Positions 1-64,000 of a DNA stretch of 64,000 nt are shown here, in pieces; positions within the stretch are counted from its first letter, which is position 1; every line of letters starts with the position of its first letter. A model generated the notes under the pieces. It was not told where the DNA came from. It did no database searches and worked only from the letters and a program-made list of their open reading frames with translations. The stretch is taken from assembly GCA_022709735.1 (NCBI GenBank), contig JAKLIG010000002.1:130028-194027 (forward strand), given 5' to 3'. The translations under genes were made by a program, and so were the position numbers. This DNA is from Patescibacteria group bacterium (GTDB lineage Bacteria; Patescibacteriota; Minisyncoccia; Moranbacterales; UBA2206).

Positions 1-449
1 TCTCCTTCGCCAGTGCTTTCGGTTTTAACTTGTTCGTTTTTTGAAAGCTCCATATGCACTAGGCGTCTTTCATATGGCGACATTGGACGCATAACCACTG
101 CTCGTCCTTCACGAATTGCCTGCTCGGCCATATTTTTTGCCAGCGCAAAAACTGATGCATTTTTTTCTTGGCGATAAGAATTAACATCCAAAGTAAAGTT
201 AGCTTTGTTTTGAGTTTTCCCGCGAAAAATTATTCTCGCAATGTGCTGAAGCGCTTGAAGATTTACGCCATATTGCCCGATAAGATAATTCGATTCTTTT
301 GTTTTAATGTTGAAAATTAATTCCGGCTGGTCTTCTGTTTCTGTTTCATTGGCTTCCACCTGGCATTCAAATCCCATTTTTTGAACTAATTCTTCAACAG
401 TTTTTTTGATTTCTTCTTTTGCCTCTTCGCTTATTTTTTCGTTTTCCAT
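1..449 (-). CDS. jag: Jag/KhpB-like RNA-binding protein (KH + R3H domains); N-terminus at 449, C-terminus runs off the window
   Basis: Minus-strand translation from ATG (revcomp of cat 447-449) gives MENEKISEEAKEEIKK...IGQYGVNLQALQHIARI...YERRLVHMEL, a KH-like GxxG region and an R3H-like RRLVH motif. It sits downstream of yidC as in the conserved rpmH-rnpA-yidC-jag cluster. Confidence 0.7.
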   Translation of the reverse strand, partial: MENEKISEEAKEEIKKTVEELVQKMGFECQVEANETETEDQPELIFNIKTKESNYLIGQYGVNLQALQHIARIIFRGKTQNKANFTLDVNSYRQEKNASVFALAKNMAEQAIREGRAVVMRPMSPYERRLVHMELSKNEQVKTESTGEG

Positions 450-459
450 ATATTAAAAT

Positions 460-1218
460 TTAACTATTATTTTTTTCCTTTTGGAGCACTTTCATTTGCT
501 GAATTATAGCAAAAACCGTAGAAACAAGCCAGTAGAGAGAAAGCCCAGCTGGAAATTTTATCCCAATAAAAAGCGTGAGTAGTGGGCCAAAATACATCAT
601 CTGTTTAGACATCACCTGTGAAATATCTGGGGTAGAATTCTTATCTTGCGCCACTGTTTTCGGAGTTATCATTTTTATCTGAACATATTGCGCCACTGCC
701 GCCAAAACTATCAAAATAAGCTGGGGAACAACTTTAATATCCAACTGATTCAGGTTAATTGTTTTTGAAAGATCAATAATTCCCAGAAAATATTGATTGA
801 TTTGACCTGGGTTAGAAACAAAAGAATAAAGTTCTTTTGGATCAACTAGGAGTCCAGCCTTTGAAATATTAAAAAGCACTTGATAAATCGCAATTAAAAA
901 AATGAGCTGAAAAATTGTCGGCAAGCATCCAGAAAAAGGATTGGTTTTGTTTTGCTTATAAAATTCCATCAGCGCCCGGCTTTGCTTTTCCTTGTCGCCC
1001 TTGTGTTTTTCTTGAATTTCTTTGATTTTTGGCTGCATTTCCTGCATTTTTTTCTGTGATTCAATTTGCTTGCGACTAAGCGGTATTAGAATAAATTTCA
1101 AAACTAAAGTCACAATAATAATCGCCACGCCAAAATCATGGAAGGGGATAATGTTATAAACAAAAATTAAGAAGTTATAAATCGGACGATAGACAGTTTC
1201 TCCAAAAAGTAGTGACAT
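460..1218 (-). CDS. yidC: membrane protein insertase YidC (short form)
   Basis: 252-aa multi-TM ORF with a YidC-like C-terminal region (FPAGLSLYWLVSTVFAIIQQ); positioned between rnpA and jag. Confidence 0.85.
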   Translation of the reverse strand: MSLLFGETVYRPIYNFLIFVYNIIPFHDFGVAIIIVTLVLKFILIPLSRKQIESQKKMQEMQPKIKEIQEKHKGDKEKQSRALMEFYKQNKTNPFSGCLPTIFQLIFLIAIYQVLFNISKAGLLVDPKELYSFVSNPGQINQYFLGIIDLSKTINLNQLDIKVVPQLILIVLAAVAQYVQIKMITPKTVAQDKNSTPDISQVMSKQMMYFGPLLTLFIGIKFPAGLSLYWLVSTVFAIIQQMKVLQKEKNNS

Positions 1219-1245
1219 TTTATTTTATAAATTTATTGAAATTAA

Positions 1246-1587
1246 TTATACTAACTTGGCTTTTTCCAGCACTGACATTAAATCTCTTTCCAAGTCTTTG
1301 CTCAAAATTTCTTTTTTACTGCTCTTTTTTAGAGAAATTACCAAATCAAAGCTTTCTTTTATTTTTCCTATATTTTTTCTCACTATTTCCCTAAGTTGTC
1401 TCTTGATCCTATTCCTTTCCACGGCTTTTTTGGAAAATTTTATTCCCACAAGAAATCCTGCCCGAGTTTTTCCAGTGTTATTTTTTTTCACTTTCAAAAA
1501 AACTACTCCAAAAGAAAAAAAGCTGCCCAAGCGGTGGACTTCCTCAAAATCTTTTTTATTAGTGAGGCGGTTTTTGCGAGGAAGCAT
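1246..1587 (-). CDS. rnpA: ribonuclease P protein component
   Basis: 113-aa basic protein MLPRKNRLTNKKDFEEVHRLGSFF...; typical RnpA start and position directly downstream of rpmH. Confidence 0.85.
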   Translation of the reverse strand: MLPRKNRLTNKKDFEEVHRLGSFFSFGVVFLKVKKNNTGKTRAGFLVGIKFSKKAVERNRIKRQLREIVRKNIGKIKESFDLVISLKKSSKKEILSKDLERDLMSVLEKAKLV

Positions 1588-1596
1588 ATAAATAGA

Positions 1597-1731
1597 TTAC
1601 AGAGCTAGTTTTTTTCGGCCTTCTCTTCTTCTTCTTTTCAGGACATTTTTTCCGTTTTTTGTGCGATTTCTTTTTCGAAACCCGTGTCTTTTTTTTCTTT
1701 TAGCGCTTTTTGGCTTGTATGTTATACTCAT
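1597..1731 (-). CDS. rpmH: 50S ribosomal protein L34
   Basis: Not in the ORF track because it is under 60 aa. Manual minus-strand translation gives [44 protein letters not shown], the L34 signature. Start is revcomp of cat at 1729-1731; stop is tta at 1597-1599. Confidence 0.85.
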
Positions 1732-1739
1732 TTTTTTGT

Positions 1740-1950
1740 ACTTAATTAATTTAATTAGATTTTATCAGCTTGAGCGTTAAAAGTCAATTTATTTTGCAAA
1801 TATTTGCATTTATTTTATTTTTATATTATATCTAAATTAAGTTCATGCACATCTTATTAACATTCTTATCCACTTTTTACTTAGACTGATTTTTCTAGTT
1901 GTGATATACTTTTTTTACTGTCCAATTCTTTATTTAATTAACATAATAAA
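1740..1950. other. AT-rich dnaA upstream region with one DnaA-box-like 9-mer (TTATCCACT, 1866-1874); minor origin-associated region
   Basis: 8/9 match to TTATCCACA; very AT-rich spacer between divergent rpmH and dnaA. Confidence 0.3.
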
Positions 1951-3327
1951 ATGACCAACGAGGAGCTTTGGCAAACAGCCCTGGGGGAAATAGAGCTTTC
2001 AATTTCAAAGGCTAATTTCATCACTTGGTTTAAAAACACCGCCGTTCTTTCTATAAAAGACGGCCATGTGGTTGTTGGCGTGCCCAATGGTTTTGCCAAG
2101 GAATGGCTGGAAAATAAATATGACCTTTATATTTTACGCGCGCTTAAAAATATTCAAGAAGATATTAAATCTGTTTCTTGCCTAATTTCTTCCGGATCTC
2201 CCCAAAATTTCCCTAAAATAAGCCAAGAACCAACTGTAGACGCTATTCAAGCGCCGAAAAAAACAACTTCTTTTTTTGAAAAAAAAGCACCAATAAGCCA
2301 AGAAAGTAATCTTAATCATCGCTATACTTTTGAAAATTTCGTTATTGGAGGGAGTAATGAGCTTGCCCGCGCCGCCTGTTTTGCTGTTTCTCAAAGTCTC
2401 GGTAATGTTTATAACCCACTTTTCATTTATGGCGGGGTTGGGCTTGGAAAAACCCACCTTATTCAGTCTATTGGCAACGAAGCCCTAAGATTAAACCCAA
2501 AAATTAGAGTTAAATATATTTCTTCGGAAAGATTCACTAGCGACCTTATTGATTCCATAAAAAACCAAAAAATCAAGGAATTTAAGGAATATTACCAAAA
2601 AATCGACCTTCTTATTATCGATGATATTCAGTTTATTTCCGGCAAAGAAAAAACCCAAGAAGAGTTTTTCCATATTTTCAACTATCTTTATCAATTAAAC
2701 AAGCAAATTGTCCTTTCTAGCGACCGGGCGCCAAAAGCCATCCAAATTCTAGAGGAAAGACTTCGTTCGCGCTTTGAGGGCGGGATGATTGCTGATGTTT
2801 CTAAACCCGACCTTGAAACAAGACTAGCCATTCTCAAAAGAAAAGTAGCTCAAGATGGGGTAGAAATCACCGAAGACGCCCTAGAATTCATCGCCACAAA
2901 CATTAAAAATAACATTCGTGAACTAGAAGGCGCCCTAAACCGTGTTTCTGTGAGCGCCCAATTAACTAAAAAATCAGTAGATTCTGCTTATACAAAGCAA
3001 ATTTTGTCAGATATCATCTCTAGTGGAAAGAAAAAAGGCATTACTCATAAACACATAATTAAGGTTGTTTCTGATTTTTATGAGATAGATCCGAGTGATT
3101 TAATCGCTAAAAACAGAAAGCAAGAAGTGGTAAAGCCCCGTCAAATAGCGATGTTTCTTATGCGAAGCGAGCTTTCCTACTCTTATCCTGGGATTGGCGA
3201 TAAATTAGGCGGAAGAGATCATACTACTGCTATTCATGCTTACGAAAAAATTTCTGAAGCCCTAAAAATAGACGAAAAACTTACTGAAGAATTAGCCACC
3301 ATAAAAGATCTCCTTTATACAATTTAG
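1951..3327 (+). CDS. dnaA: chromosomal replication initiator DnaA
   Basis: 458 aa; Walker A GGVGLGKTHL; AAA+ boxes; C-terminal DNA-binding domain (HTTAIHAYEKI). Confidence 0.95.
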   Translation: MTNEELWQTALGEIELSISKANFITWFKNTAVLSIKDGHVVVGVPNGFAKEWLENKYDLYILRALKNIQEDIKSVSCLISSGSPQNFPKISQEPTVDAIQAPKKTTSFFEKKAPISQESNLNHRYTFENFVIGGSNELARAACFAVSQSLGNVYNPLFIYGGVGLGKTHLIQSIGNEALRLNPKIRVKYISSERFTSDLIDSIKNQKIKEFKEYYQKIDLLIIDDIQFISGKEKTQEEFFHIFNYLYQLNKQIVLSSDRAPKAIQILEERLRSRFEGGMIADVSKPDLETRLAILKRKVAQDGVEITEDALEFIATNIKNNIRELEGALNRVSVSAQLTKKSVDSAYTKQILSDIISSGKKKGITHKHIIKVVSDFYEIDPSDLIAKNRKQEVVKPRQIAMFLMRSELSYSYPGIGDKLGGRDHTTAIHAYEKISEALKIDEKLTEELATIKDLLYTI

Positions 3328-3339
3328 TCAAAATTGGGC

Positions 3340-3605
3340 ATATCCTGTGGATAATCTATTTATATCTACCCCCAAAACCCTGTGGCTAACCCTAAAAATA
3401 AAATGTTTTTAACCTGAAGTATTTTTAAAAAATCAAAAAATACTCCAAAACATACCCCACTAAAAACACCCTCGAAAAACACTTATCCCACACTTATCAA
3501 CACATATTTTAGTTTATATAAAGCAAATTCTAAACTTATCCCCCAAAATACCTTCCATAATAAATAGTAGTAAGTTTATATTAATTAATAAAATATTAAA
3601 ATACT
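3340..3605. other. candidate oriC: DnaA-box cluster plus AT-rich unwinding element between dnaA and dnaN
   Basis: Perfect box TGTGGATAA (3346-3354). Degenerate boxes TGTGGCTAA (3381-3389), TTATCCCAC (3484-3492), TTATCAACA (3495-3503) and TTATCCCCC (3535-3543). Followed by an extremely AT-rich stretch at 3560-3600 just before dnaN. Confidence 0.55.
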
Positions 3606-4763
3606 ATGAAACTAATTTGCACTCAAGAAAATTTTAAAAAGGCTATTTATAATTGTGAGAGAGTAGTTTCTAAAAAAAATACTCTACCAATTTTAAATAA
3701 CATTCTTTTTGAAGCCCAAAAGGGTAGTTTAAAGCTATCTGCCACAAACCTAGAAATAGGTGTTTCTTCAAAAATAGGCGCAAAAATAGAAAAAGAGGGG
3801 AAAATAACCATCCCAGTAAGAATTATTAGTAATTTTTCCACTAATTTGCCAGGTGGTGAAAATATAACTCTAGAGCTTTTGGATAATAATTTGAAAATAA
3901 AAAGCGGGGGAAATAGAGCTGTATTAAAGGGAATTTCTGCGGAAGATTTTCCTCTTATTCCTTCTAAAAAAACCGAAAACCTATTAGATTTGTCTAGTTT
4001 TGAGTTAAAAAACGCCATTTTAAAGGTTATGCCAGCAGTAGCCTTTAATGAAGCGAGGCAAGAATTAACTGGAATTAACCTTATTTTAAGGGAAAAAGAG
4101 CTTTGTTTTGCGGCCACTGATAGTTTTCGTTTGGCGGAATTTAGGCTTAAAATAGAGGAAAAAAACACAAATCCGGTTAATTATAGGGCTTTTATTGAAA
4201 AAAATGAAAATATTATCATTCCTTCAAATGTACTTCTAGAACTTAATCGAATTTTAGCGCCGGAAATTGAAACTAGAGTAAAAATTACAATTGAAGAAGG
4301 GCAGATATTTTTTGAGATTGATGGCACAAAACTAGTTTCCCGGCTTATTAATGGGAAATATCCGGAATATAAACATATAATGCCGACAAATTTCAAAACT
4401 AGGATAGTGGGCGAGAAGCAAGTTTTGCAAAACGCAATCAAAATGGCGAGTGTTTTTTCTTCTGGTGGATCAAATGAGATAACGCTAAAAATTGAGGCAG
4501 AAGAAAAGAAAATATCTATTCTATCCTCGAGTGCAGAAGCAGGAGAAAACACCGCAGAGCTCAAGTTTGACATTACTGGGCCGTCTCAAGAAGTGGTGTT
4601 TAATTCTAAATATCTTTTGGATGGAATTAATTCAATTTCTTCCGGTCAGGTGGCAATTTTATTAAATAGCGAGGCTACGCCAGTGGCCGTTCGGGAAATT
4701 AATGAAAAAACCGGCGAAGTTTTGGATGATTTCACTTACATCGTTATGCCGATTAAGAATTAA
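3606..4763 (+). CDS. dnaN: DNA polymerase III beta sliding clamp
   Basis: 385 aa, MKLICTQENFKKAI... three-domain clamp-like length; immediately after dnaA. Confidence 0.9.
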   Translation: MKLICTQENFKKAIYNCERVVSKKNTLPILNNILFEAQKGSLKLSATNLEIGVSSKIGAKIEKEGKITIPVRIISNFSTNLPGGENITLELLDNNLKIKSGGNRAVLKGISAEDFPLIPSKKTENLLDLSSFELKNAILKVMPAVAFNEARQELTGINLILREKELCFAATDSFRLAEFRLKIEEKNTNPVNYRAFIEKNENIIIPSNVLLELNRILAPEIETRVKITIEEGQIFFEIDGTKLVSRLINGKYPEYKHIMPTNFKTRIVGEKQVLQNAIKMASVFSSGGSNEITLKIEAEEKKISILSSSAEAGENTAELKFDITGPSQEVVFNSKYLLDGINSISSGQVAILLNSEATPVAVREINEKTGEVLDDFTYIVMPIKN

Positions 4764-4789
4764 GAAGAAAGAAGTAGGAAGTAAGATAT

Positions 4790-4905
4790 AAATAAAATCC
4801 AAAGTTCAAAGCTCAAATTCCAAATAAAGCCAAAATGACAAAATTAAAAATTTAGATTTTGGATTTGATTTGGAATAATTTGGATTTTGGAATTTGAATT
4901 TAATA
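4790..4905. repeat. imperfect inverted repeat built from CAAAGTTCAAA/TCCAAAT units (left arm) and their complements TTTGGATTTTGGAATTTGAATTT (right arm)
   Basis: Read directly: aaatccaaagttcaaagctcaaattccaaataaagccaaaatgacaaaat ... attttggatttgatttggaataatttggattttggaatttgaattt. The right arm runs into the annotated trxB start. Confidence 0.5.
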
Positions 4906-5840
4906 TGGTGAATAATAATATTTATGATTTAATAATTATTGGTGCAGGACCAGCGGGACTCTCGGCTTCGATTTATGCTTCGCGCTACGCGATAAAACAT
5001 CTTATTGTCGGCACGGTTTTGGGTGGGCAAATTACCGAGACACATAAAATTGACAACTATCCCGGCATGGAAGATATGAGTGGTTTTGAGTTTGGACAAC
5101 TTTGGGGGAAGCATGCAAAAAAATATGGCGTGGAAATTATTCCATCTTTAGTTCAAGAAATTGAAAAAGAAAATAATATTTTCAGTTTAACTTTAGCGGA
5201 CAAAAACATCTTAAAAGCGCGGACTATTCTTTTAGCCACTGGCACGAAAAAAAGAGAATTAAATATTCTTGGAGAAAAAGAATTTCTTGGCAAAGGTGTT
5301 TCTTATTGCGCCACTTGTGATGGATTTTTTTATAAAAATAAAAATGTCGGCGTAATTGGTGGATCAGATAGCGCCGTTACTTCCGCGTTATACTTGGCTG
5401 ATTTAGCCCAGAAAGTTTTTTTAATTTATCGAAAAAGTGAACTTCGCGCCGAACCGTTTTGGGTGGAGCTGGTTAAGAAAAATAATAAAATTGAAGTAAT
5501 CTATGATACAAATGTTATAGAGATAATGGGCAAAGAAAAATTAGAAAAAGTAAAATTAGATAAAAGTTATAATAATTCAGATGAGTTAAATTTAAACGGA
5601 CTTTTTATTGAAGCCGGATCAGAACCAAGTGTAGATTATATTGAAAATTTAGGCGTTGAAACAGATGAAGGCGGATACATAAAAATCCAAAAAAACGGCG
5701 CGACGAATATTCCGGGAATTTTTTCGGCTGGCGATATTACCGACGGTTCTGACAAATTTAGGCAAGTCATTACCGCTGCTTCCGAAGGGGCAATTTCTGC
5801 CAGAGGAATTTATAATTGGCTTCGAAAAGAAGGGAAATGA
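4887..5840 (+). CDS. trxB: thioredoxin-disulfide reductase
   Basis: FAD motif IIGAGPAGLSASIYA; redox-active CATCDG; NADPH site GGSDSAVTSALYL. The true start is probably the second ATG at 4905 (MVNNNIYDLIII...), because the first 18 nt belong to the upstream repeat. Confidence 0.85.
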   Translation: MEFEFNMVNNNIYDLIIIGAGPAGLSASIYASRYAIKHLIVGTVLGGQITETHKIDNYPGMEDMSGFEFGQLWGKHAKKYGVEIIPSLVQEIEKENNIFSLTLADKNILKARTILLATGTKKRELNILGEKEFLGKGVSYCATCDGFFYKNKNVGVIGGSDSAVTSALYLADLAQKVFLIYRKSELRAEPFWVELVKKNNKIEVIYDTNVIEIMGKEKLEKVKLDKSYNNSDELNLNGLFIEAGSEPSVDYIENLGVETDEGGYIKIQKNGATNIPGIFSAGDITDGSDKFRQVITAASEGAISARGIYNWLRKEGK

Positions 5841-6118
5841 AATCTCTAAAAAATCTTTTATATAAAAGAGAAAAAAAGAAATCCATTGCGCTTACGGACA
5901 AGGATATTTTTTATATTTTTTCTAAAATCATCAAAGAAGAATTTGGAAATGTTGGAGCAGAAAAACTCAAGGCAGATTATTTCAAAAATAAAACTATTTT
6001 TGTGAGGTCTTCGAGCTCCGCTTGGGCGAGCGAACTTTTTTCCAACCGGAATACTATTATTCGGAAAATAAATAAAGAATTAGGAGAGGGGGAAATAAGA
6101 GAAATAAAAATGAAATAA
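5816..6118 (+). CDS. DUF721/DciA-like small protein
   Basis: About 95 aa with ...FVRSSSSAWASELFSNRNTIIRKIN..., typical of DUF721 proteins found near dnaA/dnaN. The likely start is ATG 5837 overlapping the trxB stop (ATGA). Confidence 0.45.
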   Translation: MASKRREMKSLKNLLYKREKKKSIALTDKDIFYIFSKIIKEEFGNVGAEKLKADYFKNKTIFVRSSSSAWASELFSNRNTIIRKINKELGEGEIREIKMK

Positions 6119-6120
6119 AA

Positions 6121-6157
6121 AAGCGAATCGGCTTTGTAATAAATAACCGATTCGCTT
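6121..6157. terminator. bidirectional intrinsic terminator hairpin between convergent genes
   Basis: AAGCGAATCGG (6121-6131) ... CCGATTCGCTT (6147-6157), a perfect 11-bp stem. The A-run on the plus side gives a U-run for the minus-strand transcript. Confidence 0.6.
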
Positions 6158-6185
6158 TCTAAAGAACATATTTTCTCTTCCTTTT

Positions 6186-6455
6186 TTATAAGCGCTGACG
6201 CTGAAAATCATTAATAGCATACTCTTTGAGCGCTTCCCAATGCTCATAAGGCAAAGTAATTCGCTTGCAAAGCACTGTGGTATCAACAAGGCCTGCAATT
6301 GTTAGTTTGAATTCAACGCCGTCTTCCCTAAATTTTACCTCGCGATCTTGAGGTGAAACAAAGATGCTTTTGCAAACATTAAGCGTGACTTCGCCTTTGT
6401 AGTTATAGTCTGAATCGTTTCTTTCGAATAGTACCGGAATTATAAAGTGTGTCAT
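6186..6455 (-). CDS. hypothetical protein (89 aa)
   Basis: ORF with a terminator just downstream; no recognisable family. Confidence 0.45.
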   Translation of the reverse strand: MTHFIIPVLFERNDSDYNYKGEVTLNVCKSIFVSPQDREVKFREDGVEFKLTIAGLVDTTVLCKRITLPYEHWEALKEYAINDFQRQRL

Positions 6456-6633
6456 TTTTTTTCTCCTTTTTCTATGGGTTTTTAAACAACAAGCCTGTTT
6501 TTAGGCTTTGGGTGAGTATAGTATAGTTTAGTTGAGTGGCCAATATGACCATTTGGTGATTAGTATCACCTTGACAAAAGGAAATGTTTAATATAAGCTG
6601 ACAATAATAAACAATACAAGTAAGTTAATAACC

Positions 6634-6717
6634 GTCATTCTGAGTGAAACGAAGAATCTGCCGAAAAATATTACCGGCTATATTATCAAGTAGATCCTTC
6701 ACTGCGTTCAGGATGAC
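6634..6717. repeat. 25-bp imperfect inverted repeat (21/25 pairs including G-U) separated by 34 nt, in the 5' leader region of the TrmB-like gene
   Basis: GTCATTCTGAGTGAAACGAAGAATC (6634-6658) pairs with GATCCTTCACTGCGTTCAGGATGAC (6693-6717). Confidence 0.5.
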
Positions 6718-6729
6718 GACCTTATTTTT

Positions 6730-7476
6730 ATGCTAACAGAAGTTTTGCAAAATTTAGGGCTATCGCCCAATGAAGCTAAAATCTATGAAGCTTTGTTGGA
6801 TTTAAAAGAATCTGGCGTGGGAGAAATTTCTACTCACGCCAAAGTGCACCGGAGAAATGTCTATGATGCTATAAAGCGCCTCATCGACAAAGGCTTGGTT
6901 TTTCCAATTCTCACCAAAGGCGAAAATATTTATGCGCCGGTTGACCCCGGGAAGTTATCGGAAATAATAAAAGAAAAAGAAATTGAACTGAACAAAATAC
7001 TTCCGGAACTTCAAGTGAAATATCAAAAAAAATCAGCGAGCCAGGAGGCCTATATTTATCGGGGCGTGGAAGGATTCAAAAATTTTATGCGGGATATGAT
7101 TAGAGTCGGCGAAGATATTTATGCCATTGGCGCAAAACTGGCGTGGCTTGATCCGGAGATCCAAAATTTTTCCGAGCAGATTATGAAAGAAATAAAACGG
7201 AAAAAAATCAACATGCATATTTTGTTTGATGAAAAAGTGAAAGAGGCTGGCGAAGAAAGTTATAAAAAATTCGGTAATAACTATCGATTTATTCCAAATA
7301 AGTATCTAACCAATTCCACGATTAATATTTTTGGCGACTATGTCGTCAATTACACCGGGCTCTATGTCAAAAAAATAGACGAGAAGGGCACGATGTTTGT
7401 TATTCGCGACCAAAAAATCGCCGACAGCTATCGGAAGTGGTTTGAATTTTTATGGGATAATTGTTCGAAGAAATAA
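6730..7476 (+). CDS. TrmB-family HTH transcriptional regulator (paralog 1 of 3)
   Basis: N-terminal winged HTH ...LGLSPNEAKIYEALLDLKESGVGEIS...; same architecture and length as the ORFs at 31552 and 49345. Confidence 0.7.
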   Translation: MLTEVLQNLGLSPNEAKIYEALLDLKESGVGEISTHAKVHRRNVYDAIKRLIDKGLVFPILTKGENIYAPVDPGKLSEIIKEKEIELNKILPELQVKYQKKSASQEAYIYRGVEGFKNFMRDMIRVGEDIYAIGAKLAWLDPEIQNFSEQIMKEIKRKKINMHILFDEKVKEAGEESYKKFGNNYRFIPNKYLTNSTINIFGDYVVNYTGLYVKKIDEKGTMFVIRDQKIADSYRKWFEFLWDNCSKK

Positions 7477-7561
7477 TTTTAGTAATTTGACATCAATTAA
7501 TAAAAAGTGCTAAGAAAATAATACAAAATCTAAAACATTTTAATTTTCAGGAGGGAAAATT

Positions 7562-7813
7562 ATGCTAACTATTTGCAATGAATCCGGTTGTAATGGAGGG
7601 GCGGTAAAAGGAACCATCCTATTTTCAGAAAAAGGAGCTTGGGTAGATGGAGTGTATTGCAAAAAATGTGGCAGAGTACACAAAAGAAAACCAACTGGTA
7701 TTTTGATCCCAGTTTTCACACAAACAGGTGGAAAAATATTTTACAGTCCGATTTTGGGATCAATTGTTCTTCTAAAACCAAGAATGGCCGAAGAAGAAAA
7801 AAGAAAAAATTAA
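7562..7813 (+). CDS. small zinc-ribbon-like protein (CxxC...CxxC)
   Basis: 83 aa, CNESGCNGG...CKKCGRV; strong SD aggagg 6 nt upstream. Confidence 0.5.
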   Translation: MLTICNESGCNGGAVKGTILFSEKGAWVDGVYCKKCGRVHKRKPTGILIPVFTQTGGKIFYSPILGSIVLLKPRMAEEEKRKN

Positions 7814-7883
7814 AAAAAATTATTCTAACAAAAAAAGAGAACGCCAATGACGCTCCCTTTAATCATTTTTATGGTATAAGCTT

Positions 7884-10445
7884 TTACGGAATTGTTGTCT
7901 TTACGGAAATACTTTTTGAATCAGTGTCGCCGTTCTTATCTTCAATAGTCGCCTTAATTGAAAGGGTGGTATTTTTTTTAGAATCAGGAACGGAATAAGT
8001 ATAACTTAACGAAGAATCAGAGGAAGAGGTAATATTATCGCCCTCAATAGACAGGGTGATTTTTTTAACTCCGAAAGGTGCATTTGCTTTGGCTTTAATA
8101 GTAAAAGAAGATGAGGTGATCGTGTCTCCATTCGAAGGGGAAGAAATATCGACACTAGGTTTGAATTTTTTAAAATCATCCGCCTTGCATTCTTTTTCTG
8201 GTGTTGGTCGAGAAGAATAGCCGTCCTTTTTATCTAGCCACTTTTCAATAGCCTTTTCCCAATTCTTAAATTGCGGATCATCTTCTGGATCTTTTGGAGC
8301 ATCTCCGCGCGGATCATCTTTTTGAACATAATAAAGAATAGAATGAGCATCGGCAAATTTTTTCTTATCTCTTTCGGATTCTGGGCAATTATCATTTGCT
8401 AAGCAATAATCATTAGATCCGGGAATTTTGCAAACAGATATTTCTTTTTTATCATCCAGTTTTCCATCTAAAACATCCTTGCCAGTTTCTTCTTTTTCAT
8501 ATTTAGGAAACTCTTCAATATTATAATTAGCCAAGGCCTTGTCCATAAATTCCCGCCAAATCGGTGCAGCAACATAAGAACCATCGGCCCCCTTGGCCAT
8601 TATGGAATTGTCGTTATTTCCTGCCCAAACACCAGCGACAAGCGAAGGAGTATAGCCGATTGTCCAACCATCTCGCCATTCATTGGTTGTTCCAGTTTTA
8701 GCGGCGACTGGGCGGTCATCAAAACGCAAAGGATTTTTTTCGCCAAAGACTGGAGCGCGAAGATCATTGGTGGATAAAATATAATCTATCATTGACACAT
8801 ATTTTTCTTCAATCACTCTTTGTCCATCACTGGGTTTGTATTGTTCCAGCACATTCCCACTGCCATCCTCTACTTTTAAAATAGAAATAATTGAATGGTG
8901 GATTCCGCCGGTAGCAAAAGTAGAAAAAGCATTCACATGATCAATAAGTTTAACTTCACCTCCGCCAAGCACTAAAGATAAACCATAATCATCAGGATTT
9001 TTAAGCGTGGTTATTCCCATTTTGTGAGCAGTATCGATGGAGTTTTGTACGCCGGCTAAATATAATGTTTCAACGGCCGGGACATTAAGAGACATTGCTA
9101 GGGCGTCTTTCATTTTGAGAAGTCCGCGATTTTCGCCGTCATAATTTTTTGGATTATATTCTTTTCCGCTGTCAGTGGAAAAATTAGTATCCACATCCCA
9201 AAGATTAGTTTCGGGCGTATAACCTTTTTCAAAGGCAGTTAGATAAACATAAGGCTTGAAAGAAGAGCCGGGCTGGCGAAGGGCAGTAGCTACATTGAAA
9301 TTTCCTTCAAACTGGCAATTTTTTCCGGAGATGCAACCAGTTGGCGTTGCTTTTCCGAAATAATCTTTTGATCCAACCATCGCTAAAACTTGGCCAGTTT
9401 TTGGATCCATTGCTACAAGCGCTTGGTTGTTAGATTTATAAACTTTTGCATCTTTTTCGGAATTATTTTTTATCGCTTCTTCAGCAATTTTTTGTTTATC
9501 CCAATCAAGCGTGGTATAAACTTTGAGCCCGCCTTGTTCCACCATTTGCTCGCCGTATTTTTTTTCAAGCATTTCCTTGATGTACATCACAAAATGCGGA
9601 GCGCTGATATTATCCGAGAAGGGTTTTATTTTTGAAAAAACATCTGTTTCTTTGGCAGTGTTCGCTTGATCTTCGGTGATGCATCCAAGCTTAACCATTT
9701 GATCCAGAGCATATTCTTGGCGAGCTTTTAGATTTTCAGTATGACTGCCGTAAGGAGAATAATAAGAGGGTGCTTTGGGAAGTGAAGCTAAGAGGGCGGA
9801 TTCATCAAGCGTGAGCTCGCTGGCATGTTTGCCAAAAAAAGTTTGGGAGGCGGATTCTACGCCATAAGCATTAGAGCCATAAGGAATTTCATTGAGATAC
9901 ATCGCAAGAATTTCATTTTTTTCAAACTTTTGTTCGAGTTCAAGAGCCAGAATAACTTCTTTAATTTTTCGGGTAAAAGTTTTTTCCGAAGTAAGAAGAG
10001 ATTGTTTGATAAGTTGTTGAGTTATAGTTGACCCGCCTTGTGCGGCGCCAAGATTAAAAATGTCTTTGAACGCAGCGCGCAAAATACTTTTCGGCTGAAT
10101 GCCGATATGATTATAAAAAGCCTGGTCTTCGAGAGCAATGGCAGCAAACTTGATTGTGTCAGGCATTTGCTCGAAAGGAATTTCCGTTCTTTTTTCTTCG
10201 CCATGAACTTCATAAAGAAGATGATCTCCGGTGCGGTCGTAAATTTTGGTTGATTGCACGACAAAGCGCTTATTGAGATTTCCTGGGCTTGGAAGATCTT
10301 TGGCAAACCAAGCGAAAACACCGACTGTAAAAAGTAAAATAATTCCAAAGAAAATCAGTGACCATTTTCTCAAGAATTTCCAATTAATCCTAAAATGCTT
10401 TTTCCCAGAAAAATCACTCCTATTTCTATGCTTAAATATATACAT
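7884..10445 (-). CDS. class A penicillin-binding protein (glycosyltransferase + transpeptidase) with a C-terminal Ig-like extension
   Basis: GT51 motifs (EDQAFYNHIGI, GGSTITQQL); transpeptidase SSFKP (SxxK) and KTGTT. Possible own promoter TTGAAA-17-TAAAAT on the minus strand in the 10446-10514 gap. Confidence 0.9.
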   Translation of the reverse strand: MYIFKHRNRSDFSGKKHFRINWKFLRKWSLIFFGIILLFTVGVFAWFAKDLPSPGNLNKRFVVQSTKIYDRTGDHLLYEVHGEEKRTEIPFEQMPDTIKFAAIALEDQAFYNHIGIQPKSILRAAFKDIFNLGAAQGGSTITQQLIKQSLLTSEKTFTRKIKEVILALELEQKFEKNEILAMYLNEIPYGSNAYGVESASQTFFGKHASELTLDESALLASLPKAPSYYSPYGSHTENLKARQEYALDQMVKLGCITEDQANTAKETDVFSKIKPFSDNISAPHFVMYIKEMLEKKYGEQMVEQGGLKVYTTLDWDKQKIAEEAIKNNSEKDAKVYKSNNQALVAMDPKTGQVLAMVGSKDYFGKATPTGCISGKNCQFEGNFNVATALRQPGSSFKPYVYLTAFEKGYTPETNLWDVDTNFSTDSGKEYNPKNYDGENRGLLKMKDALAMSLNVPAVETLYLAGVQNSIDTAHKMGITTLKNPDDYGLSLVLGGGEVKLIDHVNAFSTFATGGIHHSIISILKVEDGSGNVLEQYKPSDGQRVIEEKYVSMIDYILSTNDLRAPVFGEKNPLRFDDRPVAAKTGTTNEWRDGWTIGYTPSLVAGVWAGNNDNSIMAKGADGSYVAAPIWREFMDKALANYNIEEFPKYEKEETGKDVLDGKLDDKKEISVCKIPGSNDYCLANDNCPESERDKKKFADAHSILYYVQKDDPRGDAPKDPEDDPQFKNWEKAIEKWLDKKDGYSSRPTPEKECKADDFKKFKPSVDISSPSNGDTITSSSFTIKAKANAPFGVKKITLSIEGDNITSSSDSSLSYTYSVPDSKKNTTLSIKATIEDKNGDTDSKSISVKTTIP

Positions 10446-10514
10446 AAATTTATTTTTTAAGGCATCTTATATTTTAGTACAAAAGAGAAAGTTTTTCAAG
10501 GCAAAAGACGCGAG

Positions 10515-11786
10515 TTATTTTATAAAGGAGGCTTTAAAATATTTTTTAATATAATGAATTGTTTTTTTATGATTATCCCCGCAAATAATAACGACAATAT
10601 CTCCAGGTTTAGCAAGTTGAGAAGCTCTTTTAATAGCATTTTCTTCAATTATTATGTTTTCAACTAAGCCTCTTTTTTTATTTTTTAAAATTCCTTTGGT
10701 GAAAATACTTGAAACTTCCCCAATTTCTCTTGTAATGCTACAATTTTTTCCTACAAAACGACCCCGATTTATGCCATCAATTTTATCATAGATGATTAAG
10801 TCATCATAGGAATTTGAAATAAACCGTCCTGTTTCGGTAATGACGCTGTCTGTTCTGTCTGGAGCTAGTCTCACAACGCCCAAGAGGCGATTAACTTTTG
10901 GATTTCGTTTTAATTTTTTCCCTAATTTTGCAATTTCGCGAAGGGAATATTTTTCATGAGCATAATCAACCAAAATTTTTACATTTTTTTTATTTTTTAA
11001 CATTGTTAATCTTCCGCCCGTTTCCTCTAGTTTATAATTTCTAATTAAGGTCAGGTCTTTTTTAGTAATTTTTTTGCCATTAAAAGCATATAGGCCACCA
11101 ATTATAAACATTAAATTAAAAATAGATGGGAGAAAAATCCCGCCAAATGTCCAATCAATTTTTTTTACATCAAGAATTTTTTCTATTTTATTTTTTGATT
11201 TGATAATAATAAAATTATCCAGAAGAGTTATGATTTCCCCGTTTTTTGATAAGTGGTTTTTTATGTTAAAGTACTTAAAATTTATTCCAACTGGAAGTAA
11301 AGTGGCTTTTCTTTTTTCGGGAACTTTTTTTAATTGCGAACAAACATATTTGTCGTCAGCATTAAAAATTATAAAGCCATGATCATTGATTCTTTTAAAA
11401 ATAAAACTTTTTGAATTAGCCAAATCGGATTTTTTTTGCAGGTGGCCCATTCCTAAATGGTCTTCGAAAACATTAGTGAATATTCCAATATCATGAAAAC
11501 CATATCCTAAGCCATGAACACCGTTTGAGCCTACGGAAGATTCTAAAATTGCTGTAAAATTAGGAAAATATTTTTTCATAGTAATTAGATATTTCCCTGG
11601 GCATACAGTCGGAGCTTTAACAAATAAATTTCTGCTATCTTGCAATGTGCTTTTTTGCTTTTCATTTATATAATGCCCGTCCGTATCTACTCTAAGGGTG
11701 GTTCCTCCTGAATTTTTTATTATATAACTCAACGCCCTTGTTATAGTTGTTTTCCCTTTTGTTCCTGTTGTTGATATTATTTTCAT
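10515..11786 (-). CDS. Mur-ligase-family protein resembling the C-terminal (M) domain of cyanophycin synthetase CphA
   Basis: STTGTKGKTTITR matches the Mur-ligase P-loop (GTNGKTT); ...GLGYGFHDIGIFTNVFEDHLG matches the CphA M-domain signature. Confidence 0.7.
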   Translation of the reverse strand: MKIISTTGTKGKTTITRALSYIIKNSGGTTLRVDTDGHYINEKQKSTLQDSRNLFVKAPTVCPGKYLITMKKYFPNFTAILESSVGSNGVHGLGYGFHDIGIFTNVFEDHLGMGHLQKKSDLANSKSFIFKRINDHGFIIFNADDKYVCSQLKKVPEKRKATLLPVGINFKYFNIKNHLSKNGEIITLLDNFIIIKSKNKIEKILDVKKIDWTFGGIFLPSIFNLMFIIGGLYAFNGKKITKKDLTLIRNYKLEETGGRLTMLKNKKNVKILVDYAHEKYSLREIAKLGKKLKRNPKVNRLLGVVRLAPDRTDSVITETGRFISNSYDDLIIYDKIDGINRGRFVGKNCSITREIGEVSSIFTKGILKNKKRGLVENIIIEENAIKRASQLAKPGDIVVIICGDNHKKTIHYIKKYFKASFIK

Positions 11787-11796
11787 GATTATTAAG

Positions 11797-12807
11797 TTAA
11801 CTGAATAAATAATTTATTAAATTTTTATGGAGATCTCTTGATTTCCCTCGTGTCGGACTGCTATGAAATTGTATATCGGGAAAAGAGCCGTTAATTTCAA
11901 CTACAATCCCATCATTTTCTGTTAAAGGTTTTGTTATATCTTTGGATATAATATCTATTCCTATTATAGGAAGTTTTAAGTTTTCTGATATTTCCTTTGA
12001 CATATTAATAAAATATGGATGAACACTTTCCGTTACATCGATATATTCTCCTCCATCAAATCCGCTAAAACATAAAGGAATTTTTTTATTTTTTGGAATA
12101 ATTGAATTTAAATTGTAACCTTCTGATGCTAAAAAACGTTCAGTTTTTTCTGAAATTTTTATTTTTTTCAAACGAGCCTTCTTTCTTCTTTCTTTGTTGT
12201 ATTTATTTTCCCAGTTTATAAGTTCTCGAACTGTTCTTTTCCCATCTCCTGAAACATAAGCAGGTAAATTTTTTGTTGCAGCATAGGATCCATCAGCTAT
12301 ATAGGTTATCCTGTAATAATCTCCAGAAATATGTTTTTCCACTATTACTTTATTGTCAGTTTTTTTTGCTATCCTAAAGGAATTAATTAAGAGTTTCTTT
12401 GTAGTTACATTAATTGTAATTCCTTTTCCTTCAGCTGCTCCTATGGGTTTTACCACCACAGGAAATCCAAGCGATTTTATTGCAGAATCCAGCTCTTCTA
12501 ATTTGGAAATGGTTTTGCTTGGAGCAACCGGATATCCTAATTTAGAAAGAAAGTCTTTTGCTGTATGCTTATTTCGAGCAATAGCCATCCCTACCGGATT
12601 TGTTTTAGAGGTCATTGTTTTGTTTAACCAGATAATTTTATTTCCTCGCTTAAATATATATAAATTTTTTTTGCTGAAAATTCTATATACAGCTATATTA
12701 TTTTTTAATGCACATAAAATAAGCTTTTTTGAAATCCCTGCGGGAGATTTTTTTTTATTTTTGAAAGTATCAAGAGTAATTTTTTCAGAACATTTCAATA
12801 TTTTCAT
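11797..12807 (-). CDS. ATP-grasp ligase resembling the central ATP-grasp (G) domain of cyanophycin synthetase CphA
   Basis: PVVVKPIGAAEGKGITIN, VIVEKHISGDYYRI, PAYVSGDGKRTVRELI, IIGIDIISKDITKPLTENDGIVVEINGSFP and C-terminal HSSPTRGKSRDLHKNLINYLF parallel the CphA G-domain including the ...PRDV...LF tail. Confidence 0.7.
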   Translation of the reverse strand: MKILKCSEKITLDTFKNKKKSPAGISKKLILCALKNNIAVYRIFSKKNLYIFKRGNKIIWLNKTMTSKTNPVGMAIARNKHTAKDFLSKLGYPVAPSKTISKLEELDSAIKSLGFPVVVKPIGAAEGKGITINVTTKKLLINSFRIAKKTDNKVIVEKHISGDYYRITYIADGSYAATKNLPAYVSGDGKRTVRELINWENKYNKERRKKARLKKIKISEKTERFLASEGYNLNSIIPKNKKIPLCFSGFDGGEYIDVTESVHPYFINMSKEISENLKLPIIGIDIISKDITKPLTENDGIVVEINGSFPDIQFHSSPTRGKSRDLHKNLINYLFS

Positions 12808-12822
12808 AGTAATATCGCAGCG

Positions 12823-14217
12823 TTATTTATTTACATCAATTAAAAACTTCCCCAAATTTTTCTTACCGATTATTATCGGCATTTTTAAATTCGAGCGATC
12901 TATTATGGAAACTTTTGCTAAAAATTCTATATTATCCATAATAATATTTATATTTACCATCGGTCGATATGTTGTTCCATGGGAAGAATGAATAATGGCA
13001 GTATCGGCTAAATCAGGAATATTTTTAAAAATTTCTTTTCTTTGCTCGGGAGTTAAATTTTTAATTTGTTCATAGCTAATATTCAAATTCTCATATTCTA
13101 AAACCGTATTTTCAAAACCCAACTGTTTAGCTAGCTCTGTATCAATTGAAGAAAATCCTGCTCCAGTGTCAATTTTTGCTTCTACCTCAATTTCTTTTCC
13201 ATCTTTTCCAATGAGTTTCACTTTCTCTACTGTGCCGATGACGCGCCGGCCGGAAATTCCTTCCAATTCTTCTTCGATTTCTCCTCCAAAAAGATCTTTT
13301 CCGACGCGGACGCCTTTTTCGACGGTTTTTATTTTTATTCCGGCTGCTTTCTTGAGTCTTTCTTTGAGGCCGGAAAGATTGGCAATTTGAATGGAAAGTC
13401 CTGGGCGGGCGTTGAGCTCGATAATGGTCGGGCCTTTGATTTTATCAATCGCAATGTCAGCGCCTAAAAAACCAAGACCGGAAAGTTCCTGCGCTCGCAC
13501 AGCTAATTTCAAAATATCATTCCAATAAGGAATTCTAATTCCAGATAACAAAAGGCGAGTATCGGGAGCATATTCGATAAATTTATTTTTCCCCGAAACG
13601 GCGGTAGTAGTTGTGCCAGTAGCCATGTCGATGCCGACCCCAATAGCCCCTTGCTGAAGATTGGCTTTGCCGGAAGAATTTTTGGTTGGAAGGCGAAGCA
13701 TTGCCATAAGGGGAACTTTGTTAAAAACAATTACTCGAATGTCCGGGATGCCTTTGTAACAATAGGGCTTGAAAAGTTTTAGAAGTTGCAATCTTTCTTC
13801 AAAAAAAGCGATGTCCGGCGTTCCGGAAAGAGAAAAAGAACCGTCCAAAATATTTCGAATGTGCGCTTTTAAATCTTCTATAGAAACAAGAGAACGATCA
13901 GCTTTTATCCACACATCAGTTTGATTCTTCTTTTTTCCATAAACCACTAAAATTCCTTCTCCACCGAAACCGCGATTTGGTTTCAGGGCAAAACTTTCTG
14001 GCAATGTTTGCCAGTCAAAATTTTCGAGCTCCGCATAGTTTCTTATTTTTGCCAAAAGTTGTGGGACAGCTAAATTATTATCTTTAAGAATTTTTTTGCT
14101 AAGAAGCTTGTTATCTGCGATTTTTTTGGCGCGCGCCAAATTGAACGGCCTGATATATTCCAGGTTTCGAGAATTCATTCCAAGAATTTGCCGGCTAAGT
14201 TTTAGAAACTCAAACAT
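12823..14217 (-). CDS. RimK-like ATP-grasp (alpha-L-glutamate-ligase-like) fused to a C-terminal retropepsin-like aspartic peptidase domain
   Basis: ATP-grasp core (KPNRGFGGEGI, IIELNARPGLSIQ); C-terminal ~150 aa carries KIDTGAG (D-T-G-A catalytic motif of clan AA peptidases). Confidence 0.65.
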   Translation of the reverse strand: MFEFLKLSRQILGMNSRNLEYIRPFNLARAKKIADNKLLSKKILKDNNLAVPQLLAKIRNYAELENFDWQTLPESFALKPNRGFGGEGILVVYGKKKNQTDVWIKADRSLVSIEDLKAHIRNILDGSFSLSGTPDIAFFEERLQLLKLFKPYCYKGIPDIRVIVFNKVPLMAMLRLPTKNSSGKANLQQGAIGVGIDMATGTTTTAVSGKNKFIEYAPDTRLLLSGIRIPYWNDILKLAVRAQELSGLGFLGADIAIDKIKGPTIIELNARPGLSIQIANLSGLKERLKKAAGIKIKTVEKGVRVGKDLFGGEIEEELEGISGRRVIGTVEKVKLIGKDGKEIEVEAKIDTGAGFSSIDTELAKQLGFENTVLEYENLNISYEQIKNLTPEQRKEIFKNIPDLADTAIIHSSHGTTYRPMVNINIIMDNIEFLAKVSIIDRSNLKMPIIIGKKNLGKFLIDVNK

Positions 14218-14221
14218 AAAA

Positions 14222-14872
14222 TTATAAATGTTTCATTATTTTTCGAAACCGAAAATATTCGCTCACACGAAGCCCGGTCCATTTTCCAAGAAGAATATTA
14301 ATTGGAATAGTGAGGATAACCACCCAAGGATAAAGAGCCAAAAAATGAATGAGAATTTTTGAGCTAGCAATGAAAAATCCTAAAATTGAAATAATCAAAG
14401 TTTCAATGGCCAAAAAAATTGCAGCTTTGTCGCCTTTTTCAATTTGAACGGCGATGAATTTTTCAACTATTGTGATCATAATGAGAATTGGAAAAATAGA
14501 AACCGCTGCGAGACCTGTTCTTTTGAATTCTCCGCCAATCACTAAAATTCCCAAAATTAAGAAAGCGACGATGGTGAGCATGATAGCCACTCTTGGAAGA
14601 TAAAGCAGGCGGAATGGCTTCAAAACAAAACGCATCAGCATCCCGGTAAAAATAACCGTGACAAAAATCGCGATGCCATATTTGAGACCGTTTGTAGCCA
14701 AAAAGGCGAAAGTTACAATGAGCGGAGCATAAATTCCAAAAGCTTTAATACCAACCACTTGTCGAAGAAATGCGATAAAAGTGGCGATGATTGGAAGCAT
14801 CAAAATCAAAATAACCGTGGTGAAAGGCACGCCTTGATTTATGAAAAAGTTAATAATAGGGCTAACATTCAT
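14222..14872 (-). CDS. 7-transmembrane integral membrane protein (partner of the ATP-grasp/peptidase)
   Basis: 216 aa with seven hydrophobic helices; 4-nt gap to the downstream ATP-grasp gene. Confidence 0.6.
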   Translation of the reverse strand: MNVSPIINFFINQGVPFTTVILILMLPIIATFIAFLRQVVGIKAFGIYAPLIVTFAFLATNGLKYGIAIFVTVIFTGMLMRFVLKPFRLLYLPRVAIMLTIVAFLILGILVIGGEFKRTGLAAVSIFPILIMITIVEKFIAVQIEKGDKAAIFLAIETLIISILGFFIASSKILIHFLALYPWVVILTIPINILLGKWTGLRVSEYFRFRKIMKHL

Positions 14873-14889
14873 ATTTTTTAGTTTATAAA

Positions 14890-15393
14890 TTAATGGTTTA
14901 AATTATTTAATTTCCGGCTATTTAAATGACAGATGGCAATCGCAATGGCGTCCGCTGTGTCATCGGGTTTCGGCAGTTTTTCCAAATGCAAAATATTTTT
15001 TGTCATCATTTGCATTTGTTTTTTCTCGGCTCGGCCATATCCGGTGATCGCTTGCTTTACTTGGAGCGGAGTATAACTCGAAACTCTAACATTATTTTGC
15101 TTTAAAGTCAAGAGAATTGCGCCTCTGGCTTGGGCCACAGTGATGATTGTTTTTTGATTTTTAAAAAAGAAAATTTCTTCCACTCCCGCTTCCTGTGGTT
15201 TATATTTTGCAATTATCTTTTCAATATCCCTCGAAATTTCCAAAATCCTTTCCGCGTCAGTTTTTTGAGGCGAAGTAGCAATATGCCCATAAGAAACCGG
15301 TTCTATTTTTCCGTTTTTTTCTTCTAGTATCGCCCAGCCAGTGGTGGCGGTGCCAGGATCAATTCCTAAGACGCGCAAGTTATCATTTTTCAT
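14890..15393 (-). CDS. ruvC: crossover junction endodeoxyribonuclease RuvC
   Basis: MKNDNLRVLGIDPGTATTGWAILEE... catalytic Asp in GIDPG; 167 aa. Confidence 0.85.
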   Translation of the reverse strand: MKNDNLRVLGIDPGTATTGWAILEEKNGKIEPVSYGHIATSPQKTDAERILEISRDIEKIIAKYKPQEAGVEEIFFFKNQKTIITVAQARGAILLTLKQNNVRVSSYTPLQVKQAITGYGRAEKKQMQMMTKNILHLEKLPKPDDTADAIAIAICHLNSRKLNNLNH

Positions 15394-15451
15394 AGCTTAA
15401 TTATACTTCCAAAACGAGTTTTTTAAAAGTTTTTTGAGACAAAAAAATAAC
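15323..15451. repeat. direct repeat copy 1 (ruvC 5' end + upstream); about 96% identical to 16217-16344
   Basis: tctagtatcgcccagccagtgg...gacaaaaaaataac is present twice, with 5 mismatches over ~128 nt. Confidence 0.85.
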
Positions 15452-15538
15452 CTGAAAGGCTATTGGTTGAGATTTTGGCACAAATAATCCAGCTGGGACG
15501 ACTTTTCGATGTTGTTTAGTTGATTATGATTGAAATTT

Positions 15539-16153
15539 CTAATTGGGTATGATAGAAAAATATCCGACGGGTGTTTTAATAATTTTACCGCCCCAAGACT
15601 CAACTTCTTTTTTTGAATAGCGCTTTATAGCGGTGAAATCTTCCATTATAAAACTATCATTTTTGATACAATTAATTTTTAAATTAATTGATTTAAAATA
15701 TTCTTGAGCCAAGCCATTATCAAATTCTTCTCCGTATACAGAAATAATGATGACTTTGCCAAGCTCCTTCATTTTCGCAATGGATTTGTCCTGTTCTGGA
15801 ATGTATCCCAATGTGTTGTTGAGACAAATCACATAATCAAAATGAGGCAAGGCCGGAGGATTAGTAATATCGCCATGAATAAAATTTACACAGAGACCTG
15901 CTATGGCGATTTTTTGTTTTGCGAGTTCTACTAAAGAAGCTTCAATTTCAAGGCCAGTAATTTTCAAATCAGGACGAACTTCAAGTAAACGAATAGCTCT
16001 TGCTCCATCCATACTGCCAACTTGCAAAACACGAGCATTTTTTGGGAGCATAAGACGTAGCAGGTCAATTTCTTTGAGCCAATTATCTCTATTTGGTTTT
16101 GGTATATTTTCTAAAACGTCACAGTTTACATACACATCTTTTAATGAGGGCAT
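15539..16153 (-). CDS. class I SAM-dependent methyltransferase (cargo of the insertion)
   Basis: Motif I VLQVGSMDGARAI; acidic post-I LEIE; 204 aa. Confidence 0.7.
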   Translation of the reverse strand: MPSLKDVYVNCDVLENIPKPNRDNWLKEIDLLRLMLPKNARVLQVGSMDGARAIRLLEVRPDLKITGLEIEASLVELAKQKIAIAGLCVNFIHGDITNPPALPHFDYVICLNNTLGYIPEQDKSIAKMKELGKVIIISVYGEEFDNGLAQEYFKSINLKINCIKNDSFIMEDFTAIKRYSKKEVESWGGKIIKTPVGYFSIIPN

Positions 16154-16216
16154 ATTGAATTAATGAAAAAATGAGTTTTTACAAATTATCGAAAATTTCT
16201 TCTATTTTAATTTTTT

Positions 16217-16344
16217 CTAGTATCGCCCAGCCAGTGGTCGCTGTGCCGGGATCAATTCCCAAGACGCGCAAGTTATCATTTTTCATAGCTTAATTATACT
16301 TCCAAAACGAGTTTTTTAAAAGTTGTTTGAGACAAAAAAATAAC
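16217..16344. repeat. direct repeat copy 2. It carries a fossil ruvC start fused to a fossil yebC 3' end (16172-16200 copies the yebC stop region).
   Basis: Minus-strand reading from ATG (cat at ~16288-16290) gives MKNDNLRVLGIDPGTATTGWAILEKIKIEEIFDNL*: ruvC N-terminus joined to the yebC C-terminal residues EEIFDNL. Confidence 0.8.
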
Positions 16345-16562
16345 TCAAGAAGGTTATTAATAAAAATTTTTATTTATTTCGCTTAACATATGAGTATATC
16401 AAATGTTTGCCGAAGCGAAGAGAATATAAATAAAAGTGAGGGAGTTTTGCGTTTCTTTGCGTTTGGTCCGTCCGCCTTGACAGATTGATTGTTTTTCGCT
16501 TTACTACTACGATGTTTAGTATGTATTTTTGATAAATTATACCAATCAAAGGAGGTGAGAAA

Positions 16563-16785
16563 TTTGGAAAAATTTACACGCGAACATCTTTTAAATGTAT
16601 GTAAGTTAGGACAACGCGCAGAAACCTGCAGTTATTTAGTTCTTGGAGTTGATGGTATGGAGTGTGCTAAAGGATCGGCAACTTCTGGACTTACAACAGA
16701 AATCTTTTTGAAAAGAGAGCAGGGGTCCATGACGGCTATGGGCGATAACTGTGAAGGAAGAGAGGGGTCGGTCAAAAACGCTTGA
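16563..16785 (+). CDS. small Cys-containing hypothetical protein in a locally higher-GC segment
   Basis: Strong SD aaggagg followed by TTG/ATG; ...NVCKLGQRAETCSYLVLGVDGMECAKG...; composition noticeably more GC-rich than the flanks. The start is uncertain; the track ORF begins at 16489. Confidence 0.4.
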
Positions 16786-16852
16786 GCAACGCTTGGGCCA
16801 AATCAATTTGCCCGTTCGTTAATGTTGATATACAACACACGAGCGGGCTTTT

Positions 16853-17566
16853 TTACAAATTATCAAAAATTTCTTCCACATCTTCCTGCTCGTCCAATGC
16901 TTCGAGAAGTTTTTCGTAGTCTAAGCGCGTGGTGTTGTCAATAGAAAGAGTGGATTTTGGGAGATAAGAAAGACCGGATTCTAAAACTTTCAAATTATTT
17001 TGCACTAATTTTTCTTGAACTTTTTGCAAATTATTTTGTTCAGTAAAAACTAGCAAATTATCAGCGTCTATTTTTATATCTTTCGCTCCGGCATCAATCG
17101 CGATCATTTCAAGTTCGTCAATATTTTTGTCCTTTGCATCGATAATAATATTTCCGACTTGTTCGAAATTCCACATTGCACTGCCGGCCTCGCCGAATTT
17201 CCCGCCGGATTTTGTGAGAATGGTTTTGATTTCACTCACTGTCCGATTTTTGTTGTCGGTCACGGCTTTGATAAGCATCATTATTCCTCCCGGTCCCATC
17301 GCTTCATAAGTTATTTCTTCTATTGCATTGCCCTTGAGTTCTCCCGTTCCGCGCTTAATAGCTTTGTCAATGTTGTCTTTGGGCATATTAAATTCGCGGG
17401 CTTTATCCATAGCCATTCGAAGTTTGAAATTTGTGTCTGGGTTGCCGCCGCCTTCCTGCGCAGCGATGACGATTGGTTTGGCAAGGCGAGTGAAAATTTT
17501 AGCGCGCTTGGCGTCATTCACGCCTTTTCTTTGCTTAATTCCCGCCCAATGAGAGTGTCCTGACAT
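16853..17566 (-). CDS. yebC: YebC/PmpR-family transcriptional regulator
   Basis: MSGHSHWAGIKQRKG... canonical YebC N-terminus. I place the start at 17566 rather than the track's 17593. Confidence 0.85.
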   Translation of the reverse strand: MSGHSHWAGIKQRKGVNDAKRAKIFTRLAKPIVIAAQEGGGNPDTNFKLRMAMDKAREFNMPKDNIDKAIKRGTGELKGNAIEEITYEAMGPGGIMMLIKAVTDNKNRTVSEIKTILTKSGGKFGEAGSAMWNFEQVGNIIIDAKDKNIDELEMIAIDAGAKDIKIDADNLLVFTEQNNLQKVQEKLVQNNLKVLESGLSYLPKSTLSIDNTTRLDYEKLLEALDEQEDVEEIFDNL

Positions 17567-17585
17567 ATAAATAAAATTAATTGTA

Positions 17586-17607
17586 GGGAACAAAAATTTT
17601 TGTTCCG
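17586..17607. repeat. perfect palindrome GGAACAAAAATTTTTGTTCC between the LTD-protein gene and the yebC start
   Basis: Read directly; could be an RNA hairpin, a terminator for the upstream minus-strand gene, or an operator. Confidence 0.4.
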
Positions 17608-17660
17608 TACGGATTTATAATTTAATGGTAGCATTTTGAGGCGGAAAATTCAAGGGAAAA

Positions 17661-19463
17661 TTATATTTTCAAAATCAGATAATTTAAGAAAGAATTTGTT
17701 TTTGTCCAAATATTTTCTGAAAAATTTAGAGCCCAGTGTTTTTTGTTTTCAGGCTTTGTAAAAGTATAAAAATTTTCTTGGAATCTTAAATTTTCTGCAC
17801 CTAAAACCCGTTTATTCTGATCTAATAATTTTTCTGGTAAATTTATATTATGGCTTGAATAGGCTAATTTTTGGCGGTTTTTTTGCCTTTTTTGCCAATC
17901 CGATGAAAGGCTGTATTTGCCAAGATTGGTTTGGATTTCGGAAGCGGAAATATTAAAATTTGTTTCTTCTTGTGGAAGAGAAGGAGTTGCTATTTTATTT
18001 ATTTCTGTTGTAGAGAAGCCCAAATTGGGCGTCTCTACATTTCCGGCATTCCACACCCATTTATTATTTTTATTTTTTTCATAAATTTCATCTTCTGCGA
18101 TTTTATCTTTTTTTCGATCATATTTTATTTTTTGCACGACTTTTCCGGATGGATCACGAAGCTCGATTTTAGTTTTTTCATTTCCTAGCGTGAAAGCGCA
18201 AATTTTTTTAGTGAGCTTTTTTGTTTTGCCTTTTTTGATTTTGAAATCTTCTCGAATCGGGTGATTGACTAACTTCTCTTTGCCGGTAGCAATCGACCAA
18301 TTTTTAAGATTAATTTTGTCTTTAGATTCATTTTTAATTTCAATCCACTCATTTTTTGTGTCGCTTCCTTTTGGATTAGGCGAGATGCTTTTTATTCTAA
18401 TTTTTGGAGCATTATATTTTTCAACTTTAACTTCGAATTCATAAACCTTATCTTCTCCATCTCCGGTGATTTTGAGGCTACCTTTATATTTCCCAGTTTT
18501 TTCATATTTATGCTTGGTTTTTTTGAGATAGCTTTTATGGTCGTCGCCGAAATTCCAAGTAAATTTTTTTGCGTCATCATCAGCCAAAACATCGAAATAG
18601 GCATAAGTATTTTTGTATATTTTTTTAGGTAAGATTATTTTTCCTGACAAAATTTTGTCAAAACTATTTTCTCCACCGGGAGTAGATAGCGATGTCCAGC
18701 GCCAGGAAGAGCCATCGAAAGAAAAGGAATGAGCAGATTTTGTTGAGGAATATTTTTGGCTATCAACCAAGTTGCCATTTTTATCATGAAGAAAAACAGT
18801 ATCGCCGTTAGAATCATTGTTTAGGGAAAACGACCCATAAAAAACATAAAAGTTTCCATTTTTTTCATGTTTGGAAATTTTCCCTTTTGTTCCTTTGGAA
18901 TCTTTTATGACCCAGTCAGAGAAATCAATTTCTTTTCCGCTCGAATTTATTATTTCCACAAATTCCTCCTCTCCATTTTTGGTATCCGGCGCGGGATAAA
19001 TCTCATTGATTTTTATTCCAGAATAATTTGGTTTTTCTTCTTCTTCGGAATCGTCATCTTCTTCCCAGTTTATACTGTCAATAATTATTCCAGAATCCGT
19101 ATTGCCAAGAATTATGGCAATACCATTGTCTTCAGAAATAACACTACTTTTACTCGTATTGGCCCAAAGATAAATTTCTTTGGCAGGGATAATATCCTTA
19201 CTTCCGAATGATTTTATGCTAGTTTTTGTTCCAGTGGATGCTTTTTTAACAAGTCTATATCCATCTAGTTTAATTTCCTTGTCTGTTGTGTTGGTAATTT
19301 CTATAAAATCTTCTTCAGTTTTTCCGGGTCCTCCTGTATATTGCACATTTGTAATTTTTAAAACTGGCTCGGCCAGACAAATTTTTCCCAAAATAAAAAA
19401 GCTAGCTAAAATAACCAGCCCATAAATAAAAAAACAATAAAAATTATTTTTGTTTTTATCCAC
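17661..19463 (-). CDS. membrane-anchored secreted protein with three lamin-tail-domain (LTD)-like repeats
   Basis: N-terminal TM; repeated motifs EDFIEITNTTDKEIKLDGYRL, EEFVEIINSSGKEIDFSDWVI, NEWIEIKNESKDKINLKNWSI. Confidence 0.55.
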   Translation of the reverse strand: MDKNKNNFYCFFIYGLVILASFFILGKICLAEPVLKITNVQYTGGPGKTEEDFIEITNTTDKEIKLDGYRLVKKASTGTKTSIKSFGSKDIIPAKEIYLWANTSKSSVISEDNGIAIILGNTDSGIIIDSINWEEDDDSEEEEKPNYSGIKINEIYPAPDTKNGEEEFVEIINSSGKEIDFSDWVIKDSKGTKGKISKHEKNGNFYVFYGSFSLNNDSNGDTVFLHDKNGNLVDSQKYSSTKSAHSFSFDGSSWRWTSLSTPGGENSFDKILSGKIILPKKIYKNTYAYFDVLADDDAKKFTWNFGDDHKSYLKKTKHKYEKTGKYKGSLKITGDGEDKVYEFEVKVEKYNAPKIRIKSISPNPKGSDTKNEWIEIKNESKDKINLKNWSIATGKEKLVNHPIREDFKIKKGKTKKLTKKICAFTLGNEKTKIELRDPSGKVVQKIKYDRKKDKIAEDEIYEKNKNNKWVWNAGNVETPNLGFSTTEINKIATPSLPQEETNFNISASEIQTNLGKYSLSSDWQKRQKNRQKLAYSSHNINLPEKLLDQNKRVLGAENLRFQENFYTFTKPENKKHWALNFSENIWTKTNSFLNYLILKI

Positions 19464-19496
19464 CCTTTTATCTATTTGAAAAAAATAAATAGAAAG

Positions 19497-20090
19497 CTAA
19501 ACAACATCTTCGTGATGAATTTTTTCTCGAAGCATTTTTCCAAATTCATTTTCTTCCTTATTTTCCAATTCTTTTTGTAGTTTCATGATTAAATCTTTAA
19601 CAGAATAAGGATCTGGAATTTGTCTGAATCTAAATCTTTCTCGTTCACCGGCAGTTTGGACTAAAAGGTCGCCATAATTGAAAAAAGTTGGAATAATTCC
19701 TCGAACATCAGTAGTGACATCTTGAATTTTTTCCAGTTCTAGTTCGCTTACGACTCTTGTGAAGAGACCCTTTTGCTCAACATTGATTATTCTTTCATTA
19801 GTGACTATCCAAACGTCAAAATAGAAATCAATCCAAATAACAAAGAAAAGCAACCAAACAAAAAGGAAGAAAAGACTGCGGACAAAAGAAGCAAGACTGA
19901 AAAAAATTTGGGGGCTAAACTCATTGAAAAAATAAGAAGAGAGGGTATAGCTACCAAGGATAATCGCTAATATTAAAAAAACAATGGAAAAATGACCAAG
20001 AATATTTAACCAGTGGCGGTGAAGAACTGCCAGAATTTCTTCGTCATCTTTTTGTCCTTCAAAATGATAATGAGTAAAATTCAATTGCAT
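19497..20090 (-). CDS. membrane protein with a bacterial PH-like (YdbS/YdbT-type) domain
   Basis: Two N-terminal TM helices followed by a ~100-aa soluble domain. Confidence 0.4.
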   Translation of the reverse strand: MQLNFTHYHFEGQKDDEEILAVLHRHWLNILGHFSIVFLILAIILGSYTLSSYFFNEFSPQIFFSLASFVRSLFFLFVWLLFFVIWIDFYFDVWIVTNERIINVEQKGLFTRVVSELELEKIQDVTTDVRGIIPTFFNYGDLLVQTAGERERFRFRQIPDPYSVKDLIMKLQKELENKEENEFGKMLREKIHHEDVV

Positions 20091-20095
20091 ATGAA

Positions 20096-20323
20096 TTAGC
20101 TAAAAAAAAGAATTTTTGAAAATAAAGATTCCCAATCTATGGAGAAAAAAAATATTATATTCGCGAAAAAAAGTATAGCAGAAATTATTATAAAAATAGG
20201 AAGCATTATTTTATTTATTTCTGCATGGATGGAATAGCGATGAAGATGATAAACAATAAAGATAGCGATAAAAATAAAAGAAACAAGAAGAATAGTATAA
20301 AGGGTAAGAATTATGTAAAACAT
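20096..20323 (-). CDS. small hydrophobic membrane protein (75 aa)
   Basis: Two predicted TM helices; weakly supported. Confidence 0.3.
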   Translation of the reverse strand: MFYIILTLYTILLVSFIFIAIFIVYHLHRYSIHAEINKIMLPIFIIISAILFFANIIFFFSIDWESLFSKILFFS

Positions 20324-20329
20324 AGATTT

Positions 20330-21334
20330 TTATAAAAGCTTATTTTCGCTGTTATATTTTATGCCTAAATGCAAATAAGCAGCTTCGGTCGCGATTCGAC
20401 CCCGCGGAGTTCTGGCTAAAAATCCGATTTGGATTAGATACGGTTCATAAACATCTTCAATAGTTTTGATTTCTTCCGAAGTAGCGGCGGCGATTGTTCC
20501 AAGTCCGACTGGTCCGCCATGAAATTTTTCAATAATGGTTCGAAGAATTTGTTTGTCCGCCGGTTCGAGGCCCAATGGATCAACATCAATCATTGCTAAT
20601 GCTTCCTCGGCTACAGCTTCATTTATAATATCATGATTTTTTATTTGCGAAAAATCACGTACTCGTTTCAAAAGCCGGTTAGCCACTCTTGGAGTGCATC
20701 TGGCGCACTCGGAAATTTTTGAAAGACCGGTGTCATCGGCTTTGACTCCCAAAATTTTTGCGGAGCGCTCTAATATTTTTTTAATCTCCGGATTAGTATA
20801 AAATTCCAAGCGATGCACTGCGCCAAAACGGTTTCGAAGGGGATTAGAAATTGAACCAAGCTTGGTTGTTGCTCCAATCAAAGTAAACTTCGGCAGATCA
20901 AGTTGAATTGTTCGGGCTGATGGACCTTTGCCGATAATAATGTCTAGCTTATAGTCTTCCATCGCAGGGTAGAGAATTTCTTCGATTGACTTATTGAGTC
21001 TATGAATTTCATCGATAAACAAAATATCGCCATCGGAAAGATTGGTGAGAATTGATCCGAAATCGCCGACACGTTCAATTGCTGGTCCGGAAGTAGTTTT
21101 TATCGCCACGCCCATTTCCTTGGCGATGATATTGGCCAAAGTTGTTTTTCCCAGTCCCGCCGGGCCATATAAAAGTACATGCTCGATAGATTCCTTTCTT
21201 TTTTTAGCAGCCTGGATCAAAATATCCAAATTTTTCTTAACCTTAATCTGTCCGACATATTCATCGAAATTTTGCGGTCGAAGCGTAACATCAAAAGTCA
21301 AATCTTCCGGTTGTTCATTGGAGGTTGTAATCAT
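20330..21334 (-). CDS. ruvB: Holliday junction branch migration ATPase RuvB
   Basis: [22 protein letters not shown] Walker A; sensor motifs; 334 aa. Confidence 0.95.
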
Positions 21335-21356
21335 AATAATTGCATTATACAGCTGT

Positions 21357-21385
21357 TTGACAAATTTTCCAAGTTATGCTATGCT
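21357..21385 (+). promoter_or_regulatory. sigma70-like promoter TTGACA-17-TATGCT followed by a ~245-nt structured leader
   Basis: ttgaca aattttccaagttatgc tatgct. The downstream leader contains long-range complementarity TGCAGGCAA (21443-21451) / TTGCCTGCA (21567-21575). Confidence 0.35.
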
Positions 21386-21637
21386 CCGGGGTCATCTAAT
21401 TTAACCATTTTTTATGGTCAAATTGGTGGCTAGCAGTAAATTGCAGGCAATTGGTGGCTTCTATCTTTTGTCATCAATATAGAAACAGCTTTCAAGACAT
21501 GGGTAGGGTGGGTTCGTCCTGCGCTATTCCTCGATATTGTTTCTTTTCTCGGGGTCCTACTTCGAGTCCTTGCCTGCAGATTAGTGTAACTTTTAATTTA
21601 AAATAAAACAGTTTTTTGACAACCGAAAGGGGAAAAT

Positions 21638-21922
21638 ATGAAATCATTAATATTAATATTTAGTTTTAGTCAAGCTGACTTGATCAGTTTTATTTTTTTT
21701 CTAGGTTTTTTTCTTTATCTTTTAATTAAATGGGTTAGAGAAGAAAAGGGAAATTTTTTGATAAAAATAATTGCATCCATCGCAACCCCGCTAATTGTGG
21801 GTGCAACGTTATTTTTGTTGGGAGCATTGGGATTTCTGGCCTGCTCATGGATTTTAAGTATTTTAGGAATTAAAGGCTGGATCGTTGCTAAAACAATCTG
21901 GTTTTTACAATTAATAAAATAA
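21638..21922 (+). CDS. small membrane protein (94 aa)
   Basis: SD aaagggga; three TM segments. Confidence 0.5.
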   Translation: MKSLILIFSFSQADLISFIFFLGFFLYLLIKWVREEKGNFLIKIIASIATPLIVGATLFLLGALGFLACSWILSILGIKGWIVAKTIWFLQLIK

Positions 21923-21938
21923 AAAAAACTCTTTAAAA

Positions 21939-22199
21939 ATGAAAGGACGGTGTTTTATGAAAAAAATCATTTTGGTTGTAGTGTTATTAAGTATGTTTTT
22001 GCTTGTAGGTTGCAGTGACAATCCACAGGAAAGAAACATGCAAGGTATGTCGGTCATGCTGGCTGGTATAATGGTTAATATCTGGTTAGGAATTATGGCC
22101 ACACATAATTATTCAAGAGAACTCAAAAAATTATTAATTTTTTTATGCAAGAAAAATGGGGCATCAGAAAAAGATATTAAAGAAATACTCAAAAAGTAA
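21939..22199 (+). CDS. lipoprotein (signal peptide + lipobox LLVGC)
   Basis: MKKIILVVVLLSMFLLVGCSDNPQ... Confidence 0.55.
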   Translation: MKGRCFMKKIILVVVLLSMFLLVGCSDNPQERNMQGMSVMLAGIMVNIWLGIMATHNYSRELKKLLIFLCKKNGASEKDIKEILKK

Positions 22200-22232
22200 C
22201 CAGGCGCGGAGGGCCTGGCGAGAAAAATAAAA

Positions 22233-22268
22233 AGGACTGAGCTATTCAGATAGACAGTCCTTTTTTTA
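22233..22268 (+). terminator. rho-independent terminator
   Basis: AGGACTG(22233-22239)...CAGTCCT(22255-22261) followed by TTTTTTT. Confidence 0.7.
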
Positions 22269-22410
22269 ATGTCTAATTTTAATATAAGGCTAAAGGCTAA
22301 ATATAATTTTTAATTTTTGAATTTTTAATTTTATAAATAAATCTTAATTCTTAAATTTTTAAACATTAGAAATTAAAGCATTATTTAAAAATTATAAAAT
22401 TAAAAATTTT

Positions 22411-25400
22411 CTAAAGATCTGTTACTCTTTCCACTTCTTCCAGAGAAGTTTCGCCTTCCAAAACTCGCAAAATTCCATCTTGCGTCATGGTGAGCATGCC
22501 AAGTTCAACTGCTTTTTCTTCGAGCTCGGCTGTGATGGCACCTCTAGTGATAAGATCTTGAATTTCACGAGAAATTTGGAAAACTTCGCTTACAGTCATC
22601 TGACCCTTGTAGCCAAGTCCATTGCATTTCGGACAGCCTTTCGGTTTATATATTTCCAAAACTTTCGGAATTTCCACGCCTGATTTTTGACTAATAGTTT
22701 TCAAAACTTTTTCAATTTTTTCTTTTTCTTCTGCGCTTGGAGAAATTTTTTCTTTGCAATCGCAAAGTCTTCGCACTAATCTTTGCGCCATAAAAGCATT
22801 GACGGCGGTGGCAATGTCTGATGGAGCCACGCCCATATTGATCATTCGAGCGACAGCGCCAGCAGCGTTGTTAGTGTGGATTGTTGACAAAACCAAATGG
22901 CCAGTAAGAGAGGCTTGCACGGCCACTTGCGCAGTTTCGTCATCTCGAATTTCACCGATCATCATAATGTCTGGGTTTTGGCGAAGAAGGGCACGAAGAG
23001 CGGTGGCAAAAGTATAGCCTTCCTTTTCACTTACAGGAGTCTGTAAAATCCCAGGTAGTTGATATTCAATTGGATCTTCCACGGTGATTATTTTTACTTC
23101 GGGCTTGTTGAGAAGACTAAGGATACTATAAAGCGTGGTGGTTTTTCCAGATCCAGTCGGACCAGTATTAAGAATGACTCCATTAGGTTTTTTAATCTCA
23201 CTTATTATTTTTTCCAAATTTTCTTTTCTAATCCCAAGTTTTGTAAGATCTAGTTCTATCGAAGATCCACGAAGAAGGCGCATCACAATTGTTTCACCAT
23301 AACCGCCGAGAATTATTGAAATACGCACATCAATATTTTTTTCGGTTATTTCCTTAATATCATCATCAAACATTATGCTAAAGCGACTGTCAATCACGCC
23401 TTGACGAACTTCTGTTTTTACGCCAGAAAGCATTTTTATTTCTCCTAAAAGTGCTGGATATTCATTGAGTGGAAGTGTGGCAACATTTTGCAAAATTCCA
23501 TCGATTCGAAATCGTATTTTCACATCATCTTTTTCCGGTTCGATATGAATGTCGCCAACATTAAGAATTGTGGCAGCAGAAAAAATAATTTTATTAATAT
23601 CCATTGTCTTTGAAGCGCGCAAAACTTCTTCTAATTTTTTGAAATCTACTATATTTTCTTTAGCGCTTGAATAATTTTTTTCTTCGATTAGAATTTTTTT
23701 GCCAAGTGTTTGCGACATCAATTTTTCATAAATGCTTTCCAAAAATTCTCCTTGTCCGGTAGCTTCCTCGACTTCATCGATAGAGGTGACACCGCTAATT
23801 GCTTTCAAAATCCCGTCTTGAAGCATGGTGATCATACCAGATTCCAAGGCGGCAATGGCCAGATCAGTTTCGCCAGCCATTTCCAAAATTAATTTTTCAA
23901 TATCTTCATTGATTGTGAGAACTTCAAAAATTCCAATTCGCCCCTTGTATCCCAATCCACTGCATTTTGGACAGCCTTTTGGCCGATAAAGTTTTTCGAT
24001 ATTTTTTGGAATTTCTATTTTGGATTTCGGGGAGATAATTGAAAGAATTTTTTGAATGGATTCAATTGATTCCTTAGCGGGAACATAACTTTCTTTGCAG
24101 TCACAAAGTTTTCGCACCAAACGCTGACCGATTATGGCATTAATTGCAGGGGACATCAAAGTTGGCTTCACTCCAAGCTCAACGAGCCGTGGAATAGTTC
24201 CGATAGCATTATTAGTGTGGAGTGAAGATAAAACTAAATGTCCAGTGAGAGAGGAATTTACCGCAATGTCAGCGGTTTCATCGTCTCGAATTTCACCAAC
24301 TAAAATTACATCTGGGTCTTGGCGGACGATAGCGCGAAGCCCTTGGGCGAAAGTATAACCCCTTTCTTTTTCTACTTGGGTTTGAGAAATGCCTGATAAC
24401 TCATATTCAATTGGATCTTCAATAGTGATTATTTTTTTATCCGGTGTATTTAATTTGTTGATGATGGAATAAAGTGTTGTAGTTTTCCCCGATCCAGTTG
24501 GTCCGGTGTTCAAAATCATTCCGTTTGGTGCTTGCATTTCTTTTTGGACTATTTCATAAGCCAAGCCCTGAAGTCCTAAATTTTCTACGCTCACCTTGAT
24601 TGAATCTGGATCGAGAAGTCTCATTACAACTGATTCGCCGAAATTTCCTGGAATAACGGAAACACGAAGGTCAATTTTTTTGTCAGCTAAATTTATTTCG
24701 AAAGTTCCATCCTGAGCAATGTCGCGAAGATTGAGTTTCATTCCAGACATTAACTTTATGCGGGAAAGAATAGTGTTAAAAACATTGAGTGGCAAAAAGG
24801 CTATGTCCTGAAGCGTTCCGTCAATGCGATACCTAAGACGAAGTTTGTTTTCTTGTGGCTCAATATGAACATCGCTCGCGCCAAGCTTGTAGGCGCCAGC
24901 CATCATAATATTCAAAATTTGAGTGGTTGGCAGTTCGCCGATGCGCTGTTTCAGAGTAATAAGATCTTTCATTTCTTTCTCAAATTCGGAAAGTTCTTCT
25001 CCGCTAAGATTCAAGCTCATTTGATCCAAAACATCCACAAAAACAATCTGTTTGTATTTTTCAAAAACTCGGTTCAAGTTTGACGCAGAGACAACAAAAA
25101 TTTTTATCTGCCAGCCTTTTTCTTGCTTGAGTTTTTCCAAGAAATCTGTAGCTTCTTTATTTTCCGGATCAGAGGATATGATTGTAATCACTCTTCCATT
25201 TCGATGGATCACTGCTATCCGAAATTTCCGCGCTTCTTCTTCAGAGAGAAGTCGAATATCATCTTTAGAAATTGGGATGAGATTAGTATCGATATAAGGG
25301 AGATTAAGCTCGGCAGCCAGTTTTGAAGCTGTTTCTTCTTCCTCTTTTTTTCGGAATTGAGAAAGAATTTTAGCAGTCTTTGTTGTTTCCTGGATCTCAT

Positions 25401-25443
25401 CTTGGTTTTTATTTTGAATTTTAGGTTTGAGAATTTTTATCAT
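22411..25443 (-). CDS. tandem fusion of two complete GspE/PilB-type secretion ATPases (type IV pilus / T2SS assembly ATPase)
   Basis: Two full copies: Walker A GPTGSGKTTTLYS twice; tetra-Cys zinc motifs CDCK...CPKC twice; two GspE_N-like N-domains. Nucleotide-level internal similarity is also visible as paralogous antisense ORFs at 22754-23017 and 24134-24358. Confidence 0.85.
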   Translation of the reverse strand: MIKILKPKIQNKNQDEIQETTKTAKILSQFRKKEEEETASKLAAELNLPYIDTNLIPISKDDIRLLSEEEARKFRIAVIHRNGRVITIISSDPENKEATDFLEKLKQEKGWQIKIFVVSASNLNRVFEKYKQIVFVDVLDQMSLNLSGEELSEFEKEMKDLITLKQRIGELPTTQILNIMMAGAYKLGASDVHIEPQENKLRLRYRIDGTLQDIAFLPLNVFNTILSRIKLMSGMKLNLRDIAQDGTFEINLADKKIDLRVSVIPGNFGESVVMRLLDPDSIKVSVENLGLQGLAYEIVQKEMQAPNGMILNTGPTGSGKTTTLYSIINKLNTPDKKIITIEDPIEYELSGISQTQVEKERGYTFAQGLRAIVRQDPDVILVGEIRDDETADIAVNSSLTGHLVLSSLHTNNAIGTIPRLVELGVKPTLMSPAINAIIGQRLVRKLCDCKESYVPAKESIESIQKILSIISPKSKIEIPKNIEKLYRPKGCPKCSGLGYKGRIGIFEVLTINEDIEKLILEMAGETDLAIAALESGMITMLQDGILKAISGVTSIDEVEEATGQGEFLESIYEKLMSQTLGKKILIEEKNYSSAKENIVDFKKLEEVLRASKTMDINKIIFSAATILNVGDIHIEPEKDDVKIRFRIDGILQNVATLPLNEYPALLGEIKMLSGVKTEVRQGVIDSRFSIMFDDDIKEITEKNIDVRISIILGGYGETIVMRLLRGSSIELDLTKLGIRKENLEKIISEIKKPNGVILNTGPTGSGKTTTLYSILSLLNKPEVKIITVEDPIEYQLPGILQTPVSEKEGYTFATALRALLRQNPDIMMIGEIRDDETAQVAVQASLTGHLVLSTIHTNNAAGAVARMINMGVAPSDIATAVNAFMAQRLVRRLCDCKEKISPSAEEKEKIEKVLKTISQKSGVEIPKVLEIYKPKGCPKCNGLGYKGQMTVSEVFQISREIQDLITRGAITAELEEKAVELGMLTMTQDGILRVLEGETSLEEVERVTDL

Positions 25444-25520
25444 TTCCTTACGAATTACGAATTGGTACGAATGTACAAATAAGTAAAAAATTATAATATT
25501 ATCTTATCATAAAATGATAA

Positions 25521-25547
25521 ATTAAAAAACTGCCTAAATTAAGGCAG
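25521..25547 (-). terminator. terminator for the DHH phosphoesterase gene
   Basis: On the minus strand CTGCCTTAATTTAGGCAG is followed by TTTTTT. Confidence 0.6.
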
Positions 25548-25567
25548 TGTAAAATTTTAAGTAGAGA

Positions 25568-26701
25568 TTATTTTATTGCTATATTTTTTATTTTTTCTGC
25601 AATGGATTTTCCAGCCTCGATTAGGTTTGAATTTTCAATTTTTATCTCCAAAAATCCGCGCTTAAAATTTTCCGGAAATTCGGAAATTATTTTCTTGGCC
25701 GTTTCGGAGTTGGAAATTCTAATCAGGGCTACGGAACTTTGGGGCGTATCATTATAAACAGCCATAAAAATTTGTCCTTCGCTAAAATTTTCTTCGAGTT
25801 TTGAAATTATAAGCGACAAATCTTCTATGCTTGATCGGCTTTGCACGAAGTCTTCAACTGTTAGCGCTGACCAAATAAGCTGGCTTTCCTCGTCCCAATT
25901 TATTTTTGCCATTGCTCGTCCCCAAAGTTTCAAAATATGAAGCGGATGAGTTTTATACAGGAAGCGTACGATTTCTTGTTGGTCAGCACCTTTGTCCATA
26001 AGCGCGGCTGAAGCCGAAAGAGCTTTAGGTGTAGTATTTTTTTTCTGAAAACTGTCAGTTGCGCCGATAAGACCGGTGAGAAGGCAAGTGGCAATTTTTT
26101 TATCAATTAATTCTGGATTTATTTCTTCAAAAGTCCGAGCTAAAATTTCAGAAGAAGAGGAAGCGGTGATATCAGTGAGATTGATTTGCCCGAAATTGTC
26201 ATTATCGCTTTTATGATCAATGTTCACAATTGGCACTTCAAAAAATAAATCCGTATTGTCGAGATAAAGTTTTCCAAGTTTTTCCAAATCCGAGCAACCA
26301 ATAACGATAGCTAAGTCATATTTGAATTTTGCCAAAATAAAAGAAAAATCGCGCGGATCGATGGAGCCTTTTTCCGGCGTGACCAAGATATTGAAAATAT
26401 CGCCTTTTTCTTCGTGGCGAACTCGCATAATTTTATTTTGCGCGGTGTTGAATGAAAGCACAAAATCGCGCGCGCCGGAAATTTCCGAAAGTATATTTTG
26501 GGGACGCGGAAGAAAAGTAAATTTTTCTGACAAATGGTTAGAGAAAGCGATGGCCGGAAGAATATTCAGCTTTTCTAAAAAATAATAAAGCGCCCAGGCC
26601 GAGCCAACAGCATCAGCCGATGGATTTTCTGGAATAAGAATCAAAACTTCTTTGGAAGTTTCCAGAAATTTTTTAAATTGTTCTTGGGAAGATAGGGACA
26701 T
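25568..26701 (-). CDS. DHH/DHHA1 phosphoesterase (NrnA-like nanoRNase / pAp phosphatase)
   Basis: 377 aa; DHH-family N-terminus with metal-binding Asp/His clusters (NIDHKSDND); DHHA1-like C-terminus. Confidence 0.7.
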   Translation of the reverse strand: MSLSSQEQFKKFLETSKEVLILIPENPSADAVGSAWALYYFLEKLNILPAIAFSNHLSEKFTFLPRPQNILSEISGARDFVLSFNTAQNKIMRVRHEEKGDIFNILVTPEKGSIDPRDFSFILAKFKYDLAIVIGCSDLEKLGKLYLDNTDLFFEVPIVNIDHKSDNDNFGQINLTDITASSSSEILARTFEEINPELIDKKIATCLLTGLIGATDSFQKKNTTPKALSASAALMDKGADQQEIVRFLYKTHPLHILKLWGRAMAKINWDEESQLIWSALTVEDFVQSRSSIEDLSLIISKLEENFSEGQIFMAVYNDTPQSSVALIRISNSETAKKIISEFPENFKRGFLEIKIENSNLIEAGKSIAEKIKNIAIK

Positions 26702-26870
26702 GATAGGTAGCTTTTAGGAATTAGCTGTTAGCTTTTAGTTAGTTTAGTAAAATAGCATCTGAAAAATGTATTGTCAATGCTTAGCAGAAAGAAAAGGGCT
26801 GTCCGGATGAAAAACAAGAGGTGTATTTTTATTAATTTGGCTTATTTTAGCCTAAAATAGGCTAATGCGC

Positions 26871-26899
26871 TTGACTTTTTTGCTATTTGGGTGTATAAT
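26871..26899 (+). promoter_or_regulatory. sigma70-like promoter TTGACT-17-TATAAT
   Basis: ttgact(26871-26876) + 17 nt + tataat(26894-26899), about 80 nt upstream of the 26979 ORF. Confidence 0.6.
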
Positions 26900-26978
26900 A
26901 CAAAGTTAAAAAATATAGGTTTATTTTTTATCCAAAAACAAAAAACAGTGCTATAAAGGCACAAAAAAGGAGACGACC

Positions 26979-27350
26979 ATGAAAAAAATCACCACAGTTC
27001 TTTCAACAATTTTAATGCTCACACTTTCTGTTCCTGCTTTTGCTGGCGACCATAATCGGCATCGTGGTGACCATGCGCTTGAAACGGTTGTTATATTAAC
27101 CGGCGCTTGGGTGGCATGTGAGACAGTAAATCAACTTTTAAAGGATTCATCTTCAGAAGTGAAAGTATACCACTATGAAGTTCGTGAGCCATCACATGCG
27201 TATCGTCATCATGAACGCGAAAGCGACACATATGAAGACGCATACGATGAGCGTATGCGAAGGATGGAAAAAGAGGAGCGGCAAATGCGGGAATTCAATG
27301 ATCAGCAACGCGGGAACCGCGATGCTGAGCGAGATTTCTATTCTCGCTAA
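26979..27350 (+). CDS. secreted His/Arg/Glu-rich small protein (possible metal-binding)
   Basis: Signal peptide MKKITTVLSTILMLTLSVPAFA; GDHNRHRGDH...HAYRHHERESD. Confidence 0.5.
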   Translation: MKKITTVLSTILMLTLSVPAFAGDHNRHRGDHALETVVILTGAWVACETVNQLLKDSSSEVKVYHYEVREPSHAYRHHERESDTYEDAYDERMRRMEKEERQMREFNDQQRGNRDAERDFYSR

Positions 27351-27376
27351 ATCCCGCTAAAAGCGGAAAACAAGTG

Positions 27377-27416
27377 GCCAGATGATTCGTTGAATCATCT
27401 GGCTACTTTTATTTTT
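27377..27416 (+). terminator. rho-independent terminator
   Basis: GCCAGATGATTC..GAATCATCTGGC, a 12-bp stem, then TACTTTTATTTTT. Confidence 0.7.
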
Positions 27417-27441
27417 CTCAAAATCCAGTTAAGATAATATT

Positions 27442-27939
27442 ATGCAAAAAATAACTTATATAACTGAAAATTCTAAACAAACTCAAAAGCTTGGCGAAAC
27501 TTTAGCCAAGGAATTAAAAGGCGGGGAAATAATCTGCCTTGTCGGTGAGCTTGGCGGAGGAAAGACAACTTTTACGCAAGGTTTTCTCAAAGGCTTGAAA
27601 GTCAAAGGGCCATATACAAGCCCAACCTTTCTTGTAATTAAAAATTACAAGAAAGAAATCTCAATTTCCAAATCCCAAATTCCAAATAAATCTCAAAATC
27701 CAAAATCTAAAACCTTGCCTACCGGCAGGCAGGTCCAAAATATTTATCACATAGATACTTATAGGATCAATGCGCAAGATATAATAAATCTTGGCTGGGA
27801 AGAAATGGTGGCTGATAAAAAAAATATTATTATAATAGAATGGGCGGATAGGATAAAAAAGATAATTCCAAAAAATAGTTTATGGATTGAGTTTAGTTGG
27901 GTTGATGAGAAAAAGAGAAAAATAACACTGAAAGACTAA
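27442..27939 (+). CDS. tsaE: tRNA t6A37 biosynthesis ATPase TsaE with an in-frame low-complexity insert
   Basis: GELGGGKTTFTQGF P-loop; the insert KSQIPNKSQNPKSKTLPTGRQ is encoded by CCAAAAT-type heptamer repeats plus the palindrome TTGCCTACCGGCAGGCAGG. Confidence 0.8.
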   Translation: MQKITYITENSKQTQKLGETLAKELKGGEIICLVGELGGGKTTFTQGFLKGLKVKGPYTSPTFLVIKNYKKEISISKSQIPNKSQNPKSKTLPTGRQVQNIYHIDTYRINAQDIINLGWEEMVADKKNIIIIEWADRIKKIIPKNSLWIEFSWVDEKKRKITLKD

Positions 27940-27951
27940 GGGCTAAAACTT

Positions 27952-27993
27952 AAAACAGGATAAATTATTAGATAATTTAGACCTGTTTTTTTT
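27952..27993 (+). terminator. rho-independent terminator (long hairpin + T-run)
   Basis: AAAACAGG...CCTGTTTT with an inner TAAATTAT/ATAATTTA stem, then TTTTTTT. Confidence 0.55.
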
Positions 27994-28018
27994 GTGTCTT
28001 TTGTAATATACTAGGAAT

Positions 28019-30766
28019 ATGAAAAATAAACCTAAAAAACTCATTCTGATTGACGGCAATGCGATAATTCATCGGTCATATCATGCGCTTCCACCACTTA
28101 CGACTAAAAGCGGGGAATTGGTCAACGCCGTTTATGGTTTTGCCTCTACCATACTTAGCGTGATTTCAAAATTCAAGCCAGACTATATTTTGGCGACTTT
28201 TGATTTGGCCGGACCGACTTTTCGCCACAAGGAATATGCGGATTATAAAGCCACCAGAGTCAAAGTTGATCAGGAACTTTATGACCAAATTCCGCGCGTG
28301 AAAGAATTGGTTCGCGCGATGGGAATTCCAATTTATGAGCATGCTGGATTTGAAGCGGACGATGTGATTGGAACGATGGTTAAAAAAACAGAAAATAATT
28401 TTGGGGATATTGAAAATATAATTGTGACAGGGGATCTTGATACTGTTCAATTAGTGAGTCCGAAAACTAAAGTTTATACAATGCGCCGGGGGCTCACTGA
28501 TTCAGTAATATACGATGAGGAGAAAGTTTTTGAAAGATATGGTCTGAAACCGGATCAAATAATTGATTATAAAGGACTTCGTGGTGATCCATCGGACAAT
28601 ATTTTGGGCGTCAAAGGTATCGGCGAAAAAACAGCTTCGGAATTATTACAAAAGTATAAAACGCTGGAAGGAGTTTATGAAAATATTTCTGAAATTAAAG
28701 GCACAGTCAAAGAAAAATTGGAACGAGACAAAATGCAGGCCATTCAAAGCAAGCATTTGGCGACAATTCATCAGGAAGTTCCAGTAGAGCTGAATTTAGA
28801 AGAAGCCAAGACCCACGAATTCGACAGAGAAAAGCTGGTAAGACTTTTTCAGGAGTTGAATTTTTATTCGCTAATAAAGCGTATTCCGCAAGGCGACTCG
28901 AATATTGCGAATGAACACTCGAATGATTCGAATAAAGTAAGTGGTATAAAAGACTTTAAATACGAGTTGGTTAATGAAAAAAATAGCGAAGAATTTCTTA
29001 AGATGCTTGGCGAGCAAAAAGAAATTGCCATAAAGTTAAAATTTATTGGGGACAGAATTTTAGAAAAAAAATTAATCGGAATTGCTTTTTCTTGGAAAAC
29101 CGGAAGAGCAGGTTTTATAGCAGGAATTAGGAATCAGGAATTAGGAATCAGGAATATTTTAGAAAATGGAAATATAAAAAAGATTGGATATGATCTCAAG
29201 AGTGACATTGAAATATTGAAACAAAATGGAATAAATTTGAAAGGAGAATTATATGATGTAATGCTCTCGGCTTATGTGTTGAATCCTGGAGCGAAAATGG
29301 AATTTTCAAGATTAGTCTTGGAGCAATTGGGCGAGGAAATGGCAGAAGAAAAAAAGAAAGGACAGCTGGGACTTCAAATGGAAACTGAAAAAGAAATTTC
29401 AGAGAAAGAATGCCGGAATGCAGATTATATTTTTAAGCTTAAGGAAATTTTTTCTGAAAAGATTTCAAAGATATCAGAAGAACAAAAAAGCGAAAATAAT
29501 TTAGAAAATATATTAAATAAAGTCGAAATTCCGCTGGTCAAAATTTTGGCAGAAATGGAAATAGCGGGCGTGAAATTGAACACGCTTATATTTGAAGGCA
29601 TCGCGGAAAAAATAAATGGACGCGTAAAAAATTTAGAAAAAAATATTTATGAACTCGCTGGCGAGGAGTTTAATATTAATTCTCCAAAACAATTGAAAGA
29701 AATTCTTTTTGAGAAATTAAAAATCTCGACGGATAATATCAAAAAAGGCAAGACTGGTTTTTCTACCGCTTCATCGGAACTGGAGAAATTAAAAGGGGAA
29801 TATAAAATTGCCGAAAAAATTGAAGAGTATCGCGAAGTTTTCAAACTGAAAACTACATATTTAGATGCCCTTCCGCTACTCGTGGATAAAAATTCTCGGA
29901 TTCACACGACTTTCAATCAAGCGGTGACAGCCACTGGACGGTTGTCTTCTTCTGATCCAAATTTGCAAAATATTCCCATTCGAACTGATCTTGGACAGCT
30001 TCTTCGCGTGGCTTTTGAAGCGGAAGAAGGCTATAAACTTGTCAGCGCTGACTATTCGCAAATTGATCTTCGCGCGGTGGCGCATGTATCAGGCGACAAA
30101 AAAATGATTGAACTTTTTCATGCGGGTCATGATATTCACACGGCTACAGCTTCAGAAATAAATAAAGTTTCATTTTCTCAAGTGACGCAAAAAATGAGAA
30201 GTTCGGCTAAGGCTTTGAATTTCGGAGTGATTTATGGTATGAGCGTATTTGGTTTTTCCGCTTCGGCTGGAATTTCCCGAGACGACGCCAAAAAATTTAT
30301 TGATGCTTATTTTGAAAAATTCACCGGCGTGGCGGAATATATGAAATCAACTAAGGAATTTGCGAAAATCAATGGCTATGTCGAAACTGAAATGGGACGC
30401 CGGCGTTATATTCCAGAAATTAATTCACCAAATTTTATGGTGCAAAATGCGGCCGAACGGATGGCGATTAATATGCCGATTCAAGGCATGTCAGCGGACA
30501 TTGTGAAGCTAGCAATGATAAAAGTTCATGAGGAATTTTTTAGAAGCTCAACTTCTTTCGACCAAAACGACCGAGAGAAGTTGAGCTTCCAGCCGGGCGA
30601 TGTAAAAATAATTCTGCAAGTGCATGACGAAATAATTTTGGAAGTTAAAGAGACATTAGCCGAAGAAGTCGGAAAGAAAGTCAAAGAAATTATGGAAGGT
30701 GTTTATAAACTCAAAGTTCCGCTGGTGGTGGATGTGAAGATTGGGGATAATTGGGGAGAAATATAA
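28019..30766 (+). CDS. polA: DNA polymerase I (5'-3' exonuclease + polymerase domains)
   Basis: N-terminal 5' nuclease LILIDGNAIIHRSYHA; polymerase motifs RRRYIPEINS and QVHDEIILEV. Contains an in-frame AGGAATY x5 heptamer repeat at 29122-29156. Confidence 0.95.
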   Translation: MKNKPKKLILIDGNAIIHRSYHALPPLTTKSGELVNAVYGFASTILSVISKFKPDYILATFDLAGPTFRHKEYADYKATRVKVDQELYDQIPRVKELVRAMGIPIYEHAGFEADDVIGTMVKKTENNFGDIENIIVTGDLDTVQLVSPKTKVYTMRRGLTDSVIYDEEKVFERYGLKPDQIIDYKGLRGDPSDNILGVKGIGEKTASELLQKYKTLEGVYENISEIKGTVKEKLERDKMQAIQSKHLATIHQEVPVELNLEEAKTHEFDREKLVRLFQELNFYSLIKRIPQGDSNIANEHSNDSNKVSGIKDFKYELVNEKNSEEFLKMLGEQKEIAIKLKFIGDRILEKKLIGIAFSWKTGRAGFIAGIRNQELGIRNILENGNIKKIGYDLKSDIEILKQNGINLKGELYDVMLSAYVLNPGAKMEFSRLVLEQLGEEMAEEKKKGQLGLQMETEKEISEKECRNADYIFKLKEIFSEKISKISEEQKSENNLENILNKVEIPLVKILAEMEIAGVKLNTLIFEGIAEKINGRVKNLEKNIYELAGEEFNINSPKQLKEILFEKLKISTDNIKKGKTGFSTASSELEKLKGEYKIAEKIEEYREVFKLKTTYLDALPLLVDKNSRIHTTFNQAVTATGRLSSSDPNLQNIPIRTDLGQLLRVAFEAEEGYKLVSADYSQIDLRAVAHVSGDKKMIELFHAGHDIHTATASEINKVSFSQVTQKMRSSAKALNFGVIYGMSVFGFSASAGISRDDAKKFIDAYFEKFTGVAEYMKSTKEFAKINGYVETEMGRRRYIPEINSPNFMVQNAAERMAINMPIQGMSADIVKLAMIKVHEEFFRSSTSFDQNDREKLSFQPGDVKIILQVHDEIILEVKETLAEEVGKKVKEIMEGVYKLKVPLVVDVKIGDNWGEI

Positions 30767-30849
30767 TCTTTCCTAAAGCGAAGCTTTAGGAAGCACTGAC
30801 AATAATAAAACGGCTTTGGATTTTTCCAAGGCCGTTTTTGCTTGTTAGT

Positions 30850-31425
30850 TTAAATTGCTTGCTTTTGGATTACTTTTTCCCATTCAAGTTTTTGATGTAT
30901 TTTAACTATGTCGCTTTCTTGCATGCTAACAATTACTCCGTAATGGGCAAAAAACTTGCCCATATCCTTGACTTGGATCGTGCCACTACAATCGATCCAG
31001 ATAAACGCATTCTTCTCTCTCCTGAATAGTGTATGCGCAAACATATAGTAGGCTGTTACATGTTCAAATTCTTTTCCTTCAAAACCTGATCCAAGTCCTC
31101 TATTTCTGTAGAGAGCCAGCTTTTCCGACCATTCCATTCTCAGCCATAGATAGGCCTCGAGTGAATCAATCAATCTAGCTGATGTTCCAAACCTCTCGTT
31201 GAATGTTTCCACAATTCCAAGGGCATTGTTCATATTAATGTTTACTCCTGAGTCTGTTTTAATACGATAAAGCGTCACCCTTTTTCCCTGGCATTTTCCT
31301 GCATCTAATATATCCAGTACATTCCCAAAATAGCACCACTTATTTAAATTTATAATCCAATAAATAAAGGACGCAACACCAATGGCAAGCATTACTCCAA
31401 CGGCAATATAATAGAAATAGTTCAT
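30850..31425 (-). CDS. hypothetical membrane-anchored protein (191 aa)
   Basis: N-terminal TM; no recognised family; locally higher GC than the flanks. Confidence 0.45.
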   Translation of the reverse strand: MNYFYYIAVGVMLAIGVASFIYWIINLNKWCYFGNVLDILDAGKCQGKRVTLYRIKTDSGVNINMNNALGIVETFNERFGTSARLIDSLEAYLWLRMEWSEKLALYRNRGLGSGFEGKEFEHVTAYYMFAHTLFRREKNAFIWIDCSGTIQVKDMGKFFAHYGVIVSMQESDIVKIHQKLEWEKVIQKQAI

Positions 31426-31506
31426 AGTTAACCTCCTGTTTTATGATTTTAAAGATCTTGCTCATCCCAATGATGAACCGAGAATGATAGAAGAAACGGG
31501 GAATAA

Positions 31507-31544
31507 TGTCAAACTGTTGACAAATTTTGACAAAAGAGTATAAT
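31507..31544 (+). promoter_or_regulatory. promoter with a palindromic operator over the -35 (TGTCAAACTGTTGACA), TTGACA-16-TATAAT; leaderless start
   Basis: tgtcaaactgttgaca(31507-31522); tataat 31539-31544; ATG 7 nt later. Confidence 0.5.
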
Positions 31545-31551
31545 TTAGGGT

Positions 31552-32286
31552 ATGAATACATATTTAAATGACAATGAAAAAAAGGTTTTGGCGAGTTTGT
31601 ATAATTTGGAAGACGGAGCAGTAAATAAGATTGCCAAAGAAACTCTCATAAATAGAACGACCCTCTATCCTATTTTGGAAAAGCTGGCTGAAAAGGGCTT
31701 GGTTTCCAAGATTAAAGCAGAAGGAAAAATTCGATTTCAGCCGATTTCCAAGGAAGAATTTAGTTTGTGGGCGGAAAGGAAAGAGAAAGAATTGAAAGAA
31801 AATAATAAAGAACTTTTATGCTGGATTGATCGACAAGGCGAAAACAAAAAAACCTCCCTAGCTTCAGAGATAAAATATTTTGAAGGAATGGAAGGAATAA
31901 AAAGTTTATATGCTGATACTTGGCGAGAGAACAGGGAAAAGATAATTTATGCTATTACTGATTACAAAAGCGCTTATGAAAATATGGGTAATTTTTTCCG
32001 GAAAGATTATTTTCCAGCCAGAATTGGGCACGGGGTCTGGATAAAAAACCTAATTCCGGAAAGTCCGGAGGGGAGAAAAGATTTAAAAACTGCCAAAGAA
32101 ATGCTTCGCGAAATGAAATTTATCAAACTCTTTCGCGATTTGGATATTGAAGTTAATATTTATAACGATAAAATAGCAATCGTAGCTTTTGACAAGAAAA
32201 ATCCATCGGGTGTTATTATTAAAAATGAAAAAATCGCCGAAGCGATGAAAAATATTTTTGAATATTTGTGGAAAACAGCGAAATAA
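31552..32286 (+). CDS. TrmB-family HTH transcriptional regulator (paralog 2)
   Basis: ...LEDGAVNKIAKETLINRTTLYPILEKLAEKGLVSK... wHTH; same length as the other paralogs. Confidence 0.7.
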   Translation: MNTYLNDNEKKVLASLYNLEDGAVNKIAKETLINRTTLYPILEKLAEKGLVSKIKAEGKIRFQPISKEEFSLWAERKEKELKENNKELLCWIDRQGENKKTSLASEIKYFEGMEGIKSLYADTWRENREKIIYAITDYKSAYENMGNFFRKDYFPARIGHGVWIKNLIPESPEGRKDLKTAKEMLREMKFIKLFRDLDIEVNIYNDKIAIVAFDKKNPSGVIIKNEKIAEAMKNIFEYLWKTAK

Positions 32287-32320
32287 TATAATCTTTTAAT
32301 GTAAATTATTAAATTTTTTT

Positions 32321-33187
32321 ATGCCAGAATTACCTGAAGTGGAAACTGTCGTTAGCGACTTAAATAAAAAAATCAAAGGCGATATGATCGCTTCTTTTTG
32401 GAGTGAATGGGGGAAAGCAATTAAGGGCAAAAGCATAGAAACTTTTAAAAAAGAAATTAAGAATAGAAAAATTTTAGGCGCGAGAAGGATTGGAAAAAAT
32501 ATTTTTATTGATTTATCCGGCGGAAAAACTTTATATATACATTTGAAGATGACAGGACATCTTTTGGTAAAGAAGAAAGAAGAAAGAAGTAAGAATAAAG
32601 AAAAATCAGATTATTTTTCTGACAGGGTTAATCAGTATATTAGGCATAAATTTTTTCTTAAATCCGGGCGGACGCTGGAATTTTCGGATTTGAGGAAATT
32701 CGGGAAAATTGTTTTGGATTCAACGGAAAAGATAAATAATCTCAAAGAAATAAAAGCGCTAGGAGTTGATGCGCTGGATCCAAAATTTACTTTTCAAAAA
32801 TTTCAAGAAATTTTGAGAAAAAAATCAAGCGCCAAAATTGGAATAATCCTTATGGATCAAGATCTGATTGCGGGTATTGGAAATATTTATCGAAGCGAAA
32901 TTCTATATGATGCGGGAATTTTGCCGGAAAGAATTATAAAATCAATTTCAGAAAAAGATTTGAGAAAAATTTACGATGCAACCAAAAAAATCTTGAAAAA
33001 AGCCATAAAAATGCGGGGAACATCGGACAGTGATTACCGCGATACTTCCGGTGCGCCGGGAAATTTTCAAAAAATTTTAGCTGTGTATAATCGGGAGAAG
33101 CGAGGATGCAAAAGGTGTGATACAATAATTCAGAGAAAAGTACTAGGGCAAAGAAGCGTGTTTATTTGTTCCAAGTGTCAAAAATAA
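32321..33187 (+). CDS. mutM: formamidopyrimidine-DNA glycosylase (Fpg/Nei family)
   Basis: N-terminal MPELPEVETV; C-terminal zinc finger CKRCDTIIQRKVLGQRSVFICSKCQ. Contains the purine-rich insert KKKEERSKNKEKS at 32572-32610. Confidence 0.85.
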   Translation: MPELPEVETVVSDLNKKIKGDMIASFWSEWGKAIKGKSIETFKKEIKNRKILGARRIGKNIFIDLSGGKTLYIHLKMTGHLLVKKKEERSKNKEKSDYFSDRVNQYIRHKFFLKSGRTLEFSDLRKFGKIVLDSTEKINNLKEIKALGVDALDPKFTFQKFQEILRKKSSAKIGIILMDQDLIAGIGNIYRSEILYDAGILPERIIKSISEKDLRKIYDATKKILKKAIKMRGTSDSDYRDTSGAPGNFQKILAVYNREKRGCKRCDTIIQRKVLGQRSVFICSKCQK

Positions 33188-33275
33188 ATTTAATTTACGA
33201 ACTACGAAAATAATACGAAATACTAAAATACGAAAAAATGTTTCGTATTTCGCTCATTTCATATTTCGTAAAACA
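33186..33275. repeat. TACGAAA/TTTCGTA palindromic leader element (copy 1)
   Basis: tttacgaactacgaaaataatacgaaatactaaaatacgaaaaaatgtttcgtatttcgctcatttcatatttcgta; CGAAATAC/GTATTTCG inverted repeats. Confidence 0.5.
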
Positions 33276-33280
33276 TAAAC

Positions 33281-34438
33281 ATGAACAAGAAACAAAAAAT
33301 AATCATTGCTATTCTGATAATAGCAATCGTAGCAGGAGGATTCTATTTCCTCAAGAAAAATAGTTCTACTAAGGTGAAGCAAATAGATTTGGAAAAAGTT
33401 CAACAGAATGCTGGTCCGGCGAACACTGGTCCCGTGAGTCCAATTTCTGGAATAAGTTGTGATAATTGGAATCGCCGTCCAGTAGCAGTTATGCAACCAT
33501 CTGATGTGCAGGCTCGTCCAGCCGCCGGATTTTCCGAGGCTGATATGGTAGTTGAAATGCCAGCGTATACTTCATCAGTTACGCGTCTTATGGGAGTTTA
33601 TGTTTGCAATATTCCCAAAGAAATCGGAGCGATTAGAAGTTCCCGTCATGACTACATTGCTATCGCTAAAGGGCTAGATGCATTTTTTATTCATTGGGGT
33701 GGTTCGCATTTTGCGCTTGATCTTTTAGGAAAAAATATTATAGATAGAATTGATTGTATGACAACCAGTTATTGCGGAAGATGGCCAGTTTCCGGAAAGA
33801 TGAGATTGGAAGACACCGGGCACATCACCGGAGAAAAAGTTTTGGAAGCGATGAAAAACTTGAACCTTAGAATGGAAAGCAATTTTTCCGGTTACCCTCA
33901 TCAGGATGAAGTGCCAATTGATCAACGGCCAAGCGGAGGACACCTTCAAGTATCTTTTGCTAATCCTTATGATGCCCAGTATGATTATGATAAAAATTCC
34001 AACTCGTATCTTAGGGTTTGGGGAGGAGAAAATGATACCGATCGGAATAATAATCAGAGATTGGCTCCAAAAAATATAGCGGTGATTTTTGCCAAATCAG
34101 AACAAATAGTTAATACAAAAGATTATAAGGGTCTTGGACTTTCTGATCCTTGGGAAGGCGTGGAGGCTGTGAAAAATACCGGAGTAGAAAGTATTAGCGG
34201 ACGATACAATAATGTTGAGATTGGTGATCCTTGGTATGATGAAACTGACAATGGACCAGCAAAATATTATTTCAATGGAAAAGAATATAGTGGTACTTGG
34301 AAAAAAGACAAAGCGAAAATTGACAGTAAGATGTTTTTCTATAATGAAAGTGGTCAGGAAATACGATTTGTTCCGGGACAAATTTGGTTGGAAATTTTGG
34401 AGCCCGGGCAGACGCTTAAATGGGAACCAGTTAATTAA
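33281..34438 (+). CDS. DUF3048-family secreted protein
   Basis: N-terminal TM/signal; ...RRPVAVMQPSDVQARPAAGFSEADMVVEM..., typical of the DUF3048 N-domain. Confidence 0.55.
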   Translation: MNKKQKIIIAILIIAIVAGGFYFLKKNSSTKVKQIDLEKVQQNAGPANTGPVSPISGISCDNWNRRPVAVMQPSDVQARPAAGFSEADMVVEMPAYTSSVTRLMGVYVCNIPKEIGAIRSSRHDYIAIAKGLDAFFIHWGGSHFALDLLGKNIIDRIDCMTTSYCGRWPVSGKMRLEDTGHITGEKVLEAMKNLNLRMESNFSGYPHQDEVPIDQRPSGGHLQVSFANPYDAQYDYDKNSNSYLRVWGGENDTDRNNNQRLAPKNIAVIFAKSEQIVNTKDYKGLGLSDPWEGVEAVKNTGVESISGRYNNVEIGDPWYDETDNGPAKYYFNGKEYSGTWKKDKAKIDSKMFFYNESGQEIRFVPGQIWLEILEPGQTLKWEPVN

Positions 34439-34460
34439 GAAGTAAGAATAAAGAAGTAAA

Positions 34461-35438
34461 ATGATTATTTTTCTCTTTGGCGAAGACTCTTTCCGGTCTT
34501 CCCAAAAAGTGCTTGAAATAAAAAAGAAATTTCTATCTACTGACAAGTCCGGCTCTGGCTTGTCAGTTTTTGACTGTGAAAATGAGAAAGAAGAGGCGAG
34601 AAAAATTATTAATGCCATAAATACATCAAATCTTTTAGCTCCAAAGAGGCTAGTTATTTCCAGAAATTTAATTTCAAAATCAACTGACGATGAACAAAAG
34701 AAAATATTAGAATTTTTGAAAAGCAAAAAGAAACTTAGTGAAGATAAGGATGCAGTCTTGATTTTTTGGGAAGGAGAAATGCCGAGAAAAAATAATGCGC
34801 TGTATAAATTTTTGGATTCCAAAAAGGGTGAAGTTAAAAGTCAGAATTTTGAAAAACTAGCTGGAATAAAATTGGAAGCCTGGGCGCTGAAAACAATAAA
34901 AGAAATTAATCCGGAAGCGAAAATTTCAAAAATATCTCTTTCTAAGCTTATCGCTTTTTGCGCGGAGGATAATTTTTTGCTATTTCAGGAAATTCAAAAG
35001 CTTGTGTCTTATGCCGACAAAGAAATGATTAGCGAAAAAGATGTTGACCTTCTGGTGAAAACTAATTTAAACAGTAATATTTTTCAAATGGTGGATGCAA
35101 TTGGGGCGAATAATAAAAAAGAAGCGCTCGCGCTTTTCCACAATCATTTGCAAAAAGGCGACGATCCTTTTTATTTATTATCAATGTTTTTCTATCAATT
35201 TAGAAATATGCTCAAAGTGGCTGATTTATATGACCGTGGTACAAGATCAGAATATGAAATTGCGCGCGTCGCCAAGCTTCACCCATTTGTGGTCAAGAAA
35301 ACCTTGTCCCAAATGCGAAATTTTGATTTTTCCAAACTCAAAAATATCTACAACAAACTTTCAAAGCTGGATACGGCTGTTAAGACGGGGAAGATTGAAA
35401 TAAAACTGGCGATGGACAAGTTTATAGCGGAATTATAA
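34461..35438 (+). CDS. holA: DNA polymerase III delta subunit-like
   Basis: 325 aa with MIIFLFGEDSF... N-terminus and AAA+-lid-like C-terminal helices. Confidence 0.55.
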   Translation: MIIFLFGEDSFRSSQKVLEIKKKFLSTDKSGSGLSVFDCENEKEEARKIINAINTSNLLAPKRLVISRNLISKSTDDEQKKILEFLKSKKKLSEDKDAVLIFWEGEMPRKNNALYKFLDSKKGEVKSQNFEKLAGIKLEAWALKTIKEINPEAKISKISLSKLIAFCAEDNFLLFQEIQKLVSYADKEMISEKDVDLLVKTNLNSNIFQMVDAIGANNKKEALALFHNHLQKGDDPFYLLSMFFYQFRNMLKVADLYDRGTRSEYEIARVAKLHPFVVKKTLSQMRNFDFSKLKNIYNKLSKLDTAVKTGKIEIKLAMDKFIAEL

Positions 35439-35440
35439 TT

Positions 35441-35775
35441 GTACTTTTTCTCGCCGTGAGAAAAAGTACCAAAAAGAACTCTCAGCCCAATTTTGTCTCT
35501 GACAAATTTTCAGCTGGCTCGCTAAAATTTATGTTCCGCTTCGCTCCATAATAAATTTTTTAACGCTCGCCAGTTTCAATTTGCCTGCCTGCCGGTAGGC
35601 AGGTATCATCGCCAAAATAGGCTGAATGAAAATTAGAAAAATAAAATTTACAGCGAAGGGAGCAGAAAAGTTGAGCTTTAATGGGAAGCCTAAGATTTTC
35701 AAAAAGCTCAACTTTAATGAAGCGCAATTTTTTCAAAATAAAAACACTCCCTTTGCAGGGAGTGTTTATTTTTAC
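35441..35775. repeat. ~330-bp non-coding repeat element, copy A (5' hairpin, conserved 130-nt core, variable middle, conserved hairpin, 3' terminator hairpin)
   Basis: About 85-90% identical to 48386-48707 across aactctcagccYaattt...cgcttcgctccataataaattttttaacgctcgc and gttgagcttta...aaagctcaactttaatgaag...ttttttcaaaataaaaac. Terminal hairpin CACTCCCT-TTGC-AGGGAGTG (35745-35764). Confidence 0.6.
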
Positions 35776-35781
35776 AGAATA

Positions 35782-36051
35782 TTATTTTTTCGCGGCATTC
35801 TTTACTTGCTTATTAAGTCTAGATTTCATTCGGGCGACGGCGTTTTTGGTGAGAACTTTCTTTTGAGCGGCCTTGTCCAAAGCTTGAATAGATTTCTTGA
35901 GATATTCCTGGGCTTTGTCAATTTCTCCGCCAGCGAGCGCTGATTTTGTGATTTTTATCGCGCTTCGAAATTGCCCTTTAATCTTGTTATTTTTCAGGGT
36001 TTTTCTTTTTGTCACCCGCATATACTTTTTAGCAGCTTTGATGATTGGCAT
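35782..36051 (-). CDS. rpsT: 30S ribosomal protein S20
   Basis: MPIIKAAKKYMRVTKRKTLKNNKIKGQFRSAIK... Confidence 0.9.
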   Translation of the reverse strand: MPIIKAAKKYMRVTKRKTLKNNKIKGQFRSAIKITKSALAGGEIDKAQEYLKKSIQALDKAAQKKVLTKNAVARMKSRLNKQVKNAAKK

Positions 36052-36095
36052 GAAAATGAATCGCGAATCGACTCTAATTTTTCTCGAATTATCTC

Positions 36096-36135
36096 AAATT
36101 CGTGAAGATTAGTGTTAAATTCGTGCAGATTAGTG
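36096..36135. repeat. tandem direct repeat AAATTCGTG(A/C)AGATTAGTG x2 in the divergent rpsT/ruvA promoter region
   Basis: aaattcgtgaagattagtg tt aaattcgtgcagattagtg. Confidence 0.4.
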
Positions 36136-36208
36136 ATTTAGATACTTACTATTTTTAGCATAGCGTGAGAGTTTTGGCAAGAGCTTAGTTAAGTGGTAAA
36201 ATAAGACT

Positions 36209-36781
36209 ATGATTGCAAAACTCAAGGGGAAAATTGAATATCTTAAAAATAACTATGCCGTAGTGGATGTGAATAATATTGGATATAAGGTATATTTATC
36301 AGCTTATACTTTTGGAAAAGTCGCCGGAATGCCAGAGGTCGATTTGTTTATCCATACTTATGTTCGCGAAGATACGCTCGCACTTTATGGTTTTTTGACG
36401 CAGGAGGAGCTCGAAATGTTTGAACTTTTGATTTCCATTTCTGGCATTGGCCCAAAAGCCGGCATGGGAATTCTTTCTATTGCTACGCCGAAAACTATTC
36501 GAACGGCAATACTCAACGAAGACCCGTCAATTCTCACCAAAGTTTCCGGCATTGGAAAAAAAACTGCCGAACGAGTTATACTTGAGCTTCAAAATAAAGT
36601 CGCTGATCTGACAACCAGCGAAAAGGATGAAGTTTCAGTGGATGCCGATGCGCTTGAAGCGCTGATTTCAATGGGCTACACTATCACGGAAGCGCGGGAC
36701 GCTTTGAAAGCCGTGCCGAAAGACGTGAAGGACGTTGGTCAGAGAGTCAAAGAAGCGCTGAAAGTTCTCGGGAAAAGATAA
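36209..36781 (+). CDS. ruvA: Holliday junction DNA helicase RuvA
   Basis: MIAKLKGKIEYLKNNYAVVDVNNIGYKVYL...; HhH motifs GIGPKAG and GIGKKTAERV. Confidence 0.9.
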   Translation: MIAKLKGKIEYLKNNYAVVDVNNIGYKVYLSAYTFGKVAGMPEVDLFIHTYVREDTLALYGFLTQEELEMFELLISISGIGPKAGMGILSIATPKTIRTAILNEDPSILTKVSGIGKKTAERVILELQNKVADLTTSEKDEVSVDADALEALISMGYTITEARDALKAVPKDVKDVGQRVKEALKVLGKR

Positions 36782-36786
36782 ATTAT

Positions 36787-36857
36787 GCGAGTGTAGTATA
36801 GTGGCAATACGCGACCTTCCCAAGGTTGAATCGTGGGTCCGATTCCCATCACTCGCT
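36787..36857 (+). tRNA. tRNA-Gly (anticodon CCC)
   Basis: Manual fold: acceptor GCGAGTG/CACTCGC; D-arm GTAT-AGTGGCA-ATAC; anticodon stem CGACC/GGTTG with loop TTCCCAA; T-arm GTGGG-TCCGATT-CCCAT; discriminator T; no encoded CCA. Confidence 0.7.
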
Positions 36858-36936
36858 CAAGGTAATTAAGGGTTCCTTGTCCGCCTTTGGCGGAGACTCC
36901 CGTTACCCGCTCATTTCATAATTAATAAATAAAAAA

Positions 36937-37614
36937 ATGGAAAATGATATTAATAATCAAGAAATAAAAAAAGAATATAATCCAAATTCTGTTTTTGAAA
37001 AACAATTATCTGATTCAAATATAGTTATTTCTAATCCATCAGAGAAAAATAATAGTTTTAACTCAAAGAAAAAAATTATAGTTGCTATTATAATTGCTAT
37101 ACCGGTCATCACACTTGCTTTAATTGGATTTAAAGTTTATTCTGATTTAAAAAATCAAAGGGAAAAAACTAATGAATTTGTTCAAAAACAAATAGAAAAA
37201 CAATCGCCTGATTATAAGGTGCAAAATAATGTAGATGATTTATCAAGTTATTCAAATGAACTCAAAGCTTGTTTTAAGGAGTGTTTAAAAATACCTGCTG
37301 CAGCTCAACAATCTTGTAATAATGGTTGTTGGTTAGAAGAAGCTAGGAGGATTCAGGATATGTCGCTTTGTTTGAAATGGAAGGTCGAAACTGATATTGT
37401 TGGTTCTCAAGCGATTTGCCAAATGGAAGTTGCTATTGCTTCGGGAAATTTGGACAATTGCGAAAAGATACAAAGTTCAAACAAAGATGATACTTATTTT
37501 AAAAAATATAAATGTTATGAGGAAATAGCCAAAGCGAAAAAAGACACATCAATTTGCGAGAAAATACCAAGAGATTATTTATTAGGAAGTATGTATAACG
37601 ATTGTATAAAATAG
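36937..37614 (+). CDS. membrane-anchored Cys-rich hypothetical protein
   Basis: TM at ~47-65; 13 Cys in the C-terminal half with repeated C-x-K-I motifs. Confidence 0.45.
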   Translation: MENDINNQEIKKEYNPNSVFEKQLSDSNIVISNPSEKNNSFNSKKKIIVAIIIAIPVITLALIGFKVYSDLKNQREKTNEFVQKQIEKQSPDYKVQNNVDDLSSYSNELKACFKECLKIPAAAQQSCNNGCWLEEARRIQDMSLCLKWKVETDIVGSQAICQMEVAIASGNLDNCEKIQSSNKDDTYFKKYKCYEEIAKAKKDTSICEKIPRDYLLGSMYNDCIK

Positions 37615-37633
37615 AAAAATTTATAAAAATAAA

Positions 37634-38065
37634 ATGGATGATAATAAAAAAATCTGGCCTACTTTATTTTCTTGGGGATATTTTTTACTTTCTTTGATTA
37701 TCTCATCATTTGTCCCAGAAGTAGGACAGGCTTTTTCAAACTTTACAATTATTAAAAAGTTCAGAGAAGCATATGCTTTTGATTATCGTGCAACATTGAT
37801 GATTTTCGGCTCTCTTATTTTTATTTTTGCACTTATGTACTTAATTGATTTTCTCAGGAAGAAATACTTAAATTATTCACCCCCACCTGATACAACGGAA
37901 AAACAATTAAAATCGGGGCTATATTCATTTTGGCTTATACTAGAAATGTGGAGAATATATGCAGTTATTATAGGAACTATAATTTTGATAGCCAGTCTTT
38001 TTAAGCTCAATATGTCTTCTTTATTAGAGCACCTTAAGTTTGAATTATTTATTGATAAGCTTTAA
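37634..38065 (+). CDS. hypothetical membrane protein (143 aa)
   Basis: Four predicted TM helices. Confidence 0.45.
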   Translation: MDDNKKIWPTLFSWGYFLLSLIISSFVPEVGQAFSNFTIIKKFREAYAFDYRATLMIFGSLIFIFALMYLIDFLRKKYLNYSPPPDTTEKQLKSGLYSFWLILEMWRIYAVIIGTIILIASLFKLNMSSLLEHLKFELFIDKL

Positions 38066-38107
38066 TTGGCAACAATCTCAGTTCTAACTAAATGAACTAA
38101 AGAGCTC

Positions 38108-39079
38108 ATGGATAGCAATTTTCTTCAATCAAAAGAATGGCGGGGATTTCAGGAGGTGGTGGGGCGAAAGACGTCTTGTATTGATAGTGAAAATTTTTCT
38201 GCCAGTATAATTGAACATAATCTTCCAATTGTTGGAAAGTATTTTTATATTCCGAAAGGACCAATTATAGAAAATCAAAATGCAAATCTCAAAAATAAAA
38301 ATGACAATGCAAAATTAAAAAATAATTTAAATGAATTAATAGATTTGGCGGAAAAAGAAAAAGCGGGATGGATTAGGATTGAGCCGGAGAATGAGGAAAT
38401 TTTGGAAATGATTAAAAAAAATATAAAAAATAAAATAACTAAGGCTCCGCATGAAATGCAACCGAGAGAAAGTCTAATTCTTGATATTACAAAAACCGAA
38501 GAAGAATTATTGGCAGAGATGAAAAGTAAAACTCGATATAACATTAAAGTTGCTGAAAAACATGGAGTAAAGATTAAGAAACAAGAAAAAAGCGAGGAAT
38601 ATATCGAAGAATTTTTGAGGCTAACAAAAATAATGGCCAAAAGACAAGGAATCGAAACGCACAGTGGAGAATATTATCAAAAAATGTTTGAGATAATTCC
38701 GGGCGATGTTATTAAATTATATGTGGCGGAATATAAAAATAGAGTAATCGCCGCGAATATTATGATATTCTTTGGCGACACTGCGACTTATCTTCACGGC
38801 GCATCGGATGACCAGTATAGAAATGTTATGGCGCCGTATCTTCTTCAGTGGCAAGCGATAAAAGATGCGAAAGCTGAAGGATTTAAAAAATATGATTTCT
38901 TTGGAGTGAAAGTTAAAAACAAGTCTGGAAAATCCTGGGAAGGAATAACCAGATTTAAGACTGGATTTTCTCCAAGCACAGATCCTATTGAATTTCCGGG
39001 CTGTTATGATATAGTGATTAATCCAATAAAATATTGGGTATATAGAATAATTCAGAAAACAAAGAGTTTTGTAAGATAA
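38108..39079 (+). CDS. FemAB-family (FemX-like) peptidoglycan peptide-branch aminoacyltransferase
   Basis: MDSNFLQSKEWRGFQ... GNAT-like FemAB N-terminus; contains a low-complexity insert NQNANLKNKNDNAKLKNN. Confidence 0.65.
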   Translation: MDSNFLQSKEWRGFQEVVGRKTSCIDSENFSASIIEHNLPIVGKYFYIPKGPIIENQNANLKNKNDNAKLKNNLNELIDLAEKEKAGWIRIEPENEEILEMIKKNIKNKITKAPHEMQPRESLILDITKTEEELLAEMKSKTRYNIKVAEKHGVKIKKQEKSEEYIEEFLRLTKIMAKRQGIETHSGEYYQKMFEIIPGDVIKLYVAEYKNRVIAANIMIFFGDTATYLHGASDDQYRNVMAPYLLQWQAIKDAKAEGFKKYDFFGVKVKNKSGKSWEGITRFKTGFSPSTDPIEFPGCYDIVINPIKYWVYRIIQKTKSFVR

Positions 39080-39084
39080 TTTTT

Positions 39085-40395
39085 ATGAAAAAGTTGGTCC
39101 CACAATCCATCAAAAATATCTATCATCTTTTCCAAGCCGTCTTGGCTAATTTGATTTATGGCTTTCCTTCAAAAAATATAAAAGTTATTGGAGTAACAGG
39201 AACAAATGGCAAGACTACGACTGTGCAGATGATCACAAAGATTCTGGAAGAATCGGAGAAGAAAGTTGCCATGGCGTCAACGATCAATTTTAAGCTAGGT
39301 GAAAAAGAATGGGTAAATGCAACAAAATTTACCACTCTCTCCAGTTTCAAAGTACAGAAATTTATTAAAGAGGCGGTTAAAACTGGTTGCGAATATTTAG
39401 TTTTAGAAACTTCTTCCCATTCATTAGATCAATTCAGAACTTGGGGAATAAAATATGACACGGCTGTTATTACAAATATAACTCGCGAGCATTTGGACTA
39501 TCACAAAACGATGGAAGAATATCGCCGAGCTAAATTGAAATTATTTAAAAATGCGAGAGTAGTAGTGGTTAATTTGGATATGGAAAAGCCGCAAAATTTT
39601 ATTAAATTTGGTGAAGAGAATATTTTCGGATACACTATGGAAAATCAAAAATCAAAAATCAAAAATCAAAATGACAATATAAAATTTAAAATTATTCAAG
39701 CCAAAGATATTGAATTAGGAATTGATTATGCTAAATACAAAATATCCGCCCAAGGCGGACCAGCCTTTGGCTGGCAAGATACAAACTTCAGGCTTAATTT
39801 GCTTGGCAAATTTAATATTGAAAACGCTTTGGCAGGGACCTGTGTTGGCTTGGCCTATGGAATTTCTTTAGAAACAATAAAAAACGCGCTTGAAAAAATT
39901 AAAGGCGTGCCGGGAAGAATGGAGCGAGTGCCAAACGATGAAGGAATTGAAATTATTATTGATTATGCGGTGACGCCAGATAGCTTGGAAAAGGTGTATA
40001 GTCTTATTTCTCAAAGTAAAAAAGAAAATGCAAAAATTATTTCAGTCTTTGGTTCTTGCGGAGAGCGTGATCGTGGGAAGCGGCCAATTATGGGCGAAAT
40101 TGTTTCGCGCTATGCGGATTATATAATTCTCACTAACGAAGATCCGTACGGAGAAGATCCAGAACAAATAATTGGGGAAGTTGAATCAGGAATTAAGAAG
40201 CATGAATTAGGAAAAAATTACTGGATAATTATGGATAGAAGAGAAGCAATTAAAAAGGCCTTGCAAATTGCAAAGCCTGGAGATATTTTTGTGATTACTG
40301 GAAAAGGAGCGGAAGAGGTTATGGCAATCGGCGAAAAAAGAATTCCGTGGAATGAAAAAAAAGTTATCCAAGAAGTCTTGCAAGAATTAGTGTAA
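39085..40395 (+). CDS. murE: Mur ligase (MurE-like UDP-MurNAc-tripeptide synthetase)
   Basis: VIGVTGTNGKTTTVQMI P-loop; DNAANP-like and C-terminal Mur-ligase domains; in-frame AAAATCA x4 heptamer at 39640-39675. Confidence 0.75.
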   Translation: MKKLVPQSIKNIYHLFQAVLANLIYGFPSKNIKVIGVTGTNGKTTTVQMITKILEESEKKVAMASTINFKLGEKEWVNATKFTTLSSFKVQKFIKEAVKTGCEYLVLETSSHSLDQFRTWGIKYDTAVITNITREHLDYHKTMEEYRRAKLKLFKNARVVVVNLDMEKPQNFIKFGEENIFGYTMENQKSKIKNQNDNIKFKIIQAKDIELGIDYAKYKISAQGGPAFGWQDTNFRLNLLGKFNIENALAGTCVGLAYGISLETIKNALEKIKGVPGRMERVPNDEGIEIIIDYAVTPDSLEKVYSLISQSKKENAKIISVFGSCGERDRGKRPIMGEIVSRYADYIILTNEDPYGEDPEQIIGEVESGIKKHELGKNYWIIMDRREAIKKALQIAKPGDIFVITGKGAEEVMAIGEKRIPWNEKKVIQEVLQELV

Positions 40396-40813
40396 GGATA
40401 AAACCTAAAATTCCGCCAACAATCACTTCACTGATTCGATGTCCCATTCTTTCATGAAGACGAGGAAATTGCTCGTCTTTTATATTTAGTTGTCGAATAA
40501 GCATATTTAGATATCTTCCTTGATCACCCATATACATTCTAAGGCGCGCGGCGTCATCAATAACGATGACGGCAAGAGCGATTGCAACTGCAAAAGCTCC
40601 AGAGCTTAGGCCTTCATAATATCCGACAGAAGTTACGAGAGACACTATGAATCCAGTGTGAGCAGATGGCATATGGCCGTGCGTCATGGCATAACCGATA
40701 TTCCAGCCGTGCTTTATTGAATAGACAATAAATTTTATCACCTGAACGATGCACCCGATGGCTATCGGGATTAGAAAAATGTAGTAAGGTTTTATTGGAT
40801 CTAATATGTCCAT
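40364..40813 (-). CDS. divergent PAP2-family membrane phosphatase (DUF212-like)
   Basis: GHMPSAHTG motif; four TM helices; overlaps the murE 3' end by 32 nt on the opposite strand. Confidence 0.55.
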   Translation of the reverse strand: MDILDPIKPYYIFLIPIAIGCIVQVIKFIVYSIKHGWNIGYAMTHGHMPSAHTGFIVSLVTSVGYYEGLSSGAFAVAIALAVIVIDDAARLRMYMGDQGRYLNMLIRQLNIKDEQFPRLHERMGHRISEVIVGGILGFILTLILARLLG

Positions 40814-40917
40814 AGATTTGAGATTAATTTTTTATGTTTTAATTATAGCATATTTTTGCTATTTTACACATCAAGCGAAAAGCGGTATAATAAAAAAGTA
40901 ATTATTAAGTAAAAAAT

Positions 40918-41469
40918 ATGATAGGAGTATTAATTTTAATTGGTGTTATAGCAATAATTGTGATTGCAATAATCACAATGTATAACGGTCTTATTACTCT
41001 AAAAAATAGAGTGGATGAAGCATGGAGTGACATCGATGTCCAGCTAAAAAGGCGCTATGATTTGATTCCGAATTTAATAAATACAGTCAAAGGTTATGCG
41101 GCGCACGAAAAAGAAGTTTTTGAAAAGGTGACGCAGGCGCGGACCCAGGCAATGAATGCCGGATCAACAGAGGAGAAAGCTCAAGCGGAAAATATGCTTA
41201 GCGGAACTCTAAAATCATTGTTTGCAGTTTCAGAAAACTATCCAGACCTTAAGGCGAATCAAAATTTCTTGGAACTTCAAAGAGAACTTTCTGATACGGA
41301 AGACAAAATTATGGCTAGCCGTCGATTTTACAACGGCAATGTTCGCGATTTCAATACTAAGCTTCAAGTTTTTCCAACCAATATGATTGCCGGAATGCTG
41401 AAATTTAGCGCGCGGGAATTTTTTGAGGCGGATGAAAAAGAAAAAGAAGCGGTGAAGGTGGAATTCTAG
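40918..41469 (+). CDS. lemA: LemA-family protein
   Basis: N-terminal TM followed by ...NGLITLKNRVDEAWSDIDVQLKRRYDLIPNLINTVKGYAAHEKEV... Confidence 0.8.
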   Translation: MIGVLILIGVIAIIVIAIITMYNGLITLKNRVDEAWSDIDVQLKRRYDLIPNLINTVKGYAAHEKEVFEKVTQARTQAMNAGSTEEKAQAENMLSGTLKSLFAVSENYPDLKANQNFLELQRELSDTEDKIMASRRFYNGNVRDFNTKLQVFPTNMIAGMLKFSAREFFEADEKEKEAVKVEF

Positions 41470-41506
41470 TTTTCCATTTAAAATAAAAAATTTTTAAAAT
41501 AAAAAA

Positions 41507-43318
41507 ATGGAAATAAAAATAAGTAAAAAGGAGATTATCGGAGCCATACTGATTGTTTTTTCAGTTGGCTCTTTGTTTTATGGCGCTTATTATTTTGGTC
41601 GGAAAGAAGCGGGGAAAAAATATGCCCAAAATTCTGACACTGTAAATAAATCAGCGGTTAATGCTAATAATGTAAATCAAAGCGAAACTGGCGTAGTTGA
41701 TTTGGCCAGCGATACAATTAAAAAAGGCTGGATAAAATGGCAAGAACCGCAAGATTTGGGCGATATTGGCCTAACTCTCAAAGAACTTTATACTGGCGCA
41801 GGCAATGATACGGTCAATTCAGAAGGAGTGAAATATTTGAAAGTTGGGGCAGTAGAAAAAGGCAAATATGCGACTGCAGAAATTTTAGATGTTGTTTCTT
41901 GGGTTTATGAAGGGCCAGGGCTTTCAAGCCCGAGCATTCTTCGAGTGTTGAAATTGAATGGTGAATTTATTTTTCTGACTAAAAATATTGAAAATTTTGA
42001 TGAATACACCAATGATTTCATCAAAACTTATTTTTTCTCCGGTTCGGCAGTCAAAAAAATAAACAATGAAATTGTGATTGAAGAATTGGTTTATCCAAAA
42101 GAATTAAGAGGAGAGAATGAAAGGCAAAATTTCGTGCGCAATGATTATGAAAATAGTTTTTTTGTTGGAGACAAGCTGAAACCAGTTTTTGTCCATTCAC
42201 AATTTGGGCAGGTTTGGACAACAGATGAGAAAAAAAATATAAATCCAGAAGTATCTGCATTCGAACTTAATAGCCATTTGGGTTATCTGATGGGGGAAAG
42301 AAAAAAAGTTTATCAAGATATTTTTGGCAGATACGGATTTTATCTGAAAGCGCCAGATGGAACGGCGGTTAGCTATAAATCAGTAATAGATATTTTTGAA
42401 AAACAAGAAAGATTTTCCAAGCTTCAAGCAACTTGGAATAATGGCAAAGTAAATGAGGCAGAATATGAAATTAATCCGAGTGGTTGCGGTGCTGGCGATT
42501 ATGTTTATAATGAAACGCTAAATGTCGATGTGGAAAAAAATTTAGTGCTAGTTGGAAAATCACAAAAGGGGGATAATCTTTATGGTTATAAAGACGCGAC
42601 ACTCGCAGGATTTTCCAAACTTTACAATGATATTTATTGGACAAAAGATGGCAAGAAAAAAACAGCCGAAGAGTTTTTAAAAATAAATCCTAAGGTTTTT
42701 TGGGTGGATCCATACGGCCGAACATTGGCATTTTATCGAGCTGATATTATCAGTCCAGCAGAGTGTGGTAAGCCGGTAATCTATCTTTATCCGGAAAATG
42801 ACAAAAATGTTCATGTCGAAGTGGCGCCAGGCAATGGTTTGAGCTTCACTGATCCGCAGTATAAAAATGGCTGGAATGTGTTGGCTCGCAAAAATGGAGA
42901 GTTAGTAAATACAGAAGATGGAAAAACTTATCCATATCTTTTTTGGGAAGGCGCGGGCGATGTCTATTATGAAACTCCGACGCAAGGATTTGTGGTAGCG
43001 AAAAATGACTTGAATTCTTTTTTGGATGAAAAATTAGCCAAGCTTGGCTTGATTTCCCAAGAAATTTCTGATTTCAAGGAATTTTGGATTCCTGAAATGA
43101 AAAAAGAAAATAAGCCATATTATTTTGTGACATTTTTGTCAAAAAGATACATTGATTCTTTAGCGCCACTTTCCATTTCGCCTGCACCGGATACTATTAT
43201 TCGCGTTATGATGGATTTTAAGGGCTTGGAAAAACCAGAAAAGGTGTTTGAGTTAAAAATAAATACACCCGAGCGAAAAGGATTTACGGTCGTTGAATGG
43301 GGAGGAATGCTTAAGTAA
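41507..43318 (+). CDS. large membrane-anchored hypothetical protein (603 aa)
   Basis: Single N-terminal TM; no recognised domain; follows lemA. Confidence 0.5.
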   Translation: MEIKISKKEIIGAILIVFSVGSLFYGAYYFGRKEAGKKYAQNSDTVNKSAVNANNVNQSETGVVDLASDTIKKGWIKWQEPQDLGDIGLTLKELYTGAGNDTVNSEGVKYLKVGAVEKGKYATAEILDVVSWVYEGPGLSSPSILRVLKLNGEFIFLTKNIENFDEYTNDFIKTYFFSGSAVKKINNEIVIEELVYPKELRGENERQNFVRNDYENSFFVGDKLKPVFVHSQFGQVWTTDEKKNINPEVSAFELNSHLGYLMGERKKVYQDIFGRYGFYLKAPDGTAVSYKSVIDIFEKQERFSKLQATWNNGKVNEAEYEINPSGCGAGDYVYNETLNVDVEKNLVLVGKSQKGDNLYGYKDATLAGFSKLYNDIYWTKDGKKKTAEEFLKINPKVFWVDPYGRTLAFYRADIISPAECGKPVIYLYPENDKNVHVEVAPGNGLSFTDPQYKNGWNVLARKNGELVNTEDGKTYPYLFWEGAGDVYYETPTQGFVVAKNDLNSFLDEKLAKLGLISQEISDFKEFWIPEMKKENKPYYFVTFLSKRYIDSLAPLSISPAPDTIIRVMMDFKGLEKPEKVFELKINTPERKGFTVVEWGGMLK

Positions 43319-43321
43319 GAT

Positions 43322-45082
43322 ATGAAAAAAAGAAAAGTTTTAATTTTTATCGCGGTTATCTTTATTCTTTTTTTTGGAATTTTTAGAGCAACAAAATTAG
43401 GCACAAGTAACAAAAAAGTTTATTTTGAAACGGCTTCTCATGCGGAGGCCGTTTCTTTGATTGTCCCGCACCATTTAGTGGCGGAAGAATTAATTGACGA
43501 AGCTTTTGCTTTGACGGCGCAAAAAAATAAAGCCGTCAAAATTGACAGAGCTATTCTTATTAGTCCAAACCATTTTAATTTGGGGCATGGCTGGGTGAAT
43601 CTAAGTGACGAAAATTGGGAGACAAAAAATGGGAAAATTGAAGTGGATGTGCTAGGTCTGGAAAAAATAAAAAATATTGAAGGGTTAAATGTTGAAAATG
43701 AAGCTTTTCAAAAAGAGCATGGGGTTGAAAATATTATGCCATTTATTGCCAGATATTTTCCTGAAACTAAAGTCATTCCACTTATGGTAAAAGACGGCTT
43801 TCCCCTAGAAAAATCAGAAAAATTAGCGGATGATTTAGCGAAAAATTTTCCTCAAAACACGCTGATTATTTTGTCATCCGATTTTTCTCATGAATTGGAA
43901 AAAAATATGGCCAAGTTTCATAATCAAAAAACTATTGAAGTAATTAGGAATAAAGAATATAAGAAGATTGGAAATTTAGATACTGATTGTGCGCCGGGGC
44001 TTGTGATTTCGACAAAATATGCGCAAAATTTGGGGTATGAAAATTTTGAATTGTTTGGAGATTCCAACTCCTCGGAAATTTATGGCAAGAATTTTATCGG
44101 GGAAACAACGAGCTATATCACGGGAATTTTTTCGGAAGGGAAACAAATAAATCAAATCAAGGCAGTGCAACTGATGTTTTTTGGCGATTGGATGCTAGAC
44201 AGAAACAATCGAATGCTATCTGAAAAAAACAGTGCTCCATGGCTAAGTGAAAAATTGCGCCGGATTTTTTGGAGCCAGGATGAAAATATTTTGAATTTAG
44301 AAGGAACGATAACAGACAAGCCTTCGGTTTCGGTCGGGACTAATGAAACTCAAAAGGGTCATTTTCTGTTTACTTTTTCACCGGAAAAAACCAAAACTTT
44401 TTTGGCAGAGAATAAAATTGGCCTAGTAAGTCTTGGCAATAACCATAGCTTGAATTTTGGGCCAGATGGACTGGTAGAGACGAAAAATAATCTCAAAAAT
44501 TTTGGCGTTGAATATTTTGGTGATCCTACGAATGAAAATAATTTTTTGATTAAAGATATCAATGGGCAAAAAATCGGCTTTGTGAATTATAATCAATTTT
44601 TTGGTCCGGATGAAGAAAAAACTGTTGAGAATATAAAAGAGACAAAAAAGCGCTCGGAGTTTGTAGTAGTTTATACTCATTGGGGGACCGAGTATCAATT
44701 ATCAGAAAATGAAAAACAAAAAAAGTTAGCGCATCAATTTATCGATAGTGGGGCGGATTTGATTATCGGGTCGCATCCGCATGTAGTGGAGCCAATTGAA
44801 ATTTATCAAAACAAAGCGATTTTTTATTCGCTGGGAAATTTTATTTTTGACCAATATTTCAGCGAAGATGTGAAAACTCGGCTAGCGGTGGCGGTTTCAA
44901 TTTCAAAAGAAAAAACAGAATTTGTTCTAGAACCACTTTATACCCAAAAAAACGGGCAAGTGATCTTGGCGGAGGAAATAAAAAGAAATGAATTACTAGA
45001 TAGAATAGCAGAGAACAGCACAGTTTCTAGCGAAATTAAAGAAGGCCTGAAATCAGGACATTTTCAGATAAAAAATAATTAG
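43322..45082 (+). CDS. fusion protein: N-terminal Memo1/AmmeMemoRadiSam-B-like domain + C-terminal CapA/PgsA-type metallophosphatase (poly-gamma-glutamate capsule family)
   Basis: N-terminal ...VPHHLVAEELIDEAF...ILISPNHF; C-terminal LMFFGDWMLDR...VSLGNNHSLNFGPDGL...VVYTHWGTEYQ...GADLIIGSHPHVVEP...SLGNFIFDQ (CapA motifs). Confidence 0.6.
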   Translation: MKKRKVLIFIAVIFILFFGIFRATKLGTSNKKVYFETASHAEAVSLIVPHHLVAEELIDEAFALTAQKNKAVKIDRAILISPNHFNLGHGWVNLSDENWETKNGKIEVDVLGLEKIKNIEGLNVENEAFQKEHGVENIMPFIARYFPETKVIPLMVKDGFPLEKSEKLADDLAKNFPQNTLIILSSDFSHELEKNMAKFHNQKTIEVIRNKEYKKIGNLDTDCAPGLVISTKYAQNLGYENFELFGDSNSSEIYGKNFIGETTSYITGIFSEGKQINQIKAVQLMFFGDWMLDRNNRMLSEKNSAPWLSEKLRRIFWSQDENILNLEGTITDKPSVSVGTNETQKGHFLFTFSPEKTKTFLAENKIGLVSLGNNHSLNFGPDGLVETKNNLKNFGVEYFGDPTNENNFLIKDINGQKIGFVNYNQFFGPDEEKTVENIKETKKRSEFVVVYTHWGTEYQLSENEKQKKLAHQFIDSGADLIIGSHPHVVEPIEIYQNKAIFYSLGNFIFDQYFSEDVKTRLAVAVSISKEKTEFVLEPLYTQKNGQVILAEEIKRNELLDRIAENSTVSSEIKEGLKSGHFQIKNN

Positions 45083-45990
45083 TGTATAATTTATTTATGA
45101 GCACGCTTTATACTCAAGCTGACAAGAATACCCGCCTAACCTGGATTTATATCACCGGATTTTTGATTTTTGTCATTGGCGTGGGTTATGTTTTTGCCGG
45201 AGCGATGAATAATAGCGTGATTTTATACATTGCAGTAATCTTCTCTGTTGTGATGAGTTTTGCATCATACTGGTGGAGCGATAAAATTGTTCTGGCGATG
45301 TCGAGCGCAAAAGAATTGAAGCATGAAGACAACCCGCAAATTTATCATCTTGTTGAAAATCTTTGCATCACGGCGGGACTTCCAATTCCAAAAATTTATA
45401 TAATTCAAGACACCGCGATGAATGCTTTCGCGACGGGAAGAGATCCGGCGCACGGCGTAATTTGTCTCACAACCGGTATAATTTCCCGCCTAGAAAAAAC
45501 GGAACTCGAAGGCGTGATTGCGCACGAGCTTTCGCACATCGGGAATCGCGATATTTTGCTTTCTACGGTGGTTGTAATTTTAGTTGGATTTGTCACACTT
45601 CTAGCGGATTGGTTTCGTCACTGGGCTTTTTTTGGAAAAAAAGGGTCGGACAGCGAAGGCGGAGGACAGCTTAGAATGATTCTTATAATTTTAGCAATAG
45701 TTCTTTCAATCCTGGCGCCGATTGCGGCGACGCTAATGCAACTCGCGATTTCTCGAAAAAGAGAATTTCTAGCCGATGCTGATGGAGCGCTACTCACTCG
45801 CTATCCCGAAGGACTGGCTAATGCACTTTCAAAAATTTCTACTGATACTGAACCGCTGGAAGCCGCCAATCGCGCCACGGCCCATCTTTTTATTGCCAAT
45901 CCTTTCAAAGGCAAAAAAGTAATGAAATTTTTTATGACCCACCCACCAATCGAAGAGAGAATAAAGGCGCTAAAAGGGATGAATGTTTAA
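45082..45990 (+). CDS. htpX: M48 zinc metalloprotease HtpX
   Basis: HELSHIGNRD (HExxH); four TM helices. Confidence 0.85.
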   Translation: MYNLFMSTLYTQADKNTRLTWIYITGFLIFVIGVGYVFAGAMNNSVILYIAVIFSVVMSFASYWWSDKIVLAMSSAKELKHEDNPQIYHLVENLCITAGLPIPKIYIIQDTAMNAFATGRDPAHGVICLTTGIISRLEKTELEGVIAHELSHIGNRDILLSTVVVILVGFVTLLADWFRHWAFFGKKGSDSEGGGQLRMILIILAIVLSILAPIAATLMQLAISRKREFLADADGALLTRYPEGLANALSKISTDTEPLEAANRATAHLFIANPFKGKKVMKFFMTHPPIEERIKALKGMNV

Positions 45991-46042
45991 TCAGATAAAT
46001 AATTATTTTTATTTTATTTTGAAATAGGTAGGCGGGCAGGCC

Positions 46043-46095
46043 CACCCACCAATCGAGGAGAGAATAAAAGCGCTTCGAGACATGAATGTCTAACA
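46043..46095 (+). repeat. fossil duplicate of the htpX 3' end (~85% identical to 45938-45990), ending in its own TAA
   Basis: cccacccaccaatcgaGgagagaataaaAgcgct... versus the htpX tail ...cccacccaccaatcgaAgagagaataaaGgcgct... Confidence 0.5.
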
Positions 46096-46168
46096 TTAAA
46101 AAAATATGCTAGTATATAGTTAAGGAGAAAGTTATTTCTTAAATATAAAAATAGATTGGAGGTGCACT

Positions 46169-46687
46169 ATGGAAGAACAAAAAAAAGAAGAACAAACAAC
46201 AGGAGAAGAATCCAAAAAAGCTGATCTTAAGGAAAGCGCAAATAAGCTGGAAGCATTGTTGGATGAGTATATGGTCAAAAAAGCGCCGTTTGCTTTGCCA
46301 ACGGGAGTCAAGGAATTTATCGTAGCTGTAGCGCCATATTTGACTATTATTTTCGCTATTATGGCTATTCCGATTATTTTAGCAGCTTTGGGCCTTTCCG
46401 CTTTTCTTACCCCATTTGCAATGCTCGGAGGATTCGGATATGGACTTGGGTGGGGATTTGGCATGATTGTTTCGCTAGTTGTGGCGGTTATCACGCTAGT
46501 TATGGAATTAATGGCAGTGCCGGGAATGTTCAAAAGAAAGAAAAGCGCCTGGAGACTACTATTTTATGCTAGTATCGTAAGTTTCATCGGAGGAATTCTT
46601 TCTATTCATGGAATTGTTGGCGCTATCATCGGAGCTATCATCGGTTGGTATATCTTGTTTCAAGTTAAGGATATGTATAAAAACTAG
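46169..46687 (+). CDS. hypothetical membrane protein (172 aa)
   Basis: Acidic/Lys-rich N-terminus then 3-4 TM helices; SD ggaggtg. Confidence 0.5.
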   Translation: MEEQKKEEQTTGEESKKADLKESANKLEALLDEYMVKKAPFALPTGVKEFIVAVAPYLTIIFAIMAIPIILAALGLSAFLTPFAMLGGFGYGLGWGFGMIVSLVVAVITLVMELMAVPGMFKRKKSAWRLLFYASIVSFIGGILSIHGIVGAIIGAIIGWYILFQVKDMYKN

Positions 46688-46751
46688 TGTATTTTTTCTG
46701 TTAAAACAGGCAAATTCTTTTTGGGTTTGTCTGTTTTTGTTTAGCATTTAA

Positions 46752-46760
46752 TGGTATAAT
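46752..46760 (+). promoter_or_regulatory. extended -10 promoter element TGgTATAAT for pyk
   Basis: tggtataat read directly; the TACGAAA element lies between it and the pyk ATG. Confidence 0.4.
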
Positions 46761-46780
46761 TCAAATATAAGCTTATTAAT

Positions 46781-46870
46781 AAATTTACGAACTACGAAAT
46801 TAACGAAATACGAAACAAGAAGAAATATTTTTCGTATTTTTGTATTTCGTATTAAATTCGTATTTTGTAA
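46781..46870. repeat. TACGAAA/TTTCGTA palindromic leader element (copy 2)
   Basis: tttacgaactacgaaattaacgaaatacgaaacaag...tttttcgtatttttgtatttcgtattaaattcgtatttt; shares the TTTACGAACTACGAAA start with copy 1. Confidence 0.5.
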
Positions 46871-46874
46871 ACAT

Positions 46875-48374
46875 ATGAAAAGAACCAAGATTGTCGCGAC
46901 TATTGGACCAGCGACTGATTCCAAGGAAAAACTAAAAAAATTAATCAAGGCCGGGATGAATGTCGCCCGAATTAATTTTTCTCATGGCGATCAAAAATCT
47001 AATGGGAAATTAATAAAGTATATAAAAGAACTTAGAAAAGAATTAAAAACTCCAATTGGGATTATGGCTGATCTTCAAGGGCCGAGGATTAGAACATTGG
47101 TTGAACAGGATATTAAGGTAGAGAAAGGGGAAACTATCTTGGTAGGAGACACTTCTTTTGGATCTCAAAATCCAAAATCCAAATTTCAAATTTCAAATAA
47201 AATCCAAAATCTCAAATCCAAAAATAATACTAAATCCAAAATCCAAAATCCAAAATATTTTCTTTTGGATTGGCCAGGAATAATTAAAAATATAAAAATC
47301 AAAAACGAAATTTTGATTGAAGACGGGCTAATCAAACTCAAAGTAATTGGAAAAGAAAAAGATTTTCTGAAAGCTGAAGCGATAAACGGCGGAGTTATCA
47401 AAAATCACAAAGGCGTGAATATTCCGGATACTAATTTGAAATCCGGCGCGGTGACGAAAAAAGATTTGGATGATTTGGAATTTGCACTTTTGCAAGATGT
47501 GGATTTTATCGCGCTGTCTTTTGTGAGTAATGCCAAGGAAATAATTAATATTAAAAATAAAATTGGAAAAATTCTTGGACGGAAAAATCAATTGCCTCAA
47601 GTCGTGGCAAAAATTGAAAGAAAAGAAGCGATAAAAAATATTTCTGAAATAATCAAAGCAACGGATGCAATTATGGTGGCGAGAGGCGATCTCGGAATTG
47701 AAATGAATGAAAGCAAAGTCGTGATTTACCAAAAAGAAATAATTGCCAAATGCTTGCGTTCAGCGACTCCCGTAATTGTGGCAACCCAAATGTTAAATTC
47801 CATGATTGAAAATCCTCGCCCGACGCGAGCGGAAGTAGGCGATGTCTCAAACGCGGTTATTGATCATACTGATGCGGTAATGCTTTCCGGAGAAACAGCC
47901 AATGGCAAATATCCGATTCAAGCGGTAGAAACAATGACGGAAATTATAAGAAACACAGAAAAATCGCCTTTTGACAATTTGGAACATGGCTTTTTGGGAG
48001 ACAAAAAAAACAGTGCTTCAGCCGCGATTGCCCACAGCGCCCATGAACTTTTGAAAGACACAGCTTCCAAGGCAATTGCAGTGGCAAGCGTTTCTGGTTT
48101 TACGGCGCGAATGATTTCGAGGCATCGTCCGGAAAGTTTGATTTTTGTCATGACTAACAATGAAAAAACTCATCAGCAACTAAGTTTGATTTGGGGAGTG
48201 CAAAGTTTTGTTTTGCCAGATTGCAAAACGATGGACGAACTTATTGATAGATCAATGGAAACTTTGAAAAAAGAAAAGATGGTAAAAATTGGAGATAAAT
48301 TGATTGTAGTTATGGGTCGTCCGCATAAAACCAAAGAACATATGAGTCTCGTGAAGGTGGAGGAAGTGAGATAA
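46875..48374 (+). CDS. pyk: pyruvate kinase with a ~35-aa in-frame low-complexity insert
   Basis: MKRTKIVATIGPAT...; the insert SFGSQNPKSKFQISNKIQNLKSKNNTKSKIQNPKY is encoded by CCAAAAT heptamer repeats at 47164-47254. Confidence 0.9.
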   Translation: MKRTKIVATIGPATDSKEKLKKLIKAGMNVARINFSHGDQKSNGKLIKYIKELRKELKTPIGIMADLQGPRIRTLVEQDIKVEKGETILVGDTSFGSQNPKSKFQISNKIQNLKSKNNTKSKIQNPKYFLLDWPGIIKNIKIKNEILIEDGLIKLKVIGKEKDFLKAEAINGGVIKNHKGVNIPDTNLKSGAVTKKDLDDLEFALLQDVDFIALSFVSNAKEIINIKNKIGKILGRKNQLPQVVAKIERKEAIKNISEIIKATDAIMVARGDLGIEMNESKVVIYQKEIIAKCLRSATPVIVATQMLNSMIENPRPTRAEVGDVSNAVIDHTDAVMLSGETANGKYPIQAVETMTEIIRNTEKSPFDNLEHGFLGDKKNSASAAIAHSAHELLKDTASKAIAVASVSGFTARMISRHRPESLIFVMTNNEKTHQQLSLIWGVQSFVLPDCKTMDELIDRSMETLKKEKMVKIGDKLIVVMGRPHKTKEHMSLVKVEEVR

Positions 48375-48385
48375 TTCTTTTTTTT

Positions 48386-48707
48386 ACTTTTTCTTTCCGC
48401 AAGAAAAAGTAACAAAAAGAACTCTCAGCCTAATTTCGTCTCTGACAAATTTTCAGCTGTCTCGCTAAAATTTATGTTCCGCTTCGCTCCATAATAAATT
48501 TTTTAACGCTCGCTAGCTTCAATTTGTGTCATCGTCGAAATGGGCTGAAATAAAATACAAGGAAATTCTTGAAATAAATTTAGAATATATTTGGAAAAGT
48601 TGAGCTTTAGGGCGGAGCCTAAACTGTTCAAAAAGCTCAACTTTAATGAAGAGCCAGAATTTTTTCAAAATAAAAACCCCGGGCGGATGGTGATCACGCT
48701 CGGGGCC
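48386..48707. repeat. ~330-bp non-coding repeat element, copy B
   Basis: See copy A. 5' hairpin TACTTTTTCTT-TCCGC-AAGAAAAAGTA; 3' hairpin CCCCGGGCG...CGCTCGGGG (48677-48705). Confidence 0.6.
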
Positions 48708-48720
48708 TTAAGACAAGTTT

Positions 48721-49131
48721 CTATAACTTGACAAACTCTCCCTTAACACGAAAAATAATTTCAGGAAAGTTTTTTGTGTCCAAATAAAAGCTTTTCTTCC
48801 CTATAAATACAGACCCTTCCTTGCCGTTCAAAATAGCATCTTCAGAAATTTTTAATGGTGAAGGAAATTGCGCACGATTCAGAAAGGTATGTATAGTTTC
48901 TTTTGGAGAGGCATCTCCCGAAAAAAGATCTGAAAGTTCTAACCCAGGCATTCCCTTTGCGGGAACAGAGAATATTAACGGATATACTGTACTTCCATTT
49001 TTAAGAACAATTCCGATTTTTCCCGTTTCAGGCATGTAACGCAAACGATATAAGAGCTCAAATTTTTTTAATTTTTCACCCTCAACTTTTAAGATAATGT
49101 CTATTTCCTCTAAAGTGGTAATATTTTTCAT
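48721..49131 (-). CDS. hypothetical protein (136 aa)
   Basis: ORF followed on the minus strand by hairpin + U-run. Confidence 0.45.
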   Translation of the reverse strand: MKNITTLEEIDIILKVEGEKLKKFELLYRLRYMPETGKIGIVLKNGSTVYPLIFSVPAKGMPGLELSDLFSGDASPKETIHTFLNRAQFPSPLKISEDAILNGKEGSVFIGKKSFYLDTKNFPEIIFRVKGEFVKL

Positions 49132-49297
49132 GACGTATTCTCCCTTTTCTTTATATTGTTAATTTGCAATTATTACCTTAATAACAACACAATATAAAAC
49201 AAAAATAATATTTTGTCGATAGATTATTTCAAATGTTTTATTATTAAAACCAAATAAACCCTTAAATCAGCCATTATTTATTTAATAATATTAAAAT

Positions 49298-49338
49298 AAT
49301 GTCATAATTATTGACATTTTAGGTATTCTTGCTATGCT
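49298..49338 (+). promoter_or_regulatory. promoter with a perfect palindromic operator AATGTCATAATTATTGACATT over the -35; TTGACA-16-TATGCT; leaderless start
   Basis: Palindrome 49298-49318; tatgct 49333-49338; ATG at 49345. Confidence 0.5.
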
Positions 49339-49344
49339 ATTGGC

Positions 49345-50088
49345 ATGAGCGAACAAGAAAAAATGTTAATAGAATACGGGCTAAGCCCTAATGAAGCTAA
49401 GGTTTATTTGGCAATGCTCCTTTTTGGACATAATACGGTTTTATCAATTTCACAAGAAACAGAGATAAAAAGGCCGACAGTTTATATCACACTCGAAGGC
49501 TTGCTCAAAAAGGGTTTGGCGAAAATTATTGTTAAAGGCAAGAAAAAAACATATCTGCCGGAAGAACCAGAAAAATTAGTTCAGCTTTTAGAAACCAAGA
49601 AAAGATCTATCGAAGAAATTTTGCCGGAATTAAAAAATAATTATTTTAGCCAGAAAGAAAAACCTAAAATAATTTCTTATGAAGGAAAAGACGGGATTAG
49701 AAAAATATACCGAGAAACATTAAGAAGTAAAACAGAAGTTCTTTGGTTCGGTTCGGTTAAGGATATTTTCGAAGAATTTATGGAAAGCTTTGAGACTGAA
49801 AAGAAAAGATTGGCGAACCCCAATGGCTCCAGGGAAATTATAAATAATATTACTTTTGATAAGAGCTATGCCAAAAGAATTAATGCACAAAAAAATCCTA
49901 AAGAAAGGGTAAAAATATTGCCAAATAGTCAATTTTTCCCCAGTGTTGATAACATCATATATGAAGACAGGGTTGTAATTCTTTCAGTTAAAAAAAATTT
50001 CTATGGAGTAGTCATAGAAAACAGTGATATAGCCAATGCCTATAGAACAATGTTTGAACTGGCATGGAAATCAGCTGTAGAGCCTTAA
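49345..50088 (+). CDS. TrmB-family HTH transcriptional regulator (paralog 3)
   Basis: ...YGLSPNEAKVYLAMLLFGHNTVLSISQETEIKRPTVYITLEGLLKKGL... Confidence 0.7.
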   Translation: MSEQEKMLIEYGLSPNEAKVYLAMLLFGHNTVLSISQETEIKRPTVYITLEGLLKKGLAKIIVKGKKKTYLPEEPEKLVQLLETKKRSIEEILPELKNNYFSQKEKPKIISYEGKDGIRKIYRETLRSKTEVLWFGSVKDIFEEFMESFETEKKRLANPNGSREIINNITFDKSYAKRINAQKNPKERVKILPNSQFFPSVDNIIYEDRVVILSVKKNFYGVVIENSDIANAYRTMFELAWKSAVEP

Positions 50089-50149
50089 AAAACTTAGCGG
50101 AAAAATTATTTTTGTGGTATAATAATTTTATAAAACATAAAACAAAAAA

Positions 50150-52609
50150 ATGTTTAAAAGAAAAAGCAAAACAGAAAACAAAAAAGATAAATTCGTATTG
50201 TGGTTTAAGGAGCTAGGGATAAAAGACATTGAATTTGCCGGCGGGAAAAATGCGTCGCTGGGTGAGATGTATTCCAATCTAAAAAACAAGGGGATAAAAA
50301 TTCCCGACGGTTTTGCGATTACCTCCAAGGCGTATCGTCATTTTATTTCTAAAAACCAGCTGGATGGAAAAATAAAAAAGATACTCAAAGGTCTGAATAC
50401 CGGGAATATGGTAAATCTGGCGAAACGCGGACACCAAATCCGAGAAGCGATTCTTTCGGCGCAATTTCCGGAAGATTTGCGAAACGAAATTGTGGAAAAT
50501 TATGCCAAACTTTCCAAAGAATATGCTCGGCATAAAGATTTTAGAATTACTTGGGATCGTGATGATCACACTAATCATTTTGCGGGTGGAGTGGATGTGG
50601 CAGTGCGATCAAGCGCGACAGCGGAAGACTTGGTAGACGCATCTTTTGCGGGGCAACAGGAATCATATTTGAATGTGATCGGCGAATATAATCTTTTGGA
50701 ATCAGTCAAAAAATGTTTTGCTTCGCTTTTTACCGATCGGGCGATATCATACCGCGTCGACAAAAAATTTGATCATTTCAAAATTGCGCTTTCAGTCGGT
50801 GTGCAAAAAATGATCAGGTCAGATGAAGCCGTGAGCGGAGTAATGTTCACGATTGACACTGAATCAGGTTTTTCTGATGCCATTGTGATAAATGGTTCTT
50901 GGGGACTCGGGGAAAATATTGTGAAAGGAAAAGTTACGCCGGATGAATTTATCGTGCATAAGCCAACTCTCAAAGCCGGATTTAGGCCAATTATTGGGAA
51001 GAAATTAGGGAGTAAGGAAAATAAACTGATTTATAGCGTTGGAGGAAATTCTTCCACGCAAAGCGTTTCTGTGCCAATGGAGGATCGAAAAAAATTCGCG
51101 CTCACTGACGAAGAAGTTTTGCAGTTAGCAACTTGGGGAATGAAAATTGAAGAACATTATAAAAAACCAATGGATATCGAATGGGCAAAAGACGGAAGAA
51201 CCAAAGAACTTTATATCGTCCAAGCTCGGCCGGAAACGGTGGAGTCGCAAAAAGATAAAAATGTTTTGGAAGAATATTCACTCAAGGAAAAAGGCAAATT
51301 GCTTTGCCAAGGTTCGGCCGTTGGAGGGAAAATCGGACAAGGCGAAGCGAATGTGATAAAAGACGTGGCAAAAATTGCCCAGTTCAAGAAAGACCAAGTG
51401 CTAGTCACGGAAATGACTGATCCAGATTGGGAGCCGATTATGAAAATTGCGAGCGCGATTGTAACAAATTCCGGCGGGCGGACATCGCATGCGGCAATTG
51501 TAAGCCGAGAACTCGGGATTCCGTGTATCGTGGGAGTGGGGAATGCGACGCACGCGATAAAGGACGGGCAAAATGTTACCGTGAGTTGCGCGGAAGGGGA
51601 AGAAGGAAAAATTTATGATGGAATGTTGAAATATGAAATCAAAAAAACTAATCTCAAACACCTTCGAAAAACCAAAACCAAAATAATGATGAATGTTGGA
51701 AATCCTGACCAGGCTTTTGATCTTTCCTTTATCCCAAATGACGGAGTGGGGCTCGCTCGAGAAGAATTTATTATCACGGAATACATAAAAATTCATCCGA
51801 TGGCGCTTAAGCATTTTGAAAAAATAAAAGATCGAGAAGAAAAAAAGAAAATAGAAGAAATCACGGAAGGATATCCTGGCAAGGAAGAATTTTTTGTGGA
51901 CAAGTTAGCGGAAGGCATCGGGAGAATTGCGGCGGCTTTCTATCCGAAAGATGTGATTGTTCGACTTTCCGATTTCAAAACCAATGAATATTCCACGCTT
52001 ATCGGCGGTAAAATTTTTGAACCAGCCGAAGAAAACCCAATGATTGGCTGGCGTGGAGCATCGCGTTATTATGATCCGGATTACATGGATGGTTTTGCCT
52101 TGGAGTGCCGGGCGTTTAAAAAAGTTCGTGAAATTATGGGGCTCACAAATGTCAAAATTATGGTGCCGTTCTGCCGAACAATTAAAGAAGGCGAAGAAGT
52201 TTTGGCGCAAATGAAAAAACATGGACTGGAACGAGGAAAAAACAAACTGGAAGTTTATGTGATGTGCGAAATTCCATCGAATGTTATTTTAGCTCATGAA
52301 TTTGCTAAAATTTTTGATGGTTTTTCAATCGGTTCCAATGACCTAACCCAGCTTACGCTTGGAGTAGATCGCGATAGCGCCAAGGTTGCGCATGTTTATG
52401 ATGAAAGAAATGAAGCGGTCAAGGAACTTATCCGGCAAGTTATTTCTAAGGCGCATATCTCAAAAAGAAAAGTCGGCATTTGCGGACAAGCACCATCAGA
52501 CTTTCTGGATTTTGCCAAATTTTTGGTGGAAGAAAAAATTGATTCGATTTCCCTAAATCCTGACACAGTCATAAAAACGACGATTGAGATTGGGAAGATG
52601 GAAAAATAG
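50150..52609 (+). CDS. ppsA: phosphoenolpyruvate synthase (pyruvate, water dikinase)
   Basis: 819 aa; PEP-utilising phospho-His domain GGRTSHAAIVSRELGIPCIVG; N-terminal ATP-grasp-like domain and C-terminal PEP/pyruvate-binding domain. Confidence 0.9.
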   Translation: MFKRKSKTENKKDKFVLWFKELGIKDIEFAGGKNASLGEMYSNLKNKGIKIPDGFAITSKAYRHFISKNQLDGKIKKILKGLNTGNMVNLAKRGHQIREAILSAQFPEDLRNEIVENYAKLSKEYARHKDFRITWDRDDHTNHFAGGVDVAVRSSATAEDLVDASFAGQQESYLNVIGEYNLLESVKKCFASLFTDRAISYRVDKKFDHFKIALSVGVQKMIRSDEAVSGVMFTIDTESGFSDAIVINGSWGLGENIVKGKVTPDEFIVHKPTLKAGFRPIIGKKLGSKENKLIYSVGGNSSTQSVSVPMEDRKKFALTDEEVLQLATWGMKIEEHYKKPMDIEWAKDGRTKELYIVQARPETVESQKDKNVLEEYSLKEKGKLLCQGSAVGGKIGQGEANVIKDVAKIAQFKKDQVLVTEMTDPDWEPIMKIASAIVTNSGGRTSHAAIVSRELGIPCIVGVGNATHAIKDGQNVTVSCAEGEEGKIYDGMLKYEIKKTNLKHLRKTKTKIMMNVGNPDQAFDLSFIPNDGVGLAREEFIITEYIKIHPMALKHFEKIKDREEKKKIEEITEGYPGKEEFFVDKLAEGIGRIAAAFYPKDVIVRLSDFKTNEYSTLIGGKIFEPAEENPMIGWRGASRYYDPDYMDGFALECRAFKKVREIMGLTNVKIMVPFCRTIKEGEEVLAQMKKHGLERGKNKLEVYVMCEIPSNVILAHEFAKIFDGFSIGSNDLTQLTLGVDRDSAKVAHVYDERNEAVKELIRQVISKAHISKRKVGICGQAPSDFLDFAKFLVEEKIDSISLNPDTVIKTTIEIGKMEK

Positions 52610-52640
52610 GAAGCAAGAATAAAGAAAAAAGAAGAAAGAA

Positions 52641-52670
52641 AAAATCCGTGGTTTATCTACGGATTTTTTT
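52641..52670 (+). terminator. rho-independent terminator
   Basis: AAAATCCGT..ACGGATTTT, a 9-bp stem, followed by TTTTT. Confidence 0.7.
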
Positions 52671-52719
52671 AAATCTTGATATTTATAAGATAGTTAGGTA
52701 TTCTTATAATATTAAATTC

Positions 52720-52804
52720 GGAGAGTTCGCATAGTGGTCTAGTGCGCACGCTTGGAAAGCGTGTGTGTCGCAAGGCACCGAGGGTTCAAATCCCTCACTC
52801 TCCG
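52720..52804 (+). tRNA. tRNA-Ser (anticodon GGA), long variable arm
   Basis: Acceptor GGAGAGT/ACTCTCC + discriminator G; anticodon stem CACGC/GCGTG with loop TTGGAAA; long variable arm; T-arm GAGGG-TTCAAAT-CCCTC. A TATAAT lies 9 nt upstream (52705-52710). Confidence 0.75.
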
Positions 52805-52808
52805 CTAA

Positions 52809-53420
52809 TCATATTTTAACTTCGCCCTGCCTTAAAATCTTAATTTTCTCATTTTTTATTTCAATGAGTGTTGAGGGCAAAGATTCTAATTTTCCTTCGT
52901 CGATATAAATATCAACTTTCTTGCCGAAATATTTTTTAGCATCAGTGATGGTTTTGGCTGGAAGCAAACTTTCGGGATTGGCACTAGCAGAAACAAGCGG
53001 GCCGGTGCTTTTAAGTAATCTTTTTAAATTAGCTTTATCCGGAAGGCGGAAAGCTAAAGATTTTTGCCCGCGATGAAGATAACGAAATTTTTTGTTAGGG
53101 CATGGCAAAATTACGCTTACTTTCCCCGGCCAGATTTTTTCTAGAATTTTTTTAGTTTTCGCGTCAATTTTAATCTTAAATAATTCTAAATCATCGATGC
53201 CAGAAATAATGATAATCAAAGGTTTTTTTAGGTTTCTTTTTTTAAGGCGATAAATTTTTTCTATTGAATATGGCAAAAAAGCGCTGGCTGACAAGCCGTA
53301 AATTGTGTCAGTTGGAATAATGGCAATTTTGCCCTCATTAATATTTTGCGCTAATTTTTTATTGTTCAGTTTCATACTCTTCTTATTAGCATAGAAAGGC
53401 GAAAATTTCAAATTTTGCAA
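52809..53420 (-). CDS. tsaC: L-threonylcarbamoyladenylate synthase (YrdC/Sua5 family, short form)
   Basis: ...KIAIIPTDTIYGLSASAF...; 203 aa. Confidence 0.75.
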   Translation of the reverse strand: MQNLKFSPFYANKKSMKLNNKKLAQNINEGKIAIIPTDTIYGLSASAFLPYSIEKIYRLKKRNLKKPLIIIISGIDDLELFKIKIDAKTKKILEKIWPGKVSVILPCPNKKFRYLHRGQKSLAFRLPDKANLKRLLKSTGPLVSASANPESLLPAKTITDAKKYFGKKVDIYIDEGKLESLPSTLIEIKNEKIKILRQGEVKI

Positions 53421-53459
53421 TTTTTTGCAAGATTTTATGTATTATAGTAGGATAACTTC

Positions 53460-55256
53460 ATGAATACAGATGTCGAAGAAATAAAATCTAGGCTCAATAT
53501 TGTTGATGTTTTGGGCGAATATATCCGACTAGATAAGGCAGGAGCGAACTGGCGGGCTCTCTGCCCTTTTCATAATGAAAAATCGCCCTCTTTTATGGCA
53601 AGTGAAGAAAAACAAATCTGGCATTGTTTTGGTTGCCAGAAGGGGGGAGACATTTTTGGTTTTGTGATGGAAATGGAAGGCTTGGAGTTTCGCGAAGCAT
53701 TGAAAATTCTCGCGGAAAAAGCTGGAGTAAAATTGCAATCATACAGTCCGGAAAAAACAGAAGAAAAAAGCAGAACCTTGGAAATTTTGGAACTTGCTAC
53801 CAAGTTTTATGAAGTGCAACTTTGGAAAGGTGAAGGCAAGGAGAAAATTCTTAAATATTTACATGATCGGGGATTGAAAGACGAAACAATCAAAGAATTT
53901 CGCTTAGGCTATGCGCCGAACGGCTGGCGAAATATGCTAACTTTTTTGACTGGCAGAGGCTTCAAAGTAGAAGAAATAATTAAAACGGGTCTTTTAGTGA
54001 AAAAAGAAAATTCAGGAGATTTCTATGACCGGTTCCGTGATCGGATAATGTTTCCAATCGCAGATTATTCGGGAAAAATTTTAGGCTATAGCGCTCGAGT
54101 GGCGCCAGGTGGAGATGAATCACAGGCAAAATATGTAAATACTCCCGAAACAGAAGTTTATCATAAAAGCCGAGTGCTTTATGGCATAGATAAGGCTCGA
54201 AGTGAAATGAAACAAAAAGACAGCGTCCTTCTTGTCGAAGGCAATATGGATGTGATTGCCTCGCATCAAGCGTGGATAAAAAATACCGTAGCAGTTTCTG
54301 GAACGGCGCTCACGCAAGAACAGATTGGAACAATAAAAAGATATACTAAAAATATTCAAATGTTTTTTGATATGGACAGCGCCGGAGAACAAGCGACAAA
54401 AAAGAGTGTCAAATTATGCCTGGCAAGTGATATGTCAGTAAAAATTGTAAGTTTGGCGCAAGGCAAGGATGCGGCCGATATGGCCAAAGACAATCCGGAA
54501 GAACTTCGAAAAAATGTCGCCGAAGCTTTGCCAGCAATGGAATATTTTTTCCAGAAAACTTTTCAAAAATTTGATAAAAACAAAATTGAAGACAAGAAAA
54601 AAATAACCGAAGAACTTTTGGCGCTAATTTCTAGTTTGGAAAATGAAGTGGAAAAAAATTATTGGATAAAAAAACTGGGAGAAGGGCTGAATATAGCAGA
54701 GTCAGCATTGACGGATGAGTTTAAAAAGATTAGTCTTAAGAGTAAGATTAGAATAAGTGAAAAATCTGAAAATATTCCCGAAAAAAATATTCCTTTAGCG
54801 AAAAAAGAAATGTTAACGCGCGAGCTGATTGGGCTGATGCTTACGAGCAGTTTTGCTTGGAAAAAAGCGGCGGAAGAAGCGCGTGAGGGCAAATTTGATT
54901 TAGAGGATAATCTTTTTAGTTTGATGATTGAAAAAGGAGAAAAGGCAGATTTTGATTTTTCTGTCTTTATGGGTGAAATAGCAGAAAATCGGGAACTTAG
55001 TGAAAAAGCGGAAAAGATTTTTTCCCAGAAGAAATACCGCCTTGATCTTAATAATAATTTAGAAGAAATAGTTGTTGAAGAACCACTCAAAGATTTTCAA
55101 TTGTATGCCAATGAACTTCTAAAAGAGAATAAAAAAGAAGAGCTTAACCGCATAAGCAATGATCTTAGGGTTGCGGAAGAAAGGAAAGACAAAAACGCGG
55201 TAATGTTTCTGCGCCAGGAATTTGATCGAATTTCCAAAGAACTTGCAAAACTATAA
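53460..55256 (+). CDS. dnaG: DNA primase
   Basis: CHC2 zinc finger CPFHNEKSPSF...WHCFGCQKGGD; Toprim LVEGNMDVIA. Confidence 0.9.
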   Translation: MNTDVEEIKSRLNIVDVLGEYIRLDKAGANWRALCPFHNEKSPSFMASEEKQIWHCFGCQKGGDIFGFVMEMEGLEFREALKILAEKAGVKLQSYSPEKTEEKSRTLEILELATKFYEVQLWKGEGKEKILKYLHDRGLKDETIKEFRLGYAPNGWRNMLTFLTGRGFKVEEIIKTGLLVKKENSGDFYDRFRDRIMFPIADYSGKILGYSARVAPGGDESQAKYVNTPETEVYHKSRVLYGIDKARSEMKQKDSVLLVEGNMDVIASHQAWIKNTVAVSGTALTQEQIGTIKRYTKNIQMFFDMDSAGEQATKKSVKLCLASDMSVKIVSLAQGKDAADMAKDNPEELRKNVAEALPAMEYFFQKTFQKFDKNKIEDKKKITEELLALISSLENEVEKNYWIKKLGEGLNIAESALTDEFKKISLKSKIRISEKSENIPEKNIPLAKKEMLTRELIGLMLTSSFAWKKAAEEAREGKFDLEDNLFSLMIEKGEKADFDFSVFMGEIAENRELSEKAEKIFSQKKYRLDLNNNLEEIVVEEPLKDFQLYANELLKENKKEELNRISNDLRVAEERKDKNAVMFLRQEFDRISKELAKL

Positions 55257-55282
55257 TTTTATTTAATATTATCTAAATATTT

Positions 55283-56596
55283 ATGGCTAAAGCCAAGAAA
55301 AAAAAGAAAAAAATTTCTAAGAAAAAACCTGCTTCCAAAAAACTCAGAAAAAAAGCATCCGTTCGAAGAAAGAAAATCGCTAAGAAAAAAACTAAACTCA
55401 AGCGCAAGGTCAAAAAAGTTTTTCGCAAAAAAAAGCGCGAAGAGAAGAAAGTAAAAAAGATTTCAAAATCGACGGAAGAAAAAAACGCTAAAAGGCGCGA
55501 TGATATTGACGAGTTAGTTTATCGTGGGAAACAGAGAGGTTTTATCACGGAAGACGAAATTTTGCATGCTATTCCGGACGCGGAAAGAGAAATTGAAAAA
55601 TTAGAAGAACTTTATGAAAAGTTGGAAAAGAAAAGTATCCGGGTGATCAATTCTGATGAGATGATACGAATGGAAACGGACAAAATTTCTGAAAATCTGG
55701 ACAAGCAAAAATCCAGCAAGAGAAAAGCAAAAAAAGATACGCTGGATGTTGGCGCTTCCGAGGAAGCTTCCTCGGATCTTGTGCAAATGTATCTTCGGGA
55801 AATCGGCCGAGTAGATCTTTTGAGCACTGAAGAAGAAATATCTTTGGCAAAAAGAATTGAAAAGGGAGATCTTATGGCCAAGCAAAGACTCACTGAAGCC
55901 AACCTTCGCTTAGTAGTGAGTATCGCCAAAAAATATGTTGGAAGATCACACAATCTTTCTCTTTTGGATTTGATCCAGGAAGGAAATATCGGGCTTTTTC
56001 GGGCGGTCGAAAAATTTGATTATCGAAAGGGGTATAAATTTTCTACTTATGCGACTTGGTGGATTCGTCAAGCAGTGACAAGAGCGCTGGCTGATCAATC
56101 TCGAACAATTCGCATTCCAGTGCATATGGTGGAGACAATTAATAAGTATACGCAGGTAACAAGGAGGCTCGTGCAAGATCTTGGAAGAGAACCACTACCA
56201 GAAGAAATCGCAGTGGAAATGGGAATCGAGGTGGATAAAATTCGCCACATTCAAAAAATTTCTCAAGAGACAGTATCGCTGGAAACTTCTGTCGGTGACA
56301 GCGATGATGACAGCGTACTTGGAGATTTTATCGAAGATACAGAAACAGTAATGCCAAATCAAATCGCTTCGAGAAAAATGCTCAAGGAACATGTAGCGGA
56401 AATTCTAAAAGATCTTACCCCAAGAGAACAAAAAATTCTAAAAATTCGTTTCGGCTTGGAAGACGGCGTGACACATACTTTGGAAGAAGTGGGGCAGGAA
56501 TTTGGCGTAACGAGGGAAAGAATTCGGCAGATTGAAGCCAAAGCGCTGGAAAAAATTCGTGATCATGGGACGATCAAAAAGCTTAGAGATTACTAA
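55283..56596 (+). CDS. rpoD: RNA polymerase sigma-70 factor RpoD with a Lys-rich N-terminal extension
   Basis: Region 2 [40 protein letters not shown]; region 4 ...[14 protein letters not shown]... Confidence 0.95.
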
Positions 56597-56620
56597 AAAG
56601 ATATCCACATATCCGCATTT

Positions 56621-56646
56621 GACAAAAAATGTAGGTATGCTAAATT
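56621..56646 (+). promoter_or_regulatory. sigma70-like promoter TTGACA-16-TAAATT driving leader ORF 1 (transcript essentially leaderless)
   Basis: ttgaca(56621-56626) aaaaatgtaggtatgc taaatt(56641-56646); ATG at 56656. Confidence 0.5.
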
Positions 56647-56655
56647 AGCCTTGTT

Positions 56656-56754
56656 ATGAAGAACATGCAAACTAAATTTTATTTTATATTGTCTTTGATT
56701 ATTATTCTGGTCCTCAAGACCGGTCTTGGTTTGCATGAAATGAAAAAGGCATAA
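56656..56754 (+). CDS. 32-codon leader peptide, Ile/Leu/Val-rich (MKNMQTKFYFILSLIIILVLKTGLGLHEMKKA)
   Basis: Frame conserved with the paralog at 57575; three consecutive ATT Ile codons plus Leu/Val codons sit just 5' of the region-1/2 stems. Confidence 0.5.
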   Translation: MKNMQTKFYFILSLIIILVLKTGLGLHEMKKA

Positions 56755-56810
56755 AAGTAAATCCATTTCAAATAAACCAAGGCCGATCTCGTAAAAAGGA
56801 TCGGTTTTTT
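56714..56810 (+). promoter_or_regulatory. transcription attenuator: palindrome 1:2 (CAAGACC/GGTCTTG), antiterminator 2:3 (56718-56732 with 56774-56788, 14/15 bp), terminator 3:4 (CCGATC 56783-56788 / GATCGG 56799-56804 + TTTTTT)
   Basis: Mutually exclusive pairings read directly from the sequence; a U-run follows the terminator. Confidence 0.55.
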
Positions 56811-56826
56811 AGTTCTTTGAGAAAAA

Positions 56827-56881
56827 TTTGATAGCTAAAATAGGGTTTTAATAAATTTAAATCTTTATTTTGGCTATCAAA
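56827..56881. repeat. 15-bp inverted repeat TTTGATAGCTAAAAT ... ATTTTGGCTATCAAA (one G-U) with a 25-nt spacer, between the attenuator and the next SD
   Basis: Read directly. Confidence 0.5.
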
Positions 56882-56907
56882 TAAAACAATTTTAAAGGAA
56901 GGTAATT

Positions 56908-57099
56908 ATGATAATAAATATATTAGATGAAAAAGTAGGTGCGCCAGCTGGAGAATATGATGTATGGGGAGAAGATCAAACAGAAACATTATTATTTCTT
57001 AAACCTAAATCAAAAAAAAGTTGCAGAGAAACCTTATTGTATATAAATAAAATTAATCTGCAATCATTAAAGGATAGAGGAATGATAAAAGTTGACTAG
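56908..57099 (+). CDS. small hypothetical protein (63 aa)
   Basis: Strong SD aaggaagg 5 nt before ATG; no known family. Confidence 0.45.
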   Translation: MIINILDEKVGAPAGEYDVWGEDQTETLLFLKPKSKKSCRETLLYINKINLQSLKDRGMIKVD

Positions 57100-57157
57100 A
57101 AGAGTGTGTGGAGGTATAGCATAAACAAGAAAAGAAAAATAAAAAGGAGAGGCGAAA

Positions 57158-57361
57158 ATGAAGCAAAAGACAGTAGGTGCAGATGAGGATAGCACCCCCG
57201 GGATTAAAAGATCAAAAAACCTGGTGTCTCTTTTTGGCAAAAGAGTGATTCCAGGGGTAAGAGTTATTGGCATAGCAGGGCTCGGAAACGAGGAATCTGA
57301 CGAAAATAATGCAGGAGTGGCAAACTTATCGCCACCTCCTGGCAGAGAACCTTTCTTCTAA
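57158..57361 (+). CDS. small hypothetical protein (67 aa), Gly/acidic-rich C-terminus ending PPPGREPFF
   Basis: Strong SD aaaaggagagg; no known family. Confidence 0.45.
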   Translation: MKQKTVGADEDSTPGIKRSKNLVSLFGKRVIPGVRVIGIAGLGNEESDENNAGVANLSPPPGREPFF

Positions 57362-57528
57362 AAAATGAGAGAAAATCCTCTCGAAAAATTTTGGCAGGGC
57401 CTCGATGTCTACAAGACATTCTATGTCTGATGGGGCTTAACCATAAGCTCCAGTGCCAAAAAAACAAGGGGAAAGGTGACACAATCACTTTTTCCCTTGC
57501 ATCTAAAATCAAATTAAATTTTTATATA

Positions 57529-57556
57529 TTGACAGAATCTCAGCAGATGATAAACT
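57529..57556 (+). promoter_or_regulatory. sigma70-like promoter TTGACA-16-TAAACT driving leader ORF 2
   Basis: ttgaca(57529-57534) gaatctcagcagatga taaact(57551-57556). Confidence 0.5.
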
Positions 57557-57574
57557 GATAAAGTAAAAAAAGAA

Positions 57575-57673
57575 ATGTCAAAACAAACCAGCCAAAAATT
57601 TTATAGCTTTAATTACTTTTATTTCTGGTTTAGCCAGATCGGTTTTGTTTTGCATAAAATGAAAAAAATATAA
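57575..57673 (+). CDS. 32-codon leader peptide, Phe/Tyr/Trp-rich (MSKQTSQKFYSFNYFYFWFSQIGFVLHKMKKI)
   Basis: Same length, same C-terminal motif (LH.MKK.*) and same position relative to the stems as leader 1; 6 Phe + 3 Tyr + 1 Trp codons clustered before the stems. Confidence 0.5.
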   Translation: MSKQTSQKFYSFNYFYFWFSQIGFVLHKMKKI

Positions 57674-57727
57674 GACATTATTCATTTTAGATAAACCAAA
57701 GCCGATCTCACGCGAGACCGGTTTTTT
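57624..57727 (+). promoter_or_regulatory. transcription attenuator, paralog of 56714-56810: 1:2 TCTGG/CCAGA, antiterminator 57635-57651 with 57693-57709, terminator CCGATCTC-acgc-GAGACCGG + TTTTTT (57702-57727)
   Basis: Antiterminator 3' strand overlaps the terminator 5' arm; a compensatory C-G to U-A change relative to copy 1. Confidence 0.55.
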
Positions 57728-57812
57728 AGTTCTTTAAAACAATACACCAAAATTTTAAAATATTTGTTTAAATTACAAAAACACAACAAATAAAAGAAAG
57801 AAAGGAGTACAG

Positions 57813-58709
57813 ATGAGCACACTAATTGAATTTCAAGGATGGAGATTTACTACTTCAAATGTAACGGAAATTTTTTCGAAAGAAGCAGAGGGGCAAGCAA
57901 TCAGTGAGCTAAATAACTGGAAAGGCAATTTTCCGGTTGAAGAAACATGGGTGCAAAGGACTCTTGGTATTCCATCTCTGATTGTTCGCCTAGATTGCGT
58001 TGTTAAAAACGGGAAATTATTAATCTTTGAGATTGAAGAACGTCCCGCTGGAATTGGCGTAACGACCATATTAAATCCAGTTTTTTCCAAAAAATTCAAC
58101 AATTTAAGGAATGGCTGGCCAGAAATTAAATCAGTAGTAACAAAAGAGAGAAGTTCATGCGACGATTATTTATGGACGGAGTGCATCCCTATTGAAGTAG
58201 CTGAAAAAGATGATTGCTTGCTTCTCGTTCGTGCTGAACCGGAAGAAACGCAATTTCATAAATTTGTTTCTCGCTCTGTTAGCACGGTAATTACCAAGGG
58301 CGATAAACAATATGGCAAAGAAATGGGGTTGTGGGAAGAGGTGTCAATAACCGATTTTTATCGATTGCCATGGGATTCTGGATTTTGCTTGAAGCCTCTT
58401 AAGGGCTCAAAATGCAGAAATGTTGAAATCTGGCATCCTATTTTTGCGAAAAAGAAGAGTGGCATAGGTGGCATATCAACAAAATCCCGAATCCAGAAAG
58501 TCTTGGGATCCTATGGCAAGATGTATCTGCAAAAATTTATCGAACCCATGGAAAAACCTGGTGACAAATCCCTAATGATGGCCTATCGAGTTTTTTTTGG
58601 TTATGATTTATCAATCAAAGAGTATAGATATTTAGGTGGCGCTTGGAATGCCAGAGCAAATATTAAAATTCACGGAACACCGGATACTATAATGGGTGCT
58701 GTGAACTGA
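57813..58709 (+). CDS. hypothetical protein (298 aa), no recognised family
   Basis: SD aaaggag; immediately downstream of the aromatic-leader attenuator. Confidence 0.5.
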   Translation: MSTLIEFQGWRFTTSNVTEIFSKEAEGQAISELNNWKGNFPVEETWVQRTLGIPSLIVRLDCVVKNGKLLIFEIEERPAGIGVTTILNPVFSKKFNNLRNGWPEIKSVVTKERSSCDDYLWTECIPIEVAEKDDCLLLVRAEPEETQFHKFVSRSVSTVITKGDKQYGKEMGLWEEVSITDFYRLPWDSGFCLKPLKGSKCRNVEIWHPIFAKKKSGIGGISTKSRIQKVLGSYGKMYLQKFIEPMEKPGDKSLMMAYRVFFGYDLSIKEYRYLGGAWNARANIKIHGTPDTIMGAVN

Positions 58710-58782
58710 TTGGTGTATAATTGCTAGGAGGTGGCTCAAGCCACTTCCTAGCACAATCTAAAAATTTAATTTTAAAATAGCA

Positions 58783-59859
58783 ATGGACAATATAGCTAAA
58801 TTAGCATCAGAATTGATTAAGTTTAAATCAATTAAGGAAAATATTTCAGAAAGAAAAAGAATAGTTTCATTTGTAAAAACACAATTTAAAAATGTTCCTG
58901 TTTTTATAAAGGAATTTGATAAAAATAATAATCCTTCGATAATTATAACTTTAAAAAAAGAAAAATGCCCAAAGATTTTTTTAATTGGGCATCTTGATGT
59001 AGTCCTTGCTAATGATTCACAATTTCAATCTAAGATTAAAGATAAAAAATTGTTCGGAAGAGGCGCGGGTGATATGAAATTAGCAGATGCAGTTATGATA
59101 GAAGTAGTAAAATATTTTGCAAAAAAGAAAAGAAAACTTTCTCTGGGATTGATGTTAACTACTGATGAAGAAACAGGTGGATTTAATGGTGTGAATTTTT
59201 TATTAAATAATAAAAAATATTCTTCAAAGTTGGCGATTATACCTGATGGAGGACCAAATTTAAAAAATATTATAGTAAATCAAAAGGGTGTATTACATCT
59301 AAAGCTAAAATCTTTTGGGATATCAGCACATGCCTCTAGGCCTTTTTTGGGACAAAATGCCATAGATGATTTATATTTAAAATATTTAAAAATTAGAAAA
59401 ATTATTCCATTTACTGAGAAAAATGAATGGAAAGATACCATGAGTCTGGGAAAATTTTATGGCGGGGAAGCAATAAATAAAGTGCCTGATTATGCAGAAA
59501 TGTTTATAGATATAAGATATATAAAGGATAATGGGAAGAAAATAATTTTAAAAAAAATAAGCAACATTGTTAATTGGGAACTTATTTCTCATGGAAAGTC
59601 TCTTGTTCAGAGTACGAAGAATATTTATTTAAAAGAATTTAAAAAATTGTTAAAAAGCGAAACAGGCGATGAAGTTTTTTTCAGCAAGGTTGAGGGCTCT
59701 TCTGACGCAAGATTTTTTTCCGAAAATAAAATTCCTGTTATTATAACAAGAATAAATTGTGGCAATATACATGGTGAAAATGAATGGGGCGATTTGGAAG
59801 AAGCTAATATTTTTCAAGATGTTTTAAAAAAATTTATAAATAAAATTTGTGATCATTAA
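58783..59859 (+). CDS. M20-family metallopeptidase (ArgE/DapE/dipeptidase-like)
   Basis: IFLIGHLDVV...GRGAGDMK...LTTDEETGG metal-binding and catalytic motifs of the M20 family. Confidence 0.7.
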   Translation: MDNIAKLASELIKFKSIKENISERKRIVSFVKTQFKNVPVFIKEFDKNNNPSIIITLKKEKCPKIFLIGHLDVVLANDSQFQSKIKDKKLFGRGAGDMKLADAVMIEVVKYFAKKKRKLSLGLMLTTDEETGGFNGVNFLLNNKKYSSKLAIIPDGGPNLKNIIVNQKGVLHLKLKSFGISAHASRPFLGQNAIDDLYLKYLKIRKIIPFTEKNEWKDTMSLGKFYGGEAINKVPDYAEMFIDIRYIKDNGKKIILKKISNIVNWELISHGKSLVQSTKNIYLKEFKKLLKSETGDEVFFSKVEGSSDARFFSENKIPVIITRINCGNIHGENEWGDLEEANIFQDVLKKFINKICDH

Positions 59860-59897
59860 ATATTTTTTAATAAACATCTGGAGAAAAGAATTGAAAT

Positions 59898-60497
59898 TTA
59901 GTAAACCTTTTTATAATAGAAGTCGACATCAGCGATCCATTTGGAAACACTTTCATCACTATGTGTGGAGCAATCCCAACCGCATTTCCAAACAATCATT
60001 TTTGCTGGCGTATTAAGGTCGGAATTATCAGCTAATTCATTTATTCTTCGAGAAACGGTGCTTACTGCTTCTCTCGGATTTCTAAAGCAAGTATAACCGC
60101 TTGGAGTTACATTTTCGCCCTGTCCTCGATAACCCCAATAATTATAACAATCCTTTCCATTAAGGTGCGGAGAATATTTTCCCCAGTTACTTTCCTTTTT
60201 GGCGATGCCAATGAGAAAAGCAGCCGTTGATTTTTTTTGAGCGGAAATATATGGCACCATTTTTTCCATTGGATAGCCGGAAATCAAGCTTTGAATATTT
60301 TTTTCCAGAGGAGTTATAATTTTTTCTTTGACTTCATCGTTAAAGCCCAAAAATGATTTAGTCGCGCCTAAGATCAAAAGATCGAAAGAAAAGGCTAAAA
60401 AAATCATGGCAAAAAGAAAAGCTTTTTTGTTAAAAAACTCTTCTGGCGAAGGGATAATTACTTTTTTTGAAAATATTTTTTTAACCTTTTTCCACAT
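59898..60497 (-). CDS. membrane-anchored putative peptidoglycan hydrolase (lysozyme/glucosaminidase-like ESNWG motif)
   Basis: N-terminal TM; IAKKESNWGKY resembles the GH73/GH23 catalytic-Glu region; weak assignment. Confidence 0.35.
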   Translation of the reverse strand: MWKKVKKIFSKKVIIPSPEEFFNKKAFLFAMIFLAFSFDLLILGATKSFLGFNDEVKEKIITPLEKNIQSLISGYPMEKMVPYISAQKKSTAAFLIGIAKKESNWGKYSPHLNGKDCYNYWGYRGQGENVTPSGYTCFRNPREAVSTVSRRINELADNSDLNTPAKMIVWKCGWDCSTHSDESVSKWIADVDFYYKKVY

Positions 60498-60517
60498 AAA
60501 TTTGGCTTAATAAAAGC

Positions 60518-60546
60518 ACAAAACGGGCTTTCACCCGTTTTTTTTA
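60518..60546. terminator. bidirectional intrinsic terminator
   Basis: AAACGGG-ctttca-CCCGTTT flanked by A-run and T-run. Confidence 0.65.
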
Positions 60547-60597
60547 TTCTTTCATTACAACCTCATTATAGCATAATTTAGGCCAAAATGCAAGGAT

Positions 60598-61524
60598 TTA
60601 GAAATTACAAGTTCCGGAGTTTGCACAGCCAGAATAATCCAGCTTATTTTGATCTCGGACGATATCTTTTTTTGTGCTGATTTTATAGCGATAGGTGGGG
60701 GAAGGATTGGCGCTATAATTGTTAGCTTGAGAATCGGAAACCGATTGATTTGATGAAGAATTACTATTAGTTGATGAAACAACTTGATTGTTCACGACAG
60801 TCAAAACAGTATTGCCATTTTGAGCTTCGTAGGTGAATTTTGATCCGTCATCGGAAAAAGAAAAACTCAAAACATCATCGTAGCCTTGGCTTTTTTGCCC
60901 ATTGACTACGACATAGATTTTATCATTTTCTTTTATAACATAGGCAATTTTGCTTCCATCATCATTCATAATTATGGCCGAAGAATTTCCATTGGCATCT
61001 TTCGCTACGGCTATTTCTTTGAAAGATTTGCTTTCTTTTAGCGTTTCGGTAATATTTTGAATTTCAGCGCTAATGACCACATAGGAATTTTCATCTTTAG
61101 TGGCGACAAAGGCGATTGTTTTTCCGTCTTTGCTGAAAGTAATATAATTGGATTTTTGATAGGCATTTATTTCCTGGGTATTATTAATGACAACATAAGC
61201 TTGGCCGCCAACCTCGGCGTTATAAGCGATTTGGCTTCCGTCAGAACTAAAAACCGGGTTGGAAACAAAATCATAAGATTTTCCTTCTTCGCCGTTCCAA
61301 ATCACCGACCATTGGTCGCCCTTTTTAATTTTGTAAACTGTGCTTTTACCGTTTGAGGCGAAAAAAATATCCGGATTTTCCTGGGCGGGTGTATTTTGAG
61401 TAGCTATTGGAGCGCTGACTTCAGCTGGTTTTTTTGATTTGCTCCAAATAATTGCAAAAATAACCAGGGCGGAAAATAAAACAATTAGAAGCACGGGCAA
61501 CACTATATTTTTATTTTTTTCCAT
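60598..61524 (-). CDS. secreted/membrane-anchored beta-propeller-repeat protein (TolB/PD40-like repeats DGS.IAY...YVV x4) with a Cys-rich C-terminus
   Basis: Repeats DGSQIAYNAEVGGQAYVV, DGKTIAFVATKDENSYVV, DGSKIAYVIKENDKIYVV, DGSKFTYEAQNGNTVLTV. Confidence 0.5.
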   Translation of the reverse strand: MEKNKNIVLPVLLIVLFSALVIFAIIWSKSKKPAEVSAPIATQNTPAQENPDIFFASNGKSTVYKIKKGDQWSVIWNGEEGKSYDFVSNPVFSSDGSQIAYNAEVGGQAYVVINNTQEINAYQKSNYITFSKDGKTIAFVATKDENSYVVISAEIQNITETLKESKSFKEIAVAKDANGNSSAIIMNDDGSKIAYVIKENDKIYVVVNGQKSQGYDDVLSFSFSDDGSKFTYEAQNGNTVLTVVNNQVVSSTNSNSSSNQSVSDSQANNYSANPSPTYRYKISTKKDIVRDQNKLDYSGCANSGTCNF

Positions 61525-61627
61525 TTTATTTTTTAATAATTTACGCTTTTATAATAGCACAAAAAACATTGTCAGAAAAACTAACTTTTGGAACGAGTTG
61601 ACGATATTTAAGGAAAGGTGGTAAATT

Positions 61628-62308
61628 GTGAAAATGGAAAAGAAAAATTTCAAATATTTTGATATTATAATGGCTGTCTTTGTGGCAGTGCTTTTGATAT
61701 CTAATATTGCTTCAACGAAGATTCTGGTGCTTTGGAAATTTACTTTCGATGGTGGAACAATTTTGTTTCCCTTGAGTTATATTTTTGGAGATATTTTAAC
61801 CGAAGTCTATGGCTACAAAAAATCGCGAAAAGTTATTTGGACGGGATTTTTTTGTTCTGGCCTTATGTCTTTGATTTTAATGATTGTAAATTTTTTGCCA
61901 GCGGCTAGCGATTGGCCTTATCAAGAGGCTTTCAATGATATTTTGGGGCTGACGCCTCGGATTGTATTAGCCAGCCTCATCGCATACTTTGCGGGGGAAT
62001 TTTCTAATTCATATATACTAGCGAAAATAAAAATATTGATGTCTGGAAAAAGTCTTTGGGTGAGAACAATTGGTTCAACTTTGGCAGGGGAATTAGTAGA
62101 CACATTATTTTTTATTCTAATTGCTTTTTATGGAATATTACCAAACGGACTTTTGTTGGCAGTCTTTGTTTCAAATTATATATTCAAATGCGGAGTAGAA
62201 ATTTTGTTCACTCCTGTTACTTATAAAGTTGTTAGGTTTTTGAAAAAAAATGAAGAAGAAGATTATTATGATTATGATACTAATTTTAATCCTTTCTCGT
62301 TGAGATAA
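61628..62308 (+). CDS. yhhQ: queuosine-precursor transporter (YhhQ/DUF165, VUT family)
   Basis: ...YFDIIMAVFVAVLLISNIASTKIL...FPLSYIFGDILTEVYGYKKSRKVIWTGF... typical of the DUF165 family. Confidence 0.6.
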   Translation: MKMEKKNFKYFDIIMAVFVAVLLISNIASTKILVLWKFTFDGGTILFPLSYIFGDILTEVYGYKKSRKVIWTGFFCSGLMSLILMIVNFLPAASDWPYQEAFNDILGLTPRIVLASLIAYFAGEFSNSYILAKIKILMSGKSLWVRTIGSTLAGELVDTLFFILIAFYGILPNGLLLAVFVSNYIFKCGVEILFTPVTYKVVRFLKKNEEEDYYDYDTNFNPFSLR

Positions 62309-62394
62309 TGCTTTTTTCCTTGACAAAAATGCTTTTTTGCTATATGTTAGTGAGACTGAAAAATTAGGTTTTAGCTTATAGTTTTTAGCTGATA

Positions 62395-62432
62395 AATATT
62401 TTTCTAAAAGCTAACAGCTAATACCTAAAAGC
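62395..62432 (+). promoter_or_regulatory. conserved 30-nt motif CTAAAAGCTAACAGCTAATNCCTAAAAGCTA immediately upstream of a start codon (second copy on the minus strand at 26705-26745, upstream of the DHH phosphoesterase gene)
   Basis: Both copies are in the same orientation relative to their gene and end 6-9 nt before the ATG. Confidence 0.45.
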
Positions 62433-62442
62433 TATAAATATT

Positions 62443-63672
62443 ATGTCAAAAGTGTTAATTATTGGCGCAGGAGGAGTTGGTTCAGTTGTGGCGCATAAAT
62501 GTGCGCAGGTTCCGGAAGTTTTTTCGGAAATAGTTCTGGCTAGCCGGACGGTTTCTAAATGCCAAAAAATTGCCGATTCAGTTTTGGAAAAAATTGGAAG
62601 AAAAATTGAAGTTCGAGAAATTGACGCGATGAATGTCTCTGATTTGGTAAAACTTATTCAGGAAATTAAGCCTAACATTATTATTAATGTGGCTTTGCCT
62701 GGGCAAGATTTGGCGATAATGGCGGCGTGCGCAGAAACGGGAGTGCCGTATCTTGACACGGCGAATTATGAACCGCCCCATCGCGCGGAATTTCGCTATG
62801 AATGGCAATGGGGGATGAATCCGCTGTTTAAGTATAAAAATAATCAGGCGGTTTTAGGTTGTGGATTTGATCCAGGCGTGACGGGCGTGTTTTGCGCTTA
62901 TGCTAAAAAACACTTATTTGATAAAATTTATAATATTGATATTGTTGATTGTAATGCTGGAAACCATGGTCATGCTTTTGCCACAAACTTTGATCCGGCC
63001 ACAAATATTCGTGAAGTAACTCAAGTGGGGCGATATTTCGAAAATGGCAAGTGGGTTGAAACTGCTCCGATTATAAATAAAGATGGAAGCCGCCAGGATT
63101 TTCGCCAAACTTTTGATTTTCCGGGAGCCGGACCGAAAGAAATGTTTCTCATTTATCATGAAGAACTTCAATCGCTGGTTGATTATCTTCCAGAACTAAA
63201 AAGAATTAGATTTTGGATGACTTTTGGCGAACAATATCTCACACATCTTCGAGTTTTGCAAAATGTTGGCCTCACTCGAATTGATCCGATAAATTTTCAA
63301 GGCAAAGAAATTATTCCTCTGGATTTTCTCTCGGCGCTTTTGCCGGATCCGGCGTCGCTGGCTAAAAATTATACTGGAAAAACTAGTATTGGTGTTCGAT
63401 TCGAAGGGGAAAAAGACGGAAAACCAAAGACTGCTTTTATTTACAATATTTGCGATCACGCCAAGTGCTACAAAGAAGTTGGATCGCAAGCTATTTCCTA
63501 TACAACTGGCGTGCCGGCCATGATTGGTGCAAAAATGATTTTGACCGAAAAATGGAAAGGCAGCGGAGTAATGAATGTGGAAAATTTTGATCCAGATCCT
63601 TTTATGGAAGATCTAAATAAATTCGGTTTACCTTGGGAAATTGCGCAGGATGAAAATGTTCCAAAGATATAA
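62443..63672 (+). CDS. carboxynorspermidine/carboxyspermidine dehydrogenase (saccharopine-dehydrogenase-like)
   Basis: MSKVLIIGAGGVGSVVAHKCAQ...ASRTVSKCQKIA matches the CANSDH N-terminal Rossmann signature; 409 aa. Confidence 0.75.
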   Translation: MSKVLIIGAGGVGSVVAHKCAQVPEVFSEIVLASRTVSKCQKIADSVLEKIGRKIEVREIDAMNVSDLVKLIQEIKPNIIINVALPGQDLAIMAACAETGVPYLDTANYEPPHRAEFRYEWQWGMNPLFKYKNNQAVLGCGFDPGVTGVFCAYAKKHLFDKIYNIDIVDCNAGNHGHAFATNFDPATNIREVTQVGRYFENGKWVETAPIINKDGSRQDFRQTFDFPGAGPKEMFLIYHEELQSLVDYLPELKRIRFWMTFGEQYLTHLRVLQNVGLTRIDPINFQGKEIIPLDFLSALLPDPASLAKNYTGKTSIGVRFEGEKDGKPKTAFIYNICDHAKCYKEVGSQAISYTTGVPAMIGAKMILTEKWKGSGVMNVENFDPDPFMEDLNKFGLPWEIAQDENVPKI

Positions 63673-63678
63673 AAAAAT

Positions 63679-63712
63679 AAAACTGTCCCGACTAAATTGG
63701 GGCAGTTTTTTA
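63679..63712 (+). terminator. rho-independent terminator
   Basis: AAAACTGTCCC..GGGGCAGTTTT + TT. Confidence 0.7.
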
Positions 63713-63753
63713 AATTTAGCTTTTGAGTTATAATATAAATATTGAATAATTTT

Positions 63754-64000
63754 ATGTTGAATTTTTTAGACGCGATAATTTTAGGAATAGTCGAAGGCAT
63801 AACAGAATTTTTGCCGATTTCTTCGACGGCGCATTTGATCTTGGCTTCGGATATTTTGAAGCTAACGCAGACGGAATTTTTGAAAAGTTTTGAAATAATA
63901 ATCCAGCTCGGGGCGATTTTAGCGGTGGTAATTTTGTATTGGAAGGAACTTCTAAAATTAGAAATTATAAAAAAATTAATTGTAGCTTTCATTCCGACTG
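63754..64000 (+). CDS. uppP: undecaprenyl-diphosphatase (UppP/BacA), 5' part; continues beyond the window
   Basis: [30 protein letters not shown]... canonical UppP N-terminus. Confidence 0.8.

Follow-up and report, generated by a model that had tools for sequence, protein, structure and literature searches.

A PilB/GspE-family protein of Patescibacteria with tandem ATPase cores and a single N1 domain

The locus and its gene

The window analysed here is a 64-kb (64,000-nucleotide) stretch of Patescibacteria DNA. It carries a gene for a tandem PilB/GspE-family ATPase, which lies downstream of a gene for a DHH-family phosphodiesterase (Table 1). A hairpin and a promoter-like site between the two genes (25493..25548) hint faintly that the ATPase gene may form a separate transcription unit. 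The parent contig ends about 6 kb beyond the window.

Table 1. Features of the tandem ATPase locus, with positions in the window and residues of the encoded protein
Feature	Position	Strand	Residues	Remarks
Tandem PilB/GspE-family ATPase gene	22411..25443	(-)	1010 aa, 112 kDa	Complete, with stop codon
Sole N1 domain (MshEN/GSPII; PF05157)	25051..25308	(-)	46-131	
ATPase module a (N2 + CTD)	23758..24930	(-)	172-562	
Walker A of module a, GPTGSGKT	24481..24504	(-)	314-321	100% conserved in 118 relatives
Inter-module junction	23608..23757	(-)	563-612	50 aa
ATPase module b (N2 + CTD)	22414..23607	(-)	613-1010	Without an N1 of its own
Walker A of module b, GPTGSGKT	23140..23163	(-)	761-768	99-100% conserved in 118 relatives
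Promoter-like site ahead of the ATPase start	25520-25493	(-)		Site counts not above shuffled expectation
Terminator-like hairpin after the DHH gene	25548-25529	(-)		Site counts not above shuffled expectation
NrnA-like DHH-family phosphodiesterase gene, upstream neighbour	25568..26701	(-)	377 aa	Conserved in the clade; syntenic marker

Translation of the window gives a single uninterrupted reading frame, and the protein is a 100% match to the database entry 'GspE/PulE family protein [Candidatus Moranbacteria]'. On these two grounds, the preliminary description of this DNA was right to propose one polypeptide of 1010 aa with fused ATPases, and the missed frameshift or stop that would have turned the locus into two adjacent pilB genes is excluded. 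Separate adjacent pilB genes do occur in Omnitrophota and Planctomycetia, and an error in sequencing, assembly or reading frame could in principle merge two such neighbours. However, assemblies from NCBI, JGI, ENA and Logan yield the same protein of ~1005-1020 aa in over 118 independent clusters. The junction between its modules does not vary in length and carries a conserved motif, and module b lacks both an N1 domain and a start context of its own, whereas the pilB pairs outside CPR arose by independent duplication and have an N1 in each gene. An artefact of this kind has practically no chance of being the explanation and is refuted.

Two conserved ATPase modules behind one N1 domain

The chain is laid out as N1-[N2-CTD]a-junction-[N2-CTD]b, with two PF00437 T2SSE stretches and one MshEN domain according to Pfam. 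The N1 domain matches PF05157 at E 1.8e-8 within the full protein and at 1.5e-9 as a segment alone, and it forms a folded alpha/beta domain in the AF2 monomer model. The segment ahead of module b (aa 563-612) does not match MshEN at a cut-off as loose as E<=10. Because only one N1 is present, the protein has this layout rather than that of two complete PilB proteins. The earlier placement of a GspE_N-like domain in each half, and the view of both ATPases as 'complete', must therefore be given up; the proposed head-to-tail covalent duplication of the PilB/GspE core is genuine. Between modules a and b, BLASTP finds 51% identity over 397 aa (E 2e-146) and a global alignment 48%; the first estimate had been 45-50%. 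Similar antisense open reading frames (22754-23017 and 24134-24358), together with short direct repeats, are a trace of the duplication at the DNA level. The antisense frames had already been pointed out, with a spacing of 1.38 kb; this is the distance from one start to the other, and the true duplication register is 1341 bp (447 codons). Each module superimposes on PilB/PilF cores with a TM score of 0.87-0.91. For the full chain, the AF2 monomer model has a pTM of 0.45 and does not fix the placement of the modules relative to each other. Neither the query nor the positive control matched a regular expression for the c-di-GMP-binding MshEN motif, so this result is uninformative.

The junction is exactly 50 aa long in 118 of 118 relatives, and is partly helical in the AF2 model. 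Across these relatives, its motif T-G-x-G-x-F-L-E-x-I-Y-E-K-L-M-x-Q-T-L-G is conserved at 92-100% at most named positions, with weaker conservation at I571 (83%) and Q578/T579 (~70%). We considered, and rejected, the idea that the junction is a relic of the end of N1 and the N1-N2 linker. In hhalign, collinearity reaches as far as aa ~143<->583 if N2 is part of the alignment and not otherwise; for the linker by itself, the result is E 0.02 at 2% probability, and nothing corresponds to the 563-582 motif.

All the catalytic motifs expected of the family are found in both modules. Motif definitions and the list of family-defining catalytic residues were taken from PMC5424180. PilT/VirB11-like ATPases have two N2 arginine fingers 15 residues apart, R271/R286 in Geobacter metallireducens PilB (PMC5424180), and we mapped the arginine fingers by this spacing and by sequence alignment. 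Module a has arginine fingers R260/R275, Walker A K320, Asp box E342, catalytic E384, His box H402/H409 and Zn cysteines C447/C449/C491/C494. The corresponding residues of module b are R707/R722, K767, E789, E831, H849/H856 and C894/C896/C937/C940. The tetracysteine motif reads CDCK at aa 447 and 894 and CPKC at aa 491 and 937. The Walker B strand reads ILVGE384 in module a and MMIGE831 in module b, with the G and E invariant in both, and the Asp box is IEDPIEY in both (E342, D343, E346, E789, D790 and E793 invariant). The four arginine fingers are likewise invariant, as are H402, H409 and H856; H849 is at least 90% conserved. The acidic pore-loop residues D387/E389 (a) and D834/E836 (b) are conserved too.

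Across 85-118 close relatives, the catalytic, arginine-finger, pore-loop and Zn residues of both modules are ~97-100% conserved (H849 again at least 90%). The same catalytic residues are invariant or nearly so over 14 representative clusters that reach down to 39% identity, and both modules have a valid Walker A and arginine fingers in 14/14 of these divergent representatives. The CxC...CxxC cysteines of both modules are invariant in close relatives and are lost only in module b of one divergent double (P0127). The Walker A, Asp and His boxes and tetracysteine motif reported earlier for each half are thus all present, both P-loops are intact as claimed, and a degraded Walker B or degraded arginine fingers in one half can be rejected. 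Because all catalytic motifs are conserved in both modules, both look catalytic, and both probably bind and hydrolyse ATP.

Distribution, and a proposed origin at a single locus

Among the relatives searched, the double-module fusion (more than 118 protein clusters, and 14 representative clusters reaching down to 39% identity) is confined to Patescibacteria, which agrees with the lineage specificity suggested at the outset. A PolA-TsaE-DHH-[gene]-RuvB neighbourhood nearly always surrounds the double, and the PolA/TsaE/DHH...RuvB/YebC context is common even to doubles that are only 39-45% identical to the window protein. The same DHH-...-RuvB slot is occupied in one lineage by a single-module gene (P0135), which is a-like along its whole length, and in another lineage by a three-module gene (P0007, 1460 aa), seen on a single contig, whose middle module is a crossover chimera. 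We rejected the reading of P0135 as a collapsed double, since nowhere does its sequence change from a-like to b-like; module b might all the same have been deleted cleanly. A 540-aa candidate for a b-like single (P0142) was also set aside. It lies on a 1.9-kb contig with the gene start 54 nt from the edge, and is probably a truncated double.

Between clusters, modules group a-with-a and b-with-b. As to its origin, we propose that internal duplication of a single-module gene at this locus gave rise to the double before a large clade of Patescibacteria (Moranbacteria/Paceibacteria) diversified, and that descent has been vertical from then on. Two doubles have modules that are more alike within the chain, at 57% (P0128) and 75% (P0129) identity. 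We revised an interpretation of these as independent duplications, because both lie in the shared PolA/TsaE...RuvB neighbourhood; homogenisation at one locus, by unequal crossover or gene conversion, is more likely. Note that the junction is shortened in both, so that re-duplication is a less likely alternative.

The separate pilB pairs of Omnitrophota and Planctomycetia (L044, L045 and L054) resemble the fusion in being head-to-tail and in having cores that are 52-54% identical, similar to the divergence of a and b; pilC follows them. They differ in being separate genes, each with its own N1, and the second gene has no canonical His box by pattern match. We rejected them as precursors of the fusion, since they are about equally far from a and b and have an N1 each; they represent an independent duplication.

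A candidate filament motor and its proposed ring

The full chain scores 884 bits against the NCBIfam PilB model (TIGR02538, cut-off 675.65) and 899 bits against the GspE model (TIGR02533, cut-off 630.25), in each case as the sum of its modules. Alone, N1 plus module a and module b score 490 and 407 bits on the PilB model, and the modules score 489 and 423 bits on the GspE model. Both modules are also below the cut-offs for ComGA (NF041000; 249 bits for a and 226 for b, cut-off 300) and PilT (TIGR01420; 182 and 154 bits, cut-off 319.1). Since the single modules remain under the PilB and GspE equivalog cut-offs, we place the protein in the PilB/GspE clade and no further. The chain holds two cores where members of that clade have one.

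The best sequence match in the PDB is PilB (E 1e-107 over aa 37-562). The PilB proteins of Geobacter metallireducens/sulfurreducens (5TSH, 5TSG, 5ZFR and 6OLJ) and Myxococcus (3JC8) share the order N1, N2, CTD and the fold with the window protein (TM 0.86-0.90 for each module), as well as Walker A, Asp box, atypical Walker B with its Glu, His box, arginine fingers, pore loop and tetracysteine Zn site. Known PilBs are homohexamers with one N2-CTD per chain, whereas here a second N2-CTD follows through the 50-aa junction, it would take three chains, and hence three N1 domains, to make up a ring of six modules, neither module alone exceeds the equivalog cut-off, and the gene lies outside a pilus operon.

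GspE/EpsE (4PHT, 1P9R and 4KSR/4KSS) is as similar as PilB in sequence and fold and has the same Zn-binding CTD. Hexameric GspE crystals come from artificial Hcp1 fusions, in contrast to the natural, scaffold-free fusion of ATPase to ATPase described here. The GspE-Hcp1 fusion was reportedly made to force hexamers, and is thus a precedent for covalent linkage that promotes ring assembly. Thermus thermophilus PilF (6F8L, 5OIU and 5IT5) is also an enlarged member of the PilB family, with a 913-aa PDB chain, and matches module a well. Its length presumably reflects multiplied N1/GSPII domains before a single ATPase core, which agrees with the match at chain residues 369-887. PilF multiplies N1, whereas the window protein multiplies the ATPase core and has one N1.

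Within the 64-kb window, there is no pilC, pilT or prepilin signature, and no pilus gene adjoins the ATPase in any locus examined, where the neighbours are housekeeping and DNA-repair genes. The platform protein PilC (406 aa) is conserved across Moranbacteria, and in two genomes (L035 and L089) it lies 5-6 kb from the double, with ClpP, Tig and NusA between. CPR bacteria generally have type IV pilus genes without PilQ (PMC6744442). They have no outer-membrane secretin (PMC6744442), so a classical T2SS is unlikely. Judging from family membership and co-occurrence with PilC, the double ATPase most likely drives polymerisation, via PilC, of a filament that belongs either to a type IV pilus or to a competence-type system.

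Other divisions of labour between the modules can be imagined. One module, probably a, might alone turn over ATP, with b binding nucleotide or serving a structural part as in F1-ATPase alpha. Module b evolves faster (mean b-b identity 0.43 versus 0.49 for a-a), single-module PilBs are nearer to a (0.49) than to b (0.43), and conservation in close relatives is slightly lower for b, which also lacks N1. In divergent lineages, P0127 has no Zn cysteines in module b, and P0134 has lost from module b the RxRxDG block and the Glu that precedes the second arginine finger. Such a split is nevertheless improbable for the window protein and nearly all relatives, which keep the catalytic residues of b at the levels given above. 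We judge it highly improbable that the modules work in opposite directions, with one extending the filament and the N1-less b retracting it like PilT, or that the motor is bidirectional like the Tad ATPase CpaF. PilT does resemble module b in having no N1, neither the window nor the regions flanking the doubles examined contain a PilT gene, and a bidirectional single ATPase has been described (PMC11300603). Against this, module b scores 407-423 bits on the PilB/GspE models and only 154 on that of PilT (cut-off 319), it retains the four Zn cysteines that characterise the PilB/GspE clade (PMC5424180), and PilT is reported to be widespread in CPR (PMC6744442).

The number of chains in the assembled motor is a further question. 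Three chains would close one six-module ring, a pseudo-hexamer in which a and b positions alternate and only three N1 anchors are present. The trimer of pseudo-dimers put forward in the preliminary description is consistent with these results. The junction, rigid and invariant in length, would staple neighbouring modules, and two chains of the three-module ortholog would suffice for such a ring. Alternatively, six chains could form a stacked double ring, the a-ring above the b-ring as in KaiC, ClpB and p97, with only the N1-proximal ring engaging PilC. Stacking is the usual arrangement where P-loop ATPase modules occur in tandem in other families (type II AAA+ proteins; KaiC, a tandem RecA-like ATPase, is a precedent), the low pTM leaves the inter-module geometry undefined, and with arginine fingers of its own each module could form a homotypic ring. 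Yet the acidic pore-loop residues, thought to contact PilC (PMC5424180), are equally conserved in b, which would not be expected of a distal ring. Further, the occurrence of 1, 2 or 3 modules per gene at the same locus is explained more simply by a ring of six modules divided among chains than by stacks of one, two and three storeys, and unequal crossovers that mix parts of a and b are tolerated. We therefore regard stacking as unlikely. The three-chain, six-module ring is the most likely stoichiometry: the observed module numbers are divisors of six, and this, like the equal conservation of pore residues in a and b, is consistent with a single in-plane ring. It counts against this ring that all solved PilB hexamers are C2 'CCOCCO' (PMC6858323), whereas opposite sites of an alternating a/b ring could not be chemically identical.

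Six-fold rings built from chains of different length have parallels elsewhere. PCNA is a trimer of two-domain chains, the bacterial beta-clamp is a dimer of three-domain chains, and BMC-T proteins form pseudohexamers. Their 6x1, 3x2 and 2x3 constructions would match the one-, two- and three-module genes found here, by analogy only, as these proteins and KaiC are unrelated to PilT/VirB11-like ATPases. Taken jointly, tandem duplication at the same locus, activity of both modules, a PilC-linked filament motor and a three-chain six-module ring make up a reading that we hold to be rather probable. More tentatively, and a shade on the doubtful side, one Patescibacteria locus may supply chains with differing numbers of modules (one, two or three) for what is in each case a six-module PilB ring (6x1, 3x2, 2x3), with doubles alternating diverged, active a and b modules over three N1 domains and opposite sites never chemically identical.

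We found no tandem PilB/GspE ATPase described in the papers searched or, by a search for terms, in one 2024 PilB review, although such an absence is no proof, and we found no solved structure of such a form. A 2024 review lists the interactions between extension ATPases as an open question (PMC11656802). How ATP hydrolysis in the hexamer is coupled to the filament is still debated from the symmetry of homohexamers, as C2, C3 or C6 (PMC5424180, PMC6858323). In a conserved natural covalent dimer, accompanied at its locus by a covalent trimer and a monomer, each module has a set neighbour, and the double lets one site per pair be mutated independently. To our knowledge, this has so far been achieved only through engineering in other ring ATPases. 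Thus, cooperativity, the number of N1 anchors and symmetry become testable with recombinant protein. If true, the alternating ring would depart from the strict C2 homohexamer of current models of PilB rotary catalysis, and would be a natural pseudo-hexameric secretion ATPase, comparable by analogy to the case of PCNA and the beta-clamp. Pili, secretion, DNA uptake and virulence all depend on motors of the PilB/GspE/PilT kind. The tandem ATPase is also a marker of a large group of CPR bacteria not yet cultured, for whose pili a role in attachment to hosts and in the uptake of DNA has been proposed (PMC6744442).

One chain with two ATPase cores

The ATPase gene (22411 to 25443, minus strand) is one unbroken open reading frame (ORF), and its 1010-amino acid (aa) translation, which has no internal stop, matches a database protein named by NCBI 'GspE/PulE family protein [Candidatus Moranbacteria bacterium]' (cluster P0001) from end to end with 100% identity. 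Pfam detects two stretches of PF00437 (T2SSE; E = 1.6e-224) and a single stretch of PF05157 (MshEN, the N1/GSPII domain) at aa 46 to 131. These results bear out the preliminary description of a single polypeptide with two ATPase cores. Its phrase 'two complete PilB/GspE secretion ATPases' holds for the N2-CTD cores but not for N1, which is present once. The GspE_N-like domain claimed for each half is missing from the second, because the 50 residues between the modules (aa 563 to 612), scanned alone at E ≤ 10, matched only the start of T2SSE and no N1. The domains are thus arranged as N1-[N2-CTD]a-junction-[N2-CTD]b.

Both halves do carry the Walker A and tetracysteine motifs ascribed to them (GPTGSGKT at aa 314 and 761, CDCK at 447 and 894, CPKC at 491 and 937). 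Their identity, first put at 45 to 50%, is 48% in a global alignment and slightly higher by BLASTP (51% over 397 aa, E = 2e-146). The register of the duplication is 447 codons (1341 bp), with a faint trace in the DNA: one direct repeat (52 nt, 79% identical) has a spacing of 1338, and a second repeat family sums to 1341. The similar antisense ORFs noted earlier exist (22754 to 23017 and 24134 to 24358), but the separation of about 1.38 kb is their start-to-start distance and not the register. Profile comparison identifies N2+CTD as the duplicated unit. The unit probably also takes in the linker helix before it (about aa 143 matching aa 583); the linker alone was not significant in the profile comparison, and nothing upstream of module a corresponds to the motif at 563 to 582.

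Throughout the PilT-like ATPases, Walker A, an atypical Walker B and the catalytic glutamate following it are conserved (McCallum et al. 2017, PMC5424180). The same work counts among these conserved residues two arginine fingers 15 residues apart (R271/R286), an Asp-box glutamate (E357), a His box (H413/H420) and pore-loop residues D398/E400, and gives a tetracysteine zinc site as a feature of the PilB/GspE clade. The corresponding positions (see table) are 97 to 100% conserved in both modules among 118 close relatives, and nearly all are invariant in an 85-sequence alignment. Both modules of 14 divergent representatives retain a valid P-loop, Asp box, GE(I/V)R, His box and both arginine fingers. 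Decay is limited to module b of two of these lineages, P0127 (no zinc cysteines) and P0134 (no RxRxDG block). Neither Walker B nor the arginine fingers are degraded, and the expectation that both halves are probably catalytic agrees with this conservation: both modules look catalytic. Mean majority-residue frequencies (CTD, 0.87 in a versus 0.83 in b; N2, 0.81 versus 0.79) suggest similar overall constraint. Module b appears to be the faster-evolving copy, with a mean identity between clusters of 0.43 versus 0.49 for module a; single-module PilBs are likewise 0.43 identical to b versus 0.49 to a.

Coordinates and residues of the features discussed (L numbers are genomic loci of relatives; other coordinates are those of the window)
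Feature	Coordinates	Strand	Module a	Module b	Remark
Walker A Lys			K320	K767	
Catalytic Glu			E384	E831	
Arginine fingers			R260, R275	R707, R722	
Asp-box Glu			E342	E789	
His box			H402, H409	H849, H856	
Pore loop			D387, E389	D834, E836	
Zn cysteines			C447, C449, C491, C494	C894, C896, C937, C940	
Lamin-tail/PKD protein	17661-19463	-			600 aa; three lamin-tail domains
Two small ORFs between ATPase and ruvB	21638-22199	+			No Pfam hits
NrnA-like DHH-family phosphodiesterase	25568-26701	-			Adjoins ATPase upstream
Paired pilB genes	L044:10082-14720; L045:9827-14468; L054:9818-14469				~570 aa per gene
pilC, Moranbacteria	L035:3823-5043	-			Alone between clpP and pnp
pilC, Moranbacteria	L089:10001-11221				Alone between clpP and pnp
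P0135, single-module PilB	L090:1400-3097				GCA_041643235.1, JBGGGZ010000257.1
P0007, triple	L001:10001-14383				JGI 3300022698, contig Ga0248662_100121

Distribution and origin of the tandem gene

A word-indexed search gave 8000 scored candidates, of which we examined the best 120 clusters (90% identity clustering). All but two were doubles of ~1004 to 1055 aa (mostly 1005 to 1024), with 68 to 89% identity and 98 to 100% coverage; the others were P0007 (1460 aa) and P0058 (869 aa, partial). These doubles come from NCBI, JGI, ENA and Logan assemblies, and named matches among the 120 are Moranbacteria/Moraniibacteriota, Parcubacteria or Paceibacterota. An exhaustive search of 1.84 billion representatives (50% identity clustering) added 13 full-length double clusters (P0121 to P0123 and P0125 to P0134; 978 to 1018 aa, 39 to 53% identity), with ordinary single-module proteins (~550 aa) listed below about 575 bits. 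A missed stop or frameshift, or an assembly artefact, is excluded by the open frame and by the 118 clusters of similar length from several assembly sources. Among GTDB species genomes, all loci that combine one ~1000-aa ORF with two P-loops belong to Patescibacteria, in keeping with the proposed lineage-specific variant. A 75%-identical full-length double in a MAG labelled 'uncultured Bdellovibrionales' (CAZEYB010000050.1, 4445 bp; L007) most likely reflects mis-binning of a Patescibacteria contig. In the double of Moranbacteria GW2011_GWF2_35_54 (L035:9989-12995), the stop-to-stop frame closes after 897 aa, although the protein match reaches 12995. This suggests a frameshift close to the 3' end, due to a sequencing error or marking a pseudogene.

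Relatives thus show the fusion in Patescibacteria, and only unfused arrangements among the loci found outside this group. In Omnitrophota and Planctomycetia MAGs, pilC is preceded by two full-length pilB genes that abut or overlap. Unlike the double, these are separate genes with N1 in each. They are 52 to 54% identical in the core, and the second has GPTGSGKS and, by pattern match, no canonical TGHx6H His box. The pairs appear to be an independent duplication and could form a hetero-oligomeric extension ATPase.

By pairwise identity across clusters, each module is nearest to its counterparts of the same type (a with a, b with b), which indicates that a single old duplication gave rise to both. 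Doubles are preceded by PolA (or a 5'-exonuclease), TsaE and the NrnA-like DHH protein, and followed by RuvB, a bPH protein, an LTD/PKD protein and YebC/RuvC; this housekeeping neighbourhood is kept over deep divergence (the window, P0126 at 42% and P0134 at 39% identity). The DHH gene lies directly upstream in 12 of 13 Moranbacteria-type loci and also in more distant ones, a pairing that may be functional or merely syntenic. The best PDB relatives of the window's DHH protein are NrnA, TM1595 and Rv2837c (E about 1e-10 to 1e-11); Pfam detects only the DHH N-terminal domain, and there is no NCBIfam match. The lamin-tail/PKD protein, probably a surface protein, is kept in a RuvB-bPH-LTD block across Moranbacteria loci. 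The small ORFs encode a hydrophobic protein of 94 aa and one of 86 aa whose start resembles that of a lipoprotein (…LLVGCSD). Two further plus-strand ORFs in the window (41507-43318, 603 aa; 57813-58709, 298 aa) had no Pfam match at E ≤ 1e-5.

Module number varies at this locus. In P0128 and P0129 the two modules are 57% and 75% identical and the junction is shortened. Since both occupy the same PolA/TsaE...RuvB neighbourhood as other doubles, we set aside independent invention and take it that unequal crossover or gene conversion has probably made their modules alike. P0135, a single-module gene (565 aa) between DHH and RuvB, is a-like over its entire length and may be the unduplicated state or possibly a reversion; a 404-aa T4SS_pilin (PF18895) protein follows RuvB there. 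In P0007, found on a single contig after TsaE-DHH, a single N1 precedes three ATPase modules. The linker and N2 of its middle module are 57 to 75% identical to module 3 versus 18 to 32% to module 1, and its C-terminal part 58 to 67% to module 1 versus 36 to 43% to module 3. This module is a chimera, as expected from unequal crossover within a double.

Family assignment and probable pilus partner

As an assembly ATPase, the protein clearly belongs to the PilB/GspE clade. In full length it passes the equivalog cut-offs for PilB and GspE (676 and 630 bits) only because the scores of its modules add up: N1 plus module a alone scores 490 and 489 bits, and module b 407 and 423. Scored singly, the modules also stay under the ComGA and PilT cut-offs. 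PilB, PilT, PilC, PilM/N/O, PilD and pilins have been reported from CPR bacteria (Patescibacteria), with the secretin PilQ absent (PMC6744442). The machine is therefore most likely a type IV pilus or competence-type filament, and a classical T2SS is unlikely.

The 64-kb window contains no second T2SSE, prepilin signature or PilC, the neighbours of the ATPase being housekeeping genes, and no pilus gene was found adjoining a double at any double locus. The clade's PilC (406 aa, T2SSF E = 2e-56) is kept in at least 120 Moranbacteria-type clusters at 57 to 93% identity. In two genomes, pilC lies 5 to 6 kb from the double, with ClpP, trigger factor and NusA between. As pilC stands alone amid housekeeping genes, the pilus genes of Moranbacteria appear to be scattered and not in one operon. 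From homology and co-occurrence, we infer a filament-assembly motor working on PilC. One double, P0305, has neighbours that differ from the usual ones (PBP1a, DnaA/DnaN); on its contig, 6 to 10 kb downstream, lies a cluster resembling type IV secretion genes (L088:18682-22991; TraG/VirB4-like P-loop, TraC-like and PrgI).

Proposed assembly of a linked ring

Both modules are well folded in an AlphaFold2 model (85-sequence alignment, mean pLDDT 77.9), and each matches PilB/PilF/GspE cores in Foldseek (target-normalised TM 0.86 to 0.91). No PDB chain spans both (query-normalised TM ≤ 0.36), PDB relatives found by sequence each match the ATPase as one stretch, and neither search found a solved structure with the tandem architecture. 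The junction is 50 aa in 118 of 118 relatives and carries the motif T562-G-x-G-x-F-L-E-x-I-Y-E-K-L-M-x-Q-T-L-G581, 92 to 100% conserved at most named positions (I571, 83%; Q578/T579, about 70%) and still recognisable in most of the divergent doubles. Helices are predicted at 565-577, 588-597 and 601-610, with pLDDT 80 to 88 from residue 581 on. The junction is not a loose tether.

The PilB ring consists of six 'packing units', each pairing the N2 of one chain with the CTD of its neighbour, with flexible linkers and ATP held between units (PMC5424180). With two N2-CTD modules, one double chain would supply two adjacent ring positions and three chains would close the ring, which would alternate a and b sites and have three N1 anchors; the junction would fix the geometry between neighbouring modules, and the triple would close the same ring as a dimer. 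We favour this in-plane pseudo-hexamer as the probable form, because six can be divided by each copy number observed at the locus (1, 2 and 3), the proposed PilC-contacting pore-loop residues are equally conserved in both modules, and the junction shows such strict conservation. Its chief competitor is a stack of two rings built from six chains, the arrangement of KaiC and type II AAA+ proteins. The monomer model (pTM 0.45) does not discriminate between the two, and we consider the stacked arrangement less likely.

Every catalytic and fold feature is common to the closest known systems: single-module PilB, GspE and PilF, which has several N1 domains. Apart from its tandem design, the ATPase is a member of a well-understood enzyme family; unlike those proteins, it breaks the rule of one core per chain. 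Such sequences are already public under generic names, and no account of a PilB/GspE ATPase in tandem form turned up in the literature searched, including a 2024 review of PilB, which lists the way extension ATPases interact among the questions still to be answered (PMC11656802). All solved PilB hexamers are C2 'CCOCCO' (PMC6858323). Strict C2 equivalence would be impossible in an a-b-a-b-a-b ring, because facing sites are always one a and one b, whereas an (a-m-b)x2 ring of triples would permit it. The interest for the type IV filament motor field lies in a natural covalently linked ring, which would offer a test of symmetry and site cooperativity in these motors.

Follow-up and report, generated by a model that had tools for sequence, protein, structure and literature searches.

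The unit shared by two intergenic stretches of this DNA consists of a small hairpin (hp1), an A-rich linker and a 125–150-nt imperfect hairpin, here called the rod. We put the odds somewhat above even (about 55%) that it represents a new family of structure-selected, probably non-autonomous intergenic repeats in Candidatus Moranbacteria (Parcubacteria, CPR). The rod fold has been maintained through compensatory changes, and the family occurs in several genomes, where close relatives differ in carrying or lacking it at a given locus, and it is found in both orientations as well as in truncated and tandem forms. The sequence-only reading that drew attention to the two stretches overlooked the long covarying hairpin, which is the main feature of the element and takes in what that description called the conserved 5′ block and the ‘promoter’, as well as some of its ‘divergent middle’.

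In the window, the whole 64-kb stretch of DNA that was analysed, two similar non-coding stretches are indeed present as had been described, both on the + strand, at 35441–35775 (copy A) and 48386–48707 (copy B). They align over 145 nt with 92% identity (35439–35583 vs 48382–48526) and again over 61 nt with 87% identity (35665–35725 vs 48594–48654); overall, the 5′ blocks are 92–95% identical and the 3′ blocks 85–87%. The 22-mers of both blocks occur exactly twice in the window, against an expectation of 0.00–0.02. Each copy lies where convergent flanking genes had been reported: copy A between holA (34461–35438, +) and the ribosomal protein S20 gene rpsT (35782–36051, −), and copy B between the pyruvate kinase gene pyk (46875–48374, +) and a 136-aa ORF (48721–49131, −). 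The open reading frames also agree with the earlier statement that no ORF is conserved in the window copies. The site of copy B is the junction of a block made up of the 136-aa ORF and a TrmB-family gene; in the window this block separates pyk from a PEP-utilising enzyme gene with PPDK-type Pfam domains, and it is missing from that place in L019 and L020. Homologues of holA are labelled Candidatus Moranbacteria or Parcubacteria by their sources. The features of both copies are as follows.

27714–27733, unstranded: second window copy of pal20, with 1 mismatch, in frame inside tsaE, where it encodes LPTGRQ
35441–35469, + strand: hp1 of copy A, a 12-bp stem GTACTTTTTCTC/GAGAAAAAGTAC with loop GCCGT, 2 nt past the holA stop codon
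35470–35481, + strand: A-rich linker of copy A, CAAAAAGAACTC, the complement of which is the U-rich tract following the rod on the opposite strand
35482–35625, + strand: rod of copy A, from TCAGCC to GGCTGA; covariance-model match 35479–35630, 139.7 bits, E 1e-34; fold z = −4.7
35584–35603, unstranded: pal20, CCTGCCTGCCGGTAGGCAGG, a 20-nt palindrome inside the 3′ arm of the copy A rod and an insertion relative to the covariance model
35627–35664, + strand: AT-rich spacer of copy A between rod and 3′ module, 49% identical to copy B
35665–35747, + strand: 3′ module of copy A, hairpin AAAGTTGAGCTTT(23 nt)AAAGCTCAACTTT followed by TAATGAAGCGCAATTTTTTCAAAATAAAAAC
35742–35767, unstranded: resident bidirectional terminator of holA/rpsT, AAACACTCCC-TTTG-CAGGGAGTGTTT, with a homologue in the element-free L019
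48385–48411, + strand: hp1 of copy B, TACTTTTTCTT/AAGAAAAAGTA with loop TCCGC, ~10 nt past the pyk stop codon
48412–48424, + strand: A-rich linker of copy B, ACAAAAAGAACTC
48425–48548, + strand: rod of copy B; covariance-model match 48422–48553, 151.8 bits, E 7e-38; fold z = −4.4
48594–48677, + strand: 3′ module of copy B, hairpin GTTGAGCTTT (48599–48608) / AAAGCTCAAC (48632–48641)
48678–48706, − strand: GC-rich hairpin outside the element, terminator of the 136-aa ORF at 48721–49131, with a U-run on the minus strand only, as read from the sequence

The core of the element measures ~190 nt, and adding the 3′ module brings this to 330 nt; the module is an accessory block of copies A and B that is missing from the five further copies (C–G) described below. 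The similar starting hairpin noticed earlier in each window copy corresponds to hp1; its stem is 12–14 bp long, the 5′ arm being rich in pyrimidines and the loop rich in C. This hairpin, with compensatory changes in its stem, recurs in all eight hp1 instances, and the stem of copy B differs from that of copy A by a compensatory C-G to T-A change. The A-rich linker (CAAAAAGAACTCT) is conserved in copies A–E and G. The rod forms one long, irregular hairpin, and its base, CAGCC/GGCTG, becomes CATCC/GGATG in E and CCGCC/GGCGG in F; above the base, several short helices are separated by internal loops of 1–5 nt. Its sub-apical core is invariant (GCTAAAATT / AATTTTTTAACGC), with GCTAAAATT pairing to AATTTT, TTAAC left unpaired and a GC:GC clamp, and its apical stem is variable, being 17 nt in A–C and taking the form of GC-rich hairpins of 30–37 nt in D–G. 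Only one side of the rod carries hp1, which makes the unit asymmetric, and copy G has its hp1 loop in inverted orientation with respect to the rod.

Compared segment by segment, copies A and B are 95% identical in the rod 5′ arm and apex, 86% in the rod 3′ arm, 49% in the spacer, 85% in the 3′ module and 44% in the terminal GC hairpins. The contrast between the blocks (85–95%) and the spacer (49%) points to purifying selection or gene conversion. What had been taken for a conserved block of 130 nt is hp1, the linker, the rod 5′ arm and the apex. The ‘divergent ~60-nt middle’ does contain the poorly conserved spacer, but it also holds the rod’s conserved 3′ arm (..TCATCGYCRAAATRGGCTGAA), with pal20 as an extra in copy A only. 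The terminal GC hairpins, described as shared parts of the element, are non-homologous and belong to the resident genes as their terminators; a similar terminator hairpin stands at holA/rpsT in L019, which has no element. Of the bidirectional terminator thought to end each copy, copy A has the real thing, but the copy B hairpin has a U-run on the minus strand only and was not returned by the terminator scan.

The fold is supported by covariation. In the seven-copy alignment, which was fitted to the covariance model, compensatory substitutions affecting both partners occur at 22 of the 40 base pairs of the rod, and the paired cells make up 90.4% vs 30–49% when the partners are slid by 1–3 columns; none of 500 shuffles reached the observed values. 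The independent MAFFT result agrees, with RNAalifold on an alignment of five copies predicting 51 pairs, of which 18 have changed on both sides, and each rod compared to its dinucleotide shuffles has a fold z between −3.6 and −8.3. Copies A, B and C, although recent, contain three compensatory doubles among them: ATTTTG:CAAAAT in A vs ATTTCG:CGAAAT in B, TGA:TCA in A and B vs CGA:TCG in C, and a G-C to T-A change in CTGGC:GCCAG. Selection is not the only possible source of such doubles in a palindrome, since template switching within the strand can produce them mechanically.

These same observations bear on a second explanation, the main rival, which we regard as unlikely: that the copies are a family of structured non-coding RNA genes, with hp1 and the rod as the mature product, inherited vertically in the holA–rpsT spacer, occasionally duplicated and performing some task for the host, for instance as protein sponge, RNase III substrate or antisense regulator. 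Strong covariation combined with invariant unpaired nucleotides (UUAAC) would suit such genes, as would compensatory doubles between copies as recent as A, B and C, and paralogues whose structured blocks have stayed at 85–95% while the spacer drifted to 49%. On this tentative account, hp1 and the rod would form a lineage-specific, rod-shaped structured RNA of ~190 nt that serves the cell, perhaps as a regulator that binds protein or is processed by RNase III. The invariant asymmetric internal loop (GC-U-AAAAUU / AAUUUU-UUAAC-GC) could then be a feature of that RNA, and duplications and losses could, somewhat doubtfully, reflect gene-family dynamics in place of selfish mobility. The distribution of the copies and the behaviour of the two strands both speak to this choice.

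A 34-mer of the 5′ block retrieved copy C from JGI metagenomes, in L008 and at the same place in L029. It carries hp1 together with the 5′ block as far as ...GGCTGAATGAAAA, has no 3′ block and is directly followed by a YgjP-like gene. The remaining copies, of diverged sequence, stand in the holA–rpsT spacer of related Candidatus Moranbacteria: D in L011, E in L012 and both F and G in L028 (holA identity to the window 75%, 74% and 71%, respectively), which brings the family to seven full copies. Copy E is preceded by a truncated D-like 5′ half, the full copy being of another subtype, and F and G are arranged tail-to-tail in opposite orientations within the L028 spacer. Mixed subtypes in one spacer, with a truncated copy beside a full one (E) and an inverted pair (F/G), imply repeated events at that site. 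All seven copies scored 57–154 bits with covariance model R1 and 92–144 bits with R2, and everything else scored at most 29 bits. An apparent extra match in L027 (8134–8289) proved to be an assembly snap-back palindrome at a contig end. The 76-aa gene annotated across the element in L012 (10076–10306) is probably spurious.

Copies A, B and C are mutually 89–95% identical, and the copies at A’s own locus in relatives are far more diverged. Copy C and the window strain share sequencing run SRR5007146 (L003, L004, L030) and also occur together in the consecutively numbered JGI samples 3300009771 and 3300009776; moreover, the short-read contigs L003, L004 and L030 end inside copies A, B and C. Because the samples are shared and assembly contigs break inside all three, A, B and C are probably three copies of one genome. 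With the covariance models, we detected no further copies in the window with filters off, nor in ~330 kb of related loci, which suggests in this small and biased sampling that copy number is not high. That the window itself holds only two copies had left room for a chance local duplication with neither family nor function; the five further copies on other contigs and in other genomes, with compensatory evolution among them, refute this.

The seven copies come from about four lineages, and five of the seven lie in one spacer, holA–rpsT, the place searched; such a distribution also fits vertical inheritance with losses, and four lineages sharing this location is a point for the RNA-gene explanation. 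Against it, the element is missing from several close relatives and exists in truncated and inverted copies. Specifically, holA–rpsT spacers without the element measure 43 nt in L027, 55 nt in the P0002 contig, 105 nt in L019 and 128 nt in L017, and P0002 is the closest relative (holA 81% identical), yet element-free. The L025 spacer carries the left arm of hp1 only, followed by other short repeats. At the locus of copy C, the spacer between the genes for HU and the YgjP-like protein is 35 nt in L031, taken as the distance between the called genes, vs ~290–365 nt in L008/L029, depending on the start codon chosen; the YgjP-like protein of L031 is 89% identical. On its right-hand side this insertion is bounded by a conserved TGnTATAAT promoter, and the filled L029 site has ~265 nt where the empty L031 site has AATTATT.

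The sequence-only reading had offered a MITE-like mobile element landing in intergenic terminator regions as one of two explanations, and in its essentials that picture has held up: there are multiple copies, empty sites, both orientations, truncated and tandem forms and no coding capacity, but neither terminal inverted repeats with a target-site duplication nor a transposase. The junctions of the one site pair available, L029/L031, show no direct repeat and hence no target-site duplication. The rod arms are inverted repeats along their full length; since hp1 and the linker flank the rod on one side only, the true ends of the element do not appear to be a terminal inverted repeat pair, and no terminal inverted repeat was found outside the rod. 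Across ~400 kb of loci we saw no related autonomous IS sharing ends with the element, and no transposase or other enzyme could be linked to it. The possibly low copy number and the asymmetry of the unit also count against mobility, and a host-useful RNA would equally explain why the blocks are better kept than the spacer. We nevertheless favour the intergenic-repeat reading, according to which the element would be non-autonomous and mobile, now or until recently, with new copies placed in the spacers where genes end. What is selected for copying would be the folded single strand, either DNA or RNA, and a trans-acting enzyme would recognise this folded strand, as in REPIN/RAYT or other hairpin-dependent systems. 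Read-through from a neighbouring gene would yield the long hairpin.

In the model alignment, G-U pairs (7) and A-C/C-A mismatches (5) single out no strand, which counts against RNA genes. Nominal-strand G-U pairs occur in hp1 of E and in the inner stem of the 3′ module. The same rod pairs are 2–7 kcal/mol more stable on the opposite strand in all seven copies, and z-scores favour the opposite strand in five of the seven, which also counts against RNA genes. Shuffles of the G+U-richer strand likewise fold better, so the strand asymmetry is partly compositional. These data suit an RNA as well as they suit a substrate of folded single-stranded DNA. Finally, no conserved promoter was found upstream of hp1, which begins 2–10 nt past a stop codon, and no Rfam family matches; both observations weigh against independent RNA genes.

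On the opposite strand, a conserved U-rich tract (GAGUUCUUUUUG) lies 3 nt beyond the rod. Because this tract trails the hairpin, we speculate that the hairpin and tract could terminate or stabilise transcripts there, in the manner of REP and ERIC. A third explanation, which we consider quite improbable, is that the element acts only in cis on transcription or RNA stability, as a back-up terminator or insulator between convergent genes, and spread via ordinary recombination and not by transposition. The tract and the greater stability of the rod on that strand in 7/7 copies fit such a role, every copy has a gene upstream of it on either strand, F and G are opposed so as to make a bidirectional pair, and copy C sits where read-through of the convergent, overlapping dnaE would arrive. 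However, a ~60-bp stem with invariant internal motifs far exceeds what a terminator needs, canonical terminators already adjoin A, B, D and E, the compositional part of the strand asymmetry weakens the stability argument, and hp1 would go unexplained. We also tried hp1 as an intrinsic terminator and rejected it, the U-run being missing: on the + strand hp1 is followed by CAAAAAG, and on the − strand only copy A satisfied the loose scan criteria (5 T in the 8 bases past the stem), with no − strand U-run in the remaining copies.

The other original proposal was an sRNA of about 200 nt, transcribed from the internal CTGACA-18-TAAAAT, with the 3′ module inside it and the downstream terminator at its end. 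The promoter-like site does match the consensus at 10/12 positions in A and B and 9/12 in C, a terminator lies downstream in copy A, and the stem of the 3′ hairpin is perfectly conserved with a variable loop. Yet both hexamers sit in the rod 5′ arm, where they are base-paired and the TGACA segment forms one covarying helix, and by eye the −35 is not conserved in D–G (2–3/6 consensus matches). Furthermore, an RNA begun after the −10 would lack the rod 5′ arm and so be unable to form the covariation-supported structure. Five of the seven copies have no 3′ module, the + strand terminator is missing at copy B, and copy C continues into a protein gene with its own extended −10. With paired hexamers, an unconserved −35 and terminators specific to each locus, both the sRNA and its TGACA-18-TAAAAT promoter have become very improbable.

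Database comparisons placed the element in no catalogued family. Rfam 15 gave no family at the gathering score on either copy and nothing but sub-threshold noise at E ≤ 10, so the Rfam comparison left both copies without a match; the best sub-threshold scores on the elements were 30 bits against thresholds of 45–60, all for terminator-type sRNA models. In the window, two tRNAs alone reach the gathering score, and four related loci searched at E ≤ 0.5 returned only sub-threshold terminator-like sRNA or miRNA noise. A 20-mer search of GTDB-representative genomes gave two chance matches (Akkermansia and Crocinitomicaceae), three motifs searched in IMG/VR gave 2, 0 and 61 chance matches, none upheld by inspection or by the covariance model, and blastn against phage and plasmid collections gave no match. 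Literature searches turned up no paper that describes non-coding repeats of Moranbacteria, CPR or Patescibacteria. Small ORFs within the element (MFRFAP at the apex, a TTG-started frame in the 3′ module and MK(R/SQ)NFFKIK) were rejected, having no Shine-Dalgarno sequence and being unconserved in D–G; by eye, they run into the terminator or antisense to rpsT. Retrons, T-box/riboswitches, DGR TR/VR pairs, IS200/IS605 ends, IS110 bridge RNAs, single-strand origins and CRISPR or TIGR arrays were set aside by reasoning, as the gene, motifs or array that each requires is missing.

The closest analogues are hairpin-type intergenic repeats, namely REPINs, ERIC and palindromic MITEs. REPIN/REP sequences are non-coding, extragenic and non-autonomous, often lie between convergent genes, can act on transcripts and have a long-hairpin unit in which structure rather than sequence is kept. 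The present element resembles them as a non-coding, extragenic and probably non-autonomous long hairpin unit with pairing kept by compensatory change, but differs in that the rod shows no visible doublet of a short REP, the apparent copy number is low and hp1 makes it asymmetric. It does not belong to a REPIN/RAYT system in these genomes, because the RAYT-like Y1 gene of L011 and L012 has a different flanking hairpin: the Y1_Tnp genes there are flanked by CCTAAAGC-TTC-GCTTTAGG, the covariance model detected no rod near them, and the window contains no RAYT-like gene.

ERIC/IRU, Correia, RUP and BOX are imperfect palindromes near gene ends in transcribed intergenic regions. ERIC-type palindromic MITEs are patchy at orthologous sites, have internal-insertion variants and fold as long hairpins in RNA, and ERIC is reported to show compensatory changes. 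The element is likewise an imperfect palindrome of ~125–150 nt near gene ends and patchy at orthologous sites; unlike the ERIC type, it has no terminal inverted repeats plus target-site duplication, carries an extra 5′ hairpin and linker, and lives in a CPR host with a very small genome. Like MITEs, it is small, without coding capacity, and has three copies 89–95% identical probably within one genome, but it departs from MITEs in showing no target-site duplication at the one site pair compared and no clean terminal inverted repeat.

Two further systems share its general form. Integron attC sites are imperfect palindromes of conserved structure and variable sequence that function as folded single-stranded DNA, and the element is similar in size, variable apex and conserved boxes. 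Its boxes, however, are sub-apical and not basal and do not conform to RYYYAAC/GTTRRRY, neither an integrase nor a cassette array is present, and the copies do not lie at the 3′ end of each cassette. To 6S RNA the rod is comparable in length and in containing promoter-like hexamers, but it has no large central bubble (internal loops 1–5 nt), no Rfam 6S match at E ≤ 10, and truncated, inverted and multi-copy arrangements that do not fit.

CPR/Patescibacteria genomes of ~1 Mb are usually called streamlined. The present work yields a previously uncatalogued, covariation-supported repeat family together with a working covariance model, and these genomes may host an active population of hairpin elements that reshapes gene ends and breaks short-read assemblies. 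If mobile, the element would provide a marker for strain tracking and a route to the mobilising enzyme; if an RNA, it would add to an uncultivated phylum a class of structured RNA that is new, among the very few covariation-supported CPR-specific ncRNA classes.

The 20-nt palindrome of copy A had been read as part of the element. It is instead a separate mini-element, pal20, inserted in copy A only among the window copies, absent from B–E, and present at other positions in F, G, tsaE, L008 and L012. Its reported second occurrence in tsaE exists, but at 27714–27733 with 1 mismatch and not at 27717–27736, and the insert is missing from the TsaE of L019. Other palindromic modules of the neighbourhood number at least three: pal20, a REP-like hairpin beside the RAYT-like gene, and ACGAA arrays. 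Some of these small palindromic modules lie in frame inside essential genes.

The 20-nt palindrome CCTGCCTGCCGGTAGGCAGG, previously named pal20, was found repeatedly as a mini-insertion independent of the hairpin repeat element, at these sites in the window and in the comparison loci L028, L008 and L012:

35584–35603 (window), palindrome
27714–27733 (window), palindrome
4027–4046 (L028), palindrome
4356–4375 (L028), palindrome
116–133 (L008), palindrome
16153–16170 (L012), palindrome

Within the element, the rod (the 125–150-nt imperfect hairpin) of copy A hosts one such palindrome, and in copies F and G it lies within the linkers that join the short 5′ hairpin, hp1, to the rod. The palindrome also stands in frame in coding sequence, where it is read as ‘LPTGRQ’ in tsaE and as ‘LPAGRQG’ in a protein carrying DNA polymerase III alpha domains, with a FemAB-family gene as a further in-frame host; one tsaE homologue lacks the insert. 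Low-complexity repeats of the AAATCC/CAAAAT type likewise occur in genes, giving rise to Lys/Asn/Gln/Ser-rich protein inserts in pyk (window 47160–47260), where the pyruvate kinase insert SQNPKSKFQISNKIQNLKSKNNTKSKIQNPK is an example, and in tsaE (window 27640–27712). The orthologues in the comparison loci L019 and L020 are without these inserts, and related repeats occur in the window at 4790–4906 and 38262–39691.

A REP-like hairpin, TTCCTAAAGC-TTC-GCTTTAGGAA, stands after polA in the window, and the same hairpin recurs in L011 and L012, two relatives in which a 222-aa IS200-like, RAYT-like Y1 transposase gene is syntenic:

30770–30792 (window), hairpin after polA
7001–7019 and 7233–7251 (L011), hairpins
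488–506, 3281–3299, 3513–3531 and 3986–4004 (L012), hairpins

In both relatives the hairpin flanks the transposase gene and also occurs within it; the 222-aa RAYT-like gene is absent from the window. L012 additionally carries an IS110-family transposase gene adjoined by a 454-nt non-coding stretch (1741–3313), and the comparison locus L031 carries a diversity-generating retroelement with bAvd and a reverse transcriptase (5499–6885); these small genomes are therefore commonly home to mobile and hypervariable systems.

Palindromic ACGAA ... TTCGT arrays, which may represent either an array bound by a regulator or a further repeat family, lie at 33194–33272 and 46784–46871 of the window, directly 5′ of the start codons of a DUF3048 gene and of pyk, and the two sites are 88–89% complementary to each other. 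Similar ACGAA repeats are found in L019, 3′ of holA and of pyk.

Two direct repeats of 134 nt, 96% identical (window 15318–15451 vs 16211–16344), bracket a 204-aa ORF (15539–16153, minus strand), and the left-hand repeat extends over the 5′ end of an adjoining 167-aa ORF (14890–15393, minus strand), neither ORF being assigned to a family in this analysis; this arrangement looks like a cassette insertion in which the neighbour’s 5′ end was duplicated. Between pyk and a gene for a PEP-utilising enzyme with PPDK-type domains, the window holds a block comprising a 136-aa ORF and a TrmB-family regulator (48721–50088), which relatives lack at the pyk site (vs L019 19491–19662); in relatives the 136-aa ORF is placed after polA, and pairs of a TrmB-family gene and a small divergent ORF occupy several variable positions across related loci.

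Covariance-model matches on both strands at 8134–8289 of the comparison locus L027 were rejected as false, being caused by a long perfect palindrome at the contig end, within a ruvA-like gene, that looks like an assembly snap-back artefact. A publicly annotated 76-aa gene (L012 10076–10306, minus strand) falls wholly inside element copy E and was probably called in error. In L028, a GC-richer insert of ~650 nt (4420–5050), located in the interval from copy G to rpsT, has no called gene and contains two small ORFs, each preceded by a Shine-Dalgarno sequence, of 24 aa and 44 aa, the latter a Cys-containing peptide, MPELITGRIRGQTTGAFAHDDTDICKDLIAPLGTLKTLVCDCGA.

Follow-up and report, generated by a model that had tools for sequence, protein, structure and literature searches.

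Repeats that lie in frame inside genes, the Rickettsia palindromic elements (RPE) and others, have been reviewed in PMC3184786. RPE (Ogata et al. 2000) are palindromes of ~105–146 nt and are discussed in the same review. Among long simple sequence repeats (LSSRs), heptanucleotides are reportedly the commonest class, for which a polymerase-contact explanation has been proposed (Mrazek 2007, as quoted in passages of PMC4679880 and PMC4692102). Further systems that have to be considered are REP, BIME and MITE repeats and the repeats of phase-variable loci. In Plasmodium falciparum, Asn/Lys-rich low-complexity inserts are found in housekeeping proteins. For these inserts see also PMC3140889. Our search of the CPR/Patescibacteria literature, which had incomplete coverage and is weak evidence, found nothing specific on heptanucleotide or palindromic in-frame repeats.

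We analysed a stretch of 64,000 nt (the window) from a Candidatus Moranbacteria genome with a GC content of 35%, in which the gene names match the NCBI names of identical proteins. Six heptamer sites had been described in it (pyk, tsaE, murE, the FemAB-like gene, polA and the dnaN-trxB spacer), and all six are present essentially as described. Three of them, pyk, tsaE and the spacer, harbour copies of one small dispersed repeat, the CAAAT-heptad element, which is ~57–62 nt long, G-free and composed of roughly eight degenerate CAAAWYY heptads with a consensus of about AAAATCCAAATGACAAAATCCAAATTTCAAATAAAATCCAAAATCCAAAT. RPE and heptanucleotide LSSRs are its nearest counterparts. Like RPE, the element is a short repeat found both between genes and in frame within housekeeping genes, where the ORF is kept and an extra peptide is placed at a tolerant site of the protein. 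In both cases the host is a small-genome bacterium. However, RPE are palindromes of ~105–146 nt, whereas the element is shorter and built from 7-nt units, its genic copies are mostly one-armed and non-folding, and only its intergenic copies are palindromic. Moreover, its host phylum is Patescibacteria/CPR and, given the composition, no sequence relationship to RPE-1 to RPE-8 is expected.

The other systems share different features with this locus. Heptanucleotide LSSRs (the cyanobacterial STRR, GGGNATC of Xanthomonas and Nostoc, TAACTGA of Beggiatoaceae), as far as the passages of PMC4679880 and PMC4692102 describe them, likewise consist of 7-nt units in tandem whose frequency is strikingly raised in certain lineages, form intergenic arrays near gene ends and vary in copy number, and a preference of slippage for 7 nt has been suggested as their cause. 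In those passages, however, one or a few units dominate the known LSSRs of a genome, and these are rarer than expected within ORFs, whereas Moranbacteria have more than 35 units and arrays that often lie in frame in the middle of an essential gene, and in one family several heptads make up a fixed, non-periodic consensus that has been dispersed as a whole. With Plasmodium the lineage shares an AT-rich genome, hydrophilic N/K-rich segments that interrupt conserved enzymes at loops, and slippage at the DNA level as origin, but the Plasmodium tracts are 3-nt codon-based and eukaryotic and have neither a dispersed consensus element nor an intergenic hairpin counterpart. REP, BIME and MITE sequences are also small, non-autonomous, hairpin-forming repeats that are at times fused to ORFs, and the GC-rich mini-hairpins nested in the loops studied here look REP-like. 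For the element, no terminal inverted repeats (TIRs) or consistent target site duplication (TSD) were found, and REPs are extragenic by definition, which does not fit the in-frame genic copies. Phase-variable loci have non-triplet repeats in ORFs too, where a change of one unit shifts the frame. The hosts here, however, are essential housekeeping genes with mostly imperfect arrays in mid-gene, the changes between species preserve the frame, and no strain-level on/off variants are on record.

The longest G-free run of the window, 105 nt, lies in pyk (46875–48374, plus strand), which encodes a protein with 100% identity to an NCBI pyruvate kinase of Candidatus Moranbacteria (PF00224/PF02887) and is alignable to solved pyruvate kinases. 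This tract (47162–47266, +) comprises ~14 imperfect heptamers (TRF: period 7 × 13.9 at 47166–47256, 73% matches), adds a net 20 aa compared to the closest homologues and reads in translation ...GSQNPKSKFQISNKIQNLKSKNNTKSKIQNPKY.... In the structure predicted by AF2, the insert is a low-confidence loop of the B domain: block means of pLDDT were 66/48/45/68 for Pyk residues 91–130 versus 89 overall, with values below 50 within the insert and above 90 in the rest. A full copy of the element with the core CAAATTTCAAATAAAATCCAAAAT was found at 47167–47223 (+; nhmmer E 1.4e-10, 37 bits), followed at 47224–47256 (+) by AATAATACT(AAATCCA)x3, a partial second copy or tandem extension beyond the profile match. 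As read from the sequence, the insert is flanked by an 11-nt exact direct repeat, TTCTTTTGGAT, at 47153–47163 and 47260–47270 (both +). Its downstream copy corresponds to the conserved F-L-L-D-W codons (TTGGATTGG, conserved in orthologues), and its upstream copy pairs with the first heptads of the tract in the RNA fold, in which this G-free genic copy is unstructured except for its flanks. Among the element copies, only that of pyk has such a flanking repeat. The loop is filled in the window and in L018 (55% amino acid identity, same element at the same loop) and empty in L001 (79%) and L002, L004, L009 and L014 (72–73%); the closest homologues, at 79% identity (P0002, P0003, P0005 and L001), have no insert. 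Since the loop itself is variable, the boundaries between filled and empty sites are not clean. Taken as a whole, the pyk tract probably consists of a single copy of the small dispersed repeat that has been partially extended in tandem. Just 5′ of the pyk start, the palindromic arrays (TACGAAA)n / (TTTCGTA)n (46781–46847) belong to another family of the heptamer arrays of this lineage.

For the search of further copies, an anchored comparison and an nhmmer profile were built from 35 metagenome copies of the element. These had been picked by exact match to a 24-mer and are therefore uninformative on the rate at which copies decay. In the window the profile gave four matches at three loci in 64 kb, which places pyk, tsaE and the spacer in a common family (E 1e-10 to 7e-6). 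The murE, Fem and polA arrays gave no match to this profile, so that the claim of one sequence shared by all sites is correct for the former three and fails for the latter. Twelve matches were found in 0.46 Mb of CPR loci, whereas 0.76 Mb of non-CPR loci gave none. The family is present in several copies per genome. When the window was searched with Rfam covariance models, only two tRNAs reached the gathering score and no other known RNA family was matched.

In the dnaN-trxB spacer, a left arm at 4795–4844 (plus strand, E 7e-6) and a right inverted arm at 4847–4900 (minus strand, E 6.5e-7) form a long hairpin (−28.7 kcal/mol, z = −3.3), for which a consensus scan for a canonical intrinsic terminator gave no hit. 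Such an inverted second arm is carried by the intergenic copies, with inverted pairs located at gene ends. Genic copies are usually one-armed, and the palindrome with its stem-loop is limited to the intergenic copies.

The exact 24-mer core was found in 40 metagenome contigs. It lies in frame, on the sense strand and in two reading frames (QISNKIQN and KFQIKSKIQ) within at least 17 unrelated housekeeping gene families, among which are GalT, KsgA, GyrA, SecA, LigA (two copies in one gene), a class I aaRS, the 5′ exonuclease of PolA, GT4, Wzy, a HypF/Kae1-like protein, LepA, MurE, a pilin, MnmA, PriA, an ABC ATPase and Pyk. Sense ORFs hold 23 copies, and two others are overlapped by long antisense ORFs; that of L117 apparently lies just upstream of the antisense ORF start, and the antisense ORF of L087 has 161 aa. 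In the 35 copies, conservation reaches background ~20 nt 5′ and ~14 nt 3′ of the 24-mer, and the consensus contains the fixed non-periodic units AAATGAC, AAATTTC and AAATAAA in fixed order and with sharp ends. No TIRs and no consistent flanking repeats or TSD were detected in the anchored comparison of these copies. The exact 24-mer, the sharp-edged ~57–62-nt consensus and its spread over unrelated gene families and contigs agree with the earlier proposal of a tiny in-frame insertion element. The presence of one element in many unrelated housekeeping genes across Patescibacteria argues for arrival by insertion or copying and not by descent. As no transposase, TIRs or consistent TSD were found, it is the distribution of the copies that points to mobility, and part of their likeness could be convergent, as the sequence is of low complexity. 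The genic copies are sense-strand, in frame and located at residue-tolerant protein sites; judging from the kept frame, they would be read through as an N/K/Q/S/P-rich segment. Matches among viral contigs were uninformative. The 24-mer had two, namely L129, the contig of which is as long (16,288) as that of the metagenome match L117, and one short intergenic partial match. The 30-mer core of the GC hairpins also had two, of which the one inspected, L132, resembles it by chance within GC-rich coding sequence.

The copy in tsaE (gene 27442–27939) is located at 27655–27711 (+; nhmmer E 3e-7) and forms an ancient insert of ~26 aa, where the heptamer array coincides with a G-free run of 61 nt (27656–27716). 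At the 3′ end of this copy a GC-rich hairpin mini-insert, CTTGCCTACCGGCAGGCAGG (KTLPTGRQV), is nested at 27714–27733 (+), which is missing in L084 and L125–L128. The units had been described at 27664–27745, a span that takes in the hairpin; the array is real, but the hairpin is a secondary mini-insert. In TsaE, 29 residues stand in place of 3 in the Thermotoga structure 6n9a. As with the low pLDDT of the Pyk insert, this is in line with the expectation that the inserts fall in surface-tolerant loops. Of 120 Moranbacteria/Parcubacteria homologues, nearly all have the insert at this loop, and the peptide K-E-[IF]-P-I-S-K-S-Q-[IF]-P-N-K-S-Q-N-P-K-S-K-I-Q is widely conserved, while other lineages have quite different peptides at this loop. 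Between tsaE copies, identity in register was 0.83, compared to 0.66 when shifted by 7 nt and 0.36 when shuffled. Identity at third codon positions was 0.68–0.86 in the element versus 0.40–0.51 across the rest of the gene. The tsaE copy is thus better conserved in its nucleotides than tsaE itself, synonymous positions included. This conservation is beyond neutral expectation, which a purely junk element does not predict. In L081, the tsaE gene carries a genic copy of another heptamer family that is a perfect hairpin (z = −6.7). A tree of TsaE (~130 residues, too noisy to carry weight) shows the loop classes interleaved.

The remaining genic arrays belong to other families. At site 1 of murE (39636–39694, +), (AAAATCA)x4.4, which is perfect at 39641–39671, is followed by AAATGACAAT.... 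This array is distinct from the CAAAT-heptad element and paralogous to the array ENQNANLKNKNDNAKLKNN of the FemAB-family gene (38266–38324, +; array at 38271–38325), with 83% identity over 59 nt (E 1e-12). The polA array (CAGGAAT/TAGGAAT)x5 (29121–29155, +) is perfect at period 14, encodes GIRNQELGIRN and forms a separate heptamer family. In L002, L015, L016, L019, L023 and L029 the murE site-1 loop holds other heptamer arrays, and relatives have other mini-elements in the Fem loop, where insertion is frequent. All three loops, those of murE, Fem and pyk, are long-standing hot spots, occupied by different heptamer families or GC hairpins depending on the lineage. The inserts had been taken to be lineage-specific throughout, which is contradicted by these old loops and by the tsaE insert shared by nearly all homologues. 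Equivalent inserts with unrelated DNA in distant relatives, which the earlier note took as a sign against a common origin, thus do occur in part, as old loops that hold other families. At murE site 2, arrays of five different units re-encode one existing beta-hairpin at unchanged length; they are not insertions, and arrays can therefore form in place. The region of the MurE array does not align to solved structures. A conserved mRNA hairpin formed by the site-1 and site-2 arrays (L015, L016 and L019) was also considered and rejected, as the units are just 5/7 complementary by inspection. The GC mini-hairpins add exactly 30 nt (murE of the window, fem of L015), and no flanking duplication was seen beside them at the sites inspected by eye.

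We then counted perfect tandem arrays with three or more copies across 0.53 Mb of the Moranbacteria lineage (the window and related loci) and in non-CPR control loci. In total, 28 arrays of period 7 were found, 3 in the window and 25 in related loci, compared to 2, 3, 1 and 0 for periods 5, 6, 8 and 9, respectively. The control loci had no period-7 array, and a first-order Markov simulation gave an expectation of 0.0, so that the excess far surpasses chance. More than 35 different heptamer units occur in the lineage, and those with TAA or TGA are found exclusively between genes. By simple arithmetic, a heptamer array free of stop codons yields one and the same 7-residue repeat whichever of the three frames is read, which makes it unusually insertable into genes. 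Between the murE genes of L015 and L016 there is a difference of 14+7 = 21 nt within the array, and L004 and L009 differ by 48+15 = 63 nt within or beside arrays, both multiples of 21. These differences between related species support slippage, which had been suggested as a mechanism. As claimed, all inserts keep the reading frame, but the statement that any change in copy number would shift the frame was too strong, because changes of three units (21 nt) keep it and are seen between species. Strain-level copy-number variants are not on record, and the five host proteins are all singletons in 90% clusters. The data show in the host lineage a marked, length-specific propensity for creating and resizing 7-nt tandem repeats, whatever their sequence. 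A model in which heptamers are born as TSD footprints, with cycles of insertion and excision leaving 7-bp duplications, found no support, as the GC mini-hairpins lack a flanking duplication at the inspected sites. The 30-nt hairpin of L015 is not present in L016.

The explanation that we favour, and consider more probable than its rivals, combines a dispersed mini-insertion element with the 7-nt slippage bias of the lineage. The element would be a selfish or near-neutral mini-insertion similar to RPE, of which copies would survive only where the loop is permissive, the orientation gives a hydrophilic peptide and the frame contains no stop. As only copies in permissive loops would survive, the same loops would be hit repeatedly. 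Both inserted copies and ordinary loop sequence are seen to expand, to contract and to be overwritten by heptamer arrays. Alternatively, every array could have arisen locally by independent slippage under the 7-nt bias, and the likeness would be convergence from composition, stop avoidance and hydrophilic loops, without any movement. The period-7 spike across more than 35 unrelated units, the murE site-2 arrays in which five units encode one beta-hairpin at constant length, the copy-number differences between species and the restriction of TAA/TGA units to intergenic DNA, as a filter model predicts, all fit this scenario. It does not account for the sharp-ended, fixed-order non-periodic consensus, which recurs at 24/24 nt across at least 17 unrelated genes as well as within hairpins between genes, for an in-register identity clearly above that at a shift of 7, or for pyk, where the window and L018 have the element and closer relatives lack any insert. 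We therefore regard a purely local origin as rather improbable. An artefact of sequencing or assembly is hardly conceivable: although the tracts are of low complexity and the pyk and tsaE proteins have no Logan record, no site breaks the frame, the MurE, Fem and PolA proteins are recorded in identical form from several sources including Logan assemblies, and dozens of MAGs and metagenomes that were deposited separately contain orthologous arrays. The artefact reading that the earlier note had allowed for was rejected on these grounds.

A functional nucleic-acid signal, kept by selection or biased recombination, is unlikely; it could be a G-free, C-periodic and unstructured RNA platform for a protein that recognises heptads or C-rich RNA (Csp, Rho or S1 as candidates) or a signal for DNA uptake or recombination. 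Cold-shock proteins bind ~7 nt each and Rho binds C-rich, G-poor RNA, while the uptake sequences of Neisseria and Haemophilus occur as inverted pairs between genes and also in tolerant parts of genes. In agreement with such a signal, the nucleotides of the tsaE copy are more conserved than its gene, also at synonymous positions, and copies from different species stay near one consensus even though host synonymous sites are near saturation (0.40–0.51, tsaE outside the loop). The orientation is strongly sense-biased, tracts of 57–105 nt lack a single G, intergenic inverted pairs lie at gene ends, and CspB binding to heptamer repeats is mentioned in a passage of PMC4679880. However, the genic positions are permissive loops that share no particular distance to a gene end, the hydrophobic peptides of the complementary strand (FWILFEI, FGFYLKF) account for the sense bias just as well, the density of three loci in 64 kb is low compared to known uptake sequences, unrelated heptamer families or GC hairpins occupy the same loops in other lineages, and no consensus terminator was detected at the dnaN-trxB spacer. 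In a wider form, which we also consider a minority view, the element would be a signal maintained in essential Patescibacteria genes by selection or molecular drive (biased DNA uptake or recombination, recurrent gene conversion), with a dedicated 7-nt repeat-writing process that rewrites permissive loops. Finally, the encoded KIQNPKSK-like peptide could itself be selected, as a flexible Lys-rich linker or an interaction or localisation tag, with DNA likeness as a consequence. The widely conserved TsaE loop peptide and the many hosts that bind nucleic acids (GyrA, LigA, PolA, PriA, aaRS, KsgA, MnmA) would fit. But the same DNA is read in two frames and lies untranslated between genes, conservation reaches third codon positions, the prediction for the pyk insert is of low confidence and the closest homologues lack this insert, and other lineages have quite different peptides at the same loop, all of which makes a selected peptide very improbable.

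The mini-insertion element combined with slippage, if correct, has several implications. CPR/Patescibacteria genomes are among the smallest and supposedly most streamlined, and their essential enzymes (Pyk, TsaE, MurE, GyrA, SecA, LigA, PolA and others) apparently contain translated small repeats. "Selfish DNA inside protein-coding genes", best known from Rickettsia, would thereby also be known from a vast, uncultured radiation, and from an element of another structure. Many of the strange low-complexity inserts in CPR annotations, and many peptides named "hypothetical protein" there, would find an explanation, and such inserts can distort alignments, phylogenies and structure predictions. The lineage further offers an unusually clean natural system for studying why bacterial slippage favours 7-nt units, and in CPR lineages the element and its nested GC hairpins could be used as markers to type strains and to date insertions. 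That the tsaE copy is conserved beyond the neutral level hints at a function.

Some additional observations were made around these sites. A DDE_Tnp_4 gene lies near tsaE in L081, with no evident link to the element. The GC hairpin of tsaE (27714–27733) is also found in an intergenic region of the window, at 35580–35603. The TsaE loop of P0229 has a GIRNKELGIRK arm, which is similar to the peptide encoded by the polA array.

Heptamer microsatellites had been described in frame inside five genes and in one intergenic spacer, and all of these sites were found. In pyk (46875-48374), TRF gave 13.9 copies of a 7-nt period at 47166-47256; this array is contained in a run of 105 nt (47162-47266), the window's longest without any G, and the tract translates into the peptide quoted by the earlier note. 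The tsaE gene harbours a G-free heptamer tract of 61 nt (27656-27716) with a GC-rich hairpin after it, murE a perfect (AAAATCA)x4.4 array (39641-39671), the FemAB-family gene (Fem) a tract related to that of murE (38266-38324), and polA a (CAGGAAT/TAGGAAT)x5 array (29121-29155). In the dnaN-trxB spacer, two arms in inverted orientation fold together as a long hairpin (-28.7 kcal/mol, z = -3.3). The pyk product is 100% identical to the GenBank pyruvate kinase from a Candidatus Moranbacteria MAG, and the tsaE, murE, Fem and polA products are identical to named proteins of the Candidatus Moranbacteria genome matching pyk. GC content of the window is 32-40%. Since dnaA (1951-3327) and dnaN (3606-4763) coincide with the cumulative GC-skew minimum near the window start, the replication origin probably lies within 1-4800; the heptad hairpin stands directly after dnaN.

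Perfect tandem arrays of at least three copies were counted by period in the window and 29 related Moranbacteria and Parcubacteria loci (0.53 Mb). At periods 5, 6, 7, 8 and 9, we found 2, 3, 28, 1 and 0 arrays, with 0.0 expected at period 7 from Markov simulations. No perfect period-7 array was found in 51 non-CPR loci (0.76 Mb, 0.22 Mb of them below 46% GC). Shorter arrays were also in excess (128 vs 55 expected at 2.0-2.5 copies, 32 vs 0 at 2.5-3 copies), and TRF results locus by locus agreed with this census. As this excess comes with more than 35 different heptamer units, the 7-nt periodicity belongs to the lineage and not to a single sequence. Units with TAA or TGA (TAAGAAG, CATGAAA) were confined to DNA outside long ORFs. 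In the window, TAAGAAG arrays lie at two gene ends, overlapping or after stop codons (4754-4786 and 34433-34459), and an array of the stop-free variant AAAGAAG lies at 32569-32602 inside ORF 32321-33187.

Copy numbers were compared between related genomes, as had been proposed. The loci L015 and L016, with ~88% nucleotide identity over alignable DNA and 1 difference in the 90 nt of the pyk loop, differ by 14+7 = 21 nt in their murE arrays, and L004 and L009 by 48+15 = 63 nt adjoining an array; both differences are frame-preserving multiples of the unit. At a second murE site, arrays of five units (TTCTCAA, ATTCAAA, CAAGCTA, CTATAAG, CCAACTA) keep one beta-hairpin pattern at unchanged length, so ordinary coding sequence can be overwritten in place by heptamer arrays. 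The loop at the first murE site carries arrays of related or different units across many lineages.

The earlier note had derived all sites from one common repeat, which holds for only some of them. A profile of the CAAAT-heptad element, built from 35 metagenome copies, was run on the window, CPR loci and non-CPR controls. It matched pyk (47167-47223, E 1.4e-10), tsaE (27655-27711, E 3e-7) and both spacer arms (4795-4844 on the plus strand, 4847-4900 on the minus strand), with 12 matches in CPR loci and none in the non-CPR control loci. The murE, Fem and polA arrays were unmatched by this profile, and the murE and Fem tracts resemble each other (83% identity over 59 nt, E 1e-12).

An exact search of public metagenome contigs with the 24-mer CAAATTYCAAATAAAATCCAAAAT returned 40 stretches. 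Conservation around it extends ~20 nt upstream and ~14 nt downstream before falling to background, which defines an element unit of ~57-62 nt; this includes the fixed, non-periodic heptads AAATGAC, AAATTTC and AAATAAA. Twenty-three unique copies lie on the sense strand of long ORFs, in two reading frames. The hosts are GalT, KsgA, GyrA, SecA, LigA (two copies in one gene), a class I aminoacyl-tRNA synthetase, the PolA 5' nuclease, a GT4 glycosyltransferase, an O-antigen ligase, a HypF/Kae1-like protein, LepA, MurE, a pilin, MnmA, PriA, an ABC ATPase and Pyk. Two copies, in metagenome contigs L117 and L087, overlap long antisense ORFs (161 aa for the ORF in L087), that in L117 apparently lying just upstream of the ORF's start. 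In intergenic copies a second arm comes next, in inverted orientation, and three metagenome copies contain a nested GC-rich hairpin like that of the window tsaE. Neither a transposase or TIR for the element nor a consistent TSD among its copies was found.

The insert in pyk occupies a B-domain loop that is length-variable across 120 homologues. The three closest (79% identity) lack it, and several more distant ones carry other low-complexity inserts there. Among related loci, L018 (55% amino-acid identity) has the same element in this loop, its core of ~41 nt being nearly identical, L001 (79%) and L002, L004, L009 and L014 (72-73%) have no insert, and L017, L021, L024 and L029 carry other heptamer arrays. 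In the Pyk AlphaFold model (86 sequences), mean pLDDT is 89, with block means of 66, 48, 45 and 68 over residues 91-130. The MurE array region could not be aligned to solved structures. In the Fem loop, almost every lineage has a mini-element of its own.

TsaE residues 70-98 stand in place of three residues in the Thermotoga structure, and an insert of ~22 residues occupies this position in nearly all of the 120 best homologues. The CAAAT type (K-E-I-P-I-S-K-S-Q-F-P-N-K-S-Q-N-P-K-S-K-I-Q) accounts for most of these inserts. A second class (C-N-M-K-H-E-T-K...M-L-H-A-S-C-F-M-F-H) is encoded by a perfect (CATGAAA)n-loop-(TTTCATG)n hairpin; in the coding sequence of L081 it lies at 3215-3280 (perfect 18+6 bp, -31.7 kcal/mol, z = -6.7). 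L081 and L004 are one genome, in which CATGAAA forms intergenic arrays elsewhere, as it does in L002 and L009; the preferred heptamer seems to differ from genome to genome. Further occupants are AAGAATT-type palindromes (L082) and an ACGC/CCACG-type array (L083). The window copy is of the L084 type with a nested GC hairpin, absent from the other five species with the CAAAT-type insert. Across these six species, identity within the 66-nt loop ranges from 79 to 92% (third codon positions, 68-86%), compared with 64-75% outside the loop (40-51% at third positions, close to saturation). Loop identity was 0.83 in register, 0.66 at shift 7, 0.53 at shift 14 and 0.36 when shuffled, so neither composition nor mere periodicity explains the conservation. 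Given this above-neutral conservation, the element may act as a functional signal in RNA or DNA, or may be homogenised by gene conversion.

Overall, the earlier observation stood and its interpretation was partly supported: two processes are superimposed, a 7-nt repeat tendency and a discrete dispersed element. On this reading, the former makes and resizes 7-nt tandem repeats in a length-specific, sequence-independent manner; the latter, itself built of heptads, has entered many genes. If insertions were frequent and survived only at permissive positions, the same loops would be expected to be reoccupied by different families, and such a filter would also favour hydrophilic orientation and an open frame. 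By simple arithmetic, a stop-free 7-nt array encodes one heptapeptide repeat in all three frames; insertion phase is therefore intrinsically tolerated. Passages in PMC4679880 and PMC4692102, quoting Mrazek 2007, describe heptanucleotides as the commonest class of long simple-sequence repeats in many bacteria, the proposed cause being polymerase contact length, and place them mostly between genes, with under-representation in ORFs. In its behaviour the dispersed element comes closest to Rickettsia palindromic elements (RPE) and to other repeats that have become fused in frame with genes (PMC3184786). The present feature is akin to both RPE-like in-frame repeats and long heptanucleotide repeats; no description of such repeats for CPR bacteria was found in the literature searched.

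An exact 11-nt direct repeat, TTCTTTTGGAT, flanks the pyk insert (47153-47163 and 47260-47270). Its downstream copy represents the conserved FLLDW codons, and among the copies only that in pyk is flanked in this way. A rough hand estimate puts its chance probability at ~0.015; target duplication, copying microhomology or coincidence could account for it. In addition, TTTTGGAT corresponds to the element's unit in reverse complement.

GC-rich mini-hairpins occur in this 35% GC genome in tsaE (27714-27733), murE (39745-39774) and two intergenic regions (35580-35603 and 22196-22226), those within genes being in frame. CTTGCCTACCGGCAGGCAGG occurs in tsaE and again between genes; chance alone would give 0.07 matches. 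The 30-nt double hairpin TCCGCCCAAGGCGGACCAGCCTTTGGCTGG in murE (SAQGGPAFGW) is absent from L002 and L014, and recurs with one mismatch in the L015 Fem gene (728-757) and not in L016. These hairpins look like a second, REP-like class of in-frame mini-insertion. Relatives carry more hairpin families, present or absent between close species (L002 ~4794-4842, L001 ~2532-2573, the L024 murE loop, L009 ~3566, and the Fem loop of L002, L009 and L014): a 45-nt CCCGCCTCGACTCGC...GCGAGGCGGG in three different contexts, a 21-nt GCCTCATCGGCAGGCAGGCCT, a GGACATCAAATGTCC-type palindrome, and a GTCATCCTGAAC...GTTCAGCATGAC hairpin encoding CHPELVSGS...MLKQVQHD.

Inverted (TACGAAA)n and (TTTCGTA)n arrays form a palindrome at 46781-46847, with its end ~28 nt before the pyk start codon, and a second TACGAAA array lies in a different spacer (33196-33236). 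Such palindromes may represent a hairpin family, regulatory or terminator-like, that is restricted to this genome and L001, L002 and L014. Finally, a GC-rich segment of ~30 nt, GTATCGCCCAGCCAGTGGT.GC.GTGCC.GGATCAATT, occurs twice in the window, at 15330-15359 in ORF 14890-15393 (-) and at 16224-16252, ~70 nt past ORF 15539-16153 (-); the pair may have arisen by duplication of gene starts, or may be a further small repeat.
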